Part shown: in pieces, positions 1 to 64,000 of the stretch | Position numbering within the stretch: position 1 is the first letter of the stretch | How the letters are laid out: each line of letters starts with the position of its first letter | Source of the DNA: Spirochaetia bacterium | GTDB lineage: Bacteria; Spirochaetota; Spirochaetia; WTKD01; G963693115 | Direction: 5' to 3' | Assembly: GCA_965216965.1 (NCBI GenBank) | Contig: CBDCGX010000003.1 | Span: 24,033-88,032, forward strand | DNA length: 64,000 nucleotides | Made by a program: the position numbers and the translations under genes | Notes under the pieces: model-generated | Seen by the model: the letters and a program-made list of their open reading frames with translations, nothing else | What the model was told of the DNA's origin: nothing | The model's database searches: none

Positions 1-1700
<1,700 letters not shown>

Positions 1701-1773
1701 GCGTAAAAAATTGTGAGATTATATAGCATTTTTTTATATATGTAGAACACATAGCTGATAAAATGCATTATCC

Positions 1774-3216
1774 ATGGTGGAATGTAAAGACATGGTAGTA
1801 ATGAAATTTGGCGGGACATCCGTACAAACTGAAAAACAGTTTAGAAATGTGGCATCTCTTATAGTTAAAGAAGCAGGTTTTCTTGATAAGGAAGGATCTT
1901 CTGTAAGGAGGAAAACAAAGATGTCAAAATCGCTTCTCGTTGTATTATCTGCGGTAAAGGGAACTACAGATTTGCTTTTAGAAGCAGCAGAAAGATCGTG
2001 GCGAGGAAATACATATAAAAAAACATATAGTCAAATCAAAAATAAACACAAGGCTATATGGAATGCATTGAGCAAAGGTGCTTCCTTCCCAGAAGACATA
2101 GAATCTGTTTTCAATGAACTTGAAGAATTACTTCACGGAATAAAGCTTATTAGAGAGTGTACATTAAGAACAAAAGATTTCATTCTTAGTTTTGGCGAGC
2201 GACTTAGTTGCATGATAATGGCGAAGTATGTAGCACAATACTTACAAGTAGATGTAGAATATCTTGATGCAAGAGAATGTATTATAACTGATGATAAGTT
2301 TGGAGAGGCATCGGTACAGTTTAAAAAGAGTTATAAAAGGATAGCAAGTCGAGTAAAAGAAAATAAGATTTATATATTTACTGGTTTTATAGCTTCGACT
2401 GTTAATGGAATTACAAGCACCTTAGGAAGGAATGGGAGTGATTATACTGCTTCACTTGTAGGAGCTGCACTTAACGCAGAACGGATTGAAATATGGACGG
2501 ATGTAGATGGGATTTTGAGTGCTGATCCCAACCTTGTAAAAGATGCGTTTGTTTTGCCATCTGTAAGTTACTTAGAAGCGATGGAGCTTTCTTATTTTGG
2601 AGCAAAGGTTATACATCCCCAAACGATTATACCTGTGTTCGAAAAGAATATTCCCATTCTTATAAAGAATACTTTTAATCCCACAGCAGAGGGGACATAT
2701 ATTATACAAAGGGATAAACGTAAAGATAAAAAGAATTCTTTAATAACTGGAATTGCTTCGGTACGCGACATGGCATTGCTTACAGTGGAGGGGGCTGGAT
2801 TGTCTGGTAATTTTTATCTCTTGCCACGAATATTTAATGTATTTGCGTATAATCATGTGCAACCACTTATGATTTCCCAGTCTTCGAGTAAACATAGTAT
2901 TTGTTTTGTGTTAAAAGAAAATAATGTAGTTGCTATGTCACGTCTACTGAGAGAGGAGTTTTCGAAAGAGCTTGAAGGAAAAAGAATACAAAATATTTCT
3001 ATATTAGAAAAGGTTTCTATTATTTCTGTAATTGGTTCTAATATGAGAGGAAGTTTGGGACTTGCGGGGACGGTGTTTCGTTCTATGGGAAAAGCAAAAG
3101 TAAATGTTATTGCAATAGCACAAGGGTCAAATGAAATAAATGTGTCTTTTGTAGTAAAGAAAGAGCATAAGAAAAAAGCCATCCAAACATTACACAGAGA
3201 GTTTTTTAAAAGCTAA
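1774..3216 (+). CDS. aspartate kinase (true start may be the ATG at 1792 or 1801)
   Basis: N-terminal MKFGGTSV kinase motif, GRNGSDYTA, WTDVDGILSADP, YFGAKVIHPQT. C-terminal ACT-like pair (SIISVIGSNM, NVIAIAQGSNEINVSFVV). Confidence 0.85.
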   Translation: MVECKDMVVMKFGGTSVQTEKQFRNVASLIVKEAGFLDKEGSSVRRKTKMSKSLLVVLSAVKGTTDLLLEAAERSWRGNTYKKTYSQIKNKHKAIWNALSKGASFPEDIESVFNELEELLHGIKLIRECTLRTKDFILSFGERLSCMIMAKYVAQYLQVDVEYLDARECIITDDKFGEASVQFKKSYKRIASRVKENKIYIFTGFIASTVNGITSTLGRNGSDYTASLVGAALNAERIEIWTDVDGILSADPNLVKDAFVLPSVSYLEAMELSYFGAKVIHPQTIIPVFEKNIPILIKNTFNPTAEGTYIIQRDKRKDKKNSLITGIASVRDMALLTVEGAGLSGNFYLLPRIFNVFAYNHVQPLMISQSSSKHSICFVLKENNVVAMSRLLREEFSKELEGKRIQNISILEKVSIISVIGSNMRGSLGLAGTVFRSMGKAKVNVIAIAQGSNEINVSFVVKKEHKKKAIQTLHREFFKS

Positions 3217-3251
3217 TATGTAGCAACGGTAAAAATTATATAATATGTAAT

Positions 3252-4584
3252 ATGCATTGTAAAAGCACACGATATTTTTTAGACACAACTAATCATGTTT
3301 TTGATAACACTGGTGTGTCATTTACGGATGCTGTATTTGAAGGACTTGCTTTAGACGGAGGACTATATTATCCTTCGTCAATAATAGATCTATCTCAAAT
3401 TATTTTATCTTTACCTCATGATATATCGTTTGTAGATCTTTGTATTAAAATTACCTATGGGTTGTTTTCGGATGAGTTTTCTATGGAAGAGGTAGAAAAA
3501 ATATGTAAACGAGCATTTTCTTTTTCTCCCATAGTGAGTCCCATAAATGATGAAATAATTTTATTGGAATTATTTCATGGACCTTCTTGTGCTTTTAAAG
3601 ATTTTGGAGCAGCATATCTTGCTTCGGTAATGGATCTTCATCTTAGTAAGACACGTTCACACACAACTATACTTACTGCTACAAGTGGAGATACTGGTGG
3701 AGCGGTTGCACAAGCTTTTTTTAGAAAAGAAAATATTAGAGTGTTTATTTTGTACCCGTCAGGGAGAGTAAGCCCTTTGCAAGAAAAACAGCTTACCGGA
3801 TTAGGGGGAAATATTATTGCACTTGAGGTAGATGGAAGTTTTGATGATTGTCAAAGAATGGTGAAAAAGATATTTGCTGATGAAGAATTAAGAAGTAAAA
3901 CCCTCCTTACGTCGGCAAATAGTATTAATATAGGGAGACTTATTCCGCAATCGTTTTATTATATATATGCTTGGAATATGCTAAGGCGTAGATGTGGTGA
4001 TGATATACTTTTTTTCTGTGCCAAGTGGTAATTTTGGGAATCTAACGGCTGGACTTTTGGCATGGAGGTGGGGAGTTCCACTTAAGCATTTTGTTGCAGC
4101 TACGAATAGAAATAAAATAGTTCCCGAATATATTAAAACAGGGATATATGCGCCACAGCCTTCTATACACACAATTGCAAATGCCATGGATGTTGGAGAT
4201 CCCAGTAATTTTGCACGAATGAAAGTGCTTTTTAATGAAATAAATATTCCTATGAGAGATATTATTTATGGAGAGTGGGTAACTGATTCTGATATTAAAA
4301 GTACTATACAAGATGTTTTTAATAAGGAAAAGAGGTATATTTGTCCTCATACAGCTGCGGGAGTCAAAGCTGCCCAAAGAGTTATAAAAAAGACTTCGTA
4401 TAATCAGGCAGTGGTACTTGCAACTGCAGCTGCGGGCAAGTTTTCTGAAGTTATAGAGTCAATATGTGGAGAAAAACCGCTATTTCCTCATCAATTAGAG
4501 ATGTTTTTGGATAAGATGATGTGTGTGAGGCATATTTCTACAGATGAACAGATTGTAAAAGACATAATTTGCTCTTTTTTGTAG
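3252..4584 (+). pseudogene. thrC: threonine synthase, split into two overlapping ORFs (3252-4031, 3994-4584) by a 1-nt frameshift
   Basis: HGPSCAFKDFGA (PLP-lysine motif) and TATSGDTGGA lie in the first ORF; FSVPSGNFGNLTAG and DVGDPSNF lie in the second. The frames switch at a T7 run (4009-4015). T6 would read ..DDILFSVPSGNFGN.. as one ORF of about 443 codons. Confidence 0.85.
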
Positions 4585-4625
4585 CATGGAAACTTTTGTT
4601 TTTTAAATATTGTAGAAAACTTAAT

Positions 4626-4652
4626 TAAATTGCTTAAAAGAATAACCGATTA
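4626..4652 (+). promoter_or_regulatory. possible sigma-28 (FliA)-type promoter: TAAA (4626-4629) - N15 - ACCGATTA (4645-4652)
   Basis: Spacing is exactly that of the TAAA-N15-GCCGATAA consensus. The -10 matches 6/8 including the CCGAT core. It ends 22 nt before the ATG at 4675. Confidence 0.35.
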
Positions 4653-4674
4653 TTAATATAGGTATATTAATAAC

Positions 4675-7473
4675 ATGAATGAAAAACAGTTACGAGCATT
4701 TGAAAAACACCTATTAAAGTTTGGAGATGAGCAAAGATCTGAAGAGAAGCCTTTTGTTTCGATTTTTGACATGACTAGCACTGAAAGTTTTTTTAAACAA
4801 CAAAAAGAAAAACTTTCTAGTCTTTTAAAGAGTGTTATTCCTGAAAATTTAGATGAAGAAGATGAGGATGATACTAAAGATACCATTGATGATAGAGAAA
4901 CACCTACTAAGCAAAAAACTGAGATAGTAACAAAAGATGCTTTAGCACAAACAGGGGAAGGGGGAGAGGAAGCTACTTTTCCTGGAGATTCTGATAATGA
5001 TATTGATTTTGAAGAAGAGATTGAAGAATCTGAAGAAGAGATCAGTGAGATAGAAGAGGAGTTAGAACAAGAGATAGAGGAAGAAATTGAAGGACCAGTT
5101 GCATTTGGGCTTCCTTCGGAGTATAAGGACTTTAAGGATTATTTACTTCCATCTGTAGATGATGTATTTAGACCACTTTTAAAACATACTGCAATTTCTG
5201 ATATTGTTCTTGCGGGAACCGATAATCTTAAAATAGATGAAGATATTGATGAAAAGATATTAGAAGATGATTATGACTTTTTTGAACAAAAAAAAGCACA
5301 GGAAGCTGAAAAAGATCTAACGGAAGATGATAAGAAATTATTCTTATCAAACTTAGATTCATATAATGTCTTTATAAAGAAAACAATTATACATATTTTA
5401 ACGACTAATGAATTAAGCGAAGAGTGTCGGAAGCTTATAAGACTTGTGATTAATGGAGCAAGGGCAAGAAGTGTTTTACACGAGTGTGAAAAAATACTAA
5501 ATATAGAGTTGAATGTTCCTAGTGATTGGGTAATATATACAAATAAATCTCTCAAAACAAAGTTGTTGGGTGCTGCTGAAATAATTCAAATGACAGTGTA
5601 TTTTGTTGGTGTTAGCGTTTTCCCAATTGTTGCAAGCATTACTGTTATCTTTTTTATTAGTTTCTATTTTATTGTAGAACCAGTTCGGGCTCTTATACAA
5701 TATAGATCAGGATATGAGGCATTGATAGGTGAAAATTATGAAAAAAGTGAGAAATGTTTTGTAAGAGCATCAAGTATATGGCATATGCAAAAATATTATT
5801 TCAAATATGCCAATGAATATATTACTCAAAAAAAATACGGAGAAGCACAGAAGAAATATGAACAACTTCTTTTTGGGTTAGATAATACTTTGAGAAAGTA
5901 TGTTAAGGAATCTGTTTTAAATAAAAAATATTCGTCATTACATTATGTAGGAGGACAATATAGACAATTGAATACATTTGTCAATTTTTCTCGTAAGGGG
6001 TTTAATAGACTTGTCTCATTAGAAAGGGATGTGTTTTTAAATTTTGATACTGTGGAAAGATACCAGGGTTTTTGGATTATAAAATTTCCATCTGATAAGA
6101 AAATGTATATGTCAATTGGAGACACCTATGTACAATGGTATGATATAAATAAAGAAAAATATCTCTTAGATAAGGCACTTGAAAATTATTCTAAGGCAAT
6201 TATAATTTCAAACTCTTCTGATGAATCATTACTTAGGCGAGTACGGTATGCGGTAAGAGTAGGAGAGGAAGAGTATTTAAATAAAATACAACGGGTATTG
6301 TTAATGCCAAAAGAAAAGGCTGATATAGATATTGTATTTAATCCATATATGGAGCTTGTTGAATATAGAATAAATAAAGGACAGGCAAACTATGTAGCAG
6401 AATTATTAGATAAAATACGTGTTACACACCCAGATTATTCTGAAATACCCTATCTGTATGCATTGTACTATGGAATGATAGGAGACTCTAATAAATATAA
6501 GCAATCTCTTTTAGAGGCAAAGCAAAGATATGCTTCGGAGACGTTATATGGGAAAAAATATATTCGTGCGATTAATGTTAATATTTTGTTGGCAAAATAC
6601 ATGTTAGATCAAGAAGTAAATATCAAGGCAGCAAATAATATTTTATATACTGCAGAAAAGCAATATACAGACATAAAAAGAATATCTCGATTAAAAGATA
6701 TTTCTGTAATAGAAATGAGGATATACCTTTTAAAAACAAAGATTGAATTATTAAATAATAATGTAAATCGTGCACAAGTATACTTGTCAAAAATAGTAGA
6801 TACAGAAAATAAAGATGCAGATACCATTGGATATTATCAAGGATTAATATATTATTTATCAAGGGATTTTAGCAAGGCATCTAAATTATTTGTATCATTT
6901 ATAAATAAAAAAACTGAAGAACTTTCATTTGATAATATAAAAGAGTTTAAGAGTGCAATCGTAGATGTTGATTCTGATGTGTATAGTTATGTATACCCTC
7001 GTAATAGTATTATAAATACACCATTAAAGAATAAAGAAGACATATTCTTAGTAACGGGAAACGCTCTACACCTTGCAGAAAACTATGCTGTATCTGCAGT
7101 AATGTATCAAAAAGCGATAGAGAGTATACGTGATAGCAATATAGAAGAAATAGGAAGAAAGGATATTCAATATAAAACCTCTCTCTATAGGTTGTCTCAG
7201 TTGTTAATAACTGTAAAAAATAATCTGGGAGTGTCTTTATATTATTTGTCTCAAACAAAAAACAACTCTGATGAGTCTAATAATTTATTAGAAGAGTCTC
7301 TCAAGAACTTAAGAGATGCAAATACAATGGTCCAAAACCTTTATAGAGATAGCAATGAAAGTACTCGTTTATTTAGGGTTGATTTGCCCGAGCAGAATAT
7401 CTCACAAATATTAAATAATAAAGATAATCTTTCTATTTATTCTGATATTGGATTCCTTTTTAAAGAATTATAA
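4675..7473 (+). CDS. hypothetical 932-aa protein: acidic N-terminal region, central hydrophobic hairpin, long TPR-like helical C-terminal region
   Basis: Long uninterrupted ORF. Glu/Asp runs (EEEIEESEEEISEIEEELEQEIEEEIEG). One ~35-aa hydrophobic stretch (MTVYFVGVSVFPIVASITVIFFISFYFIV). After that, repeated Y/A/K-rich helical segments typical of TPR-like repeats (e.g. YEKSEKCFVRAS, KKYGEAQKKYEQLL, ALENYSKAIII). Confidence 0.6.
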   Translation: MNEKQLRAFEKHLLKFGDEQRSEEKPFVSIFDMTSTESFFKQQKEKLSSLLKSVIPENLDEEDEDDTKDTIDDRETPTKQKTEIVTKDALAQTGEGGEEATFPGDSDNDIDFEEEIEESEEEISEIEEELEQEIEEEIEGPVAFGLPSEYKDFKDYLLPSVDDVFRPLLKHTAISDIVLAGTDNLKIDEDIDEKILEDDYDFFEQKKAQEAEKDLTEDDKKLFLSNLDSYNVFIKKTIIHILTTNELSEECRKLIRLVINGARARSVLHECEKILNIELNVPSDWVIYTNKSLKTKLLGAAEIIQMTVYFVGVSVFPIVASITVIFFISFYFIVEPVRALIQYRSGYEALIGENYEKSEKCFVRASSIWHMQKYYFKYANEYITQKKYGEAQKKYEQLLFGLDNTLRKYVKESVLNKKYSSLHYVGGQYRQLNTFVNFSRKGFNRLVSLERDVFLNFDTVERYQGFWIIKFPSDKKMYMSIGDTYVQWYDINKEKYLLDKALENYSKAIIISNSSDESLLRRVRYAVRVGEEEYLNKIQRVLLMPKEKADIDIVFNPYMELVEYRINKGQANYVAELLDKIRVTHPDYSEIPYLYALYYGMIGDSNKYKQSLLEAKQRYASETLYGKKYIRAINVNILLAKYMLDQEVNIKAANNILYTAEKQYTDIKRISRLKDISVIEMRIYLLKTKIELLNNNVNRAQVYLSKIVDTENKDADTIGYYQGLIYYLSRDFSKASKLFVSFINKKTEELSFDNIKEFKSAIVDVDSDVYSYVYPRNSIINTPLKNKEDIFLVTGNALHLAENYAVSAVMYQKAIESIRDSNIEEIGRKDIQYKTSLYRLSQLLITVKNNLGVSLYYLSQTKNNSDESNNLLEESLKNLRDANTMVQNLYRDSNESTRLFRVDLPEQNISQILNNKDNLSIYSDIGFLFKEL

Positions 7474-7507
7474 ATAGCAATTTTTTCTTGAGCAAAAACA
7501 CTATGTG

Positions 7508-8209
7508 TTACTCGTTTGGGGTCTCAAAGAGAATAATAATATTATTATTCTCGTTTGTAAATGTTATTCCAGTAATACGCGTCTTATTATCTGCAAGTAT
7601 TTTATTTAATAAGAGAGAAAGGGCTTTGTTATTTGCAGGTATGCTTTTTGCATAAATTGTTTTGCTTGAAGCATTAATGGAATTATATTGTGCAAAGAGT
7701 ATCCATAGTTGTGTTTTATATGTGCTTAGTGCTGTTGGAGTAAACCCAAGTTTGAAATATAATTGTAGTGTTGGTGTGATTTGTTGAGATGAATTGATTT
7801 TTATAAGGCGAATTGCAGTCACTTGCAGTCCATTTTTTACATATTGTACAAATGCTCCATCGGTTTGAATATCAAACCCATTAGGCACCCATGCTTTTTT
7901 GCTGTTTATTTCCATATATTGCATCATTTTTTTTTCTGTTGCGTAACGTTCTATTTTCCACTCTGTGGTGAGAAGAGAGGGAGGGGTAGTTTGTGAGATA
8001 AATAAGAACTCACCGTTATTATTTCTATTGAATGCGTGAGGAACTATACCATTTGACATAGTGAAATTAATTGTTTTTTTAAGAGGTTCTACTTCTTTTT
8101 TTGTTTTTGTAACAAGCCAGTTTTTAGATTTCTGCTTTATTTCTTGAGAATATATAAAAAGAGGAAATAGGAGTAAGTTATATATTAGTATATAAATATA
8201 TAGTCTCAT
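7508..8209 (-). CDS. hypothetical secreted protein (233 aa)
   Basis: N-terminal hydrophobic signal-like segment MRLYIYILIYNLLLFPLFIYSQE. No motif recognised. Confidence 0.5.
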   Translation of the reverse strand: MRLYIYILIYNLLLFPLFIYSQEIKQKSKNWLVTKTKKEVEPLKKTINFTMSNGIVPHAFNRNNNGEFLFISQTTPPSLLTTEWKIERYATEKKMMQYMEINSKKAWVPNGFDIQTDGAFVQYVKNGLQVTAIRLIKINSSQQITPTLQLYFKLGFTPTALSTYKTQLWILFAQYNSINASSKTIYAKSIPANNKALSLLLNKILADNKTRITGITFTNENNNIIILFETPNE

Positions 8210-8388
8210 ATATTATAACTATATCATAGAAACGTATTTTATAAAAATACATGTTTATAAGAAGTTTTATAAAATAAACTATTGTAGTATACTATGAAAT
8301 AATGTATGGAGATTTTATAGTTTTTATTGATAAGAGAGTTCATACAGCTTTTAGAAAGCAATGCACGTACTAAAATATAATTATTAAA

Positions 8389-9618
8389 ATGAGTAGAGTC
8401 CGAACCTTATTTTTTCTATCTTGTGTATTCTTATCTTTTTCTTTTGGAGTACTATTTACGGTGTTTTTTCTTCCTGCAAAAAAGACATCTAATGATCAAT
8501 GCACTTCTATCACATGTACTACAGATGGTACTAAAGATTCTGTCAAGGTAGAAAAAGCAAGTACTCGTTTTTTAGAAAATACGCAGAAAGCTACAAATGA
8601 TTTTCTATCTGATGAAGATATAAATATTCGTGTATATGATCTTAGAAATAAAGGCGTAGTAAATATTACCACAGAGATATTAGCTTATAACTGGTTTTTT
8701 GAGCCTGTGCCCAAGGATGGTAATACCGGGTCAGGTTCAATAATAGATAAGCGAGGATATATTCTCACCAACTATCATGTAATTGCAGGCAGTCAACGTC
8801 TTTTTGTAACTCTTTGGGATGAAACAAGGGTTGAAGCTCAAATAATAGGAAGTGATGTAGAAAATGATCTTGCAATTTTAAAAATTGACGTTAAAAACAA
8901 AAATCTTGAAATTATTCCTATAGGTGATTCAGAATTGCTTCGCGTAGGTCAAAAAGTTATTTCTATAGGAAATCCTTTTGGTTTTGATAGAACGCTTACG
9001 ACGGGAGTTATATCTGGACTAAGGCGACCTATACGGAATAGTAATAATATTGTTATTCGTGACATGATACAAACCGATGCATCTATAAACCCCGGAAATA
9101 GTGGAGGACCTTTATTAGATTCGGAGGGAAACATTATAGGAGTAAACACTCTTATTTATAGTCCTACAAGAGGATCTATCGGTTTGGGGTTTGCTGTTCC
9201 CGCTGCAACTGTGAGACGAGTAGTTGATGATATTTTTACATATGGAAAAGTACAACGAGGATGGATAGAATGGAAGGTTCAGCCACTTTTTGGTGAGCTT
9301 GTGAAATACGCAAATCTTCCTGTAAATAAGGGACTTCTTGTTGTAAGTCTTCCAAAAACAAGTAATGCATATAAAATAGGTATTCGTGGGGGAAATAAAA
9401 ACAAGGCTATTCGATATGGAAGAACTATTATTTATATGGGAGGAGATATTATCACAAATATAAACGGCATTACAGTTTTCTCAACTTCTGGTTTATTGGA
9501 GGCATTAGAGCAGACTCGTCCTGGAGATGTAGTTAAAATAGAGTATATAAGGAAGAATAAAAAGAAGAAGGTAAATCTCATACTTTCTGATCGCCCTAAA
9601 GATTTAGTCATAGAATAA
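8389..9618 (+). CDS. htrA: HtrA/DegP-family serine protease with one PDZ domain, N-terminal membrane anchor
   Basis: Catalytic triad contexts TNYHVI, DLAILKI and GNSGGPL. C-terminal PDZ-like region (GLLVVSL...GDIITNINGI). Confidence 0.85.
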   Translation: MSRVRTLFFLSCVFLSFSFGVLFTVFFLPAKKTSNDQCTSITCTTDGTKDSVKVEKASTRFLENTQKATNDFLSDEDINIRVYDLRNKGVVNITTEILAYNWFFEPVPKDGNTGSGSIIDKRGYILTNYHVIAGSQRLFVTLWDETRVEAQIIGSDVENDLAILKIDVKNKNLEIIPIGDSELLRVGQKVISIGNPFGFDRTLTTGVISGLRRPIRNSNNIVIRDMIQTDASINPGNSGGPLLDSEGNIIGVNTLIYSPTRGSIGLGFAVPAATVRRVVDDIFTYGKVQRGWIEWKVQPLFGELVKYANLPVNKGLLVVSLPKTSNAYKIGIRGGNKNKAIRYGRTIIYMGGDIITNINGITVFSTSGLLEALEQTRPGDVVKIEYIRKNKKKKVNLILSDRPKDLVIE

Positions 9619-9619
9619 G

Positions 9620-11632
9620 ATGAAATCGCAATATTGTGTTCATACTTCGCATGTACCGTTTAAAATACAGTCTCCGTTTTCTGTAGCGGGAGATCAATCT
9701 ATTGCCATTTCAAAAATAATAAAAGGAATCAATGACAATCAAAAATTTCAAACGCTTAAAGGCGTAACAGGATCTGGAAAAACATACAGCATGGCAAAAA
9801 TTGTAGAAAAAATACAACGACCTACATTAGTACTATCTCATAATAAAACACTCGCAGCACAGTTGTATAGAGAATTTAAAGATTTTTTTCCTAATAATGC
9901 AATAGAGTATTTTGTCTCGTATTATGATTATTATCAGCCAGAAGCATATGTTCCTGGAAAAGATTTATTTATAGAAAAGGATGCGTCTATAGACGATGAA
10001 ATAAAGCGCTTGAGGCTTTCGGCGACTACAAGTTTGTATTCTCGGTTAGATGTGCTTATTGTGGCAACCGTAGCGTGTATTTATGGACTAGGAAATCCCG
10101 AAGCATATTCTTCAATGGCGATTGAGCTGTGTGTAGGAGAAGAACCAAGCCTTTCCGTTTTAAGTACTAAATTAGTAAATCTTCAGTATGAGAGAAATGA
10201 TGTTGCGTTAGAACAGTCTCGATTTAGAATACAAGATGATTGTATAGATATTTATCCTGCTTATGAAGAATGCATATATAGAGTTATTATGGAGTGGGAA
10301 AAAATAATAAGGATACAGAGACTTCATCCCATTACTTTTGAAATAGAAAGAGAGCAAGATCGATTATGCATATTCCCCGCAAACCACTTTGTAACACCAA
10401 AAGATCAGATGGATATTGCTATTAAAGAAATAAAAAAAGAATTAAAAGAATATCATTCATTTTTGACGAAAAATGATAATTTGATAGAAGCTCAAAGAAT
10501 TAAGTCTCGAACAGAATATGATCTTGAGATGCTTGCAGAATTGGGTTTTTGTACAGGAATAGAAAATTATTCCATGCACATGTCTGGAAGGAAAACTGGT
10601 GAGAGACCGGCAGTTTTATTTGATTATTTCCCTAATGATTTTTTACTGTTTATAGATGAATCGCACGTAAGCATTCCTCAAATTAGGGCAATGTATGCTG
10701 GAGATAGAGCAAGAAAAGAAAATCTTGTTAAGTATGGATTTAGGCTCCCATCGGCAAAGGATAATAGGCCCCTTACATTTAAAGAATTTGAAGAGGTAAT
10801 AAATAATTGTATTTTTGTTTCTGCTACTCCGGGTCCTTATGAAATAGAACACTCACAGAATATTGTAGAACAAGTTATCCGACCTACAGGATTACTTGAT
10901 CCAATTATATTAGTACAAAAGACAGAGGGGCAAGTAGAAGATCTTATTAATCGAATGAAAAAATGTATTTTAAGAAATGAAAGAATCTTAGTTACCACTC
11001 TTACTAAAAAAATGGCAGAACATCTTGCCGATTATTTTGTTGAGTTGGGGATAAAGGGAGCATATATTCATTCTGATTTGGGAACAGTTGAGCGGGTAGA
11101 AATACTTATAAAATTGAGGAATGGAGAGATTGATGTTCTTGTAGGAGTTAATTTATTGAGAGAAGGATTAGACCTTCCTGAGGTTTCGTTGGTGGCAATA
11201 TTTGATGCAGATAAGATAGGATTCCTTCGTTCCTCCACAGCTCTTATACAAACTATAGGCAGAGCTGCTCGAAATGTAAATGGATGTGTTATTATGTATG
11301 CTGATAAAGAAACCGATGCTATGCGAAGTGCTATTGATGAAACAAATAGGCGAAGAACTATCCAGCATAATTATAATCAACAACATGGAATAACACCAAC
11401 AACAATTAAAAAGGCAGTAAAAAACATCCTTGAGCGATCTATTGAAATAAAGAAAGATGCAATAAAGCACTCAATGGAATTTATAAAATCAAGTTATAAT
11501 ATTCTTGTGCCCAAAGAAAGAAAACAACTTATAAAAAAACTAGAAGATCAAATGAATGAACATGCAGAACGATTAGAGTTTGAAGAGGCAGCAGTTGTTC
11601 GTGATGAAATACAGGAGTTAAAAAAGACGTGA
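9620..11632 (+). CDS. uvrB: excinuclease ABC subunit B
   Basis: GVTGSGKTY Walker A, YYDYYQPEAY, FIDESHV, VGVNLLREGLDLPEVSLV, C-terminal UVR motif LEFEEAAVVRDEIQELKK. Confidence 0.95.
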   Translation: MKSQYCVHTSHVPFKIQSPFSVAGDQSIAISKIIKGINDNQKFQTLKGVTGSGKTYSMAKIVEKIQRPTLVLSHNKTLAAQLYREFKDFFPNNAIEYFVSYYDYYQPEAYVPGKDLFIEKDASIDDEIKRLRLSATTSLYSRLDVLIVATVACIYGLGNPEAYSSMAIELCVGEEPSLSVLSTKLVNLQYERNDVALEQSRFRIQDDCIDIYPAYEECIYRVIMEWEKIIRIQRLHPITFEIEREQDRLCIFPANHFVTPKDQMDIAIKEIKKELKEYHSFLTKNDNLIEAQRIKSRTEYDLEMLAELGFCTGIENYSMHMSGRKTGERPAVLFDYFPNDFLLFIDESHVSIPQIRAMYAGDRARKENLVKYGFRLPSAKDNRPLTFKEFEEVINNCIFVSATPGPYEIEHSQNIVEQVIRPTGLLDPIILVQKTEGQVEDLINRMKKCILRNERILVTTLTKKMAEHLADYFVELGIKGAYIHSDLGTVERVEILIKLRNGEIDVLVGVNLLREGLDLPEVSLVAIFDADKIGFLRSSTALIQTIGRAARNVNGCVIMYADKETDAMRSAIDETNRRRTIQHNYNQQHGITPTTIKKAVKNILERSIEIKKDAIKHSMEFIKSSYNILVPKERKQLIKKLEDQMNEHAERLEFEEAAVVRDEIQELKKT

Positions 11633-12000
11633 GATATATGTATGGACTACTGATAATCATAATGGCTGTTTTTGTAGTTTCTTGTAATAAAAGAGGACAA
11701 GAGACAATAAAAATCCCTTCTCGTCAGGTACTCAACAGCCCATTTGAATTTCTTATTCCTAAAGAAACATACAATCGAGTATATCAAAATAAAGATATAT
11801 ATTCGTCTGTTGTAACCATAGTGTGCCGTGGAGATATTTTACAACTAAGAGACACTGATGGGGAAAATGCCATACGGTTTATATGGTATAACGTTAGTTA
11901 TGGCGGTAAAGAAGGATGGATATTGGTGAGAGATCCTATAAAAGTTTCTTCAAAAGAACAGGCATATTATTTATCTAGAAGATTGATTTTAGATAAATAA
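11629..12000 (+). CDS. small lipoprotein, SH3b-like (probable start ATG 11638)
   Basis: Signal peptide plus lipobox MYGLLIIIMAVFVVSC. C-terminal YGGKEGWILVRD resembles the bacterial SH3 fold signature. Confidence 0.45.
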   Translation: MRYMYGLLIIIMAVFVVSCNKRGQETIKIPSRQVLNSPFEFLIPKETYNRVYQNKDIYSSVVTIVCRGDILQLRDTDGENAIRFIWYNVSYGGKEGWILVRDPIKVSSKEQAYYLSRRLILDK

Positions 12001-12186
12001 TATTTATAATAAACCATGATTTGTTTAACATTTTAAATAGATTTTCCCCTATATAAAACATATTAGAATAAACTTGTACTGTGGACATGAAAGTTGTATA
12101 CTATAATTATAAAGTTCTGTGGGAGAATGTGAGATGTTTTTTTTATTATTTGATAGAGAATAATAAAATATTTTTATTAATGGAGG

Positions 12187-13599
12187 ATGAAAATGATAAG
12201 GGAAATGAGAATAGAACATGATTTGCTTGGTGAGAAAGAAATACCAGAGGATAATTACTATGGTATACAGACTCAGCGTGCACTTGAGAATTTTAAGAAA
12301 ATTAGTGGTGTTCGATTAAGTCATTATCCTATATTTATATCATCATTTGCGATGGTAAAATATGCCGCAGCAAACACTAACTTTACTTTAGGGTTACTAG
12401 ATGAAAAAGTTTTTAATGCCATTAAAAAAACGTGCAAAGAAATAATAGGTGGTAAATTCCGTAATCAGTTTGTAATAGATATGTTTCAAGGCGGGGCGGG
12501 AACTTCAACTAATATGAATGTTAATGAAGTAATTGCAAATAGAGCATTAGAAATAATGGGATATGATAAGGGACAATACCAATATTGTCATCCTAATAAC
12601 CATGTTAATCTTTCACAATCTACTAATGATGCCTATCCCACCGCTCTTCGCATAGCAATTTGGCATAAAAATAATGCCTTGCTAAAAGAGTTGAAGCCTT
12701 TAATTCTAGCTTTTAGAAACAAGGGTAAAGAATTTCAATATGTTGTTAAAATTGGACGGACACAGTTGCAAGATGCGGTTCCTATGACGCTAGGGCAAGA
12801 ATTTGAATCGTTTGCAGTTACTCTTGAAGAAGAAGTTGTTCGTTTATCGCAAATGGCAAATCTTTTCTTAGAGGTCAATATTGGTGCTACTGCAATAGGA
12901 ACGGGAATAAATGCTGATCCCAAGTATTCTAGGTTATGTATTCAATATCTTCGTGAAATTAGCGGGGAAAATATCACATTATCAAGTAATCTTATGGAAG
13001 CAACTCATGATTCAGGATCTTATATTATATATTCTTCTGCTTTAAAAAGACTAGCAACAAAACTATCTGTAATTTGTGATGATTTAAGACTGCTTTCTTC
13101 TGGACCTCGTTGTGGTTTTAATGAGATTAACCTTCCTTCCATGCAGCCGGGGTCATCAATCATGCCTGGAAAAGTTAACCCTGTTATTCCTGAATTAGTA
13201 AATCAGATTTGTTTTAAAGTTATAGGAAATGATTTATGTATTACTATGGCCGCAGCTGCAGGTCAGTTACAATTAAATGCTATGATGCCTATCATTACAC
13301 AAAGTATTTTTGAGTCAATCAGAATATTAAGAAAAGGGGTTCGTTCTTTTGCGAGACATTGTATTAGTGGAATAACTGCTAATAAAGAACATTGCTATGA
13401 AGTAGTTATGAAAAGCATAAGCATTATTACTGCACTTGTCCCTGTTCTTGGGTACGAGACTACTTCAAGCATTGCCAAGCAGGCTTTAAAAGAAAACAGA
13501 AATGTTATAGATATTGTAAAAGAGAAAAAAATACTTTCAGATGATGAAATAAATGAATTGCTATTACCAGAAAACATGATATCGTCTCGTTCTTTATAA
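12187..13599 (+). CDS. aspA: aspartate ammonia-lyase
   Basis: Fumarate-lyase signature GSSIMPGKVNPVIPE (the VIPE variant is typical of AspA rather than FumC), TNMNVNEVIANRA, SQSTNDAYPTA. Confidence 0.85.
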   Translation: MKMIREMRIEHDLLGEKEIPEDNYYGIQTQRALENFKKISGVRLSHYPIFISSFAMVKYAAANTNFTLGLLDEKVFNAIKKTCKEIIGGKFRNQFVIDMFQGGAGTSTNMNVNEVIANRALEIMGYDKGQYQYCHPNNHVNLSQSTNDAYPTALRIAIWHKNNALLKELKPLILAFRNKGKEFQYVVKIGRTQLQDAVPMTLGQEFESFAVTLEEEVVRLSQMANLFLEVNIGATAIGTGINADPKYSRLCIQYLREISGENITLSSNLMEATHDSGSYIIYSSALKRLATKLSVICDDLRLLSSGPRCGFNEINLPSMQPGSSIMPGKVNPVIPELVNQICFKVIGNDLCITMAAAAGQLQLNAMMPIITQSIFESIRILRKGVRSFARHCISGITANKEHCYEVVMKSISIITALVPVLGYETTSSIAKQALKENRNVIDIVKEKKILSDDEINELLLPENMISSRSL

Positions 13600-13634
13600 T
13601 TGAGATATATAAATGATATTGTTTTTCTCAATAA

Positions 13635-14756
13635 TTAAGATTTGTTTTTTATATCATGCCATTCTATGTTTTTGTAAGAAGAGATTGTTTTTTTTGCATT
13701 ATAAGAAGTAATGTAAGGATATAATTCTGATGTAAGTCCGCAGGGAATGTTTTGTTCGCTTCGTAAGAAAGTACAGTTTGCTTTGGTAAAAGATTCTCCC
13801 TCTTTTACTGCACATTGTGTAAAAAGACTTCTTCTACTTGTATGATAGTGCGAATATAGTGGAGCACTCCAAGAAAGAGGGCGTGGTGATATGGTATTGT
13901 TTTTTGTTCCATGTACGCATTCGTTGTATACTTCTTGACCATATGTCCTTTTAACATAAGGGATTCTTTCTTTTTCTGGGAGCGATATGGTAGTATTTAC
14001 ATCATTTACCATTTTTGAAAATTCTGAGGGAGTAAGTGCTATGGGATCGTCGGGGGATGTACCATGAGAATCTAGCGTAAAATGCTTTTCTGTTACTGTG
14101 CTTCCAAGTGCAGCGGCTATACTTGCAAGTATGGAGCTATTAGTACTGTGGTCAGATATGCCTAGTGTGCAATTAAAAAGGCTTTTGTATTTTAGAAGTA
14201 ACAAGAGTTTGTATTCAGCTAGCTCTGCAGGATAACGAGTTACGCATCTAAGAATAGTGATGTTGTCTTCATTAGACACATTTGTGATAATTTTGAGAGC
14301 ATTATATATATCTATAAGAGATGCAAGACCTGTTGAAAGGATTATTTGTACATGTGTTTTTTTCTTATAAAGTGCTATAGCGTTGAGGAGCGTGGTATAG
14401 TTTATCTCAGGAGAGGCAATTTTTATTCTTATTGGAGAAAGTTTTTGTAAAAGGGATAAAGATTGATGACCAAAAACACTGCATAAAAATTGTAGATTGC
14501 GCGATTCGGCGTAATCTTTTATGCTTTTGTAAAACTCAAAAGGTTTTTCTACAGACTTGAAGTATTTATAAATATCTATATTTCTTGTAGGCACTGCTAT
14601 ATGACCAGTATAGGGAGAGACTATTTCGTTTGCGATAACCCATTGGAATTTTACAGTGTGTGCTCCCGCATCTTTTGCAGCATCTATAAGTCTTTTTGCG
14701 TTAGAAACAGAACCAAGATGCGAAGTTCCTATTTCTGCTATGTATTCATGATTCAT
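13635..14756 (-). CDS. NeuB-family nonulosonic acid synthase (N-acetylneuraminate/pseudaminate/legionaminate synthase-like)
   Basis: N-terminal IAEIGTSHLGSVSNAKRLIDAAKDAGAHTVKFQ matches the NeuB TIM-barrel start. GISDHS motif. C-terminal extension consistent with a SAF domain. Confidence 0.8.
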   Translation of the reverse strand: MNHEYIAEIGTSHLGSVSNAKRLIDAAKDAGAHTVKFQWVIANEIVSPYTGHIAVPTRNIDIYKYFKSVEKPFEFYKSIKDYAESRNLQFLCSVFGHQSLSLLQKLSPIRIKIASPEINYTTLLNAIALYKKKTHVQIILSTGLASLIDIYNALKIITNVSNEDNITILRCVTRYPAELAEYKLLLLLKYKSLFNCTLGISDHSTNSSILASIAAALGSTVTEKHFTLDSHGTSPDDPIALTPSEFSKMVNDVNTTISLPEKERIPYVKRTYGQEVYNECVHGTKNNTISPRPLSWSAPLYSHYHTSRRSLFTQCAVKEGESFTKANCTFLRSEQNIPCGLTSELYPYITSYNAKKTISSYKNIEWHDIKNKS

Positions 14757-14768
14757 CTTTTTAATTAT

Positions 14769-16055
14769 TTAAGTGTTTTTGATTGTAGAAAAACCACAGT
14801 AGGGAACTAGTGCGGCGGGGATAGTTATTGTTCCATCTTTATTTTGAAAATTTTCAAAAAGGGCAACAAGGGTACGAGATATTGCAATGGCAGTTCCATT
14901 GAGCATGTGAGGGAAAAACCGATGTTTCTTTCCGTTTTCATCTATGTATTGACTTCGTATTTTAAGACGCCTTGCTTGATAGTCGGTGCAATTTGAGGTG
15001 CTTGTAATTTCTCCATATTCTCCTTTGCCTCTTCCGGGCATCCATGCTTCTAAATCAAACTTTCTATAGGCAGGAGCACCAAGATCCCCTGTGCAAGTAT
15101 CCACTATTCTATAGGGAATAGTGAGTGTGGTATATATTTCTTCTTCTATTGTTAAAAGTTGATTATGTATTTCTTCAGATTCTTCTGGATTACAAAACAC
15201 AAACATTTCTAACTTAGTGAATTGATGGACTCTATAAAGCCCCTTGGAGTATGTTCCGGTGGCTCCTGCTTCTTTGCGGAAACAGTGTGAGATACCAGCT
15301 ATTTTTATGGGGAGCGTTTCTTTAGGTATAATACTATTTGCATAATAGCCTCCGAGCGGTATTTCAGAAGTGCCTATAAGAGCGAGATTCTCATTTTCTA
15401 TACAATAAATATTACTTTCTTTTCCACGAGGATTAAACCCAATGCCATCTAATATGGTTGTTTTTGCAATATCGGGGGTTTGGAGTATGGTAAAGTCATG
15501 TTTTTTGAGTATATCAATACCAAAACGCAGAAGAGCTAATTCAAGGATAACGGCTTCATTCTTGAGATAATAAAATTTTGTTCCAGCAACTTCAGTAGCT
15601 TTGTCAAAATCTATAATATCTAGTTGTATTCCAAGTTCTACATGGTCTTTAGGTTTAAAGTCAAATTGCGGAATAGATCCCTTTGTTTGTATAACAAGGT
15701 TATCTTTTTCTTCTTTCCCTATAGACACGTGAGGATGGCAAAGATTAGGTATTGTTTTTGCAATAGTTGTTAGTTTTTTTTCAAGTATTTCATGCTTTTT
15801 AGTAAGCTCTAGAATGTGGTTCTTTATATATTTCCCTTTTTCTATATATTCGTTTCTCTCTGCAGCATTAGTTGCTTGAGACGAATGTTTTGCAATAGTA
15901 TTTTTTTGCTGTTGTGAGTTTTCTAATTCTTGTTGAATTGATATGGTTTTCTTATAGATCTGTACAAGTTCTTCTACATTATCGCGCATATTGCGTATTT
16001 TTGATGAGGTGCTAAATTGGTTGGCATTTTCAATAATATATTTTATATCTAACAT
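14769..16055 (-). CDS. serS: serine--tRNA ligase
   Basis: N-terminal coiled-coil arm. Class II motifs FRKEAG, GEITSTSNCTDYQARRL, LNGTAIAISRTLVALFENFQ. Confidence 0.95.
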   Translation of the reverse strand: MLDIKYIIENANQFSTSSKIRNMRDNVEELVQIYKKTISIQQELENSQQQKNTIAKHSSQATNAAERNEYIEKGKYIKNHILELTKKHEILEKKLTTIAKTIPNLCHPHVSIGKEEKDNLVIQTKGSIPQFDFKPKDHVELGIQLDIIDFDKATEVAGTKFYYLKNEAVILELALLRFGIDILKKHDFTILQTPDIAKTTILDGIGFNPRGKESNIYCIENENLALIGTSEIPLGGYYANSIIPKETLPIKIAGISHCFRKEAGATGTYSKGLYRVHQFTKLEMFVFCNPEESEEIHNQLLTIEEEIYTTLTIPYRIVDTCTGDLGAPAYRKFDLEAWMPGRGKGEYGEITSTSNCTDYQARRLKIRSQYIDENGKKHRFFPHMLNGTAIAISRTLVALFENFQNKDGTITIPAALVPYCGFSTIKNT

Positions 16056-16071
16056 AAGTCGTTCTGTAATT

Positions 16072-16986
16072 TTATGATACTATAATGTGGTTGTTTTTTT
16101 GGGAAAGTTCTTTTGCTCGTTTTGATGCAGCTTTTACAGCAGCAGCAATTATTTTTGAAAATTGTTCTTTTTTGAGGACTGCCATGCCTGCAACTGTGGT
16201 ACCTTTTGGAGATGATATTACATTAATGAGTTCCTGGGGAGTTTTAAACACGGGGAGAGATGGTAAGGAAGGGGAGGTACTACTATATTGTGTTTGTGTA
16301 ATATCAGCGTTAAGCATTGCAAGTGCTCCCAATACAGCATGAGATGCTGCTATAAAGGCATTATCATACGATAACTTTTGTTTTATTCCTGCTTGCATAA
16401 GTGAATCAATAAATTTTGTAGCAAAGGCAATGCCGCTTCCCGCCATCCCAGTAAATATAGGCATTTGTTTTTCATCTATATGCATAACTGCTCCAAATTG
16501 TTTTGCAATAGAAACGGCGGTAGTAATATCTTTTTTTTGTAATGCCTGTGCTGTGCTTATGGCTGTGATGCTTTTTTGTTTTAGTGCTGCTATAGTTGGC
16601 ATATAACGAACTATCCGTTTGTAGTTATTAAGAGACTGTGATATTGTTTTAATTTCTATGCCTGCTACAATAGAAATAATGAGGGGTTTATGGCTTGTAA
16701 TAAGAGGTAAAAGTTCTGTGAGGGTTGTATTAATTACTTGTGGTTTAACAGCAATAATAATGACATCAAAGTGTAGTGATTTTGTTTTTTCACTATGAGA
16801 TGAAATAGATTTTATATTTGTAAATAGAGAAGAAAGAGTAGAAAAGTGGCGTATGCTAAGCGTCTTTGCGTGCTTTGCAAAAACACTTTGAGGATCATAA
16901 GAATATATAAATATGTTTTTTGAATTTTGCAATGAGCTTGCAATTGCAAGCCCCATATTTCCCAGACCAACAACTAAAATATCCAT
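16072..16986 (-). CDS. proC: pyrroline-5-carboxylate reductase
   Basis: ILVVGLGNMGLAIA dinucleotide fold. C-terminal SPKGTTVAGM signature. Confidence 0.85.
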   Translation of the reverse strand: MDILVVGLGNMGLAIASSLQNSKNIFIYSYDPQSVFAKHAKTLSIRHFSTLSSLFTNIKSISSHSEKTKSLHFDVIIIAVKPQVINTTLTELLPLITSHKPLIISIVAGIEIKTISQSLNNYKRIVRYMPTIAALKQKSITAISTAQALQKKDITTAVSIAKQFGAVMHIDEKQMPIFTGMAGSGIAFATKFIDSLMQAGIKQKLSYDNAFIAASHAVLGALAMLNADITQTQYSSTSPSLPSLPVFKTPQELINVISSPKGTTVAGMAVLKKEQFSKIIAAAVKAASKRAKELSQKNNHIIVS

Positions 16987-17006
16987 TGTAATAATTCTTA
17001 TTTTAT

Positions 17007-17498
17007 TTACTGTAGAGATGCAATTGCTTTCTTATAATCTGGTTCTTTTTTTATTTCGGGAACAAGCTCTGTATAAATAACTTTGTTATTTATATCTAAT
17101 ACAATAACTGCTCGGGCTAGAAAATATTTGAGAGGTCCCGATATTATTTCTACACCGTAAGTGGAACCAAATGTGTGAGACATGTCAGAAAGAGTAATAC
17201 CCTTTTTGATTTTTTCGACTTTGCAGAATCTGGTAAGAGCAAAGGGGGTATCTCTACTTATAGTTAACAGCACTATTCCTTTTGAGATATGTTTTTCAAA
17301 CGATGATACACTTAAGGAGCATACAGAAGTATCAATACTTGGTACAATGTTTAATATTTTTTTCTTTCCCTTATATTGAGCAAGAGAAATTTTTTCAAGC
17401 TTATTAGAAATAAGAATGAAAGAGGGTGCTTTTGCTCCAATTTTTGGAAGACTCCCAATAGTATTAATAGACTTTCCGTCAAGTTTTATTTTTGCCAT
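17007..17498 (-). CDS. tpx: thiol peroxidase (atypical 2-Cys peroxiredoxin)
   Basis: PSIDTSVCS active-site motif, FCKVE resolving-Cys context, 163 aa. Confidence 0.9.
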   Translation of the reverse strand: MAKIKLDGKSINTIGSLPKIGAKAPSFILISNKLEKISLAQYKGKKKILNIVPSIDTSVCSLSVSSFEKHISKGIVLLTISRDTPFALTRFCKVEKIKKGITLSDMSHTFGSTYGVEIISGPLKYFLARAVIVLDINNKVIYTELVPEIKKEPDYKKAIASLQ

Positions 17499-17600
17499 AT
17501 ATTGTATTATACTATAAAAACAGTGTGTGAGCGGGTAATTGGAGATAAACTAAAATAGTTTTTTCTTATAATTCTGATGATATAATATAAAACATACTAC

Positions 17601-19484
17601 ATGAAAAAAAAAATAGATAAAAAGCATATAGAGTATCTTGCAAAACAAATACGGAATCATCAGAATGCGTATTACAATAAATATCCGAAAATAAGCGATG
17701 AAGCTTTTGATGCTCTTTTTGATAGATTAAGAGCACTTTGTCCAGAGCACGAATTACTGCAGTCACTCGGTAGGGATTCTTCTTTTTTTCCAAAATGTAA
17801 TCATATAATGCCTATGGGAAGTTTAAGTAAGGTAAACGATGATCAAGGCTTTTTCAAGTGGGCTAGAGAAAATAAAGTTGATTATTATAGCGTTCAATAT
17901 AAAATGGATGGAGCAAGTCTTGAATTGCAGTATGAGAAGGGAACTCTCGTTGCAGCCGTTACTCGTGGAAATGGACATGTAGGAGATAATATCTTTATGA
18001 ATTGTAGAAAAATGAATGGAGTGGTGCGTAACCTTCTCCAACCATTAAATTGTGCAGTGAGAGCAGAGGTAATAATGACACATGATATTCATAAAAAACA
18101 TTTTTCTAATAAGGCGAATTGTAGAAATGCTGCTAATGGGCTTATGAAGCGAAAAGATGGGAAGGGAGTTGAATATCTCTCTTTGATATGCTACGATATA
18201 TGGTTTCCTGTGACACCTCCAAGTAGTATAAAGATATCTACAGAACGAGGAAAAATAGCATTATTAAAAACCCTTGGGTTTGTAACGGTTGAGTATAAGG
18301 AGTGTATTACAGCACTGGAAGTTTGTAATTACAAAAGAGAAGTTGAAAAAAAAAGAGAGGAGCTCCCCTTTGATATAGATGGACTTGTTGTAAAACTTCC
18401 AGAGTGGAAGAAGGAAGACATGTATACATTGCGACCCAAGAGGCAGATAGCGTTTAAGTTTCCTTCTCCTTATGTCATAAGTACTTTAGAAGATGTTGAA
18501 TGGAGTGAGTCGGGACATTTATATACTCCAGTAGCAATTCTAAAGCCTGTACAAATTGCTGGCACTACTGTAAAGAGAGCGAGTCTTGCAAATCATAATC
18601 GCATGAGAGAATTAGATATAAAGATAGGCTCTGAGGTAATGATTTCTAAGCGAGGGGAGATAATTCCCAAGATTGAGAATGTTGTTTATACTCCAAAGTC
18701 GGCTAAAGACATTGAGTTTCCTAAGGTGTGTTCTACATGCGGAAGCGTGGTTAAAGAAGAAGGTTCTATGATTTTTTGTCCTAATCTTAAGTGCAAGCGA
18801 AGATTGCTTTTTAGGGTGACTCGATGGATAAATATCCAAGGAATAGATAATTGGGGAGAGGCATTGTTGTGGAAGCTTGTTATAGATACAGAAATGGTTA
18901 AAAAAATAGGTGATTTATATAGGATTACTGTTGATATGCTACTCTTGTTAGAAAAAGTAGCACAACCACTTGCAGAGAAATTATTGCACAGCTTGCATAA
19001 AAAGCAGTCTGTGCGATTGAGCACTCTTTTAGCGTCTATGGGGATAGATAGTGTTGCTTTGCTTACAGGAGAAAAAATAGTGGCATCAGGTATAAAGAAT
19101 TGGGAGATGCTTACAAAAACAAAAAAGGATGATTTAGAAAAGATAGAAGGAGTAGGTAAGGTAATAGCAAACAATATTTGTAAGGCGGTAGAATTTCTTA
19201 GAGAAGAAATTGAAGATTTGTTTACATTTGTAACAATAGAAGAATCTTCTTATGATCAAACCGTATCGTTTTGCTTTACTGGTGTACTTGCTTCTTTTAG
19301 TAGAAAGGAAGCTTCAAAGATTGTACAAGATATGGGGGCTATAGTAAAAACATCCATTACTAAGGATCTTACATATCTCGTGGTTGCAGATTCTACTTCA
19401 CAATCAACAAAAACTATAAAAGCAAAAAAACTTGGAGTGGAAATTATAAATGAAGATGATTTTAAAAAAATCATTCAAAAATAA
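17601..19484 (+). CDS. ligA: NAD-dependent DNA ligase
   Basis: YYNKYPKISDEAFDALFDRL (domain Ia), adenylation lysine in VQYKMDGAS, Zn finger CSTCGS..CPNLKC, C-terminal BRCT (FCFTGVLASFSR). Confidence 0.9.
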   Translation: MKKKIDKKHIEYLAKQIRNHQNAYYNKYPKISDEAFDALFDRLRALCPEHELLQSLGRDSSFFPKCNHIMPMGSLSKVNDDQGFFKWARENKVDYYSVQYKMDGASLELQYEKGTLVAAVTRGNGHVGDNIFMNCRKMNGVVRNLLQPLNCAVRAEVIMTHDIHKKHFSNKANCRNAANGLMKRKDGKGVEYLSLICYDIWFPVTPPSSIKISTERGKIALLKTLGFVTVEYKECITALEVCNYKREVEKKREELPFDIDGLVVKLPEWKKEDMYTLRPKRQIAFKFPSPYVISTLEDVEWSESGHLYTPVAILKPVQIAGTTVKRASLANHNRMRELDIKIGSEVMISKRGEIIPKIENVVYTPKSAKDIEFPKVCSTCGSVVKEEGSMIFCPNLKCKRRLLFRVTRWINIQGIDNWGEALLWKLVIDTEMVKKIGDLYRITVDMLLLLEKVAQPLAEKLLHSLHKKQSVRLSTLLASMGIDSVALLTGEKIVASGIKNWEMLTKTKKDDLEKIEGVGKVIANNICKAVEFLREEIEDLFTFVTIEESSYDQTVSFCFTGVLASFSRKEASKIVQDMGAIVKTSITKDLTYLVVADSTSQSTKTIKAKKLGVEIINEDDFKKIIQK

Positions 19485-19496
19485 TAAGCTACAGTA

Positions 19497-20717
19497 CTAC
19501 CAATACTTCCACTCGTTTTCTAGCCTTCTATAAGCAAGATGAGCACCAATTATATTTCGTGCGGCTGGACCAAGTTCCAATTCTGCAAGTGCCCCAGTAA
19601 GATATAGTCCAGAATGCCACTGAAGAGATGAATCTACAATTGGCCATCCTCCTTGGGTTGTGGCAAGTGAATATTTACTCTTAAGTGGTGCAATAATATG
19701 GTTGTGAGGAGGAATTGATTTTTCAAATCCGCTTGCAAATATTACAGAATTAAATTCTTCTGTAGTGCTTTTAGGAATGGCGTGTTTTGTAGAATTCTTT
19801 TGTAATTGTATAGTGTTGGTGTTTTTGCGTTGAAATATATTTTCTATTTTTCCAATAATATATGATATATGGTTCTTTTTAACTGCGTTAGAAAAAATAT
19901 TCATGCAAAATGAATTGATAGTCCCAGAAAACCGATGTGTTTGAATGATATTTCTTCTTTTGTTATAGTCTTTTTCGGATAAGAACAAGGGAAGACATTT
20001 TGGACCTATAAAGCAGGGATTGCTATCAAAAAAATTTACAGAAATATCCTTGTGGGAGAAAACGGTGACACGACAGTGCTTATCCGTATAAAATCGCAGA
20101 GCACTTTGTACACCACTCATTCCTGCTCCGATAATGGCAATTTTGCTCCCATCGGGCGGGTCTATGAAAGGAATGTCTAGGATGTGGGAAATATTGGTGG
20201 CATTTTTACAATATGTTGGAATGGCTGCCTTTTCTCCTCCAAGTGCTAATATCACTCGTTTTGTTTGCAATACTTCTTTTGAGGTAGTAATGCTCCATAG
20301 CTTGTTTTTATATTCTAAAGATTCTATATGTGCTTTGAGCCAACTGTTTTGTATTTTACATGTTTTGAGGCTGTGTGTACAATAATCGTAAAAAAGATCA
20401 ATAGTTGGAGTATAATACCTTCCCTCAAAGTGTTTTTGTGAGAAATTATGTTTTACGGCATATTCAAATAATGAATTAAAGTTCTTATGCATGCAGTGGC
20501 TTGCAGGAGAACGAAGATGGGATATGCCGACGGTTTTACACTGTGAAAAAAACTGTGCCAGAGGATGAGAATTATTGTCTATTATAAGAGTATTGTTTTG
20601 TACATGCTTTGGTAGATTTATAAAGAGAATAGAGCCATGTAGTCCACCCCCACATATTACAAGATCATATGTTTTATTTTTTCGTTTGGAAGGTGTATAA
20701 AAAACAGTGTTCATCAA
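19497..20717 (-). CDS. FAD/NAD(P)-binding oxidoreductase with two dinucleotide-binding motifs (function unknown)
   Basis: YDLVICGGGLHGS and KIAIIGAGMSGVQSA GxGxxG motifs. C-terminal GLYLTGALAELELGPAARNIIGA. Confidence 0.6.
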   Translation of the reverse strand: MMNTVFYTPSKRKNKTYDLVICGGGLHGSILFINLPKHVQNNTLIIDNNSHPLAQFFSQCKTVGISHLRSPASHCMHKNFNSLFEYAVKHNFSQKHFEGRYYTPTIDLFYDYCTHSLKTCKIQNSWLKAHIESLEYKNKLWSITTSKEVLQTKRVILALGGEKAAIPTYCKNATNISHILDIPFIDPPDGSKIAIIGAGMSGVQSALRFYTDKHCRVTVFSHKDISVNFFDSNPCFIGPKCLPLFLSEKDYNKRRNIIQTHRFSGTINSFCMNIFSNAVKKNHISYIIGKIENIFQRKNTNTIQLQKNSTKHAIPKSTTEEFNSVIFASGFEKSIPPHNHIIAPLKSKYSLATTQGGWPIVDSSLQWHSGLYLTGALAELELGPAARNIIGAHLAYRRLENEWKYW

Positions 20718-20729
20718 AAATCATAAGTT

Positions 20730-22349
20730 TTATTTTATTGTTGAACGTATAGAAGTAATACGTCGTAATTTTGTTTGTGTGTTTTTATATCGCCCCGTAA
20801 ACATTAGGATAATCTTATGCCAAACATTTAACCTTCTATAGGCTTCGTTTGAAAGAGTTGTGACTCTAAGATTAAATATTTCTTGCCACTTTAAAAGCGA
20901 TTGTGTTCTAAGGTCAAAGAAAGCACTTAATCTTTTTGTAACAGAATCAGAATGTTCCCCAGAAAGGGATTCTATTTTTTTCATATTTTTATCAAAGTGA
21001 ATAATAATTGAAGCTATGAGAATTGGAGCTCGCAGTATTCTATAATATAGTTCTTCATATTCTCTTACTTTTTGTCTTACTGATATTTCAAAGAGATCTT
21101 CGTCAAAAAAAGTGATTTCTGAATGGGGGAGTTTTTTAAGCAGATATTTTTGGAAGTTATTTACAAAATGTTCTTTCAGTTTTTCTTCAAGCGTGAAATA
21201 TTTTTCGGAGATATAGTTCCCTAACAATTCGGTATAAATATGGTAATTCTCAATTTTAACGATTTTCTTTATTTTTTTCTCTGCAGTGGCGTCATTTGCT
21301 ATTGTTACATATTTTTTATTAAAGTTATCTAGAACTTTTGTTGTTGATCCTTTAATATTGAGGGTTTGTATTTCTCTTTGTAATATTTGGTTGAATTGAG
21401 CTGAAGAAACACCGCTGGGAAATTTTTTGATTGTCTTTATAACATTTTTTGAGTGTTCTTCAATCTTTTTTTCCATAGATTGAACATTTTCTAATTGTAT
21501 GATTTTTGGTTTGAGAAGATATTCTAGAATAATTATTAGTTGTAAAAAATCAGGATAATTTTTAATTTGTTGATTTTGAGAAAGTGGATCTAATTCTTTA
21601 AAAAGGGTAGAAATAAAATCATTCCATATTGCGATCTCGTTATTTTCAATTTTCTCTTTTATGCTAGTAATTGAAGTGTTAAGGTGCTTTGCAACTACAT
21701 GAAGTATTATATTATTTTCAAATATTTGTTTCATACGTTCTGCACAGGTAGACCATAGAGATGAAATAGAAGCAGGAGTAAATAGGAATGTATCTTTATA
21801 TGTTTCTAAAGCAAAAACTATATCGGGTGTTTTTGCAGGATCTGCGTAAAATTCTTGTAGGCTTTCGCTCTTACATTCTGATAGGACTCCTTGTGGAATA
21901 TCTATGTGTTTTTCCAGTTCGGATTTAAATGTAAGCGGTTCTCTATCATTTATTTTTGCTTTTAGGAGAAGCTCCGTTATATATTCACAGAAAAATTCAA
22001 CACTGTTTTCGTCGCAAAATCGTATATAGTCGGGCTCAAGAATATGTGTTGTTATTTTGTTGCGAAGTATGATATATTGTGTTTCTTCTTCTAGCTTTGT
22101 GATAATTGATTTAAATAAAGGCTCGTTCTCTTGTAAATGAGCAATTTCTATTGCATCTTTATAAGGTATTTTTATTGCTCTAGGTATTACAAGGTTGTTA
22201 AACACTTCTATTTCCTTGGGATTAGTAATATTAAACCTGCTCAATAGTTTATTGATTTCAGCTTTATCATAGCTAAAATATGAAGGTATAGTAAGATTCA
22301 TTACAATATTTATTATACAAAAAATTACTATATAATGTAATATATGCAC
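20730..22349 (-). CDS. hypothetical helical protein (539 aa from a GTG; more likely 523 aa from the ATG at 22301)
   Basis: Long ORF, Lys/Glu/Ile-rich, no motif recognised. The GTG start would overlap the divergent ribD ORF. Confidence 0.5.
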   Translation of the reverse strand: MHILHYIVIFCIINIVMNLTIPSYFSYDKAEINKLLSRFNITNPKEIEVFNNLVIPRAIKIPYKDAIEIAHLQENEPLFKSIITKLEEETQYIILRNKITTHILEPDYIRFCDENSVEFFCEYITELLLKAKINDREPLTFKSELEKHIDIPQGVLSECKSESLQEFYADPAKTPDIVFALETYKDTFLFTPASISSLWSTCAERMKQIFENNIILHVVAKHLNTSITSIKEKIENNEIAIWNDFISTLFKELDPLSQNQQIKNYPDFLQLIIILEYLLKPKIIQLENVQSMEKKIEEHSKNVIKTIKKFPSGVSSAQFNQILQREIQTLNIKGSTTKVLDNFNKKYVTIANDATAEKKIKKIVKIENYHIYTELLGNYISEKYFTLEEKLKEHFVNNFQKYLLKKLPHSEITFFDEDLFEISVRQKVREYEELYYRILRAPILIASIIIHFDKNMKKIESLSGEHSDSVTKRLSAFFDLRTQSLLKWQEIFNLRVTTLSNEAYRRLNVWHKIILMFTGRYKNTQTKLRRITSIRSTIK

Positions 22350-23546
22350 AATATATTTATGAAAAGAGCCCTACAGATTGCAAAAAGGGCTAATGTTTGT
22401 GATACACTTTCTAATCCTCTTGTAGGCGCAGTTATAGTAAAGAAGGGTGCTATAATTTCCGAAGGGTATTATAAAAAATATGGTACGGAACATGCAGAAG
22501 TACTTGCTATTAAGAAGGCACAAGAAAAGGTAAGAGGTGCAACCCTTTATTGTACATTAGAACCTTGTACTGGGACGTGGAAGGGGAAAAAAAGAACTCC
22601 ATGTGTAAACCAGATTATTCAGAGTGGTATTAAGGCTGTGTATATTGCTTCTCTTGATTCTAATAAAAAAATTTCGGGGAGGGGAGTTCTAGCCTTACAA
22701 AAGGCAGGGGTTGATGTAACCATGCTTTCTCACTACAAAAAAAGCGAAAACATAATGAATGAGGCATTTATTGCTTTGCAACGCAAGACACGAATAGAGC
22801 CATTTGTTCATTTGAAAATAGCACAAAGTCTTGATGGACGCATGGCTACTACCAATGGAGACTCAAAGTGGATTACAAATAAAAGAGCTAGAGACCTAGT
22901 GTATACTATGAGAATGCATAGTCACGCGATATGTGTTGGAGTAGATACTATTCTTATAGATAATCCTCAATACACTGTCCGAAATAAAAAAAAAACCATA
23001 AGTCCTTCTTTGATAATACTTGATTCAAGGTTAACGATACCGCTGGATTCTCGGTGCCTTCAATATAAGAGACGTGATTTTTGGGGGAATGAAAGTGGAG
23101 TTATAATATGTGTATCAAAAAAAGGGAGTAAACAGGCAAGTAAGTACTCTCAGTTTATAAAAAAAAGAAGGATTCTTGAAAAACGAGGACTTCATATTCT
23201 TGAGTTGCCCGAATTGCATTCTAAGAAACAAAGGCTTTCTTTACATCATCTTATGCAACACCTTATAGAATATGGTATATATTCTTTGTTAGTAGAAACG
23301 GGACCAACGCTTACCCATTCTTTTTTAATGAATAAATTGGTAGATAAGCTGAGTGTATTTTTAGCTCCTTTTTTTCTGGGGGGAGATAAAACAAGCACGC
23401 AAGATTTATATATTTCTCGCATAATAAATAAAAGGAAGATATATAATCTCATGATAAAAACAATTATTCCAACACAAATGGATACATGTGATGATGAAAA
23501 AAATATTCTTATGCAAGGGTATATGCATGATTTTTTCGAGGAATAG
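22344..23546 (+). CDS. ribD: bifunctional riboflavin biosynthesis deaminase/reductase (probable start ATG 22359)
   Basis: Cytidine-deaminase zinc motifs HAEVLAI and TLEPC...PC. Reductase-domain motif LKIAQSLDGRMAT. Confidence 0.9.
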   Translation: MHNIFMKRALQIAKRANVCDTLSNPLVGAVIVKKGAIISEGYYKKYGTEHAEVLAIKKAQEKVRGATLYCTLEPCTGTWKGKKRTPCVNQIIQSGIKAVYIASLDSNKKISGRGVLALQKAGVDVTMLSHYKKSENIMNEAFIALQRKTRIEPFVHLKIAQSLDGRMATTNGDSKWITNKRARDLVYTMRMHSHAICVGVDTILIDNPQYTVRNKKKTISPSLIILDSRLTIPLDSRCLQYKRRDFWGNESGVIICVSKKGSKQASKYSQFIKKRRILEKRGLHILELPELHSKKQRLSLHHLMQHLIEYGIYSLLVETGPTLTHSFLMNKLVDKLSVFLAPFFLGGDKTSTQDLYISRIINKRKIYNLMIKTIIPTQMDTCDDEKNILMQGYMHDFFEE

Positions 23547-23600
23547 CATGGTGATTTTAAAGGGGAAGATGAAAGACAATACCAATATTTTGACTAACGG

Positions 23601-24230
23601 GTGGCTATGTTTACAGGATTGATTGAAGAAGTAGGGGTTGTAAATAATGTTGTGTATGGAAAAGAATACACACGAGTTCGTATTATTGCAACTAAGATAT
23701 TAAGAGGTATGCGAAAAGGCGATTCTATTTCTGTAAATGGAGTGTGTCTGACTGTTATAAATCATAGTAATGTATTCCAGAAATGTTTCAGAAATCATTT
23801 TTTTGAGGTTGAAATACTTCATGAAACGCTAAAAAAAACTTCAATGAAATTCATTATGGTAGGCATGAATATTAACCTTGAGAGGGCAATGAGAATTTCC
23901 GATCGAATAGGTGGGCATATTGTAACGGGACATGTTGCGTGTACTGCACCCATAGTGTCTTTTGATAAACATGGAGAAAACTATTTCTTATGGGTTCAAA
24001 TGCCTCAGAAATATATGAGGTATTGTATTACAGAGGGAACAGTTACCATAGATGGAATAAGTCTTACTATTGCTAGCATAAGCAAAAACAAAATAATGTG
24101 CAATATAATTCCCCATACATTCCAAAACACGCGATTATCAGTTCTAAAAACAGGCGATATTCTAAACATAGAGCCTGATATATTGGCAAAATATATTGAA
24201 AGAATGAACATAAAAAAAAATGAATTATAA
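23601..24230 (+). CDS. ribE: riboflavin synthase alpha chain (probable start ATG 23607)
   Basis: MFTGLIEEVG start, internal duplication with SVNGVCLTV and TIDGISLTI lumazine-binding repeats. Confidence 0.9.
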   Translation: MAMFTGLIEEVGVVNNVVYGKEYTRVRIIATKILRGMRKGDSISVNGVCLTVINHSNVFQKCFRNHFFEVEILHETLKKTSMKFIMVGMNINLERAMRISDRIGGHIVTGHVACTAPIVSFDKHGENYFLWVQMPQKYMRYCITEGTVTIDGISLTIASISKNKIMCNIIPHTFQNTRLSVLKTGDILNIEPDILAKYIERMNIKKNEL

Positions 24231-24285
24231 CTTGTTCTTAGTGTTTTTTATGCTATTATATTTAATATATTGTTATTAATTTTTT

Positions 24286-24615
24286 ATGGAGGGAATGATG
24301 GCATTAATTATTACAAACGATAATTATACACAGGAAGTTGAGAATTCAGAAATACCTGTATTATTAGATTTTTGGGCAGAGTGGTGTCCGCCATGTAAAA
24401 TGTTGGGTCCTGTTATTGATGGTCTTTCAGATAAGTATAAAGGAAAGGTTAAAATAGCAAAGATAAACGTAGACGAATCTGCAGAATTAGCACAAAAATT
24501 CAATGTGAGTAGCATACCAACACTTGTGCTTATTAATAAAGGAGAAATAGTTAAACAGCAAACGGGAGCATTACCCGAGCAATCAATTATTGATATGTTT
24601 AAAGACTTATTGTAG
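24286..24615 (+). CDS. trxA: thioredoxin (active site WCPPC)
   Basis: VLLDFWAEWCPPCKMLGPVID, SIPTLVL cis-Pro loop, ~105 aa. Confidence 0.9.
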   Translation: MEGMMALIITNDNYTQEVENSEIPVLLDFWAEWCPPCKMLGPVIDGLSDKYKGKVKIAKINVDESAELAQKFNVSSIPTLVLINKGEIVKQQTGALPEQSIIDMFKDLL

Positions 24616-24694
24616 TCTTGCGATCTTTTTTGAAGTTATTGTAGCCACACTATCAGAATAACTACACTTTGTGATTGTTAATATATTACAAGTG

Positions 24695-25600
24695 TTATTT
24701 TATTTTAGGTAGAGTTGTGCACAATGTTTTTGCAATGTGTATTCCCCCCAATAATCCACAGTAATTGAGTTTTGGGGGTACTATATAGGTTTCTATTTTA
24801 TTAAGGATTTCATGAGCAACAATATATTTGTTGAGAGATTCTTTTACGTATGAATGTATCTTTGCAAATAAATGGGATTGCTGCATAATTCCTCCACCCA
24901 TAATGATTTTTTGTGGAGAAAGCGTGCAAATTAGATTGTGTACTCCTTGTGCAATATAATATGCTTCAATATCCCACGCTATGTGGTTAGGTGGAAGATG
25001 TGATCCTTCCAATTTCCAACGCCTTTCAATAGAAGGACCGGATGCAAGACCTTCTAAGCAATTTTCATGAAAAGGGCATATTCCATGTATTGGGTCATTT
25101 TTGTGGATGGTAAGAAGCATATGACCGCCCTCTGGGTGAATTAATCCATGAATGGGAGTATTATTTGCTATAATTCCAACTCCTACCCCTGTTCCTACTG
25201 TTATATAGACAAAGGTATGCATACCCTTTGCAACTCCCCATTTTCCTTCTGCAAGTGCTGATCCATTTACATCTGTATCAATCCCAATAGGAATAGCAAG
25301 TTTTTTTGAAAGAAATTGAACTAAGTCTGTATTTTGCCACGCTAGTTTAGGAGTGCTTGTAATATAACCATATGTTTGGGAATTTTTTTGTAGGTTTATA
25401 GGACCAAAAGATGCTATTCCAATTGCTTTTATGATATATTTTTGTTTCATAGCACGAAAGTAATGTATTATTCTTTTTATAGTTTCGTTTGGAGTAGTAG
25501 TAGGAAATCTTTCAATAGCATGTAATGAATCTGGATTATTACCAACTGCACATAAGAATTTGGTTCCACCCGCTTCTATTGTTCCATACATTTCTTTCAT
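24695..25600 (-). CDS. ROK-family sugar kinase, fructokinase-like (the ORF track's 5' extension to 25672 is probably not translated)
   Basis: MYGTIEAGGTKF N-terminal ATP motif, ITVGTGVGVG, Zn-site region HPEGGH...CPFHENCLEG. Confidence 0.8.
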   Translation of the reverse strand: MKEMYGTIEAGGTKFLCAVGNNPDSLHAIERFPTTTPNETIKRIIHYFRAMKQKYIIKAIGIASFGPINLQKNSQTYGYITSTPKLAWQNTDLVQFLSKKLAIPIGIDTDVNGSALAEGKWGVAKGMHTFVYITVGTGVGVGIIANNTPIHGLIHPEGGHMLLTIHKNDPIHGICPFHENCLEGLASGPSIERRWKLEGSHLPPNHIAWDIEAYYIAQGVHNLICTLSPQKIIMGGGIMQQSHLFAKIHSYVKESLNKYIVAHEILNKIETYIVPPKLNYCGLLGGIHIAKTLCTTLPKIK

Positions 25601-25754
25601 ACTTACATATATTATATAATTTTGATAGCAGATTTGTTTTAAAATTATGAATAGAATAGAAAATGTATTCAATAATTACTATTATAGAAACAAAGCATAG
25701 TGTTACATTTATATAAACTAATATGTAATTAAATTTTGAGAAAACGGGTATTTC

Positions 25755-26327
25755 ATGAATGATAAAAAAAACTATTTAGAACAGGGCATGCATGCAACTA
25801 CTGTTATTGCGGTACGAAGAAACGGAAAAGTTGCGGTGGGCTCAGATGGACAAGTAACGCTTGGAAATACAATAATTAAGCATACTGCAAAGAAAGTGAG
25901 GAGAATTGAAATTCCAAATTCATCGCATAGCATTCTTGTGGGTTTTGCGGGAAGCACGGCAGATGCCTTTGCTCTTTTTGACAGGTTAGAGGTGAAAATA
26001 AAAGAATATAAAGATGATCTTCGTCGTGCTGCGGTTGAGCTTGCAAAAGATTGGAGAACAGATAAAGTACTCCGACGACTTGAAGCAATGATGATTGTTT
26101 GCAATACAGATACCATGCTCATGATTTCTGGTATAGGCGATGTAATAGAACCTGAGTATGATACGCTTGCTATTGGTTCTGGAGGAAGTTTTGCATATTC
26201 TGTTTCTCGTGCTTTGCTTGAAAATACAGAATTAGAGGCAAGAGATATAGTTAAAAAAAGCCTTGAGATTGCAAGCGATGTATGTATTTATACAAATAAT
26301 TCCATAAATATAGAGGAGATACGGTAA
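25755..26327 (+). CDS. hslV: ATP-dependent protease subunit HslV (start may be ATG 25788, leaving a short MHA propeptide before TTV)
   Basis: [40 protein letters not shown]. Confidence 0.9.
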
Positions 26328-27715
26328 TGGATTTTGAACATATAACTGATGAGATAACGATTAACACCGACACACAAACTAAAAACATAATTATGTTTAT
26401 GGAGTCGCTTACTCCCAAAAAGATTGTAGAGCATCTCAATAAGTATATAATTGGTCAAGATTCCGCAAAAAGAGCAATTGCAGTTGCACTTCGAAATAGG
26501 TATAGGCGGCTCAAATTATCTTCGGACTTAAGAGACAGTATTACTCCTAAAAATCTTATGATGATAGGGCCTACTGGGGTAGGAAAGACTGAGATAGCAC
26601 GGAAAATAGCACGACTATTAGGTGCACCGTTTGTTAAAGTTGAGGCTACAAAATATACTGAGGTAGGATATGTAGGAAGGGATGTAGAATCTATGGTAAG
26701 AGATCTCATGGCGGTAAGCCTTAATATAGTAAAAAAAGAAACTACATTGACAAATAAAAAAAGAATACAAACTTTTGTTGCAAAGAAATTATTAAAGGAA
26801 ATTCTCACAAATAAAAAAGAATTACAGCTAGATGATTTTGATGAAAGTGAAATTGAAAGGCAGCTAAAGAATGGAACACTTGACGACAGAGAGATAGAAA
26901 TAAGCGTAACCCCATCTAATGCTTTGGGGAATATATTTGGGAATATGGGAGTAATAGGAATAGAGGCATCTATTCCTCCTGATCTCAATGAAATGCTTTC
27001 ATCTCAACGGTCAAAGCGGAAAAAAGTAAAGATAGGAAAAGCACGAGATATTTTTTATCAGAAAGAGGTTGAAAAGTTTACAGATGATGAGCAAATTACA
27101 GAAATAGCGAGATGGAGAGCAGAACAGCTCGGTATTATTTTTATTGATGAGTTTGATAAAATAGTGAGTGATTCGACCATTCAAAATAGTGGAAATGTAA
27201 GCCGTGAAGGAGTGCAAAGAGATATACTCCCTATTGTAGAGGGATCACAAGTTCAGACTCGATATGGAATAATAGATACAGAAAATATACTTTTTATTGC
27301 TGCAGGTGCTTTTCATGTTTCAAAGCCAAGTGATCTTATTCCAGAATTACAAGGGCGTTTCCCTGTTCGAGTAGAATTAGATGAGCTTACTGTAAAGGAT
27401 TTTGTAAGGATTCTCTCAGAAACTGAAAACTCACTTGTATATCAATATGAGCAATTACTTGCAACAGAACAGTTGCACGTGCATGTTTCTACTGATGCAG
27501 TAGAGAATATTGCAGATATTGCTTATAGTATGAATAATGAAGCGGAGAATATAGGAGCACGGAGGCTGTATACTGTAATGGAGAAGCTTTTTGAAGATAT
27601 TATGTTTCATGCACCCGAAATGAAAGGTCAAAGTATTACCATAGATAAGGAATATATTCAGAAACATCTAAAAGGTATTACTGAGAAAAAAGATTATAAC
27701 AAATATATTTTATAG
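26327..27715 (+). CDS. hslU: ATP-dependent protease ATPase subunit HslU
   Basis: IVEHLNKYIIGQ, Walker A GPTGVGKTEIARKIA, GIIFIDEFDKI Walker B, PELQGRFPVRVEL. Confidence 0.95.
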   Translation: MDFEHITDEITINTDTQTKNIIMFMESLTPKKIVEHLNKYIIGQDSAKRAIAVALRNRYRRLKLSSDLRDSITPKNLMMIGPTGVGKTEIARKIARLLGAPFVKVEATKYTEVGYVGRDVESMVRDLMAVSLNIVKKETTLTNKKRIQTFVAKKLLKEILTNKKELQLDDFDESEIERQLKNGTLDDREIEISVTPSNALGNIFGNMGVIGIEASIPPDLNEMLSSQRSKRKKVKIGKARDIFYQKEVEKFTDDEQITEIARWRAEQLGIIFIDEFDKIVSDSTIQNSGNVSREGVQRDILPIVEGSQVQTRYGIIDTENILFIAAGAFHVSKPSDLIPELQGRFPVRVELDELTVKDFVRILSETENSLVYQYEQLLATEQLHVHVSTDAVENIADIAYSMNNEAENIGARRLYTVMEKLFEDIMFHAPEMKGQSITIDKEYIQKHLKGITEKKDYNKYIL

Positions 27716-27717
27716 TG

Positions 27718-29367
27718 CTATAGTGCAATATTTCTAAGTTTTTGGAATAATGCTGTTTGTTCAATGGGGGTTAATTTTCCAAAGACATTTAGTACAGTAT
27801 CTTTACATATATTATTTTTTTTATGGCGTACTATTTCTGAAGAAGAGGATGATCTTTCTTCTTGTAATGTGTCTTTTAGAATATTTTCCCATGTATGTAT
27901 GTGCTTCTGTAATGTTTTCTTGTTATAGTTATGATGTATTTGTTTAAAAAATATTCGTGGGGCTTTAGATTCTTTCTTTCGGTTTATTGGTATATGCGTT
28001 TGTACAAGAAAATTCATGGTAAGCATATGTGATATGGCACCATTGTTTTTTGTTAGAAGAATAGTTCTTGTTTTTTTTCGATTATCTTTCCAATGAGTAA
28101 ACCATTTTTCATACATAGCGAGAGAAGAGTCTTGTTTTATTGGGTGATTATATCGAGTAATGGAAAGAGAATACGGAAGGTTTATATATGATTTTCTTGT
28201 AATAGAGTCTAGCGTAGATATACGATTCCCATTCCGTTCAGAAGAATAGTTAGTGTGAGGATAACAGTGTGATCCACATATATCTGTGCTTACATCAAAC
28301 CCTACAATATAAACGGTGTTTTTTGTAACATTCCATGCTAGTTCTATGGCAGTTCCCATAACAGTTGCGTAGTATGATAGTTGTATATGCGAAGGGTTAA
28401 GAGCTAATAGTATTTCAGGAAAGTCATTTGTGTGAAGTATTATTATTTTTTCATTATTTTTATAAAAAAGATGTGTTCTTGCTGCACTTATAGGCATTGC
28501 TACGTAAGGCCGTTGTGGTTTGGGGATTTTTGATATGTATTCTTTTATAAGATAATGGATATGAAGATGTTTTTGTGCATAAAAGCTGGCATCTTGGTGT
28601 ACGATAATATCGGGAATTATATCGTTTGCATATAAACATTCGAGAGATGAGCTTGTTGCAATAATAATTATATGGGGTCGGATAGTTTTTAAATATTGTG
28701 TATGGTATAATAAGCTAGGACCTGCACCAATTACTACAGCAGGCAAAGAGCTTGCCTTTTCAATAACATATGAGGCATTTGTGTTTTTATAGTGGAATAC
28801 TGCATTAGATATCCATCTTTTTACAAAAAATGTTTCTGTAATACGTTCTGCTGCAAAGAGCTCTAATACTTCTTTTATTATTTTTAACACCTCTTTCGAT
28901 TGTTTTGTCCATATGGAAAGAGAAGGGTTCCAGTGTAATACAATGATTTCTTGAAGAGAAAATTGACGGAGAAGCGATTGAAGCACTGTATATGTATGTT
29001 TATTGTTGTGATTATAATGTATTATGTTTCCTGACGAAAATATTTCTTCTTCTGATTTTGCTACATAATTTTTATTATGTAGCATATAGTTTTTTTTTGA
29101 AAACATGTAAATTGCTGTGTGTAAATAAATAGAAATTATAGTTGCATCTGGATATTGTTCAATAATAGGATTGTTTTCGTATCCCATTGCTGCTCCTACA
29201 ATTACAAATATTTTAGGGTTTTTATCTTTGTTTTGTGGAGAGAAAAGTTGTTGAGTAATAGTATTTTGGGCTTCTTTATTAGGATTATAAGAAGAATGTA
29301 ATAGTTTCCCATTTATTTTGCATGTAGAGATACCTCTAGGTGATGTGAAAAATAATGGATTATTCAA
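27718..29367 (-). CDS. motility accessory factor (Maf, DUF115) family protein, putative nonulosonic-acid flagellin glycosyltransferase; TTG start overlapping the upstream stop
   Basis: N-terminal LHSSYNPNKEA motif, central VVIGAGPSL motif followed by IIIIATSSS and IVHQD, then VGFDVS. This layout is as I recall it for Campylobacter/Helicobacter/Aeromonas Maf proteins. Confidence 0.75.
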   Translation of the reverse strand: MNNPLFFTSPRGISTCKINGKLLHSSYNPNKEAQNTITQQLFSPQNKDKNPKIFVIVGAAMGYENNPIIEQYPDATIISIYLHTAIYMFSKKNYMLHNKNYVAKSEEEIFSSGNIIHYNHNNKHTYTVLQSLLRQFSLQEIIVLHWNPSLSIWTKQSKEVLKIIKEVLELFAAERITETFFVKRWISNAVFHYKNTNASYVIEKASSLPAVVIGAGPSLLYHTQYLKTIRPHIIIIATSSSLECLYANDIIPDIIVHQDASFYAQKHLHIHYLIKEYISKIPKPQRPYVAMPISAARTHLFYKNNEKIIILHTNDFPEILLALNPSHIQLSYYATVMGTAIELAWNVTKNTVYIVGFDVSTDICGSHCYPHTNYSSERNGNRISTLDSITRKSYINLPYSLSITRYNHPIKQDSSLAMYEKWFTHWKDNRKKTRTILLTKNNGAISHMLTMNFLVQTHIPINRKKESKAPRIFFKQIHHNYNKKTLQKHIHTWENILKDTLQEERSSSSSEIVRHKKNNICKDTVLNVFGKLTPIEQTALFQKLRNIAL

Positions 29368-31859
29368 TGTGTTTTATAATCACGATGAATCCCAAGAGAT
29401 TTACATAATTTCATATAATCTTTGTAAACAGGGTGAGCTATAAAGGAGGCATATACATTAGAGGGTAGTTTTTCTATATGTTCTTGAAGAAATGTAAGAA
29501 TCCTTTGTAACAGATTTCTTTGTTGTTTAGAAACATGTTGTGGAAAAGATATTTTTTTTACTGGTTGATTGCTAGTATTGTATCTCATCTGCCGCATATT
29601 TTGTATCCTTTCCGAAGATTTAAGCAAATATTTTATACGGCGTTCTAATTGAGTAAGTTTTCTATCTAGGACAGTATAGTGATTTCTTGAAACAGCGTGT
29701 GAAAAGGGCGACATGGTGGAGTGTTCCTTTATTGATGAGGACTTCAAATACTTTATAGAGGCTTTTGTTCGGTAAGGTGTCTTTATTGTCTTTGTAGGAG
29801 CTGTAATAAGATATGAAGAAGGTTTTTGACTTTTCTTTTTATAAATAACATCATTTCCATTTTTATTTATGACGTTGACAACTTCATTTAGACTTAAGGG
29901 AGCAGAGTCATTTTCGTCTGCTATAGAGGAATTATGTATGCTGTTATTGTTATCAGTGCTAGTGGTCTTTATAATTGACATGCTATTGTTATAGGGGGGA
30001 TTATCTGTTATTTCTGAAGTGTCTTTTTTTATTTGAAACGATTCATATGATTTATCGATTTCTAAAGTACTAGAGCGGCTTTCTGTATTATCTTTTTCTA
30101 AAGGTATAAGATTATTGGTCTTTGGTGTATTATTTGTGCTTATATTTAAAGATATAGCGGTGTTTTTAGACGCTGTATCGCTATTCTCAATTGTATTAGT
30201 CGTTTTTGTTTCAAGAATTGTATGTAGTTCGTTTTCATCTAAGGCACTAGAAGTATTGAGGAAATCACTTTCATGATTGTCATCTTTTTTTGGAGGTGTA
30301 GGTGAGTGTTCTTGTGATATATTTTCCTTTCCATCTAAGGCACTAGAAGTATTGAGGAAATCACTTTCATGATTGTCATCTTTTTTTGGAGGTGTAGGTG
30401 AGTGTTCTTGTGATATATTTTCCTTTCCATCTAAGGCACTAGAAGTATTGAGGAAATCACTTTCATGATTGTCATCTTTTTTTGGAGGTGTAGGTGAGTG
30501 TTCTTGTGATATATTTTCCTTTCCATCTAAGGCACTAGAAGTATTGAGGAAATCACTTTCATGATTGTCATCTTTTTTTGGAGGTGTAGGTGAGTGTTCT
30601 TGTGATATATTTTCCTTTCCATCTAAGGCACTAGAAGTATTGAGGAAATCACTTTCATGATTGTCATCTTTTTTTGGAGGTGTAGGTGAGTGTTCTTGTG
30701 ATATATTTTCCTTTCCATCTAAGGCACTAGAAGTATTGAGGAAATCACTTTCATGATTGTCATCTTTTTTTGGAGGTGTAGGTGAGTGTTCTTGCGATAT
30801 ATTTTCCTTTCCATCTAAGGCACTAGAAGTATTGAGGAAATCACTTTCATGATTGTCATCTTTTTTTGGAGGTGTAGGTGAGTGTTCTTGCGATATATTT
30901 TCCTTTCCATCTAAGGCACTAGAAGTATTGAGGAAATCACTTTCATGATTGTCATCTTTTTTTGGAGGTGTAGGTGAGTGTTCTTGTGATATGTTTTTTT
31001 TAGTAGATGAGAGTGTGGAAGTGTTTGTGTTTGAAGGGTTGTGAGGTACATATATTCCATTGCTATTCTCAATTGTATTAGTCGTTTTTGTTTCAAGAAT
31101 TGTATGTAGTTCGTCTTCATCTAAGGCACTAGAAGTATTGAGGAAATCACTTTCATGATTATCGTCTTTTTTTGGAGGCATGGGGGTGTTGCTTTGTGAT
31201 ATATTTTTTTCTTTAGCAGATGGAAGTGTGGGATTGTCTATATTTGGGGTGTTGGTATCTGCAGAGGCTTGGTTTTTATTAGTTGTTTGTGTGGAAGTGC
31301 TGGTTGCTTCAAGAATTGTGAGCAATTCATTTTTACTTAAAACACCATAATCGGAAGATGTATGTGTTGTATTGTTATCTTGTTTAAGAGAAGAGTCATG
31401 TTTAGGCGTGGTTGTGTTGTTTGACACAAATACGTTCTTATTTTCTAAAGAAGAGGGTATATTTTCAGAATTTGAGATGTCTTTTTTATTGGAAGAATTA
31501 GAAAGAGGAATGGGAGTATTCTCTTCTTTTGAGGAGCTGTTTTTTCCAAACAATGCATTAAATTCATTTTTATTAAGAGAATATGAGGATCCCATACTAT
31601 CTTGATCAGATGAAGTGGAGTGGTTTCCCCCATTGTTCTTGACGATCTTGTCAGAGTGTTTATTTATTTCATCATGTAAGTCTATATCGTGATGCGGCGA
31701 AGAGAAGGGAGGAGAAGTTTCTTGTTCTCTATGTGCGGTTTCAAGATTACTTTCTTTAAAAGAAATAGAGCTATAGCTATCCTGTTCTAAAGGCAAGTCT
31801 TTCTCATTTTCTCCATTTTCATCAATGGGTGAATCTATATATAGCATTATTTTAGACAC
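29364..31859 (-). CDS. hypothetical 831-aa acidic Ser/Thr/Asn/Pro-rich repeat protein with a basic C-terminal ~150 aa; no signal peptide
   Basis: Uninterrupted ORF through a perfectly in-frame 96-nt repeat array. AAGGAG 11 nt before the ATG. The stop overlaps the Maf start (TTGA). Confidence 0.8.
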   Translation of the reverse strand: MSKIMLYIDSPIDENGENEKDLPLEQDSYSSISFKESNLETAHREQETSPPFSSPHHDIDLHDEINKHSDKIVKNNGGNHSTSSDQDSMGSSYSLNKNEFNALFGKNSSSKEENTPIPLSNSSNKKDISNSENIPSSLENKNVFVSNNTTTPKHDSSLKQDNNTTHTSSDYGVLSKNELLTILEATSTSTQTTNKNQASADTNTPNIDNPTLPSAKEKNISQSNTPMPPKKDDNHESDFLNTSSALDEDELHTILETKTTNTIENSNGIYVPHNPSNTNTSTLSSTKKNISQEHSPTPPKKDDNHESDFLNTSSALDGKENISQEHSPTPPKKDDNHESDFLNTSSALDGKENISQEHSPTPPKKDDNHESDFLNTSSALDGKENISQEHSPTPPKKDDNHESDFLNTSSALDGKENISQEHSPTPPKKDDNHESDFLNTSSALDGKENISQEHSPTPPKKDDNHESDFLNTSSALDGKENISQEHSPTPPKKDDNHESDFLNTSSALDGKENISQEHSPTPPKKDDNHESDFLNTSSALDENELHTILETKTTNTIENSDTASKNTAISLNISTNNTPKTNNLIPLEKDNTESRSSTLEIDKSYESFQIKKDTSEITDNPPYNNSMSIIKTTSTDNNNSIHNSSIADENDSAPLSLNEVVNVINKNGNDVIYKKKSQKPSSYLITAPTKTIKTPYRTKASIKYLKSSSIKEHSTMSPFSHAVSRNHYTVLDRKLTQLERRIKYLLKSSERIQNMRQMRYNTSNQPVKKISFPQHVSKQQRNLLQRILTFLQEHIEKLPSNVYASFIAHPVYKDYMKLCKSLGIHRDYKTH
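30235..31002. repeat. tandem array, 8 x 96 bp, near-identical (encodes GKENISQEHSPTPPKKDDNHESDFLNTSSALD x 8)
   Basis: Unit starts at 30235, 30331, 30427, 30523, 30619, 30715, 30811 and 30907. The only internal differences seen are C instead of T at 30795 and 30891 (synonymous TCA/TCG on the coding strand) and divergence at the two outer edges. Confidence 0.95.
31061..31215. repeat. diverged extra copy of the array's left flank plus one unit (compare 30179-30330)
   Basis: gctattctcaattgtattagtcgtttttgtttcaagaattgtatgtagttcgt followed by a unit-like segment occurs at both 30179 and 31061 with a few substitutions. It encodes the duplicated peptide DDNHESDFLNTSSALDE[DN]ELHTILETKTTNTIENS. Confidence 0.85.
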
Positions 31860-31900
31860 TCCTTGTCTTTTGCGAACATAATAATCTTCCTTCGTTTAGC

Positions 31901-31927
31901 TTATCGGCATATAGCTATATTTCTTTA
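31901..31927 (-). promoter_or_regulatory. sigma-28 (FliA) promoter: TAAA (31927-31924) - N15 - GCCGATAA (31908-31901) on the minus strand
   Basis: The reverse complement of 31901-31927 is TAAAgaaatatagctatatGCCGATAA, an exact match to TAAA-N15-GCCGATAA. It ends 41 nt upstream of the ATG at 31859, in a 170-bp AT-rich intergenic region. Confidence 0.65.
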
Positions 31928-32028
31928 ATTGTAAAATAAAATATTTTTATTTAAATTATTGTAATTTTATATAATAATTACTTTCAGTTTTAAAGCATTT
32001 GTGATTGTACTATTATAATTATAAAGGT

Positions 32029-32664
32029 ATGTTTGATAAATATTTGCTTGTTATTACGAAATACCCGCTTTCTGTTTTTGCTCGGATATGCATAAAATAT
32101 AATATATCACCAAACATGGTAACGGTAGGTAGCCTTTTTTTTGCATTAAGCATGTTTGTAGGACTATGGAGAGGGTGGTTTGTCTTTGCACTTATTGTAG
32201 CAGTGTGTAATAGAATTATGGATGGGTTAGATGGATCTATAGCACGCATAAGTAATACAAAAAGTGTAAGTGGTGGTTTTTTAGACATTGTAATTGATTA
32301 TGTATTTTATGCAGCAGTTCCACTTGGTATGGCATTCTATTCTCCCAATCGATTTGCAATTATTGGTTCTGTAGTGCTTTTTACATATACTCTTTCGGGA
32401 GTAACATTTATGGCATCTTCTTCAGCAGCGGCAAAACTTTCTCTTAGGAGTACTGCTTTTTCTCAAAAATCAATTTATTACCCTATAAATCTTATAGAGG
32501 GGGGAGAAACAATTATTTTTAGTTTTCTTGTCTGCATAATTCCTCAGTATTTTTTTGTATTAGGACTCATAATGGCATTATCTATTATGTGCAGTCTTCC
32601 TTTTAGAATATGGCTTCATTATAAGACCTTTAGGGAAAATGAAGATCTAAATATGCATTCTTAG
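32029..32664 (+). CDS. CDP-alcohol phosphatidyltransferase family protein
   Basis: DGSIARISNTKSVSGGFLDIVIDYVFY fits DGxxARx8Gx3Dx3D. Multi-pass membrane protein. Confidence 0.8.
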   Translation: MFDKYLLVITKYPLSVFARICIKYNISPNMVTVGSLFFALSMFVGLWRGWFVFALIVAVCNRIMDGLDGSIARISNTKSVSGGFLDIVIDYVFYAAVPLGMAFYSPNRFAIIGSVVLFTYTLSGVTFMASSSAAAKLSLRSTAFSQKSIYYPINLIEGGETIIFSFLVCIIPQYFFVLGLIMALSIMCSLPFRIWLHYKTFRENEDLNMHS

Positions 32665-32688
32665 AAGAAGTATTATACTAATTAATAT

Positions 32689-33990
32689 ATGTATTCAATA
32701 GAACACCTTGCGTTAAGGATGCCAGACTTGCTTCTTCCCAATAAAGAGATAGATTTATACGCGTGGAGCGTAATTGCGTGTGATCAATTTACGAGTGATG
32801 TTTCATATTGGGATAAAGTTGCACATATCGTAAAGGATAAACCATCAACGTTTCGTCTTATGCTTCCAGAAATTTATATAGAATTACACAAGGAATTACT
32901 TCCTCAGTATTTTGAATCAATAAGGAGTCATACGCGTACATATCTCAAAAATTCAATATTTACTACTCACAAAGACTGCTTTTTACTTGTAAAACGAAAA
33001 ACATTGCAGAATCGAACTCGGTATGGGATTATGATGCAAATTGATTTGGCTCAGTATGATCCCAATCCTCATGCAAATACAATTATAAAATCTACTGAAG
33101 CGATAGTTTCGTCTCGTCTTCCAAAGCGTATAGAAATGCGTAAAAACACTATGCTTGATTTACCACATGTGCTCATGCTTTATAATGACCCTGAGAAGGT
33201 ACTCGTTCAAGCTTTACTCAAAATAGTGGAGAAGACTGCATATTCTACAGATCTTATGTTAGGAGGGGGGCATGTTACAGGTTTTTTTTGTAATAGAGAA
33301 GAAGGTAAAAAGAAAATAGAAGCTATTTTAGGTAGTATATTTAGGGAAACCATTAGTAATAATAAACATACTCTTTTTGCTGTGGGAGATGGTAATCACT
33401 CTTTGATGGCAGCAAAGCAGGTATGGCAAGATAGAGGCAGTAATATGAATGCTCCAGAACGATGGGCTCTTGTTGAACTTGTAAATGTTTTTGATGAGGG
33501 ATTGCCCGTAGAACCAATACATAGAGTGCTTTTTGATGCAGATTATAAAATGTTGTGTAGTACATTACAATCTCAAGGAGATATTGTTGAATACGAGAAA
33601 ATTTCAGATGCAAAACAACATAGTAAGAAAACGTCTGCAATTGTAGCATATAGAAATAATAGTAATTCCATGGTATATGCATTGTGGCATCCTCATAACA
33701 CACATGATATTACTGTTCTTAACTTTGAGAAAATATTAGAAAAAAATGAGAATTGTTATAAAAAAATAGATTTCACTCATGAGGAAGAATATTCTCTTTC
33801 TTTTTCTGAGAAGAAAGAATCAAAAAATATAACTATTATACTTCCCCACATACCAAAAGAATGTATCTTTGAATATGTGTATTCTCATACTGTTTTTCCT
33901 CGAAAATCATTCTCACTTGGAGAGGCAGAAGAAAAACGTTACTATATAGAAGCGTGCTTGCATTCTTCTGAAGAGAATGGGATTTTATAG
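32689..33990 (+). CDS. DUF1015-family protein
   Basis: Size (~430 aa), N-terminal LLLPNKEIDLYAWSVIACDQFTS and central FAVGDGNHSL resemble the DUF1015 family as I recall it. Confidence 0.55.
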   Translation: MYSIEHLALRMPDLLLPNKEIDLYAWSVIACDQFTSDVSYWDKVAHIVKDKPSTFRLMLPEIYIELHKELLPQYFESIRSHTRTYLKNSIFTTHKDCFLLVKRKTLQNRTRYGIMMQIDLAQYDPNPHANTIIKSTEAIVSSRLPKRIEMRKNTMLDLPHVLMLYNDPEKVLVQALLKIVEKTAYSTDLMLGGGHVTGFFCNREEGKKKIEAILGSIFRETISNNKHTLFAVGDGNHSLMAAKQVWQDRGSNMNAPERWALVELVNVFDEGLPVEPIHRVLFDADYKMLCSTLQSQGDIVEYEKISDAKQHSKKTSAIVAYRNNSNSMVYALWHPHNTHDITVLNFEKILEKNENCYKKIDFTHEEEYSLSFSEKKESKNITIILPHIPKECIFEYVYSHTVFPRKSFSLGEAEEKRYYIEACLHSSEENGIL

Positions 33991-34077
33991 TAATAGATAC
34001 GTTATAATTGTTAGTGTATTTATAGACTATTTCATTATGCAAAACAAAATGTGGTTCTATACGTTTATGGGGTGCCT

Positions 34078-34563
34078 TTAACCCGTTGCTGTGGAATTAG
34101 CAGGTTTTATTTGAGAAGACATATTGCTTTTTAAATCATATGCATAAGAATTTTTTTGCATATGTATTATATATATTGAATATATAATGAGCATGATTAT
34201 AAATGCAGAAAAAAACAATATTGGAATAGATACAAAAAAGGATTCTCTATCTTGTATAATAATTCCCGGAGTGTATGATGCTGCGGTGCTAAAGATGGGA
34301 GTATCAAGTCGAATGAGATATTCGTTTTCTGAAAGAAGACCTACTCTATGTGCGTTCATTGTAATATATGCTTTATTGGTATGAGCGAGGTAAGATTGTT
34401 CGGTCAGTGATTTCTTTATTGTTTTTAAACTTTCAACGTTCCTTTCTAATTTATTTGTTATGGATCGTTCCCCTATAAAAGAAATAATACCTCCTTTTGC
34501 AAAAATAAGCTGTAAAAAGAAGAACATACATAAAAAAGTAAAAATAATATTTCCTATGCGCAT
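34078..34563 (-). CDS. hypothetical membrane protein (possibly FtsB/DivIC-like septation protein)
   Basis: N-terminal TM helix followed by a short coiled-coil-like segment (NKLERNVESLKTIKKSLTEQ), a second TM near the C-terminus. Divergent from ftsZ. Confidence 0.4.
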   Translation of the reverse strand: MRIGNIIFTFLCMFFFLQLIFAKGGIISFIGERSITNKLERNVESLKTIKKSLTEQSYLAHTNKAYITMNAHRVGLLSENEYLIRLDTPIFSTAASYTPGIIIQDRESFFVSIPILFFSAFIIMLIIYSIYIIHMQKNSYAYDLKSNMSSQIKPANSTATG

Positions 34564-34763
34564 TTGTATTAAAATCGGCCCTTTTCTTGTAAATTTGATG
34601 TTTTTATGCTTATTTTCTAAATAAAGGCATGGTTATAGTAGGAATAAGGATATTAGTTATTAAAATAATTACGAAAAGACATAATTTACTCTTGTAAAAA
34701 AAATCATATTTTGATATATTAAAGAAAAATATAACATATTTAAATTGTACCGGGGGGGGACAA

Positions 34764-36083
34764 ATGAAGTTTAGTGCTATAGAAGATGCTCCTGAAGAAA
34801 TTTTTGACGATAGTCAATTTCGGAGTGCCAAAAAGAATATTATAGGCGGAGATGATATTTCTATCAATCCGACACGGATAGCTGTGTTTGGAGTTGGTGG
34901 CGGTGGAGTAAATGCGATTAATCACATGGCTCGAGCGAAGATTAACGGAGTAGATCTCTATGCTGCAAATACAGATGTCCAAACTCTTATTACATCGGTT
35001 GTAGAGAATGTTATTCCACTAGGGAAGAAAAAGTTTAAAGGACTTGGAGTGGGTGGAGATCCACTTAAGGGAGCAGAAGCTGCTAAAGAAATGATAAAAG
35101 ATGTTGAGAAGGTTATTGCAGAATATGAAATGGTGTTTTTTGCTTCGGGATTTGGAGGTGGTACAGGAACAGGAGCAACTCCAGTATTAGCAGAAATAGC
35201 AAAAGATTTGGGGATACTTACCGTAGGAGTTATAACAATGCCTTTTACACATGAGGGAGAACTTCGATCTCATAATGCTATTCAAGGTCTTGAAGACATA
35301 GAAAGCATTCTTGATTCTCTCATTGTGATTCCTAATGATAATATATTGCGAGGTGATGTTATTTCTCCAGACGCAAAAATTGAAGAAAGTTTTTCGTTTG
35401 TAAACAAAATACTATCAGACTCTGTTTCGGCAATAACAGACATAATAACAATTCCTGGAACCATTAATATTGATTTTGCGGATATAGATGTGTGTTTAAG
35501 AAGTGCAGGAAGGGTCTCTATAGGTGTTGGGCTTTCTGATGCAAAAGACAATAACGGTGGTAGTGCTCATAGAGCTACAGATATTGCGCTCAAAAATAAA
35601 GTAATAGATAAAGAAAATACCCAAACATTGCAAAATGCAAAACACATTATAGTGAATGCAGTTGCAGGGACAGCTGTATCGACGCAAGAATTAATGGCAA
35701 TACCACAAATTATAATGGATAGAGCAAAAGGCAATAAACCAGTATTAAAGTATGGGTATAGAATTAGGAAAGATTGGGATAATCAGGTAAAAGTTACTAT
35801 TATTGCTTCATCAGATGGGGTCGGACGAGGATTTAATTTTGATGCACATAGTATAACAAATAAAAAGAGGGAAGAAAAACCTCTGAACTCATTTGATCAA
35901 TATTATAATAAAAACGAAGAAGTGAATATTTCTTCGCACCACGTTGATACAAAATCTTTTGAAAAAATTTCTCAATCTGCTACAGCAAATGATGATGATT
36001 CGCTTATGCAAGTGCTTAGTCAAGAGGAATATCAGAGTCCTGCGTTAGAAAGATTAGTAGAAAGTGAAAGTCCCATTTTATAA
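34764..36083 (+). CDS. ftsZ: cell division protein FtsZ
   Basis: GVGGGGVNAINHM, tubulin signature FASGFGGGTGTGATPV, NVDFADI-type T7 loop (NIDFADI). Confidence 0.95.
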   Translation: MKFSAIEDAPEEIFDDSQFRSAKKNIIGGDDISINPTRIAVFGVGGGGVNAINHMARAKINGVDLYAANTDVQTLITSVVENVIPLGKKKFKGLGVGGDPLKGAEAAKEMIKDVEKVIAEYEMVFFASGFGGGTGTGATPVLAEIAKDLGILTVGVITMPFTHEGELRSHNAIQGLEDIESILDSLIVIPNDNILRGDVISPDAKIEESFSFVNKILSDSVSAITDIITIPGTINIDFADIDVCLRSAGRVSIGVGLSDAKDNNGGSAHRATDIALKNKVIDKENTQTLQNAKHIIVNAVAGTAVSTQELMAIPQIIMDRAKGNKPVLKYGYRIRKDWDNQVKVTIIASSDGVGRGFNFDAHSITNKKREEKPLNSFDQYYNKNEEVNISSHHVDTKSFEKISQSATANDDDSLMQVLSQEEYQSPALERLVESESPIL

Positions 36084-37052
36084 GTGGAATGCTGTTGTGT
36101 GTAATGTAGACTGTAAAGAACGTATTAAACAACAATTCCTAGATTATCTTGTTATAGAATGTCATGTTCAGAAAAACACTGTAGAAACATATATAGCAGA
36201 GATAGAACGGTTTTTAACATTTTGTAAAAAAAAAATATTATCCTTGCAGATTGCACAATACATAAAATACAACAATATATTTTATTTCGAAACGGTGATA
36301 ATGAAGTAAAAGTTGAACATATATCATCTTCTTCTTATTCAAAGCAAACCAATAAAGGAATATCTTCTAATACAATACGAAAGATAGCCTCGGCCCTTAA
36401 GACATTTTTTAAATTTTGCATACTTGAAGATATCTGCAAGATCAATCCCATGAATGTACTCACGTTGCCTAAGGTGGAAAAACATATCCCAAGAGTTCTT
36501 GAGTCAGATCACATTCTTTCTTTTTTAGAAAGAATAGATGTATCTACTTACTTAGGGATTCGTGATAGAGCATTGTTTGAGCTTATGTATGCATGCGGTA
36601 TGAGGGTGAGTGAGGTGGTACATATATTGATTCCACATCTTATGCTTGATGAGGCACTTATTAGAATAAGAGGGAAAGGGGATAAAGAAAGAATAGTGCC
36701 TATCGGGAAACAGGCGCTCTTATGGGTTAAAAAATATCTTAAAGAAGTACGACCGCATCTTAGTAAGAGAAGCTCATCACATACAGATTCGCTTTTCCTC
36801 AATTTTAGAGGGAAAACACTTTCTCGTAAAGGTATTTGGAAAAACTACAAAGAGTTACTTGGACCAATACAAGCAAGTTTACATACTCTTAGACATTCGT
36901 TTGCAACGCATCTTTTGCAAGGAGGAATGGATCTTAGAGTTGTACAGGAGCTACTGGGGCATGCAGACCTTAGTACAACGCAAATATACACACATGTACA
37001 GGACAAAGCACTCCAACATGCTCATAAGAAATATCACCCCAGAAATAAATAA
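36064..37052 (+). pseudogene. xerD: XerD-like tyrosine recombinase split by a frameshift in an A10 tract (36226-36235)
   Basis: The N-terminal ORF gives FLDYLVIECHVQKNTVETYIAEIERFLTF (core-binding domain). The frame open from 36228 reads KKNIILADCTIHKIQQYILF...IRKIASALKTFFKFCILEDICKINP and runs into the catalytic domain ([45 protein letters not shown]). A11 would make one ORF. Confidence 0.8.
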
Positions 37053-37172
37053 TAGGTAAGGGTTTTAATATTAACATATAGGGAATTGTTACAATTAGAA
37101 GTCATGTTATATTATTGTGATAGGTAATGCCTTACATACAGTCAAAATATAGTTGGCATATGTATTATATAT

Positions 37173-38135
37173 ATGAGATATTTTTTTGACGAACCTTTAC
37201 AGACACTTACTTTTTTATCTCGTGTTAGTTTTTTAAAGCCTTTAGAGAAATATACTCTTATACAGAAGGGGTACGTATGCTCTGATTTTATAAAGATGAG
37301 CACTGCAAATCTTTCTCAAATACTTGGGCGAAAGATTCGCAGTACTCAATGGATTATTCCCACCATATTAAGGAAAACATATTATGATGTTCAGTGGATA
37401 AAGAAAGATAATAAAAACAGATGGCTGTGTTCAATTTTTGAAAAAGAGTACCCAGTACTTTTAAAAAAGATAACAGATCCTCCCATATTACTTTATGGTA
37501 TGGGGAACAAAAGCGCATTGCATAACGCATGTATTGCGGTGGTTGGCACTAGAAAACCTGATTATAAAGGAAGAAATGCTTCATATGATATAGGCATGTA
37601 TATTGCAAAGAGAGGTTATAGTCTTGTTTCTGGGCTTGCATACGGAATAGATATTGCGACGCATAGGGGAATGATCTATTATGGGAGCAAAACCGTACTG
37701 AAATTATCTAAATATTCCGATAATAATAATGGTACAAAGAATGGTGATACAAATGCTATTAAACTTGGTTTTGGTGTAGTTGTGTTAGGTACAGGAATAG
37801 ATAATATATATCCCAAGTGTCATAAAAATGATGCAATGCGAATATTAAGTATGGGAGGAACGATCATAAGTGAAATACCCCCAGTATCTGCTGATCTTGT
37901 GAGAAAACATTCGTTTATTGGAAGAAATAGAATTATAAGCGGGTTGAGTAATGACGTAATAATAATACAATGCCCACATAAGTCAGGAGCATTGGCAACA
38001 GCCGACTTTGCACTTGAACAAGGAAGAACAGTATGGGTTCATAAAAGCGGTATACATAAAGGTTTTGAGGGAACTCAAAAATTATATGATGAAGGAGCAA
38101 TGGTTTTTAGAAAACCAGAGGAACTATTTTTATAA
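37173..38135 (+). CDS. dprA: DNA-processing protein DprA (Smf)
   Basis: [44 protein letters not shown] and [12 protein letters not shown] Rossmann-like core. Confidence 0.85.
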
Positions 38136-38140
38136 AAACA

Positions 38141-39067
38141 ATGAAATATAAACAAAGTGCGATTACAGAAAAAATATTACCAAAGACATATCAAAAACAT
38201 CTTATAGATTTTATAAATAATCTTTCGACAGTGCGGAAATGTAGTATGCATAGCATACATGCATATAGAAGTGATATATACACTTTTTTGCAGTGGTTAT
38301 ATAGCCAGCAATTATTAGTAGAAAATGTGGAATATAAACATGTACGATCGTTTATACGTAGAGAATCATCAAATGGAAAGAGCAATGCAACCCTTAATAG
38401 AAAAATATCATCGTTGCGGAGTTTCTTTGATATGTTATGTCGTAGTGGATACATACAAGATAATAGTGCTTCTATGTTTGCTCTCTTTAAAAAAAAGAAA
38501 CATCTTCCCAATATTATAAGCGAGATTCAACTTAAAGATTTGCTTTCATTTAAAATACACACATTTTTAGATCTACGCGATAAGACTCTTTTTGAGTTTT
38601 TATATTCTACGGGATGTCGCATATCAGAGGCACTTAGTATTGATGCACATGAGGTAATAAATGCTACTTCGCTTATCATTTTTGGGAAAGGGAAAAAAGA
38701 GAGAAAGGTATTTCTTACTTCTGAATGTGTTTCCTTATTATCACATTATCTTCAACAAAGGGATCAAAAGATACAGCACTATAAAAAACCAGAGAATGCA
38801 TTGTTTATTAATAATAATGGGAGGCGATTAAGCAGGAATGGAGCTACGTGGCTTTTATTACAACGCCTTCGCAATTCACATATCTCCTCAATGTCTGTGC
38901 ACGATTTTAGACACTCGTTTGCTACTCATCTTTTAGATAATGGGCTTAATATAAGAGTGGTACAAGAGTTATTAGGACACAGCAATATTAGCACAACCCA
39001 AATATATACGCATATAAGTCGGTCAAATCTTATAGAACAATATAAGAAAGCGCATCCACGTGGTTAG
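38141..39067 (+). CDS. xerC: XerC/XerD-family tyrosine recombinase (intact)
   Basis: [64 protein letters not shown]. Confidence 0.8.
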
Positions 39068-39090
39068 CCTAAAAATGAAATAATTATTTA

Positions 39091-39119
39091 TTGACGATAA
39101 GAGAGAATTGCTGTATTGT
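39091..39119 (+). promoter_or_regulatory. candidate sigma-70 promoter TTGACG (39091-39096) - 17 nt - TATTGT (39114-39119)
   Basis: Good -35, canonical 17-nt spacer, acceptable -10. Lies 94 nt before the ATG at 39213. Confidence 0.4.
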
Positions 39120-39127
39120 GTATGTAG

Positions 39128-39150
39128 ATGGTAATACAAAATATTACCAT
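39128..39150. promoter_or_regulatory. perfect 9-5-9 inverted repeat ATGGTAATA-caaaa-TATTACCAT, candidate operator (or weak xerC terminator hairpin)
   Basis: Starts 9 nt after the putative -10, i.e. across the expected transcription start of the RHH-ABC operon. The nearest T-run (39160-39165) is 9 nt away from the stem, which is poor for an intrinsic terminator. Confidence 0.35.
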
Positions 39151-39212
39151 TGAATCTTATTTTTTCATCAATTACATAAGATGATAGTTTATATATTTTA
39201 TAGGAGTATAAC

Positions 39213-39449
39213 ATGAAAAATGTAATAGTAACTTTTAAAGTAGAAAAACGCATTGCAGCTCACCTTGCTACGATGACGAATAAATCACAATTTATTCGTG
39301 AGGCACTTTTAAAATCCATGAATCATATATGTCCATTGTGTAAAGGAGAAGGGATGATTCCCCATGATGAGCATATAAAAGAATTCTTAAATCATCACCA
39401 AATAGACAGTTGTTGTACTTGTTCTGGTCCAGTTGTTACGTGTGTATAA
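39213..39449 (+). CDS. ribbon-helix-helix (CopG/Arc/MetJ-like) protein with Cys/His-rich C-terminal zinc-finger-like tail (78 aa)
   Basis: AGGAG 8 nt upstream. N-terminal VIVTFKVEKRIAAHLATMTNKSQFIREALLKS fits strand-helix-helix. The tail has CPLCKGEG (CxxCxGxG), HDEH, HH and CCTCSGPVVTC. Confidence 0.65.
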   Translation: MKNVIVTFKVEKRIAAHLATMTNKSQFIREALLKSMNHICPLCKGEGMIPHDEHIKEFLNHHQIDSCCTCSGPVVTCV

Positions 39450-39467
39450 GTTTTAACAAGAGGTAAA

Positions 39468-40208
39468 ATGAGAAAACAAAAAATAGATACTCCTGTTCAT
39501 CTTTCATTTAATGATGTATCTTTTCAATATCCACACAGTAAGTATTATATTCTTTCGAAATTATCGTTTGAAATACAGCGTGGAGAATTTATTTGCGTAG
39601 TGGGGGCAAATGGTTCTGGTAAAAGCACGCTTGTGAAAATAATGGCTGGCATATTACAACCTACTCATGGTAACGTTTACTTAGAGAATGAACAAGTTGG
39701 ATATGTTCAACAAAATGCAAATATACGAGAGTCTCATTTATTTACAGTTCGAGATGTGGTGAGTATGGGATGTTTTCATAATAAGAAATTTTTTCTATTA
39801 CCACAAGATATAGATCTTATAAATGAAGTACTTAATGAATGTGGCATATATTCTATTGCAGATACCTCTGTAACTAATATTTCTGGGGGAGAAATGAGAA
39901 GGACTTTTATAGCGCGTGGACTTGTTTCGGGAGAAAACATGATTATACTTGACGAACCTACGGCTTCGCTTGATATTACAGCTCAAGACTTATTTATTAA
40001 GCATATGCAAAGAATACGAAAAAAAAGAACTATTATTGTAGCTACCCATTCTATAGAACTTATAGATATTCTTTCTGATAGAGTGTTTTGTTTAACTGAT
40101 ACTAGGCAAGATAGAGAACACGCTGCAATTATTGAATACTGTGAAAGGCATAGCGATATAAACATTGTGCACATGCATTGTTCTCAAGAAAGGAAGGGTA
40201 CTGTATGA
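39468..40208 (+). CDS. metal-type ABC transporter ATP-binding protein (ZnuC/TroB/MntB-like)
   Basis: Walker A GANGSGKST, signature ISGGEMRR, Walker B MIILDEPTASLD, H-loop ATHS. Confidence 0.85.
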   Translation: MRKQKIDTPVHLSFNDVSFQYPHSKYYILSKLSFEIQRGEFICVVGANGSGKSTLVKIMAGILQPTHGNVYLENEQVGYVQQNANIRESHLFTVRDVVSMGCFHNKKFFLLPQDIDLINEVLNECGIYSIADTSVTNISGGEMRRTFIARGLVSGENMIILDEPTASLDITAQDLFIKHMQRIRKKRTIIVATHSIELIDILSDRVFCLTDTRQDREHAAIIEYCERHSDINIVHMHCSQERKGTV

Positions 40209-41023
40209 TGGACATAATTATTTGGATACTACCATATCTCATCGTAAGTATTATGCTTGGGTTTTTATGTGCATGTGTTGGGGTTCATACACAGATGATG
40301 GGAGTTGCAAACTTAACTGGAGGTATTGCCCATTTTATGATAGGACCAGTGGGAATAAGTTATGTATTGAGATCTGTTTATAATTGGAATATAGGTTTCT
40401 TTGTTGTTGGTTTTATAGCTACTTTTATTCTTGTTTTTCTACTTCCTGTAGATAGTGATGGGCATTTTAAAATTTCTCAAGAAGTAGAAATTTTATGGAG
40501 TTTGGGTATGGCATTAGGTCTTTTTCTTGTATTCTTTTTGCCTAAATCTGAATCTGTTGATTTAGAGTCCTTTTTATTTGGTAGTTTAGTTACAATTGGA
40601 GTAAAGGAGATAGTTTTTATTGCTATAGTATTCTTTTTCGTGATTTTCATTGAGTTTTTTTTCTATAATCGATTTAAATATCTTGGCCTTGATGATGTAT
40701 TTTTAAAGTCAAGTGGAATTTCTACAACGTTTTGGTATAGATTGCAACTTTTTGTAACAAGTATCACCATACTTGTTGTGCTTAAAAGCATAGGTGTACT
40801 TATGCTTATTGCTATAATAGCAGTTCCTTCTGCAATAGCGAATATATTTTCAAAAACATATAGAGCATTTTTATTCTATTCTATTATTTTTTCAATAATT
40901 ACGATTGTTGCAGGGTTCTTTATAAGCTCTATATTACAATTTCAGTTTAGCTCTTTTACAGCACTTATGATAAGTACTATATACTTCATTTCTAAGTTTT
41001 TTTATTTTTGGAGGAAAAAGTAA
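40205..41023 (+). CDS. ABC-3 family metal transporter permease (ZnuB/TroC-like)
   Basis: The start overlaps the ATPase stop (ATGATG). ~8 predicted TM helices. Size and hydrophobic pattern are typical of ABC-3 permeases. Confidence 0.7.
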   Translation: MMDIIIWILPYLIVSIMLGFLCACVGVHTQMMGVANLTGGIAHFMIGPVGISYVLRSVYNWNIGFFVVGFIATFILVFLLPVDSDGHFKISQEVEILWSLGMALGLFLVFFLPKSESVDLESFLFGSLVTIGVKEIVFIAIVFFFVIFIEFFFYNRFKYLGLDDVFLKSSGISTTFWYRLQLFVTSITILVVLKSIGVLMLIAIIAVPSAIANIFSKTYRAFLFYSIIFSIITIVAGFFISSILQFQFSSFTALMISTIYFISKFFYFWRKK

Positions 41024-41150
41024 TAATATTGCAATGTATACTTCTTGCATTGTAATGTATTTTTGCTATACTTATAACTGTAAACAAACAAGGATATTTA
41101 AAATTGAGAGTAGCGTTTTAGATAGTATTGAAAATTTAAGAGAGGTAGAT

Positions 41151-41831
41151 ATGAATGTTTCAAAGAAGTATATTATAGGTTTATTTATAATAATTATAAG
41201 TTTTTCTAGTTTTGAAATTGCATATTCTCAAACTAAAAGTGCAGGAGAAAAGAGTGAACTATTCACATTTTCGGCAGGGTATAGAGTGTTTTCAAGTTTT
41301 CTCCTCTTAACTGGGAAAAAAAGTATGGATCTTATCGATAATGGTAATATTATTCAGGTAGTGTCTCATACCGCGGGACTTGAAGTATCAATAAATTATA
41401 GTCTTCTATATTTTAATTTCTTTTATTCTTTTCCTAGTTATTCTGTAAACATGAATAATAAGATTCCTACAGAAAAGTTGCGTATGAATTCCGCACTTGG
41501 GTTTACGCTTGGAATTGGATATGCTTTTGGTGAGGCCATACAGATTTCCATGGGGTTTGGGCCAAGTGCGCTTATATATTTTTATAATGGAAAAGGAGAA
41601 AAATCAGAGGATAGATACAACCCTAGTAATTCTGTACAGATTGGATTAGGGTTGTTAGGAGAGGTTCAGTTTGTACTGTTTTTCACACAGCGTTTTGGGC
41701 TTTCTATTGGAGCTAACGGAGGTTCTTATTTTGTTATAGATAGAAAGAGTGTAAATAAGGGTGGCTTTAGCATAAAATCAGATATGTTTGTGGCAACAGG
41801 GGCTCTTAAGGTAGGATTTGCTATCAAATAG
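41151..41831 (+). CDS. putative small outer-membrane beta-barrel protein (226 aa)
   Basis: Signal peptide MNVSKKYIIGLFIIIISFSSFEIAYSQ. Alternating hydrophobic/polar, Gly/aromatic-rich strands (GFTLGIGYAFG, GLGLLGEVQFVLFF, GALKVGFAIK). The ORF-track start at 41034 has no signal peptide. Confidence 0.5.
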   Translation: MNVSKKYIIGLFIIIISFSSFEIAYSQTKSAGEKSELFTFSAGYRVFSSFLLLTGKKSMDLIDNGNIIQVVSHTAGLEVSINYSLLYFNFFYSFPSYSVNMNNKIPTEKLRMNSALGFTLGIGYAFGEAIQISMGFGPSALIYFYNGKGEKSEDRYNPSNSVQIGLGLLGEVQFVLFFTQRFGLSIGANGGSYFVIDRKSVNKGGFSIKSDMFVATGALKVGFAIK

Positions 41832-41866
41832 CTTTTAAATATCGAAAAAGCTATACATTTATTTTT
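41828..41866 (+). terminator. possible intrinsic terminator (ATAGCTTTT / AAAAGCTAT stem, T-rich tail)
   Basis: 9-bp stem at 41828-41836 / 41846-41854 overlapping the stop codon, followed by acatttattttt. Confidence 0.4.
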
Positions 41867-41894
41867 AAATTGTTGCAAATGAAGAAGAAAAATG

Positions 41895-41923
41895 TTGACA
41901 AAACACATAAAAATGTTTATACT
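41895..41923 (+). promoter_or_regulatory. near-consensus sigma-70 promoter TTGACA - 17 nt - TATACT
   Basis: TTGACA at 41895-41900, TATACT at 41918-41923. About 106-nt leader, then AGGAGG and the ATG at 42030. Confidence 0.5.
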
Positions 41924-42029
41924 ATTTTATAAATGTAATATTATTATTTATAACATACAACATGTTATACGTATAATTTAGTTAGATTAGTTAGTTTATT
42001 TTTAATTATTATACTATTTAGGAGGTATT

Positions 42030-43916
42030 ATGAGAAAACTAATATTTATTTTTTCTATTTTAATCTTATTTTCAGCGAGTGTTTTTGGTGTTACAAGAAA
42101 GCAGGGTTCTAATGGGGTTAAAGTAGACTGGTTGTTTACACCCAAGGTGTCTACTAATGTGGGTTTTAATATTGACTTTAAGTCTTTCGGAATAGAAGGA
42201 AAAGCATCATTTCAAGCAAAAACTGTTATTAGGAAAAAGGCTAATGAAGAGTTTGTGAGCGATAATGCTGATAAAATTTATGCGAAAATTGAAGTCAAAG
42301 ATCTTGAGATGAAAATCGATTCTGGAACCGTACTTCAAGGAAATAAGAAAAAAGTATCTATTGATCCTGATGCAAATAATAATAGTGTTGATTATATAAT
42401 TGCATTAGGTGATATTAATGGAACAATTTATCTTGGACCTGCGTATATAAAACTTGCTTCACGGGGAAATGAAAAAGTAGATTATATAAATGCATTTGTA
42501 AATAGCTCAATTAATGTTGTAGAGCGAGATATCATTGCTCCTGATTATACTGGACGTCGACAAGGAACGGATGCTAAAAATTATCTTATAGAAAATAATT
42601 CAAGTTATGTTGGATCAAAACTCAAAGGGGATGTAGGATATGATCCTGATACAGCATCGCAAGAGTTAGACACGCTAACTGTTGATAATAATGTTCTTAG
42701 TTTAACTCCTACTTATAAAGTGGGAGACAATCTTGCTTCTTTTGGAGTTGGGTTTAAGCTTGATAAGATAATAGATGTTAGAGTTGATTTAATGACTACA
42801 TACAGTTTCAGAAGTAATATTCCGTATGCTTATAACCCAATGGCACTTTCTATAAGTATGGAACTTCTTGCTGTAGACAATCTTACCTTAGCGGTTAAAG
42901 CTGGTTTTATATGGTCTCCTTCTTCAAAACCATCTGAGTTTATAAGTGGTATTACTTCAGATAATGGAACTCCTATTAGCTTTGGATTTAAAGCAGGATA
43001 TGATGTTCTAATAGGAGACTTTAAACTTACACCTTATTTAGGACTTGATATGGCATTCCTGAAACTCAATATTCTTGATGCGGTGTTGGGTTTAACAAAT
43101 AATCCTGGAGCGTTTATATATAACAAAGATGGCGAAGCTCGAATTACTGGCATCCCTGTTGAATTGGGTGTAGGTGTTAAATTTACGTGGGCAGGTAAAG
43201 GAGTAAAGGAAGCTAATCAAGATCTTTTTGGGAAGAAGGATACCGATGTTAGTGATGGTGTTGCGTTAGGTGTTATATATGGAAGAACTCCTAATCAAGT
43301 ACTTCGTTCAATAAATACCAGTTATATTGGTGCAAAGATTTCTTTTTGGGAAAGTGAAGATAAAGATAAGCCTGGTATTATCCCTGGTCTTCAAGCTGCA
43401 TTTGTTTTAAATGCAAACTATGCATTAGGTGGCACATATACAGACAATATTTCTGGAATATCTAGCAATGGATCAGCACTTACTAAAATTAAAACATCTC
43501 CTTTCTTTGATTTAGGAGTTGGATTTGATGTATCATACAGAGTGTCTTTTGTGAGACCACGGATTGGAATGATAGCAAAATGGTTTAACGTTATGAATGA
43601 GGTAAAATCTGTGATCTTTGAAAGAGACGGAGCTGATAACATTGAAGTTGCTGTTAATGAACCTAATAAGTATGATCTTAGACTTAAAATTGGTGTTGAT
43701 ATTATTGATGTTATTCCCAACACAGTATTTGATCTTTACTGGGTATCTGGAGACCTTTTGAAAACAAGCACAAAGGTAGATCCAGAAGGATATTCTACAG
43801 AAGCTGAAAGAAATTCTCATGATGCAAACCAAAGTAAGGATTTCTTTTCATCGGATGCAGGAGAATCATCAGCATATTTGGGGTACATAACACTTGGTGC
43901 TACAATTAAATTTTAA
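42030..43916 (+). CDS. large outer-membrane/surface protein (628 aa), possibly a major-sheath-protein/porin-like beta-barrel
   Basis: Signal peptide MRKLIFIFSILILFSASVFG. Strong AGGAGG RBS. Amphipathic beta-strand pattern throughout. The terminal ...LGATIKF ends in Phe, as in OMP C-terminal signatures. Confidence 0.6.
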   Translation: MRKLIFIFSILILFSASVFGVTRKQGSNGVKVDWLFTPKVSTNVGFNIDFKSFGIEGKASFQAKTVIRKKANEEFVSDNADKIYAKIEVKDLEMKIDSGTVLQGNKKKVSIDPDANNNSVDYIIALGDINGTIYLGPAYIKLASRGNEKVDYINAFVNSSINVVERDIIAPDYTGRRQGTDAKNYLIENNSSYVGSKLKGDVGYDPDTASQELDTLTVDNNVLSLTPTYKVGDNLASFGVGFKLDKIIDVRVDLMTTYSFRSNIPYAYNPMALSISMELLAVDNLTLAVKAGFIWSPSSKPSEFISGITSDNGTPISFGFKAGYDVLIGDFKLTPYLGLDMAFLKLNILDAVLGLTNNPGAFIYNKDGEARITGIPVELGVGVKFTWAGKGVKEANQDLFGKKDTDVSDGVALGVIYGRTPNQVLRSINTSYIGAKISFWESEDKDKPGIIPGLQAAFVLNANYALGGTYTDNISGISSNGSALTKIKTSPFFDLGVGFDVSYRVSFVRPRIGMIAKWFNVMNEVKSVIFERDGADNIEVAVNEPNKYDLRLKIGVDIIDVIPNTVFDLYWVSGDLLKTSTKVDPEGYSTEAERNSHDANQSKDFFSSDAGESSAYLGYITLGATIKF

Positions 43917-43934
43917 TTAGAGGGTATAAATGCT

Positions 43935-43971
43935 AATGAATAAGAAGGATTGCTTAATACTTATTAAGTAA
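43935..43971 (+). terminator. Rho-independent terminator
   Basis: AAGGATTGCTTAATA / TATTAAGTAATCCTT 15-bp stem (one G-U pair) directly followed by a T7 run. Confidence 0.75.
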
Positions 43972-44009
43972 TCCTTTTTTTAATAAAAAAATTAAGGAGT
44001 TGTAGTATT

Positions 44010-45779
44010 ATGGATGATATAGTATATCACAGATTTGATGCAATTATTATTGGCGGTGGTGGTGCAGGTTTGTATGCTGCACTTGAAGTAAAAAAATCAA
44101 TGAAAAATATATCTGCAAAAGTTGCTGTAGTAAGTAAGCTATATCCTATGCGGAGTCATACTGGTGCTGCACAGGGGGGAGTAGCGGCTTCTTTAAGTAA
44201 TATGGGTGAAGATAACTATGAGTGGCATGCATATGATACTGTAAAGGGGGGAGATTACCTTGTAGATCAAAAGGCAGCTATGGTGCTTACGAAGGATGCT
44301 CCTGAAGTTATTTATGAACTTGAACACAATGGTTTGCCTTTTTCGCGCACATCAGAGGGGAAGATTGCACAACGGCGTTTTGGTGGACATACACATCATT
44401 TTGGGGAAGGCCCCATTATGCGTACGTGCTATGCTGCTGATAGAATAGGGCATCTTATATTGCATACTCTGTATCAACAATGCATAAAGGAAGAGATCTT
44501 ATTTTTTGATGAATTTCATGTAATACAACTTTTGATGAGTGGTACAGATGTAATAGGAATAGCTGCCATATGTATTGCAGATGGTAGTTTGCATATATTT
44601 TCATCAAAAGCAGTTATGTTTGCAACAGGAGGGGCAGGGCGCATATTTAAAATAACATCAAATGCACTTTCAAATACGGGTGATGGACCTGCACTTGTTG
44701 CGAGGGCGGGAATCCCTGTAGAAGATTTAGAGTTTTTTCAATTTCACCCAACGGGTATCAGAAACATAGGGGTGCTTATTACCGAAGGTTCACGTGGCGA
44801 AGGAGGAATTCTCAAAAATGGGGAAGGAGTAGCATTTATGGCACAGTATTCTCCTAAGCTTAAAGACCTTGCTCCGCGCGATATGGTTTCTCGTGCCATT
44901 ACAAAAGAATTGCTTGCAGGAAGGGGAATTATGGGGACAGGAAAGATTAGCGACTATGTGCACCTTGACCTTACTCATTTAGAAAAGGGTGTTATCACTC
45001 AAAAACTTCCCGATGTGAGGGAGTTTTGTATGACCTATACAGGAAAGGATCCTGTAGAACATCCTATTCCTGTGCATCCGACGGCTCACTATACTATGGG
45101 AGGAATACCTACAGATATAGATGGAAGAGTTTCGTATTCAAAGCAAGTATATGGTGGATTGTATGCTGCTGGTGAATGTGCCTGTGTTTCTGTACATGGG
45201 GCAAATAGGTTAGGATCTAATAGTTTGCTTGAACTTCTTGTATTTGGAAGAAGAGCAGGTAGAAGTATTGGCGATTATATTAAGCATTCAGAGCAGATAT
45301 TTATTCCACAAGATCAAATTGATAGTGCAATGGAAGGTTATAATAGCTTGATACATCGAAAAGGAACTCGTCCTGTTGGGGAATTGTATGATAAATTACA
45401 ATCGACTATGTCAGAGAAGGCAGGGGTGTTTAGAACGGAAAAGAGGCTTAAAGAATGTATTGCTCAAATATCAGAAATACGAGAGCTTTATAAAGAAGTT
45501 GGAGTTACAAATAATAGCACAGACTTTAATTATGATATAACACGTATTTTTGAATTAGGATCTGTTCTTGATCTTGCAGAAATTGTAGCAATAGGAGCAC
45601 TCATGAGAAAAGAAAGTCGCGGAGGTCATTTTAGAGAAGATTATCCAGAAAGAGATGACGAAAAGTTTCTTAAGCATACTATGGTTCATCTTGATGTTAC
45701 AAAAGAACATGATAGAGTAACTATAGAATATGATGATGTTGATGTAAGCATATGGGAACCCAAGCCCAGAATATATTAA
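44010..45779 (+). CDS. sdhA: succinate dehydrogenase / fumarate reductase flavoprotein subunit
   Basis: IIIGGGGAGLYAA FAD fold, RSHTGAAQGG (covalent-FAD histidine), HPTG, HYTMGGI, GANRLGSNSL, RKESRGGHFRED. Confidence 0.9.
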   Translation: MDDIVYHRFDAIIIGGGGAGLYAALEVKKSMKNISAKVAVVSKLYPMRSHTGAAQGGVAASLSNMGEDNYEWHAYDTVKGGDYLVDQKAAMVLTKDAPEVIYELEHNGLPFSRTSEGKIAQRRFGGHTHHFGEGPIMRTCYAADRIGHLILHTLYQQCIKEEILFFDEFHVIQLLMSGTDVIGIAAICIADGSLHIFSSKAVMFATGGAGRIFKITSNALSNTGDGPALVARAGIPVEDLEFFQFHPTGIRNIGVLITEGSRGEGGILKNGEGVAFMAQYSPKLKDLAPRDMVSRAITKELLAGRGIMGTGKISDYVHLDLTHLEKGVITQKLPDVREFCMTYTGKDPVEHPIPVHPTAHYTMGGIPTDIDGRVSYSKQVYGGLYAAGECACVSVHGANRLGSNSLLELLVFGRRAGRSIGDYIKHSEQIFIPQDQIDSAMEGYNSLIHRKGTRPVGELYDKLQSTMSEKAGVFRTEKRLKECIAQISEIRELYKEVGVTNNSTDFNYDITRIFELGSVLDLAEIVAIGALMRKESRGGHFREDYPERDDEKFLKHTMVHLDVTKEHDRVTIEYDDVDVSIWEPKPRIY

Positions 45780-45805
45780 ATTATAAACATATTAAGGAGA
45801 AATAT

Positions 45806-46555
45806 ATGACGGTAACAATTAAAATAAAACGATTTGATCCTAGGGCAGAAGTAAAAATATATTATTCTGAATATAGCATAGATGTAGAAGGAGGCATGCG
45901 GGTTATTGATGCATTAGAGACAATAGCACGAACGCAAGATTCTACATTGTCTTTTAGAAGAAGTTGTGTACATGGAGTATGTGGTTCTGATGCTATGAGA
46001 ATTAATGGGAAAGAAATGCTTGCATGCAAGGCATTATTTCAAGATATCTGCAAAGATGGAAATACTACTATAAATATTGAACCACTTAATTATCTTAAAC
46101 CTAAAAGTGATCTAATAGTAGAACAAAAACCATTTTTTGATAAGTTTAAAAAAGTAAAACCTTATTTTATTCCTAGAAATGATCTTCCTGAGATTGGTGA
46201 ATTCTTACAAACACAGGATGAAAGAAAATTGCTTGATGAAGCCTCTACATGTATTGCATGTGCAGCATGCTATTCTGCATGTCCAATACTCAAAGAAAAT
46301 AAGGATTTCATAGGGCCAATGGCACTTGTACAGGCAGCTCGGTTTTTGGATGATACTCGAGATGTGGGACTTAAAGCGAGAATAGATGTCTTAGACAGTA
46401 AAGATGGAGTATGGGCATGTGAAAACATGTTTGAATGTACTAAGGCATGTCCGAGAGGTATAAAAATAACAAAGCTTATTAATCTTATGAAAAGAAAAAT
46501 AAAAAAGTACAGAGAAGAACGAGGGGAAAAAACACAAGAACCAATAAAAGAGTAG
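45806..46555 (+). CDS. sdhB: succinate dehydrogenase / fumarate reductase iron-sulfur subunit
   Basis: AAGGAGA RBS. 2Fe-2S region SCVHGVCGSDAMRINGKEMLAC. CIACAACYSACP and CTKACPRGI cluster motifs. Confidence 0.9.
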   Translation: MTVTIKIKRFDPRAEVKIYYSEYSIDVEGGMRVIDALETIARTQDSTLSFRRSCVHGVCGSDAMRINGKEMLACKALFQDICKDGNTTINIEPLNYLKPKSDLIVEQKPFFDKFKKVKPYFIPRNDLPEIGEFLQTQDERKLLDEASTCIACAACYSACPILKENKDFIGPMALVQAARFLDDTRDVGLKARIDVLDSKDGVWACENMFECTKACPRGIKITKLINLMKRKIKKYREERGEKTQEPIKE

Positions 46556-46576
46556 CATAAAAGTTTTGCTCTTTTA

Positions 46577-46625
46577 CTTCTAGCTTTATACAATTGTATA
46601 AAGCTAGAAGAGATATTATTTTTTA
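46577..46625. terminator. hairpin between convergent sdhB and lgt (possible bidirectional terminator)
   Basis: CTTCTAGCTTTATA-caattg-TATAAAGCTAGAAG, perfect 14-16 bp stem at 46577-46610. The T6 run is only 8 nt further on, so it is not fully canonical. Confidence 0.55.
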
Positions 46626-47594
46626 TTAAATTAGTACATGTTTTTTTATTTTTCCATTAATGATATAGGTGAGTATTAATGTTATGATGCTAAGTGTAAT
46701 CATAACGGCTGATAAAACTTGACCAGTTGTGAAATTTAAAGGAGATACATAGAGCCACCGTGGATTAGAAATATCGGAGAATTTAATAACAAAATCGAGT
46801 CCCGAGTCAGGTTGTCTAAAATATTCTACAATAAATCTTCCTATGCTATAAAAAATGACGTATAGTGACATAAACATTCCCGTGGCATAGTATGAGGTTT
46901 TCCGAATTATTTTGTAAATTATATAAAGTATGATAAATGTAAGAGTGCTTTCGGCAAAAAGTTCATACAGTTGAGATGGGTGCCGAGGTAGGTTTACTAA
47001 CCCTAGAGTGTTTGGAGATATATTAAGGGTGTCTGCAACAGATTTCACTCTACTATCAGCATAAGGAAGGTGTTCTGCAAGTGGAAATATCATTCCAAAG
47101 GGAGAAGTTGTAATTCTTCCAAAAAGTTCTCCATTAATAAAATTCCCTAGTCTTCCAAATCCGTACCCAAGAGATGTTCCAATTGCTATTTTATCGCCTA
47201 TATTCCCTATAGGGATACGGGTGACAAGACAATAGGTGACAATGGCAACTGCCCCCCCTACAAGCCCTCCGTGATAACTCATACCTTGGATTCCAACAAA
47301 GTTCATGTTGCTGTCAAATGGCCAGAACATCTTCCATGGCTGAAGGAGTATTCCTATATTTTGGCTATAGATGACTTCGGAGAATAGTCTTGCACCAATA
47401 AGAAGCCCTATTATTGCCCAAAAAAATAAATTAGGAATTTTATCTAGAAAAGGTGCTTTCTCTTTTTTGAGATGATGGTATATAAAATAGTAACACGTTC
47501 CAAATGCAAATAAATACATAAGACCGTACCAACGAAATGGCAGATTGGGGATTATTTGAGATGTTAACCATGATGGATATTTTATATATAGCAT
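46626..47594 (-). CDS. lgt: prolipoprotein diacylglyceryl transferase
   Basis: YGLMYLFAF, HGGLVGG, GRLGNFINGELFGR, HPSQLYE motifs. Confidence 0.9.
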   Translation of the reverse strand: MLYIKYPSWLTSQIIPNLPFRWYGLMYLFAFGTCYYFIYHHLKKEKAPFLDKIPNLFFWAIIGLLIGARLFSEVIYSQNIGILLQPWKMFWPFDSNMNFVGIQGMSYHGGLVGGAVAIVTYCLVTRIPIGNIGDKIAIGTSLGYGFGRLGNFINGELFGRITTSPFGMIFPLAEHLPYADSRVKSVADTLNISPNTLGLVNLPRHPSQLYELFAESTLTFIILYIIYKIIRKTSYYATGMFMSLYVIFYSIGRFIVEYFRQPDSGLDFVIKFSDISNPRWLYVSPLNFTTGQVLSAVMITLSIITLILTYIINGKIKKHVLI

Positions 47595-47608
47595 GCTATA
47601 ATTATAAC

Positions 47609-49072
47609 ATGAAAAAGTTTTTTATTGTCTATATGATATTTTTAGTTGTTCTTACTTCTTTTGCACAGAATTCTAAGCAAGATGTGCGTGGAGTTGTGGA
47701 AGAAATTTTTGGTTCTTCAAAAGATTCAAAAGAAGATAAAAGCAATGACAGGGTTGTCCTTTCAGAAAAAGAAAAGCGAATTGAAAAACAAAGATTCTTG
47801 GGTGATATGTCATTGGCATATGATTATATATTTAAAAATTATTATAAGGATCCAGATCCTAAAAAGATTGTTAGCGGTGCGCTTAAAGGGATACTAACTA
47901 ATCTTGGCGATCCGTATTCTACGTTTATTACTCCTGAAAAAGCAAAAGAATATAGTGAGAATATCTCAGGTGAATTTGGAGGTCTTGGAATTAGAATAGA
48001 TGTAGGCGTAGATGATACACAAACATCATATATAAAGGTACTGTCTCCAATAAAAAACACCCCAGCCGAAAGGAAGGGGATACGATCGGGAGATCTTATT
48101 ATTGCTGTTGGTGATGTGAGTCTCGCAAATGTGAGTTTAAACGATGCAGTAAATATAATGAGAGGAAAACCCGGAACTAAAGTTACACTCACTATTAAAA
48201 GGCAAAATAATTTATTTCAACTTGATATTGTAAGAGCAATTATAAATAATATAGAACTTACCTATGATTTCATAGATGATTCTATAGCATATCTTAATAT
48301 TAGTAATTTTTCCCAAGATCTCTATGGGGAATTTCAAGAGGCTGTTCAAAAAATTAATGAGAAACCTTACAAGGCTTTACTTGTCGATCTTAGGAATAAT
48401 CCAGGAGGGTCATTGCAATCTGTATTAAAGATTGCTGATGCGTTTTTATCTGAGGGTATCATTGTGGGCACTAAGGCTAGAAATGAATCTGAAAGTAAAG
48501 AGTATATGGCAGATGCTAGAGTTCTTATACCTAAAGATAAAAAAGTATATGTTCTTGTAAATGCATACTCTGCATCTGCATCGGAGATTCTATCTGGTGC
48601 TATTAAATTTTCTAACAGAGGAAAGATACTAGGGAGTAAAACATATGGAAAAGGTCTTGTGCAAGTCATCAATGGTTTTGAGTCGGGATTTATAAGCCTT
48701 ACTGTTTCTCAGTATTATACTCCTGGAGATCATTATATAAATGGACGTGGTATTTTCCCAGATATAGAAATAAATGCAAATGAAGAAAATCTTATACCAG
48801 AAGAAGATTTAAATATGCGTACTATATTGAAAGATGATTTAGCCCGAAAGTTTGTTGAGCAATATAAAGGGAATGTAAGAAACAAGGATTCATTAGCGCA
48901 ATTTAAAACTTATCTTAAGCAAAAAGGATTGATAATATCAAATGATATTGTGTTAAAGAAATTACTTCTAATTTCGGAGAATCGATATAATAATATTATA
49001 AAAAACTATAATCTTGAAACTGACATAATATTGCAAAAGGCAGTAGATATAATAGAGAAGGAAGTGATATGA
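47609..49072 (+). CDS. ctpA: carboxy-terminal processing (S41) protease with PDZ domain
   Basis: Signal peptide MKKFFIVYMIFLVVLTSFAQ. GIRSGDLIIAVGD (PDZ). DLRNNPGG. Catalytic SASASEILSGAIK and GKGLVQ. Confidence 0.85.
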   Translation: MKKFFIVYMIFLVVLTSFAQNSKQDVRGVVEEIFGSSKDSKEDKSNDRVVLSEKEKRIEKQRFLGDMSLAYDYIFKNYYKDPDPKKIVSGALKGILTNLGDPYSTFITPEKAKEYSENISGEFGGLGIRIDVGVDDTQTSYIKVLSPIKNTPAERKGIRSGDLIIAVGDVSLANVSLNDAVNIMRGKPGTKVTLTIKRQNNLFQLDIVRAIINNIELTYDFIDDSIAYLNISNFSQDLYGEFQEAVQKINEKPYKALLVDLRNNPGGSLQSVLKIADAFLSEGIIVGTKARNESESKEYMADARVLIPKDKKVYVLVNAYSASASEILSGAIKFSNRGKILGSKTYGKGLVQVINGFESGFISLTVSQYYTPGDHYINGRGIFPDIEINANEENLIPEEDLNMRTILKDDLARKFVEQYKGNVRNKDSLAQFKTYLKQKGLIISNDIVLKKLLLISENRYNNIIKNYNLETDIILQKAVDIIEKEVI

Positions 49073-49073
49073 A

Positions 49074-49535
49074 TTATTCTTTTTCGGATGATGAAATAGA
49101 ATCTGCTAAGAAGTGAGAAAAAAGAAAAATGATTGTGTTTTTCTTAGTTTTGTAAAGAACATGGGCAACAATATTTCTTATTGGTCGTATGTAAAGGAAT
49201 ATTCCTATGACTGACGTGATTAATTCTGGAATTATTATAAGTGTTCCCACAACAATAATAATAATAAACTCTGAGAATTCTTTATATAAAAACTTTCCTT
49301 TATGTGCATGATACTCAATTATTTTAAATATTCTTACTGCACTATTGAGGCTAAAAAGCGCTCCAACGCTAGAGATAAGAGCTATGACAATGAGTAGAAG
49401 GTATATATTGTAATGTTCAAGTAATATAGAAAATATATAATAGTCTATTAGAATAAATGTTCCTAGGAGAAGTAACATATAAAAATATAATATAATCTTT
49501 TCTAACGATAAAATCCATCTCATAGAATATTCCAC
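49074..49535 (-). CDS. FxsA-family membrane protein (tentative)
   Basis: MRWIL start, three or four TM helices. PELITSVIGIFLYIRPIRN resembles the FxsA PGFxTDxxG..LLxPxxR motif. Confidence 0.45.
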   Translation of the reverse strand: MEYSMRWILSLEKIILYFYMLLLLGTFILIDYYIFSILLEHYNIYLLLIVIALISSVGALFSLNSAVRIFKIIEYHAHKGKFLYKEFSEFIIIIVVGTLIIIPELITSVIGIFLYIRPIRNIVAHVLYKTKKNTIIFLFSHFLADSISSSEKE

Positions 49536-49754
49536 TTAGTTAATACTATTGTACAATATAATTGTATGTATGTAATGTTTTTGTAACTTATTAGATGTAT
49601 AGAAAAGCACTAAAATACACAGTGGTTGCGTAACTTGTTGCATAGTAGTGGTTTAAATAATATCCATATTATGTAACTTTTCTGTAACATATTAATATAT
49701 ACAATAATATTAGAAAACAAGTATACTTATAAAAAATGATAAGGGCTAAATTTT

Positions 49755-50576
49755 ATGAATAAGCAAGATGTTTTTATTAAAAAAGGGATTATCTTATTTA
49801 CAATAGCATGTATAGCTGTTTTGTTGGTAATAACACTTATATTAGGAGTATATATTCTATTTTTAAAGAAACCCCACTTTATTTCGTATGTTTCTATTAT
49901 ACCAGTAGTACTTATTGTAATACTATCTCTTGTAATGGTATTGCACCATACCTATTTATATAAAGGCACTATTTCGTCAATATATACTATATTAGTTTTT
50001 ATACTATTTTCGGTAAATATGGCGGGATGGGGATATCTTGCATATGTACAAGACGATGGAAAGATAAATCTATTTTATTCTAAATACTCTGTAAAAAATT
50101 TTATAGATCATGATTATCAAAACAATAGGTATATATATACTTTAAGAGATACTGAGAATATGATGTCTGCTTACATTTCTTTAGATTACTCAGATGAAAA
50201 AGTATTAGTTGAGAAGGTAAATGAATTATATAAAAGATTTGATACAGAAAGTAATCTTATGAGAAATTCTTTTTCGTATTTTATTCTTTGGGCAAAAAAA
50301 TCTCCTAATGACTATCCTAAAATACTTGTGCTTTTGTTTATAATATTATACTCGCTTGTTCTGGGAGCAGCGGTATTGATTTCTGGTTTGTTTTTATGGA
50401 GAGTGTTGCAATATACAGTGCTTATTAATGTATATGGTTTTATTAATGTTCTTGTTAATTATAGTTTTAGAAATATAATTTTATTATTGTTTGTATTGTC
50501 ATCGATTTTATTCCTTCTTATAATTATATTTATTCTTAGGATACAAAGAACTCACGAAAGAACCTTATTAAGGTAG
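49755..50576 (+). CDS. hypothetical polytopic membrane protein (273 aa; 3 TM - soluble loop - 3 TM)
   Basis: Hydrophobic segments at both ends, with a ~90-aa polar middle. Confidence 0.5.
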   Translation: MNKQDVFIKKGIILFTIACIAVLLVITLILGVYILFLKKPHFISYVSIIPVVLIVILSLVMVLHHTYLYKGTISSIYTILVFILFSVNMAGWGYLAYVQDDGKINLFYSKYSVKNFIDHDYQNNRYIYTLRDTENMMSAYISLDYSDEKVLVEKVNELYKRFDTESNLMRNSFSYFILWAKKSPNDYPKILVLLFIILYSLVLGAAVLISGLFLWRVLQYTVLINVYGFINVLVNYSFRNIILLLFVLSSILFLLIIIFILRIQRTHERTLLR

Positions 50577-50588
50577 AGAAAGAGAAAG

Positions 50589-52244
50589 ATGAAAAAGTCA
50601 ATAAATAATATTGTATATTTTCTTAGTGTAGGGTACCTTGTATTCTGGCTTTTTATATTATATAATTCATTTTATTTTATTTCTTTTAAAGTGTTCATAT
50701 TTGAGTGGGCTGTTTTACCACTATACATAATGGGGTTTTCATTGTTTTTAATAAGTAGATATAATATTAAAACAATCAGATCTGCATCAATATTCTCGTT
50801 GTTAGTGCTACATTCCATTTTTGCTCTTTTATATCTTATGTTTATTGTGTTTTACTTTCCACCACTTTTAGAGAAAGAAACGCTTAAACAAAGAATTGAT
50901 AGCACAAAGAATAAAATTATGAGATATGCTTCGGTTGCACAGAATATTAAAGATGTTGATGAAGTATATCAATATTCTCAAATATATAAATTATATTTTC
51001 CAAAATCAGAAAATATTTTCTTATCTTCTGAAGAAGAAATACAAAAAGATTTGTTTCTGGGTGACAATAGCAATATGAAAAAAGATATAAAAAGTGTTGC
51101 TGATATGATAAATGTAGTTAATACTAAGAATCTTACAAAAGAAGAATTGCTGCAAATAGTGCGCGAATATGTATATAAAGAATATTTTTATGCAGCACAG
51201 TTATTTCTTTCTCAGTATGTATTGCTCTATGGCAATTCTGAAAAGACAAAGAAGCTAGGTGTCGATATTAAAACAAAGATAGGTTCTAATATAGCATCGT
51301 ATGATTTAGAAAGAAAATCCTATTTTCAAAGGAAAATTAAATATATATATAATCTTTTACTTTTAGATAAGACACGTTATAATGAATTATTATCTGCATA
51401 TTATCAAATTACGGCATTAGGAAATATATATCCTCAAAATAGCCAATTGCAATGGCTATTAAATTTGTGGAAGAAGCGGACAAAGAATACTATCCTGTTT
51501 GCAGGAGAGGTGAGACTTGCGCTTAGTAAACAAGCAAATATAAAACCTATTATCTTAGAAGAAAGACAGCAAGGTGGAGTAAGAAGACTTTGGATAGCAA
51601 AAGATGCTGTCTATGTTGATGGGGCAGCATATTTCTCTGAGTTGCAATTATTGTCTTTTGACAAGAAAGAGAATTTTATTTCACACATTGAATCGCCTTA
51701 TGCAAAGTTAAGTAATGGAAAAATTATTTTACAAACTGTAGAAAGAAAGGCTGTACAAATAAAATATAAACCTAAGATTATACGAGGAGATAAAAAAAAT
51801 ATCAGAGAAATCTCCACAACAGTAGAGCCCAAGGAAATATCTTATTTGTATTCAAATTATAGAATGTTACTTAGTGAAAATATTATAACCGTTATACAAT
51901 CAATACCTGTTTGGAGAAAATATTCGCTCCCAATTAGAATACTTTACAACAGAATTGTATATGATATTATGAGAATACTTTTCTTTGCTATAGTTGGGTA
52001 TTTAATTGTGTATATGCAATTGGTTCTCCTTAGACAAGAATTACCTTCATATGTTATGTATATATGTGCTAGTGTCTTAGCTTCTTCTGGGTTGATTCTA
52101 AGAGGATCTACAAGATATGCTATGCTTGTGTATGATTTAAGTTTTCTTCCATTTGTTCCATCACTTGTTGTTTTAGGTATTATGCTTATTATAGTTTTAG
52201 CTTCTATAGTGGGACTTATAGAGCATACCATAAAAGGGAAATAA
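50589..52244 (+). CDS. hypothetical polytopic membrane protein (551 aa; 3 TM - ~330-aa soluble region - 3 TM)
   Basis: 12-nt gap after the previous gene. Same overall architecture on a larger scale. Confidence 0.5.
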   Translation: MKKSINNIVYFLSVGYLVFWLFILYNSFYFISFKVFIFEWAVLPLYIMGFSLFLISRYNIKTIRSASIFSLLVLHSIFALLYLMFIVFYFPPLLEKETLKQRIDSTKNKIMRYASVAQNIKDVDEVYQYSQIYKLYFPKSENIFLSSEEEIQKDLFLGDNSNMKKDIKSVADMINVVNTKNLTKEELLQIVREYVYKEYFYAAQLFLSQYVLLYGNSEKTKKLGVDIKTKIGSNIASYDLERKSYFQRKIKYIYNLLLLDKTRYNELLSAYYQITALGNIYPQNSQLQWLLNLWKKRTKNTILFAGEVRLALSKQANIKPIILEERQQGGVRRLWIAKDAVYVDGAAYFSELQLLSFDKKENFISHIESPYAKLSNGKIILQTVERKAVQIKYKPKIIRGDKKNIREISTTVEPKEISYLYSNYRMLLSENIITVIQSIPVWRKYSLPIRILYNRIVYDIMRILFFAIVGYLIVYMQLVLLRQELPSYVMYICASVLASSGLILRGSTRYAMLVYDLSFLPFVPSLVVLGIMLIIVLASIVGLIEHTIKGK

Positions 52245-52247
52245 TAA

Positions 52248-53618
52248 TTATTTTTTGTAAATGTCTACTAGTTGATAAATAGTACTTACTGCAAATGTTT
52301 TTTTGTCATTTGTATGATGGAAAACATTTTTTTGGGGTACAATGATTTTTTCAAAGCCATATTCTACTGCTTGCCTGTATCGTTGCGAAAAATTCTCAAC
52401 AGATCGTATTTCTCCTGCGAGGCTTACTTCGCCAATTGCACAAATAGAGGATGGAAGAGGAGTAGTCTTATATGCAGAGTAAAGTGCTAAAAGAAGAGCG
52501 AGCTCCAGTCCAGTTTCTTGTATTTTCATGCCTCCTGCAACGTTTATGTAAATATTATGTTCCGAAAGTGAGAGTCCTAAATGTCGTTCAAGCACTGCAG
52601 CAATTCTAAATACCTGGCGTGAATCTATTTTTTCTGAAAATACTCTGTTTTGAGAATATGTTCGTACTGTAAGTGCTTGTAATTCTATTAAGAAAGGGCG
52701 AGTTCCTTCGTAGGTTGCTGCAACGCATACTCCAGGAGGAAGTTTTTCTGAACGTTCTTCTAAGAAAAATATGCCAGAATCTATTATATCAATGAGCCCC
52801 TTTTCTGTCATCTTGAGTATGCCTACTTCGTCTATTGCACCATGTCTGTTTTTTTGAGAGTATAAGAATCGGAGATTGTGTTTTGATTTTTCAAACATTA
52901 TTACGGTATCTACAAGATGCTCAATTATTTTTGGTCCTGCGATGGTGCCTTCTTTAGTGATATGAGCTATTATGAATATAGAAATAGTGTGCTCTTTTGC
53001 CCATTTACAGCAAAGCGATGTGCATGCTGTCATATGAGATATCTTTCCTGAGTTTTGAGAAATATTTTCTGAATATACTGCTTGAATTGAATCTACAATA
53101 ATACAGACAGGAGAGTGTTCTTTTATTATGTGTTCTATTCGTTCCATATAATACTCTGAACAAACAATAAGATTTTTATTAATCTTTGACTGATTGCTTT
53201 GTTTTGAGGATTGTGTTATATTTTCATTGGCAGAAGAGAGTAGTCCTAGTCGACTTGCTCGCAGTGATATTTGATTGGGGGCTTCCTCTGCACAAATATA
53301 GAGTGCTTTTCCATGTTGAGTAAGCGCAGCAATTGTTTGTAGCATGAGAGTCGATTTTCCAATACCAGGTTCTCCACTTATGAGTGTGACAGATCCTTCT
53401 ACTAATCCTCCGCCTAAGACTCTATTAAATTCTTCTGACTCGGTAGAATACCTATTGTTACTATTTACAGGAACCTCTGAGAGAGGCATTACAGTACTAG
53501 GTTTGGTTTTTGAGACAGTTAATGTTTGCTCTTCTTCTATTGTATTCCATGTCTTGCATTCAAGACATTGTCCCGTCCATTTAAGTGTTTTATATCCGCA
53601 TGAGTTACAGACAAACAT
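52248..53618 (-). CDS. radA: DNA repair protein RadA (Sms)
   Basis: Zn finger CNSCGY..CLEC, Walker A GEPGIGKST, KNRHG (KNRFG variant), Lon-like C-terminal domain. Confidence 0.95.
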   Translation of the reverse strand: MFVCNSCGYKTLKWTGQCLECKTWNTIEEEQTLTVSKTKPSTVMPLSEVPVNSNNRYSTESEEFNRVLGGGLVEGSVTLISGEPGIGKSTLMLQTIAALTQHGKALYICAEEAPNQISLRASRLGLLSSANENITQSSKQSNQSKINKNLIVCSEYYMERIEHIIKEHSPVCIIVDSIQAVYSENISQNSGKISHMTACTSLCCKWAKEHTISIFIIAHITKEGTIAGPKIIEHLVDTVIMFEKSKHNLRFLYSQKNRHGAIDEVGILKMTEKGLIDIIDSGIFFLEERSEKLPPGVCVAATYEGTRPFLIELQALTVRTYSQNRVFSEKIDSRQVFRIAAVLERHLGLSLSEHNIYINVAGGMKIQETGLELALLLALYSAYKTTPLPSSICAIGEVSLAGEIRSVENFSQRYRQAVEYGFEKIIVPQKNVFHHTNDKKTFAVSTIYQLVDIYKK

Positions 53619-53624
53619 TCTGCA

Positions 53625-54689
53625 TTATTTTGATATGGATTCAAGCTCTATGGTGAAATGCAAGAAAGAATATGCGGGTATAACATTACCCACTTCTCGA
53701 TTCCCATATCCTAATTCGGGAGGAATAACTACTGACCACTTTGCACCCTTGGGTATTTTTTGGAGAATAATTTCCCATCCTTGTATGATTTGGTTTGAAC
53801 CTAAAACTATTGTAAGAGGTTCTTTTCTTTTATAAGAGCTGTCTATAATTTCATTATTTCCATATATGCGAAGTTCGTATTGTGTTTGTATTGTGTCGCC
53901 TTTTTTTGCAAGGGTGTCTTTCCCTTTCTTTTTAGAGATAACTTTATAATATATTCCTTCTTGTGTTTTTTTATATGATGCTTTTTCAAGCTCAGCAATA
54001 ATTTTATTTTTCTTCACCTTTAATTTTTCTTTTAATTCTTTTTGTTTTTTTTCTATAAGCGTACTAAATGTCTTCCATGAAATGTTTTTTATAAATTGTG
54101 CGGGATCATTTCCCTTTGGTATAATTTTGACTGATAACATTGTGTCTCCCTCTTTTATAGATTTTACGACATCCATGTTTTTTGCTACTTTTCCAAAAAT
54201 AGTATGTTTTCCTTCTAGCCAAGGAGTTTTTCCTAAGGTAATAAAGAATTGACTTCCATTTGAGTTTGTCCCAGAATTTGCCATTGCGAGTATTCCTTCG
54301 GATGAAAATTTGAAGGAGTCTACAATTTCGTCATTAAAAGAATATCCAGGGCCTCCTGTGCCATTTCCGTTTGGATCTCCTCCTTGTGCTACAAAATCTT
54401 TTACCACTCTATGGAAAGTAAGTCCAGCAAAGAAGTTTCCTTTGCGGTCAGTTTTTATTGCAAATTTTCCCATAGCAAGTCCCACAAAGCTACTTACTGT
54501 CATTGGTACTTCTTTATAGAAAAGTTCTAATACAATACTTCCTTTTTCTAGATCAATAATAGCATAAAGACCTTCGGGGAGATCTTTTATTAACTCATTT
54601 TTTGCAGCTGCACATGAAGTAAATGCAAAGAGTAATAATAAATATAAAGAATACGATTTTCTCATAGATATTTTAATTTCACCTTCCAA
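53625..54689 (-). CDS. dual-domain peptidyl-prolyl isomerase lipoprotein: cyclophilin-type N-terminal domain + FKBP-type C-terminal domain
   Basis: Lipobox LLLFAFTSC. Cyclophilin motifs FHRVVKDFVAQGGDP, LAMANSGTNSNGSQFFIT, GKHTIFGKV. FKBP motifs IQGWEIILQKIPKGAKWSVVIPPELGYG. Confidence 0.85.
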   Translation of the reverse strand: MEGEIKISMRKSYSLYLLLLFAFTSCAAAKNELIKDLPEGLYAIIDLEKGSIVLELFYKEVPMTVSSFVGLAMGKFAIKTDRKGNFFAGLTFHRVVKDFVAQGGDPNGNGTGGPGYSFNDEIVDSFKFSSEGILAMANSGTNSNGSQFFITLGKTPWLEGKHTIFGKVAKNMDVVKSIKEGDTMLSVKIIPKGNDPAQFIKNISWKTFSTLIEKKQKELKEKLKVKKNKIIAELEKASYKKTQEGIYYKVISKKKGKDTLAKKGDTIQTQYELRIYGNNEIIDSSYKRKEPLTIVLGSNQIIQGWEIILQKIPKGAKWSVVIPPELGYGNREVGNVIPAYSFLHFTIELESISK

Positions 54690-54728
54690 TATATGTTAGA
54701 TTATGGTATCCAGTGTAAAAGAATGTTC

Positions 54729-55925
54729 TTATTTTGTCAAACTGATATATCGAACAAAATGTATAGATTCTATGATCCGTAGCTTTTCTAGCGTGGTGTC
54801 GTTGGGCATTGTGTCTACGTCTACAACCGTATATGAAATATTCTCTTTGTGTTTATTTACCATGTCTTTTATAGTTATTCCAGAACTTTCAAGTAGGGAT
54901 GTAATTGTAGAAACACTATTTGTTGTATTATATCCTCCTATAGTTACCCTATGATGGGTGTCTGAATGTACTTCCAAGCTGCATTGTGGGTAATTTACAC
55001 TATTAGCAATATTTCCGTATTTTAAGTATTCTTTTATTTGAGAACATGCCATGGATGAACAATTCTGCTCAGATTCTTTTGTAGACGCACCAAGGTGAGG
55101 AATATTAAGTACTTTAGGATTTTTAAGTGTATCATTATCGGGAAAGTCTGTAGCAAACAGGCGTAGTTTTTCTTGTGATAATGCTGCAAGAACCGCACAA
55201 TTGTCTACGAGTTCTTTTCGAGCAAAATTAAGTAGTATTGCAGTGGGCTTGCAGTGTTTTAATAAGGCTTCATTTATGAGATGATGAGTTTTCTCTGTAT
55301 AAGGTACATGTATTGATATGTAGTCAGAGCGTTTCAATATCTCTTCTATTGAGGAAATATTTTGTATTGAATGGGAGAGAGGCGGAGTATTATCTTTAGG
55401 AAGATAGGGATCATACCCAAGAACATTCATATGTAAACATGCGGCGTTATTTGCAACTTTTCTCCCTATATAGCCTAATCCTAGTACTCCGAGTGTTTTC
55501 CCCTGTATTTCATTTCCAGTAAATTTTGATTTTTCTTTTTCTATCAATGTAGATATAGAATTGTTGGGATGGTATGACAATGAGTGAGTCCAAGCAAGAC
55601 CTTTGTGTATATTTCTTGATGTAATGATCATTGTAGCAATAACGAGTTCTTTTACTGCATTTGAGTTTGCTCCTGGAGTATTGCATACAACGATACCCTG
55701 TTGTGTGCATTTTTCGACTGGGATGGTATTTACTCCCGCACCTGCTCGTGCAATTATTTTAAGGTTTTTGCCAAAGCTAACATTGTGAAGTTTTGCACTT
55801 CTACATACGATGGCATCAACATTATCTATGTCATTAGATCCTTCTATAATAGTATAGCTTTCTTTTTCAAATTTCTTGAGACCGATCTCTTGAATGGAAT
55901 TATACTTTGCAATAATGTGTTTCAT
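54729..55925 (-). CDS. serA: D-3-phosphoglycerate dehydrogenase with C-terminal ACT-like domain
   Basis: GVLGLGYIGRKVA NAD fold, LNFARKELVD, HLGAST catalytic His region. Confidence 0.85.
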   Translation of the reverse strand: MKHIIAKYNSIQEIGLKKFEKESYTIIEGSNDIDNVDAIVCRSAKLHNVSFGKNLKIIARAGAGVNTIPVEKCTQQGIVVCNTPGANSNAVKELVIATMIITSRNIHKGLAWTHSLSYHPNNSISTLIEKEKSKFTGNEIQGKTLGVLGLGYIGRKVANNAACLHMNVLGYDPYLPKDNTPPLSHSIQNISSIEEILKRSDYISIHVPYTEKTHHLINEALLKHCKPTAILLNFARKELVDNCAVLAALSQEKLRLFATDFPDNDTLKNPKVLNIPHLGASTKESEQNCSSMACSQIKEYLKYGNIANSVNYPQCSLEVHSDTHHRVTIGGYNTTNSVSTITSLLESSGITIKDMVNKHKENISYTVVDVDTMPNDTTLEKLRIIESIHFVRYISLTK

Positions 55926-56064
55926 CTTACTTATACATTATATCTTTATTATGAAGTATGTTTTGTTTTATGTTAAAAATAAAACAAAATAAAACAAAAC
56001 AACATATACAAAATAGAGCAATCTCATTTGAAGATACATAGTGTTTTTGATATAATGGGTCATC

Positions 56065-57183
56065 ATGAAGGTTATAAAGATCTTTTTATTGCTATCTGTT
56101 TTTATATTGTTAAGCCTGTTTTTAAAAAATGTAGCTAGCATTGCAGTGCCAATTGTTTTTGGTGCCTTGCTTGGATTTGTGTTTTCGTCTGTGGTTGGAG
56201 GGTTCAAACAAAGAAAAGTACCTGTTGTGCTCACAATTCCACTTACCATTATATTCTTCCTCATCATTAGCTTTGTTTTCGTTAGTATTGTAGCAATTTC
56301 AATTAATAGCATAAATGATAGATTCTCTTTTTATCAGGAGAGAGCAATAAGTGCTATAAAAATACTATCGGAGAACATGCCATTTATTCAAGGGGATTTA
56401 TTACTTCAACTACAAAATGGTATTTTCTCTTTTTTAACACGTATGCTTGTTTCTTTTTCAAAAGGTCTTATAGGGGTGACTAGTAGTTTTGTTATTGCTC
56501 TTTTTGTAATGACCTTTGTGCTTTTAGAACGATATCTTCTTTCTCATAAACTGATAAGAGTTTTTAAAAAAGACATACATAGGGCAAGAAAAGTCCTATT
56601 GCTTATAAACAATGTTAATACTCAGGTCTCTCGATTTATACTCCTAAAATCTTTGATTAGTCTTTCTACAGGAGGAATTATTTATATAGCATTTTTGTTT
56701 ATTGGCGTAGATTTTCCTCTAGCTTGGGCAATTTTGACGTTTGTATTAAATTTCATTCCGTCTGTGGGATCAATAATTGTAACCATGGCGAGCATATTAT
56801 TTGCTTTTTTGCAGTTTTCCCCTTCTTGGGGAGGGGTAATTGCTGTTATGACAGTAACTATATTAACTCAAACTATTATAGGAAATGTGCTTGATCCCCT
56901 TTTAATAGGCGATAGACTTAACTTAAGTCCGCTCGTTATTTTTCTTTCATTGTTGTATTGGGGATTGATATGGGGCCCTGCTGGGATGCTCCTCTCTACG
57001 CCCATTACAGTAACGATAAGGGTATTATTAGAAATGTCTCAATCTACATGTTCTTGGGGAGTCGCAATGGCAAATTCTCGCTTCATGAATAGAGGTCATT
57101 TATCCTTTGATATAAGATCCTCTACGCATAATAATAAAAAAAACCTGAAGGATAATACATGTTGGATACTTCTCATCCATTAA
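56065..57183 (+). CDS. AI-2E (PerM/YhhT) family transporter
   Basis: Eight or so TM helices. LNFIPSVGSII and GPAGMLLSTPITV motifs typical of PF01594-type proteins. Confidence 0.8.
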   Translation: MKVIKIFLLLSVFILLSLFLKNVASIAVPIVFGALLGFVFSSVVGGFKQRKVPVVLTIPLTIIFFLIISFVFVSIVAISINSINDRFSFYQERAISAIKILSENMPFIQGDLLLQLQNGIFSFLTRMLVSFSKGLIGVTSSFVIALFVMTFVLLERYLLSHKLIRVFKKDIHRARKVLLLINNVNTQVSRFILLKSLISLSTGGIIYIAFLFIGVDFPLAWAILTFVLNFIPSVGSIIVTMASILFAFLQFSPSWGGVIAVMTVTILTQTIIGNVLDPLLIGDRLNLSPLVIFLSLLYWGLIWGPAGMLLSTPITVTIRVLLEMSQSTCSWGVAMANSRFMNRGHLSFDIRSSTHNNKKNLKDNTCWILLIH

Positions 57184-58214
57184 GACTTCTTACAGGAGAC
57201 AGGCCAACAGGTTCGCTTCATTTAGGACATTATCTTGGGTCTTTAAAACAACGTGTTGCTTTTCAAGATACTTATGAATCTTTTATTCTTATTGCGGATT
57301 ATCATTTGCTTACAACAAGACCTTCTAAGGCTGATATAGAGAAAACGAGTAAGTATATAAAAGAAATGATGCGAGTATATTTAGCGGTAGGGCTAAATCC
57401 TAATAAAGTGGTTTTTTATTTACAGTCTCAAGTTCCCGAAGTAGCAGAAATCACGCTTTTATTTTCTATGCTTACAACAGTGCCACGGTTACAAAGAATT
57501 CCAAGTTTAAAAGATATGGCAAAGAGTGCTCATCTTAGTGAAATGCCACTTGGACTTTTGGGGTATCCTGTATTACAGTCAGCAGATATAGTGCTTCCTA
57601 TGGCACACATAGTTCCTGTAGGAAAAGATAACGAAGCTCATGTTGAGCTAACACGAGAGCTTGTGAGACGTTTTAATCATATATATGATGCTGATATTCC
57701 TGAACCTAAAGTTATAGTGCCAAAAATAAAGACGCTTATAGGCACCGATGGAAATGCCAAAATGAGTAAATCGCTTAACAATAGTATAGAACTTCTTGAT
57801 GATAGAAAAACAGTTGAAAAAAAAGTTATGGGAATGTTTACTGACCCCCAACGTATTCGTTCTGATATTCCAGGTACTGTAGAAAATAATCCAGTATTTA
57901 TTTATCATGACGCGTTTAATCCTAATGAATCCGAAATAAAAGATCTTAAGGAACGATATAGAACTGGAACTGTTGGTGATGTAGAAGTGAAGGGGAAACT
58001 CCATAGGGCGATTAATTCATTTCTTGATCCTATTCGAGAGAGGGCAGAGACTATTCCTAGTGGTTATGCAGAGCAGGTTTTGCATGATGGTACTTTGCAG
58101 ATGAGAAAAGTAGCAAAAAATACTATTATGAGCATGCGGAAATCTATGGGGCTTGCGGGTGTATGGAATAGTGTTCGTCGGAAAGCAGAAAAATACTCTA
58201 AGAAAAATACATGA
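57159..58214 (+). CDS. trpS: tryptophan--tRNA ligase
   Basis: TGDRPTGSLHLGHYLG (HIGH), YPVLQSADI, KMSKS. Confidence 0.95.
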   Translation: MLDTSHPLRLLTGDRPTGSLHLGHYLGSLKQRVAFQDTYESFILIADYHLLTTRPSKADIEKTSKYIKEMMRVYLAVGLNPNKVVFYLQSQVPEVAEITLLFSMLTTVPRLQRIPSLKDMAKSAHLSEMPLGLLGYPVLQSADIVLPMAHIVPVGKDNEAHVELTRELVRRFNHIYDADIPEPKVIVPKIKTLIGTDGNAKMSKSLNNSIELLDDRKTVEKKVMGMFTDPQRIRSDIPGTVENNPVFIYHDAFNPNESEIKDLKERYRTGTVGDVEVKGKLHRAINSFLDPIRERAETIPSGYAEQVLHDGTLQMRKVAKNTIMSMRKSMGLAGVWNSVRRKAEKYSKKNT

Positions 58215-58258
58215 GTATAAAGGAGACTTTATGATATACTGTTTACAGAGGAGAAGTC

Positions 58259-58777
58259 ATGAGACCTAAAGATAAAAAGGAGCTTTTAAGACTTAGTAAT
58301 GAAAACTTTGAAAAACTTTTTTGTTTAATCGATTCATTTGATGATAAAGTAAAAAGGGGAAAAGTTATATTCAATAATAATAGAGATAAAAATATTAGAG
58401 ATATTCTTACTCATTTACATCATTGGCATCTAATGATGCTAGAATGGTATAAAATTGGTATGAGTGGAAAAATCCCTAGTATGCCAGCAGAGGGGTATAC
58501 TTGGAGAGATACTAAAAAATTAAACAGAAAGATTTGGGAAATGTATCAAGATACTGAGTATGACAAGGCAGTAAAACTTTTACGCAATTCATTTTTGAAA
58601 ATGAAAGAAATAATGCAAAGACATACAAATAAAGAGCTTTTTGAGAAAAGGAAATACAAATGGACAGGTACTACTTCACTTGGCTCATATATAATATCAG
58701 CAACTTCAAGTCATTATGATTGGGCTATGAAACTTCTAAAAACATATAAAAGAAATAATTTAAAACAAACTTTGTAA
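58259..58777 (+). CDS. ClbS/DfsB (DUF1706) family four-helix-bundle protein
   Basis: KKELLRLSNENFEKLFCLIDS, ILTHLHHWHLMMLEWYKIG, PAEGYTWRDTKKLNRKIWEMY, WTGTTSLGSYIISATSSHYDWAMKLLK align motif-for-motif with ClbS-like proteins as I recall them. GAGGAG RBS. Confidence 0.75.
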   Translation: MRPKDKKELLRLSNENFEKLFCLIDSFDDKVKRGKVIFNNNRDKNIRDILTHLHHWHLMMLEWYKIGMSGKIPSMPAEGYTWRDTKKLNRKIWEMYQDTEYDKAVKLLRNSFLKMKEIMQRHTNKELFEKRKYKWTGTTSLGSYIISATSSHYDWAMKLLKTYKRNNLKQTL

Positions 58778-58807
58778 TACTATTTACTATAAACAGGATA
58801 GATTCAT

Positions 58808-59665
58808 ATGTTTTCTTTCTATGATATAAAGGGTTTTCAAAAACATATATATAAACATGTAAAGACACATCCACGTATAAAAATGCCATGGAGAGAATCA
58901 CCTACTCCCTACCATGTTTTGCTTTCTGAATTTATGCTACAACAAACGCAAGTCACAAGAGTAATAGAATATTATTCTGTTTTTATTAAGCGTTGGAAAA
59001 CTTTAGAAAGCTTAGCAAAAGCTCAATTGGGCGAGATACTCCTACAGTGGAAAGGGTTGGGTTATTATAGAAGGGCGCGGTTTTTACACCTTTGTGTGCA
59101 GTATATTTGTAAGTATTATAAAAAAAATATTCCTTCTAAAAAAGAAGAGCTTCTTGCCCTTCCGGGAGTTGGAGAGTATACTGCATCGGCAATAATTGTG
59201 TTTGCATATAATAAACCTGCTGTTATGGTAGAAACAAATATACGAAGGGCTATTATACATTGTTTTTTAAAGAATAGAAGCGATATTGATGAAATAGAAA
59301 TATCTAATATAGTGGAACAAAGCATGGATACAAAAAGACTGAGAGAGTGGTATTGGGCACTTATGGATTATGGAGCAGAACTTGCTAAAACAGTTGAGAA
59401 CCCCAACCGAAGAAGCAGAATATATAGAAAGCAATCAACGTTTCATGGATCAAATAGGCAAGTGCGTTCTGCTGTACTTAGAGTTCTTATGGATTCTTGC
59501 AAAATGAGCCTTATAGAAAAAACTCTCATAAAAGATACAAAAGATTATCTTAAAAGTCAAGGGAGAGTGGAAGTAAATGATAAAAACATATATACGATTG
59601 TGAGTCAGCTTGTAAGAGAGTCTCTTATTGTTAAAGAGAAAAGTGTATATACATTGCCACAGTAA
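58808..59665 (+). CDS. MutY-like HhH-GPD DNA glycosylase lacking the Fe-S cluster cysteines and the NUDIX-like domain
   Basis: PWRESPTPYHVLLSEFMLQQTQVTRVIEYY, WKGLGYYRRARFLH, HhH LPGVGEYTASAI. After ALMDYGAE there is no Cx6Cx2Cx5C. The C-terminal ~80 aa looks winged-helix-like. Confidence 0.75.
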   Translation: MFSFYDIKGFQKHIYKHVKTHPRIKMPWRESPTPYHVLLSEFMLQQTQVTRVIEYYSVFIKRWKTLESLAKAQLGEILLQWKGLGYYRRARFLHLCVQYICKYYKKNIPSKKEELLALPGVGEYTASAIIVFAYNKPAVMVETNIRRAIIHCFLKNRSDIDEIEISNIVEQSMDTKRLREWYWALMDYGAELAKTVENPNRRSRIYRKQSTFHGSNRQVRSAVLRVLMDSCKMSLIEKTLIKDTKDYLKSQGRVEVNDKNIYTIVSQLVRESLIVKEKSVYTLPQ

Positions 59666-59868
59666 TATTTGTATAATTTTAGTAAATGGAAAACATATAT
59701 ATTGAAATTATAAAAAAACTTATTTAATGCTTTAGATATATAATATAGTATTATGTATAGTTATATAGTGTATATAAATGATATAATTAATTTTTATATG
59801 ATAACAAATAGTTATTTTTATATGAATTAATTAAATATTATGGTATTATAAGAAAAAAGAGGTTAAGA

Positions 59869-60465
59869 ATGAAAATATATATTTTTTCTATTTTATTAAT
59901 TATAAGCATGGTGTTTTTCTCTTGTCAGAGTCGAAAGGTAGAACGAACATCAGTAGATACGGTAACTGATCTTAGTGGCAGATGGAATGATACCGATTCT
60001 AGACTTGTTTCAGAAGCAATGATACAAGACATGCTTGTACGACCGTGGTTAGAAGAATTTGTCTCACAAAATAATAAAAAACCTGTCATTATAGCTGGAT
60101 ATATAAAAAACAGAAGCTCTGAACATATAGAAGTAAATTCATTCTTAAAAGATATAGAAAGGACACTCATAAATTCAGGAAAAGCAACGGTTGTTGCAAG
60201 TAGCAGAGAAAGAAAACAAATACGAGTAGAAAGAGAAGACCAACAATCTTCATCTGCTTTTGAAACAATTAAAAGACTGGGGGAAGAAACAGGGGCAGAT
60301 TATATGCTTATAGGAAGTATAATAGCTCAGTCAGATGCTTTGGACAAAGTTACTGCAGTTACATATCAAACAGATTTAGAGCTTATTCATATAGAAACAA
60401 ATGAAAAGGTATGGTTAGGCACGAAGAAAATTAAGAAAATTATTACTCAGAGAAAGTATAGATAA
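59869..60465 (+). CDS. LpoB-like (penicillin-binding protein activator / FlgO-like fold) lipoprotein
   Basis: Lipobox VFFSC. GRWNDTDSRLVSEAMIQDML, VIIAGYIKNRSSEHI, GADYMLIGSI resemble the LpoB/TolB-N-like family. Confidence 0.55.
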   Translation: MKIYIFSILLIISMVFFSCQSRKVERTSVDTVTDLSGRWNDTDSRLVSEAMIQDMLVRPWLEEFVSQNNKKPVIIAGYIKNRSSEHIEVNSFLKDIERTLINSGKATVVASSRERKQIRVEREDQQSSSAFETIKRLGEETGADYMLIGSIIAQSDALDKVTAVTYQTDLELIHIETNEKVWLGTKKIKKIITQRKYR

Positions 60466-60475
60466 GAAAGTTAAG

Positions 60476-61573
60476 GTGTTAATGGTGTTGTATAAGAAAA
60501 AGGTTGCAGTATATTCTTTATTTTGTTTTTTTATTTTAGGAGGGGTTCTCTTTTCTTGTACATCTCTATCTAAATATTCTAGTGCTAAAACAAAGAACGT
60601 AATTCCTGAAAAATTTCTAAATCCATATCAAGAATACGACAAGTCATTATATCTTGCTTCGGTTGGAATAGGAGACACTCTTTCTCAAGCACAACAGGCT
60701 GCGTTAAGTTCGTTATCCCAACAAATCACAGTATCTGTAAAAGCAACGCAAGATACTCAAGAATCTTTTGTTCAAAAAATAGATGGGGATGGGAATTCTT
60801 TATTAGGAGATATTCAACTAAAAGGGAAAACAAGTATTTTATCGTCTAATGATTTTATAGGAGTACAATATGGAGAATTGTTTAGAGATAAGAATGAGCT
60901 AGTATATACAATAGCATATATTAATAGAGTATCTGTAGGAAACATATATAGAAATCTCATTGATGAGAATCAAAAGAAGATAAAACGACTCCTTTCTGAA
61001 AGTAAGAGACAAAGGAGATTAACAAAATATGTAGCTATTTCCAATGCATTGAAATTAAGCAAGCAAAATGATGAATATGTGAAATTTCTTGATGTTTTAG
61101 CTCCTTCAATGGCTGCAATTTCAAGACAGGCTACAGAAACTACTTCTATACAATTGGAACAGGATCTTGCTAATGCTGGTAGTGCTGTGAGATTTTATAT
61201 AGAGGTTTCGGTTGCTGGGAAACGAGGAATTAGACAATCAAGAAAGACAGAAAAAGTGTTAAAGGGAGTATTAACCGAAGTTCTTACAGCAATGAAGTTT
61301 TCTGTTGTAAATGTTTCTTATGTGAAAAGCGTAGATTATATAGCAGACGTGAGCTTATCGTTGAAGGATACTGTTGTAGGTGATTACCCTACGGTTGAAT
61401 GGAAGATATCGTTTCATATTACGGATAAGAAAAAAGTTCTTCTGGCTCGATCTAATAGAGGAGCATCAAAAGGAAAGGATATTGAGTCCGCATATAGGTT
61501 TGCAGATGTTGATATAGAGAAACAGCTTAGGTTGTTTATTTCATCGTACATAGAAAAGCAGATAACCAAGTAG
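60476..61573 (+). CDS. LPP20-domain lipoprotein (365 aa)
   Basis: Lipobox VLFSC. YLASVGIGDTLSQAQQAALSSLSQQITVSVKA matches the LPP20/FlgP-type motif. Confidence 0.5.
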   Translation: MLMVLYKKKVAVYSLFCFFILGGVLFSCTSLSKYSSAKTKNVIPEKFLNPYQEYDKSLYLASVGIGDTLSQAQQAALSSLSQQITVSVKATQDTQESFVQKIDGDGNSLLGDIQLKGKTSILSSNDFIGVQYGELFRDKNELVYTIAYINRVSVGNIYRNLIDENQKKIKRLLSESKRQRRLTKYVAISNALKLSKQNDEYVKFLDVLAPSMAAISRQATETTSIQLEQDLANAGSAVRFYIEVSVAGKRGIRQSRKTEKVLKGVLTEVLTAMKFSVVNVSYVKSVDYIADVSLSLKDTVVGDYPTVEWKISFHITDKKKVLLARSNRGASKGKDIESAYRFADVDIEKQLRLFISSYIEKQITK

Positions 61574-61668
61574 ATATACTTAGTTTTCTAAAATATTAAA
61601 AGAAGTTAAGAAATAATATTATTTCTATATGCAGAGAATAAAAAAGAAGTTGTTATAATTAAAACTGT

Positions 61669-63408
61669 ATGAGAGAGCAAAAATGGTTAAAGCAGGCTCA
61701 TAAAGGACTTATTCGTTCTGTTTCTGGGTGGAGAAAAGTATTCTTGCTAAAAGACCCTACTACATTAGAAGAGTATGATGTAGTTTTTTTGCATCATGTG
61801 GCGAAAGCGTATATTTCTGTTATTAAAGAAAACTTCGTGGGGAATAAAACATGTACTATTACATTGGGGAGAGATAGTCGGAGTACTGGAGAAGCTATTG
61901 CTTGTGTCCTTGCGAGTGCTTTACAATCAGAAAATGTTTCTGTGACATATCTTGGTATTATTAGTTCTCCCCAAATAATGGCATATACAGAAAAATATGC
62001 TGATGGATTTATATGTATAACAGCGAGTCATAATCCTCCAGAATATAATGGGTTAAAGCTTGGAGATTCAAAAGGAAAAGTCATATCTAGCGAAGGAGCA
62101 GAAAAAATTATACAAAGATATGATTCTTTTATAAAAGATAAGAGTTTTGAGTTGTCCTCTATTAATGTTGTAGAAAACAGTATGGAAAAACGTAAAGCAA
62201 AGGAAGTATATGCATATAAAGTATGTTTCGCCGTATTTAGAAATCTTATAAAAAGTGAAAAAGAGCAAAATATAGTGCAAGATTATTCTAGTATTGTAGA
62301 TATTGTTTCAAAGCGAATAAAAAACAGTAGGCGTGCTTTGGGTGTTGTGTGGGATAGTAATGGAGGAGCTCGTAGCAGTTCATTTGATTCTACCTTTCTT
62401 AATAAGATGGGTGTTGTTGTACATACAATGAATACAAAATATGGTGAATTTTCACATGAGATAATACCAGAAGGAAATAGTCTTATTCCCGCGTCAAATA
62501 TGCTTATAGAATTACAAAAGAAGCGCCCCAATATTAATTGGATAATGGCGGTGGTATGCGATTGTGATGGCGATAGAGGTAATGCGGTTTTTACATCAAA
62601 AACAGGAGCATGTTGTCTTAGTGCACAAGAGATGTTTATACTTAATCTTAATATAGAGCTTGCATGGCAAAAATATACTCACCCATTTGGAAAAACTGCA
62701 GTTGTTGTTAATGGTCCAAGTACGCTGCGTTGTAATTTGCTTGCAGATGCATATGGTGCTAAGATATTTAGAACAGAAGTTGGAGAAGCTAATGTTGTAA
62801 GAAAAGGAAATATTCTTAGAAAACAGGGGTATGATATTCCTATTCTTGGGGAAGCATCTAACGGGGGTACTATCATTTACCCCTCAAAGGTAAGAGATCC
62901 ATTATGCACTGCTCTTACGCTTATAAAATCTTTTATATGGTCAGAAGAACTTTATTTTCCTAATAATCTTCCCGCTATTTTAAAAGGATTGCCATGTGGT
63001 CATTCTACAGCAACGGAACACCCAAAGGCAAAGATGTTTTTATCTTCGTATGGAGATTTTTATTCTCGTATCTCTCTTATTATAAAAACATACAATGGGT
63101 ATGAAAAAAGTTTTTTTTCACTTTTTAAAAAATATGGAATAGAGGTCAGGTCAATACAGTGGCACAATTTTTCTAAAACGGAAGTTACATACATAAATGA
63201 TTTGTCTTTTTCTGTAACAGGGGGAGTTGCTCTTTATTTTTATAGTGATATACATAAACAGTGCCCTTGTGCTTTTGTTTGGCTTCGTCCTAGTGGAACG
63301 GAGCCAGTTTTGCGTGTTATGGCAGATGTTCTTCATCCTAATGCAGAAGTGGAGGGAGAACTTATTGATTTATGGCGATTGGTATTGAATGATGTCATAC
63401 AATTGTAG
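61669..63408 (+). CDS. alpha-D-phosphohexomutase family protein (phosphoglucomutase/phosphomannomutase-like, 579 aa)
   Basis: Active-site TASHNPPEYNGLK, metal loop CDCDGDRGN, GEASNGG sugar loop, RPSGTEPVLRV phosphate loop. Confidence 0.85.
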   Translation: MREQKWLKQAHKGLIRSVSGWRKVFLLKDPTTLEEYDVVFLHHVAKAYISVIKENFVGNKTCTITLGRDSRSTGEAIACVLASALQSENVSVTYLGIISSPQIMAYTEKYADGFICITASHNPPEYNGLKLGDSKGKVISSEGAEKIIQRYDSFIKDKSFELSSINVVENSMEKRKAKEVYAYKVCFAVFRNLIKSEKEQNIVQDYSSIVDIVSKRIKNSRRALGVVWDSNGGARSSSFDSTFLNKMGVVVHTMNTKYGEFSHEIIPEGNSLIPASNMLIELQKKRPNINWIMAVVCDCDGDRGNAVFTSKTGACCLSAQEMFILNLNIELAWQKYTHPFGKTAVVVNGPSTLRCNLLADAYGAKIFRTEVGEANVVRKGNILRKQGYDIPILGEASNGGTIIYPSKVRDPLCTALTLIKSFIWSEELYFPNNLPAILKGLPCGHSTATEHPKAKMFLSSYGDFYSRISLIIKTYNGYEKSFFSLFKKYGIEVRSIQWHNFSKTEVTYINDLSFSVTGGVALYFYSDIHKQCPCAFVWLRPSGTEPVLRVMADVLHPNAEVEGELIDLWRLVLNDVIQL

Positions 63409-63500
63409 GGGTTAATCTTAGAAGGCATCTTGATATAAGTGTATATTACTTCCCAGCTCATTAAAATAAATACTAGTATAAGTATATTTTTAGTGCAGGC

Positions 63501-64000
63501 TTATATGCCTAGCATATGTGGAATGTCTGTAAGTGAGGTAATTATCCTATCAGGAGTTACTGATGAGAGAGAAAGAAAATCTTTTCGTGGACGATATGAA
63601 AGAGAGTCTCCTGCAAAAAGTGTTGTTGTAATGTGTAAAGACTGTGCGGGTGCAATATCATTTTTCACATCGTTTCCAACATACAGTATTTCTGAGGGTT
63701 TATATTTTTTCCATACAGAAAGAAGTTTTTGAAAGAGTAAGGGAGATGGTTTTGCTTCTTTATATTGATATGACCATATCTTTGCTGAGAAAGAATATGA
63801 TGTCCAATTTTTAAAAAGTGCTTCAAGTGTGATAGGAGTGTAAAATTGTGCATTTGAAACAATGCCACAATCTATAGAAGCATGTAAGAGTTTCTGAAGT
63901 ATTTCTTCTGCATAAGGCATGAGACATACTGGATTTATTGCAAGCTCATAATAAAGAGCGGAAAATATGGCAGAATCTATTATGGCATGAGAGTTCTTAG
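63501..64000 (-). CDS. HAD-superfamily hydrolase, 5' end beyond the right edge
   Basis: GIVSNAQ (motif II) and VGNDVKNDI (motif III/IV). The frame stays open upstream of the annotated Met to nt 64000, and the DxDxT motif is not yet seen. Confidence 0.65.
   Translation of the reverse strand, partial: KNSHAIIDSAIFSALYYELAINPVCLMPYAEEILQKLLHASIDCGIVSNAQFYTPITLEALFKNWTSYSFSAKIWSYQYKEAKPSPLLFQKLLSVWKKYKPSEILYVGNDVKNDIAPAQSLHITTTLFAGDSLSYRPRKDFLSLSSVTPDRIITSLTDIPHMLGI

Follow-up and report, generated by a model that had tools for sequence, protein, structure and literature searches.

A putative divergent copy of a spirochaetal operon joining a TP_0179-like disordered protein to a Maf-A-type protein behind a sigma-28-type promoter

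Why would a spirochaete keep a gene for a giant low-complexity protein directly before a Maf-like gene, behind a flagellar-type promoter and with no flagellin beside it? The question is raised by a locus on the minus strand of the window (the whole 64-kb stretch of DNA analysed), which the preliminary description had taken for an undescribed, stand-alone pair of genes. Comparison with other spirochaetes points elsewhere. The region appears to be the orthologue of a conserved spirochaetal operon in which a TP_0179-family protein is followed by Maf-A and, in the relatives, by Maf-B; the pair would be a divergent copy of a widespread operon, the first gene of which is already catalogued as PF27359 (TP_0179). 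The host is apparently a deeply divergent, AT-rich spirochaete, and the window copy a stripped-down and unusually degenerate member of the group.

The operon is preceded by a sigma-28 (FliA)-type promoter, TAAA-N15-GCCGATAA, located at 31901..31927 on the minus strand, and the sequence at 31927-31901(-), TAAAGAAATATAGCTATATGCCGATAA, is an exact match to the consensus, as had been claimed. It is the sole match with at most one mismatch in the 64 kb, where chance alone predicts 0.48 of them and far fewer exact ones; among the copies of CCGATA[AT] in the window, only the one at 31901-31927 is both intergenic and accompanied by TAAA at -35. The spacing from promoter to start is 42 nt to a GTG and 54 nt to an ATG, a suitable distance for the sigma-28 consensus. 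Moreover, of 20 orthologous loci, 16 have a CCGATAA-type box no more than 120 nt from the start, compared with 8.9% of background windows, and this box is the same as the mapped -10 element of the sigma-28 promoter of T. denticola flaB2, CCGATAA (PMC9481697). Judging from these boxes, transcription of the operon would depend on FliA; no fliA gene is visible within the 64-kb window.

The first gene (29364..31859, minus strand) encodes the TP_0179-like giant disordered protein, and the ORF reported for it, 831 aa when read from the GTG, is indeed there. Its start, on the other hand, is probably the ATG at 31847, which gives 827 aa, because an AAGGAG Shine-Dalgarno sequence (31859-31864) abuts the GTG; the same ATG is the start in the public gene call. 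The Shine-Dalgarno lies inside a 10-codon upstream ORF (ATG..TAA, 31847..31879, minus strand), which ends in a stop that overlaps the likely ATG of the main ORF (TAATG). The acidic N-terminus of the protein does not form a signal peptide, and the acidic body rich in Ser, Thr, Asn and Pro was also described correctly: residues 1-670 have a pI of 4.67 and a net charge of -61, and S+T, N and P account for 24%, 11% and 7%, the corresponding shares in 15 other window proteins being 12.7%, 5.7% and 3.2%; D+E makes up 15% of the body. The C-terminal 150 aa or so are basic and helical, as proposed, with a pI of 10.35 and a net charge of +23 over the last 157 residues, a pI of 10.85 over residues 671-780, and confident AlphaFold2 helices at residues 722-762, 778-796, 800-808 and 810-821. 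The first of these (29574..29696, minus strand; pLDDT about 82-95) is a long, basic and lineage-specific helix, which has no counterpart in the Treponema orthologues. When the last 190 aa were searched with phmmer against 1.84 billion representative proteins, only the protein itself was recovered.

Within the body, a tandem repeat of 8 x 96 bp extends over 30228..30997 (minus strand; 8.0 copies, 99% identical), with the 32-aa unit GKENISQEHSPTPPKKDDNHESDFLNTSSALD. The eight copies reported earlier are confirmed, but their identity holds over 29-aa cores, of which there are eight, and only seven full 32-aa units are present. An older, diverged copy of the repeat is found at residues 216-247.

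The second gene (27718..29367, minus strand) encodes a 549-aa MptE-like/DUF115 protein of the Maf-A type. The junction reads ...ACACATTGAATAAT, and the overlap noticed at 29367-29364 (TTGA) can be read directly, the TGA stop at 29366-29364 overlapping the TTG start at 29367-29365. The TTG is preceded by no Shine-Dalgarno sequence, and the frame offers no other start codon ahead of the conserved LHSxY motif. The assignment to the Maf/DUF115 proteins stands: PF01973 matches residues 184-360 (nt 28288-28818) with 68.2 bits against a cutoff of 34.6, covering profile positions 2-167 of 171, and the residues at the 24 invariant columns of the family alignment are all kept. In a comparison of the family profile with the PDB, the best solved relative was the Maf protein 5MU5_A (E 8.1e-11), ahead by a modest margin of 8SD5_A, an archaeal MptE pterin kinase (9.2e-7). 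With 191 bits for the Maf-A model and 57 bits for the Maf-B model, the protein is, as judged by homology, the orthologue of the Maf-A of Treponema and other spirochaetes. The other Maf profile that had been named at the outset, Maf_flag10_N (PF20157), gave no match in the window Maf at E <= 0.1, and is known here only from a faint precomputed match in the Maf-B of one related locus (L036). A metagenome scan with the window Maf found nothing, the protein has no record in the contig index, and the genome of the window is not among the scanned GTDB species representatives.

The protein shares with the known Maf (motility accessory factor) nonulosonic-acid glycosyltransferases of flagellin (Magnetospirillum 5MU5, Aeromonas Maf1, Campylobacter PseE/Maf and Clostridium botulinum Maf) the central MptE-like/DUF115 domain. 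These follow a three-domain plan, composed of an N-terminal Rossmann-like domain, a central sialyltransferase-like domain and a C-terminal helical bundle, into which the predicted order of the window Maf (alpha/beta, alpha/beta, helical tail) may fit. The AlphaFold2 model, built on a 9-sequence alignment, has a mean pLDDT of 46; its secondary-structure order is compatible with the three-domain Maf fold, and it was too poor for a fold search. As in known Mafs, the protein is predicted to be cytoplasmic, its promoter is of the flagellar type and the genome has a NeuB-family gene. Unlike them, it lies outside any flagellin or sugar-biosynthesis island and lacks a Maf_flag10_N match, and its identity to even the closest homologues amounts to about 22-27%.

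The pairing of the two genes, the conservation of which had been set beforehand as a test, is kept in relatives. In Treponema and other spirochaetes, Maf-A follows a hyper-acidic, disordered PF27359 protein of 530-945 aa in nearly every assessable locus, and is usually followed in turn by Maf-B. A full-length TP_0179-type ORF lies directly 5' of Maf-A, or one ORF away, in 21 genome loci, all of them fetched through a Maf-A match, and in one additional locus the copy is cut off by the end of the contig. Other loci, inspected in addition, are arranged alike. The reverse look-up, starting from three PF27359 matches, recovered two Mafs downstream in each case. Furthermore, the DUF1015 gene (32689-33990, plus strand) and the DivIC gene (34078-34563, minus strand) of the window are synteny anchors of the TP_0179 loci, being neighbours in five loci of relatives as well. 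In one Treponema genome, fliM is found 73 nt downstream of Maf-B.

PF27359, which includes T. pallidum TP0179 and its relatives and is annotated as hypothetical, shares with the window protein a long low-complexity cytoplasmic body, what may be the same C-terminal three-helix domain of about 50 aa (LSYMDQLLESLPEEKIEEFAKSEYFDxYKKLFxELGL in the family) and a gene position directly 5' of Maf-A, near DUF1015 and DivIC and behind a CCGATAA box. The domain match is a weak one. The window domain (residues 775-825; 29385..29537, minus strand) was scored with an HMM built here from Treponema C-termini, and ranked top among 911 ORFs, yet with 10.8 bits and an E of 0.02 only, HMM positions 3-51 aligning at the extreme C-terminus. 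BLASTP aligned the domain end to end at 32% identity, and hhalign paired it with the family over 51 columns (probability 65.6%, P 5.8e-5). It is modelled with a pLDDT above 90, and neither the model (best E 3.2) nor the profile found a fold or sequence match, respectively, in the PDB. The differences are also substantial: the N-terminal (E)ELDxYGVWVK motif of the family members is absent from the window protein by both alignment and HMM; the family bodies are hyper-acidic (26-41% D+E, 10-17% S+T), whereas the window body is rich in Ser, Thr and Asn; a basic helical segment of 110 residues and the eightfold perfect repeat are additions of the window protein; and the X and Maf-B genes of the PF27359 loci are missing. 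The family link, weak by sequence, is drawn from the C-terminal domain, the DUF1015/DivIC/Maf-A synteny and the acidic low-complexity body.

A further tie may lie in short internal motifs. One to three copies of the block GFFxEEDDExIALTGDELDNILNxADFTEE are carried by family members, and a regex picked up four degenerate copies of its core in the window protein, namely LSKNELLTIL (residues 174-183; 31311..31340), LDEDELHTIL (31095-31124), LDENELHTIL (30213-30242) and LSLNEVVNVI (29868-29897), all on the minus strand. The pattern [DEN]E[LIVM]xx[ILV][LIV], which was chosen post hoc, has 4 occurrences, whereas shuffled sequences predict 0.04. The closest to the LSKNELLTIL of the window is the variant LSKDEMDNIL of locus L037, the usual family form being LTGDELDNIL. 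The repeat unit may carry the first half of the block (SDFLNTSSALD as compared with GFFxEEDDExIAL), a resemblance that was also seen post hoc. The connection is suggestive only, because the HMMs of the internal block do not match the window ORF.

The surroundings of the pair bear on how self-contained it is. The immediate flanks are as first described, with a divergent lipid-synthesis gene on one side and convergent hslVU on the other, and no flagellin or nonulosonic-acid biosynthesis gene adjoins Maf. On a wider scale the module is less self-contained than proposed, since an unlinked NeuB-family nonulosonic-acid synthase (13635..14756, minus strand; PF03102, 186 bits) is located 13 kb away, an FlcA-like flagellar collar gene (4675-7473) 22 kb away, and the Maf-B of relatives is not found anywhere in the 64-kb window. 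The NeuB-family gene scores 208 bits with NeuB_NnaB and 191 bits with PseI, both below the curated cutoffs, and it is probably the source of the donor sugar for Maf. The neuB-serS synteny is retained in the relative L035; L034 and L035, both reached through UvrB, have this synteny but no Maf within 10 kb. Neither flagellin nor CMP-sugar synthetase genes were seen in the window. Signs of genome decay were also observed, thrC being split and an integrase being left as a fragment.

The explanation that we favour, and to which we give an even chance, is that FliA controls a module by which flagellin is O-glycosylated with a nonulosonic acid, and that the disordered protein serves Maf as accessory or scaffold. 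The operon would be transcribed by FliA (sigma-28) late in flagellar assembly, alongside the flagellin genes, and the TTGA overlap would allow translation to restart at Maf, so that both proteins are made together. Maf would then transfer a nonulosonic acid of the NeuB route onto Ser/Thr of FlaB flagellin, in the cytoplasm and before export; the giant disordered protein would assist in the transfer, with docking sites provided by its short internal motifs and by the small helical domain at its C-terminus, and with its low-complexity body as a fast-evolving spacer. In Treponema, FlaB is O-glycosylated on Ser/Thr with a nonulosonic-acid derivative, and this modification is essential for filament assembly (PMC13439194). 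In the accessible literature, no spirochaete Maf has been demonstrated to glycosylate flagellin, no acceptor or activity data were found for spirochaete Mafs, and no paper was found that identifies the FlaB glycosyltransferase of spirochaetes or its cofactors; flagellin would be the presumed acceptor. What counts against this reading is the weak sequence link to PF27359, the absence of the N-terminal motif of that family, the lack of Maf-B, fliA, flagellin and CMP-sugar synthetase genes in the window, and the fact that non-flagellar glycans are also targets of Maf-like enzymes (Tannerella, PMC5420450). If it is right, the operon of TP_0179-family protein, Maf-A and Maf-B behind a sigma-28-type box is a candidate for the FlaB-glycosylation machinery; among its copies is the namesake of the family, T. 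pallidum TP0179, described hitherto only as a "hypothetical" gene that recombines, and a reduced form of the operon is retained in the AT-rich, very divergent spirochaete of the window.

A precedent for a Maf cofactor encoded in cis is found in the tripartite GlfM-Maf-2 flagellin glycosylation system of Shewanella, Kurthia and Pseudomonas, where GlfM, a small helical protein, bridges flagellin and a Maf that has no flagellin-binding TPR domain of its own (bioRxiv 10.1101/2023.12.03.569772). The preliminary description knew of no comparable Maf partner; GlfM is a described one, though unrelated in size and fold: its 89 aa form a FliS/FliT-like four-helix bundle, and its gene usually lies downstream of maf, whereas the window partner has 827 aa, is encoded upstream and is mostly disordered, with one long helix and three short ones, a three-helix terminal domain and no fold or sequence match in the PDB. 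A GlfM-like partner is ruled out by size, gene order and helix count, GlfM having been compared by description only.

Among the alternatives, an unlikely one makes the disordered protein a scaffold of the motor, the chemotaxis system or the cell pole, linked to the Mafs by nothing more than co-transcription; its L(S/T)xxE(L/I)DxIL motif would mimic the N-terminal EIDAL motif of FliM and bind CheY-P or FlhG. FliM binds CheY through its EIDAL motif (PMC6946799), and the family motif IALTGDELDNIL closely resembles the N-terminus of a Treponema FliM, VLSQEEIDQLL; a joint regex has no matches in 378,859 residues beyond the TP_0179 members, this FliM and one unrelated ORF, but it was built after both sequences had been seen. 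The block HMMs match neither FliM nor the window protein, a PDB search was empty, and the Asp of the motif is lost in the window protein (ELLTIL, ELHTIL, EVVNVI). Sigma-28 control is compatible with such a scaffold, as is an architecture like that of the acidic HubP/FimV-type hubs, with some family entries auto-named FimV; the tight operon linkage with the Mafs rather favours a shared function. With little probability, the TP_0179-family proteins would be cytoplasmic hubs, specific to spirochaetes and timed by FliA, in which FliM-like EIDAL peptides on the disordered body would bind CheY-P or FlhG and the C-terminal domain would dock the Mafs. Such a hub would couple flagellin glycosylation and export physically to the C-ring or the cell pole; in the window protein it would have degenerated and its repeats would have expanded.

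It is also improbable that the disordered protein is itself the Maf substrate, i.e. a cytoplasmic or flagellum-associated glycoprotein O-glycosylated on its Ser/Thr-rich repeats. The S+T content of 24% against a background of 12.7%, the several Ser/Thr in each of the eight repeats, and the strict stoichiometric coupling with Maf that the TTGA overlap predicts would all suit a substrate, and the preliminary description had read the Ser/Thr/Asn richness as a hint in this direction. That hint is weakened, because the richness is specific to the window lineage and, given the composition of the orthologues, no trait of the family; moreover, the Ser/Thr enrichment accompanies an Asn enrichment in a genome of 33% GC, an export signal is absent, and known Maf acceptors are the D1 surface loops of flagellins.

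There is equally little to recommend a non-flagellar role of both genes, with an MptE-like enzyme acting on another glycan or cofactor, a big ORF for a fast-evolving, low-complexity protein without a conserved function and a sigma-28 box due to chance in AT-rich DNA: the weak PF27359 link, the phmmer search without relatives, the MptE-like domains of archaeal pterin kinases (8SD5), the chance expectation for inexact promoter matches and the signs of decay would agree with it, but the box has no mismatch, points the right way and lies between genes at 42-54 nt from the start, with its -10 kept in orthologous loci, 831 codons cannot remain free of stops by chance at 33% GC, the profile is closer to Maf than to MptE (E 8e-11 against 9e-7), and the synteny extends across four genes.

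With regard to architecture, the window protein also bears some likeness to hubs of the HubP/FimV type. It has neither a LysM domain, nor a transmembrane segment, nor the FimV C-terminal motif, and the likeness, presumably architectural only, consists of a long acidic low-complexity region, repeats in variable number and a small conserved C-terminal helical domain. Some database entries of the PF27359 family carry the automatically assigned name FimV.

The minus-strand pair formed by a giant, disordered repeat ORF (29364-31859) and a Maf-type ORF (27718-29367) is probably a stripped-down and highly divergent member of a catalogued, functionally uncharacterised spirochaetal operon. The preliminary description had presented the pair as standing alone, with no Maf partner of this kind known, a view not supported given the catalogued operons of other spirochaetes in which a TP_0179-family gene (Pfam PF27359) precedes Maf genes. 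In four Treponema database loci (L001-L004), the gene order is divIC on the minus strand, a protein of 943-945 aa, and two MptE-like proteins of ~480 aa (Maf-A) and ~550 aa (Maf-B). The long protein carries the PF27359 "TP_0179" flag in L001-L003, and the L004 copy has no Pfam match on record. A genome scan returned 21 spirochaete loci with a long ORF (532-945 aa) lying directly, or one ORF, upstream of the first Maf; an additional copy, in L010, is broken off at the contig end. In the reverse look-up, all three PF27359 hits from other lineages, Alkalispirochaeta included, were followed by an unannotated ORF of 258-348 aa and then by two MptE-like genes. Synteny shows that the pairing of long ORF and Maf is kept in spirochaete loci. 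The window pair adjoins DUF1015 and DivIC genes, the same neighbours that TP_0179 has in L018, L036 and L037, with the DUF1015/DivIC block inverted relative to these three loci.

Two further ORFs recur at the related loci. One, here called X, encodes 240-370 aa without a Pfam family and lies between the TP_0179 gene and Maf-A in non-termite lineages (L006 5248-5967, L012 5023-5949, L018 4832-5950, L022 1822-2748, L036 7514-8290, L037 7306-8199 and L038 343-1389); the window and most Treponema loci from termite guts lack it. The other, a conserved ORF of ~380-416 aa, follows Maf-B at a distance of 0.8-1.8 kb in many Treponema loci (L008 10437-11585, with equivalents in L009-L011, L017, L020, L022 and L028), and its L008 copy, the one tested, has a weak GGDEF-domain match.

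The DUF115/Maf assignment of the 549-codon ORF, which begins at a TTG, was borne out by its match to Pfam PF01973 (MptE-like, formerly DUF115) at 68 bits, above the cutoff of 34.6. A profile built from the protein and its homologues matched best the Magnetospirillum Maf structure 5MU5 (E 8e-11), with archaeal MptE kinases ranking behind, and all 24 family-invariant alignment columns are kept, GPSL included. The closest relatives, all of them encoded in genomes of Treponema or further spirochaetes, share just 22-27% identity with it. The paralogue HMMs place the window enzyme firmly with Maf-A (191 bits, against 57 bits for Maf-B), and a search with them found no Maf-B in the 64-kb window. The structure model of the enzyme (pLDDT 46) was too poor for use.

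TP_0179 proteins share four traits: the N-terminal motif (E)ELDxYGVWVK; a body that differs greatly in length between members and consists of Asp+Glu to 26-41%; an internal block (GFFxEEDDExIALTGDELDNILNxADFTEE), present once to three times; and the C-terminus LKSELRNILSYMDQLLESLPEEKIEEFAKSEYFDSYKKLFKELGLV. A profile search with this C-terminus retrieved 247 proteins, every one flagged PF27359, and the organism-named entries among the matches listed were spirochaetal without exception. Most entries are fragments because assemblies break within the repetitive gene. Runs of N marking scaffold gaps interrupt the repetitive acidic region in L036 (5216-7279) and L037 (4507-7306); gene callers therefore give only C-terminal fragments of 50-110 aa, and this splitting makes nearly all database members look tiny.

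The TP_0179 C-terminal domain can be aligned over its whole length with the window protein, but the match is weak (BLASTP, 41 residues at 32% identity; hhalign, 51 columns, P 5.8e-5, probability 65.6%), and the window protein ranks first among 911 window ORFs with a Treponema-only C-terminus HMM (10.8 bits, E 0.02). It lacks the N-terminal motif, and an HMM of the internal block does not detect that block in it. Four degenerate internal-motif copies (LSKNELLTIL, two xDELHTIL and LSLNEVVNVI) are nevertheless present, far above the shuffled-sequence level for a pattern chosen after the data were seen, and the 32-aa repeat looks like an amplified first half of one internal block. On position, neighbours, promoter and weak domain match taken together, and not by sequence alone, the protein is likely orthologous to TP_0179 proteins.

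Its acidic Ser/Thr/Asn/Pro-rich body and basic, helical-looking C-terminus were confirmed: residues 1-670 have a pI of 4.67 and a net charge of -61, the final 157 residues a pI of 10.35 and a net charge of +23, and Ser+Thr, Asn and Pro each reach ~2x their level in 15 other window proteins. AlphaFold2 predicted a long helix at residues 722-762, followed by three short ones (778-821), with pLDDT mostly >90; the long basic helix is peculiar to the window protein. A phmmer search with the C-terminal 190 aa against 1.84 billion representative proteins recovered zero relatives, and Foldseek found no PDB analogue of the predicted helical tail. Tandem Repeats Finder delimited a 96-bp unit in 8.0 copies at 30228-30997 (99% identical). 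Of the eight identical 32-aa repeats described earlier, eight identical 29-aa cores stand, and full 32-aa units number seven; an older, diverged copy occupies residues 216-247.

Upstream, the reported FliA-type (sigma-28) promoter consensus holds: the box TAAAGAAATATAGCTATATGCCGATAA (31927-31901, minus strand) matches TAAA-N15-GCCGATAA exactly and is the sole match with <=1 mismatch in 64 kb (expected 0.48). Among window CCGATA[AT] sites, it alone is both intergenic and accompanied by TAAA at -35. The reading frame of 831 codons from a GTG is present, but AAGGAG abuts this GTG, so that translation more likely starts at ATG 31847 and gives 827 aa; the public gene call has this shorter version and not the GTG one. 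A 10-codon ORF (MFAKDKECLK, 31847-31879, minus strand) between box and main ORF encloses this AAGGAG Shine-Dalgarno and terminates as TAATG on the probable main ATG; it may serve coupling or regulation, or may have arisen by chance. At the junction with the Maf gene, the sequence ACACATTGAATAAT contains the described TTGA overlap of TGA stop and TTG start. No Shine-Dalgarno sequence precedes the TTG at the junction, and no other in-frame start lies 5' of the conserved LHSxY motif.

In relatives, 16 out of 20 orthologous loci carry a CCGATAA-type box no farther than 120 nt ahead of the TP_0179 start (background windows, 8.9%), and 13 of the 16 have the strict heptamer; these counts are not independent because the loci are related. 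The flanking sequence has diverged between loci with the box retained, and a TTGACA-type promoter is often also present. In T. denticola, the sigma-28 promoter mapped by experiment for flaB2 reads CCGATAA at -10 and TTAA at -35 (PMC9481697). In one Treponema genome (L015), fliM lies 73 nt downstream of Maf-B. Flagellar control of the operon looks ancestral from these comparisons.

In Treponema, the FlaB flagellins are modified at D1-domain Ser/Thr with O-linked nonulosonic-acid derivatives that are essential for filament assembly (PMC13439194), and Maf proteins are established candidates for transferring such sugars to flagellin in other bacteria, in the cytoplasm before export. The most economical reading of the TP_0179-Maf operon is a spirochaetal flagellin glycosylation module, in which FliA would set the timing of expression and Maf-A and the TP_0179 protein would be produced together. 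For the disordered protein, the sole grounds for its proposed role are linkage and the precedent of GlfM, where a Maf without its own flagellin-binding domain requires a cis-encoded helical adaptor (bioRxiv 10.1101/2023.12.03.569772); TP_0179 is not homologous to GlfM. Ser/Thr richness is not general in the TP_0179 family, and this weakens the earlier idea that the giant protein is a Maf substrate. The earlier interpretation is partly supported; Maf, sigma-28 box and conserved pairing each proved real. As a class, the operon merits experiments in T. denticola. The window copy is further evidence of its antiquity and of the parts it can do without: the N-terminal motif, extreme acidity and, at this locus, the X and Maf-B genes.

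A link to FliM has low probability. The TP_0179 internal motif IALTGDELDNIL (L005-L028, L036 and L037) closely resembles the N-terminal EIDAL peptide of FliM, its CheY-binding site (PMC6946799), and the L015 FliM (9102-10130) begins with MTEVLSQEEIDQLL, the resembling stretch being VLSQEEIDQLL. A post hoc regex spanning both motifs, applied to 378,859 residues, matched only TP_0179 members, this FliM and a single unrelated ORF. HMMs and a PDB search gave the link no support, and the window protein's copies have lost the Asp.

The source organism falls within Spirochaetia by UvrB comparison (~61% identity to Salinispira, Marispirochaeta and Spirochaeta thermophila, 70% to one metagenomic contig), and window GC is 33%. 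The window holds no flagellin gene. A 932-aa ORF (4675-7473, plus strand) without Pfam matches resembles the periplasmic flagellar collar protein FlcA (NCBIfam FlcA_CTERM, 212 bits, below the cutoff of 300), which suggests spirochaete-type periplasmic flagella. A NeuB-family nonulosonic-acid synthase (13635-14756, minus strand; PF03102, 186 bits) makes it probable that the donor-sugar pathway is present, unlinked to the Maf; it scores under the equivalog cutoffs of NeuB_NnaB and PseI alike. The gene stands alone beside serS, and the order neuB-serS-proC-redoxin is retained in L035, the 70%-UvrB relative. In L034 (66% UvrB identity, 48% GC), positions 1-5373 upstream of thrS hold a PseB-like epimerase/dehydratase and a DegT-type aminotransferase, with three unannotated ORFs after them; these may form a cluster for a nonulosonic acid or another amino sugar, and there is no Maf gene less than 10 kb away.

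Elsewhere in the window, threonine synthase is split into overlapping plus-strand ORFs, with the N-terminal part and first PALP half at 3252-4031 and the second PALP half and C-terminal part at 3994-4584; the split is due to a frameshift, which marks a pseudogene or stems from a sequencing error. At 36450-39067 (plus strand), a 200-aa ORF with only a phage-type integrase catalytic domain closely precedes dprA and a XerC/D-like recombinase of full length, and may be a truncated duplicate.

Follow-up and report, generated by a model that had tools for sequence, protein, structure and literature searches.

A probable sigma-28 promoter in front of a spirochete operon for a likely TP_0179-family repeat protein and a Maf-type putative flagellin glycosyltransferase

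Class III flagellar promoters recognised by FliA or SigD (sigma-28) follow the consensus TAAA-N15-GCCGATAA in E. coli and B. subtilis. An identical arrangement had been proposed for positions 31901-31927 of the stretch of spirochete DNA analysed here (64 kb, hereafter the window), and the locus raises the question of whether this motif works as a FliA-dependent promoter and, if it does, which functions it would bring into the late flagellar regulon. The motif itself is exactly as the original prediction described it, since the reverse complement of 31901-31927 is TAAAGAAATATAGCTATATGCCGATAA, that is, TAAA-N15-GCCGATAA on the minus strand, and the pattern search confirms it. The elements of the putative promoter are the following:

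31924-31927, minus strand: -35 element TAAA, extended to TAAAG as in E. coli TAAAGTTT (from the sequence and the pattern match)
31901-31908, minus strand: -10 element GCCGATAA, separated by 15 nt from the -35 element; the octamer occurs nowhere else in the window, and its CCGATAA core is kept before orthologous genes
31893-31895, minus strand: predicted transcription start, 6-8 nt past the -10 box, as expected from the usual sigma-28 geometry

When the window was searched for TAAA-N14-16-GCCGATAA, one match was found, compared with 0.02 expected from dinucleotide-preserving shuffles (2 of 100 shuffles had a match). The octamer is present in a single copy, both strands counted together, and the claim that there is no second exact one therefore holds. 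The shorter CCGATAA has five copies, four of them inside coding sequence, and the copy at 31901-31927 is the only intergenic one. It is found in a gap of 145 nt (31860-32004), between a divergent CDP-alcohol phosphatidyltransferase gene (32005-32664, plus strand) and a long minus-strand ORF; the GC content of this gap is 21%, and 12% upstream of the -35 element, in agreement with the earlier description of a GC-rich octamer amid A/T-rich intergenic DNA. As in FliA/SigD class III promoters, all 12 consensus positions are matched, the -10 element is exact, TAAA is placed 15 nt away and a flagellum-linked operon follows on the same strand. By contrast with the promoters of E. coli and B. subtilis, the host is a deep-branching spirochete and the promoter is a prediction from the sequence. 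Genes for fliA, flgM and flagellin were looked for and none was found within the 64-kb window.

The operon downstream consists of two genes, as the start of the second overlaps the stop of the first by 4 nt, and its far end is head-to-head with hslU. Its features, together with a gene for nonulosonic acid synthesis located elsewhere in the window, are listed below:

29364-31859, minus strand: repeat protein of 831 aa, or of 827 aa when counted from the ATG at 31847, probably a divergent TP_0179-family member
30228-30997, minus strand: tandem array of eight 96-bp (32-aa) units, 99% identical, within the repeat protein gene
29388-29579, minus strand: probable C-terminal TP_0179-type domain of the repeat protein, about 64 aa, three short helices (profile match and AlphaFold2)
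27718-29367, minus strand: 549-aa Maf-type (MptE-like/DUF115) putative flagellin glycosyltransferase
13635-14756, minus strand: NeuB/PseI-like nonulosonic acid synthase

The 549-aa protein is assigned to the Maf-type putative flagellin glycosyltransferases because it carries a PF01973 domain (E = 9.6e-19) and because a profile of its homologues matches the Magnetospirillum Maf structure 5MU5 (E = 7.5e-8). The NeuB/PseI-like synthase, whose gene has no sigma-28 site of its own, probably supplies Maf with its sugar donor. The genes present in the window indicate a spirochete. The nearest relatives of the Maf protein, in Treponema MAGs, are 27% identical to it, and the nearest DUF1015 protein is 36% identical to that of the window; among the loci fetched, no relative of this genome exceeds about 36% protein identity and, judged by these sequences, the lineage of the window is isolated. 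With regard to the 831-aa protein, it has no signal peptide and is of low complexity, rich in Ser, Thr and Asn. Repeat genes of pathogenic treponemes vary in length, and the array of eight 96-bp copies is probably length-variable in the same manner.

The distance from the motif to the gene requires a small correction. The motif had been placed 41 nt before the ATG, and the strand was right, but 41 nt from the -10 box leads to the GTG at 31859, which opens the longest ORF, whereas the first in-frame ATG (31847) is 53 nt away. Additionally, 21 nt past the -10 box there is an out-of-frame ATG (31879), preceded by a GAAGGAAG ribosome-binding site. The leader thus contains two further candidate elements:

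31847-31879, minus strand: 10-codon mini-ORF MFAKDKECLK, behind GAAGGAAG (31886-31893), with a TAA stop that overlaps the main ATG at 31847 (TAATG)
31855-31867, minus strand: small hairpin GACA-AGGAG-UGUC (GACAAGGAGUGUC) in the RNA fold, with the ribosome-binding site of the main ORF in its loop

The overlap of the mini-ORF stop with the main ATG might allow translational coupling. Both ribosome-binding sites of the leader contain GGA, the second GGA site, GAAGGAAG, being 19 nt upstream of the hairpin, and a GGA site in the loop of a GACA/UGUC hairpin presumably resembles CsrA-type sites. More speculatively, the hairpin and GAAGGAAG together resemble a two-site CsrA target such as those on flagellin mRNAs, and the flagellin mRNAs of T. 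denticola have been suggested to be CsrA targets (PMC9481697). The 5′ leader as a whole folds no more stably than its shuffles (z = -0.05), and an Rfam search of the window and the leader returned no RNA family.

The first protein of the operon was described in the original prediction as uncharacterised. This is correct in the sense that the protein is unstudied, but it is not an orphan, since it appears to belong to a named family. Six Treponema/Spirochaetaceae genome loci, reached via Maf, each have an acidic low-complexity protein of 650-1200 aa just upstream of the Maf gene, and the window protein aligns to the extreme C-termini of these six proteins (BLASTP E = 0.004-0.007, in a small set), its C-terminal domain being 25-31% identical to that of the Treponema proteins. 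A profile search with this domain retrieved 129 proteins, all of them bearing Pfam PF27359, which gene tables name “TP_0179” after the T. pallidum gene. In the reverse direction, a TP_0179 profile built without the window sequence was run on the 346 ORFs of the window, and the 831-aa ORF was its sole match, end-to-end and at the very C-terminus; the match to the family domain (about 50 aa, LSYMDQLLESLPEEKIEEFAKS..YKKLFKELGL) is weak, at 12 bits and E = 0.0047. Three copies of the internal DEL..IL motif (LTGDELxNIL in Treponema) are also present, and no other ORF of the window has at least two. By contrast, the N-terminal ELDxYGVWVK motif of the family is not clearly present, the N-terminus of the window protein (LEQDSYSSISFK) being at best a degenerate match, and the D+E content is 15%, compared with 30-33% in the TP_0179 family. 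As there is no clear YGVWVK motif and the acidity is much lower, we consider the 831-aa protein a probable, divergent member of the family.

AlphaFold2 models the C-terminal 110 aa with three short helices and a pLDDT of about 89 over the domain. A Foldseek search of this model against the PDB gave no match with E < 1 and did not connect the domain by its fold to GlfM, FliS or proteins of that kind. Searches of the repeat protein against NCBIfam and a Pfam library without PF27359 found nothing real, and a match to DUF7066, which falls in the repeats and below threshold, was rejected. In T. pallidum, TP0179 is annotated as a “hypothetical protein” and is known solely through population genomics, which has identified in it a recombinant, positively selected segment (omega = 1.96; PMC8789261). 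In many assemblies, for instance in the gene tables of comparison loci L007, L010 and L011, only the last 60-100 aa of TP_0179 ORFs are annotated and the acidic low-complexity body is left uncalled; in consequence, database entries for the family are mostly C-terminal fragments.

The window operon shares several characteristics with the TP_0179-Maf cluster of Treponema, namely a large low-complexity protein directly upstream of Maf, a probable C-terminal three-helix domain, the DEL..IL motifs, CCGATAA upstream, and DivIC and DUF1015 as neighbours. It differs in that its protein is Ser/Thr/Asn-rich and not strongly acidic, lacks a clear YGVWVK and contains 8 near-perfect 32-aa repeats, and in that there is one Maf gene, not two, and neither the ~300-aa nor the ~560-aa gene of those clusters. 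Compared with Treponema locus L011 (DUF1015 on the plus strand, DivIC on the minus strand, TP_0179 on the plus strand), the DUF1015-DivIC block is inverted in the window (32005-34563), and the CDP-alcohol phosphatidyltransferase gene is located between this block and the operon. The DivIC-like gene has a weak sigma-28-like match 8 nt before its ATG, TCAA-N15-GGCCGATTT (34572-34598, minus strand), which is probably due to chance.

The search that the original prediction had recommended, with the relaxed pattern TAAA-N14-16-[GA]CCGAT[AT][AT], was run on the 64-kb window and produced 2 matches against 0.42 expected, a count that is not significant by itself. The only match other than the motif precedes a FlcA-like flagellar gene:

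4626-4652, plus strand: second site, TAAA-N15-ACCGATTA (full match TAAATTGCTTAAAAGAATAACCGATTA), with 22 nt between its end and the ATG that opens the FlcA-like gene
4675-7473, plus strand: 932-aa FlcA-like periplasmic flagellar collar protein (NCBIfam NF047371, E = 1.8e-62, 211.7 bits against a curated cut-off of 300, which is not reached)

Used as a query for homologues, the FlcA-like protein retrieved itself and one remote match. Both matches to the relaxed pattern are intergenic, correctly oriented and located before flagellum-linked genes, and their locations are indirect evidence that points to a working sigma-28 regulon in this organism. One further sigma-28-like match, inside serS (15979-16004), was weak and was judged to be a chance occurrence.

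A metagenome scan with the C-terminal domain added 80 further loci, mostly from termite-gut Treponema, and the counts that follow thus refer to loci that come mostly from one environment and are phylogenetically related. In all loci with at least 2.5 kb downstream (61/61), the TP_0179 gene is followed by a Maf homologue on the same strand. For 52 loci it was possible to locate the start of the TP_0179-like gene, and a sigma-28 -10 box is found 35-105 nt upstream of it in 51 of them, as exact CCGATAA in 46 and as a one-base variant in 5 (CCGATAT three times, CCGATGA and CCGACAA once each); the remaining locus, L016, has GCCGATTA instead of CCGATAA. Across the 783 kb fetched, CCGATAA has a background frequency of 0.15 per kb per strand, and 47 copies are observed in those upstream regions when about 0.9 would be expected. 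When 7-mers are counted without any anchor over the 120 nt that precede the start codon, CCGATAA comes out first (41 of 47 dereplicated loci) and outnumbers the TAGGGAG ribosome-binding site (33 of the 47). It is also common to loci with unrelated flanks, in genomes of 42-57% GC (L006, L007, L011, L083 and L087) as well as in the window, at 33% GC, and the other copies of CCGATAA with -35-like elements in the related loci are all intragenic.

The flaB2 promoter of T. denticola (TDE1004) offers an experimental precedent for this box. Its start has been mapped, its -10 and -35 elements are CCGATAA and TTAA, and its authors report that FliA (TDE2683) binds to it and that flaB2 is not expressed without FliA (PMC9481697). 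The window site shares with this promoter the CCGATAA -10 box, a spirochete host and, putatively, a late, filament-related role, and differs from it in the -35 element (TAAA instead of TTAA), in the leader (at most about 50 nt instead of 124 nt) and in the target, which is a glycosylation operon in the window and a flagellin gene in T. denticola. Given the counts above and the flaB2 precedent, the -10 half can be considered a conserved feature of the operon in Treponema, where this box is known to serve FliA.

The same cannot be said of the -35 half. The textbook -35/-10 geometry is restricted to the window site, L011 (TAAA-N15-TCCGACAA) and the window's FlcA site, because the termite-gut clade has instead an upstream element, CTAcTGAAAA, in which TGAAAA is shifted 2-3 nt nearer the -10 box than the canonical TAAA. 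Additionally, a conserved sigma-70-type TTGACA-N17-TATTAT is found about 65 nt upstream of CCGATAA in most termite-gut loci (34 of the 47 upstream regions contain ATTGACA) and at the following places:

L001, 6647-6675: TTGACA-N17-TATTAT, sigma-70-type promoter
L003, 7022-7050: TTGACA-N17-TATTAT, sigma-70-type promoter
L004, 7020-7048: TTGACA-N17-TATTAT, sigma-70-type promoter

As this sigma-70-type promoter lies further upstream, CCGATAA could sit within a longer 5′ leader in those loci. Between CCGATAA and the AGGGAG ribosome-binding site there is also a palindrome, AATTAAC-N7-GTTAATT (L018-L071 and other termite-gut loci), which may be an operator or a leader hairpin. The conservation of both elements makes dual sigma-70/sigma-28 control, or an additional regulator, plausible in Treponema, and these alternatives have to be weighed against the simple reading of the motif as a FliA promoter.

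Dual control would extend the FliA reading instead of replacing it: a sigma-70 promoter would provide a basal level of expression and a sigma-28 promoter a late flagellar boost. The conservation of both TTGACA-N17-TATTAT and CCGATAA in the Treponema loci suggests tandem promoters, and flagellin genes of T. denticola are themselves split between sigma-70 and sigma-28 (PMC9481697), but the window has no sigma-70 site above chance, and we regard this arrangement as possible, if rather doubtful. It is unlikely that CCGATAA is instead the operator of another regulator, or an RNA element in a 5′ leader transcribed from an upstream sigma-70 promoter. Such a role would agree with the strong TTGACA-N17-TATTAT upstream in the Treponema loci, with the missing canonical -35 element in those loci and with the palindrome after the box; however, the 7-mer reads the same as the consensus sigma-28 -10 element and as the mapped, FliA-dependent -10 box of flaB2, its variable distance to the start (35-105 nt) is more in keeping with a promoter than with an RNA structure of fixed form, and in the window a perfect -35 element accompanies it at canonical spacing, followed by an unstructured leader that matches no Rfam family. 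Finally, although several sites with 9-10 of 12 matches to sigma-70 are found on the minus strand at 31928-32039 and one of them, TTTAAA-N16-TACAAT, abuts the TAAA, it is very improbable that the housekeeping sigma-70 transcribes the operon from an A/T-rich site in this gap and that the sigma-28 match is a non-functional coincidence, since sigma-70-like matches in the gap are at shuffle level (24 found, 23.3 expected), the exact sigma-28 motif is expected just 0.02 times in the window, and chance does not explain a -10 core kept before the orthologous operon in dozens of loci.

We therefore retain the reading of the original prediction, in which the repeat protein belongs to the late flagellar regulon, and consider that the motif is probably a functional FliA (sigma-28) dependent promoter. 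It is supported by the strand and position of the motif, by the Maf operon downstream, by the conserved CCGATAA and by the FlcA-like site. Binding of sigma-28, the transcription start, the co-transcription of the two genes and the presence of fliA in this genome are all points that we infer. In the proposed mechanism, RNA polymerase carrying sigma-28 would bind both TAAA (31924-31927) and the GCCGATAA box (31901-31908), and transcription would begin on the minus strand near 31893-31895, yielding one mRNA with the TP_0179-family repeat protein gene and the overlapping Maf glycosyltransferase gene. Maf would then be on hand while flagellin is made and, because sigma-28 would drive this single mRNA, the flagellin-modifying machinery would be made as a late flagellar function. 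Such timing fits the reported Maf-dependent glycosylation of flagellin in the cytoplasm, ahead of its export (PMC4065374).

As a promoter, the site is an ordinary instance of a well-known class; maf under flagellar sigma control is already known elsewhere, and a link between flagellin-glycosylation genes and the flagellar hierarchy is what specialists would expect. For instance, the maf gene of H. pylori (jhp0106) forms an operon with flaB under RpoN (PMC5368276). In H. pylori and, putatively, in the window, control of maf falls to an alternative sigma factor of the flagellar system; the differences are that this factor is sigma-54 in H. pylori, not sigma-28, and that maf is co-transcribed there with the flagellin gene. 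What is new is an annotation-level link, in which the TP_0179 family is paired with Maf (61/61) and no upstream element is better conserved across Treponema than a sigma-28 -10 box. This provides a first context for an unstudied family that includes a gene of the syphilis treponeme, and it leads to two predictions: TP_0179 would act as a partner of Maf when flagellin is glycosylated, and the operon would be FliA-dependent.

A possible precedent for such a partner is Shewanella GlfM, the cis-encoded specificity factor of Maf-2, a predicted four-helix bundle in a tripartite system (bioRxiv 10.1101/2023.12.03.569772). The window operon resembles this system in that a small helical domain is encoded in cis beside a TPR-less Maf, and the resemblance suggests an accessory or specificity factor. 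By contrast with GlfM, the window protein has 831 aa and is mostly disordered, and no similarity of sequence or fold (Foldseek) was found between TP_0179 and GlfM. We tentatively propose, with considerable reservation, that TP_0179 proteins, including TP0179 of T. pallidum, could form a third component, specific to spirochetes, in the Maf-dependent glycosylation of flagellin, acting as a specificity factor or scaffold functionally like GlfM and made with Maf from a late sigma-28 operon throughout Treponema and its relatives.

Some other observations were made in the window. A search for tRNA genes found none in the 64 kb, and GC skew is above 0 in every 4-kb bin. Threonine synthase is split into overlapping ORFs on the plus strand, the first (3252-4031) with the N-terminal domain and the first half of PALP, and the second (3994-4584) with the second half of PALP and THR4_C; this is a frameshift, reflecting either a pseudogene or an assembly error. 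Two tyrosine recombinase genes (36450-37052 and 38141-39067, plus strand) flank dprA, and the first of them, which encodes 200 aa with the catalytic domain only, may be truncated.
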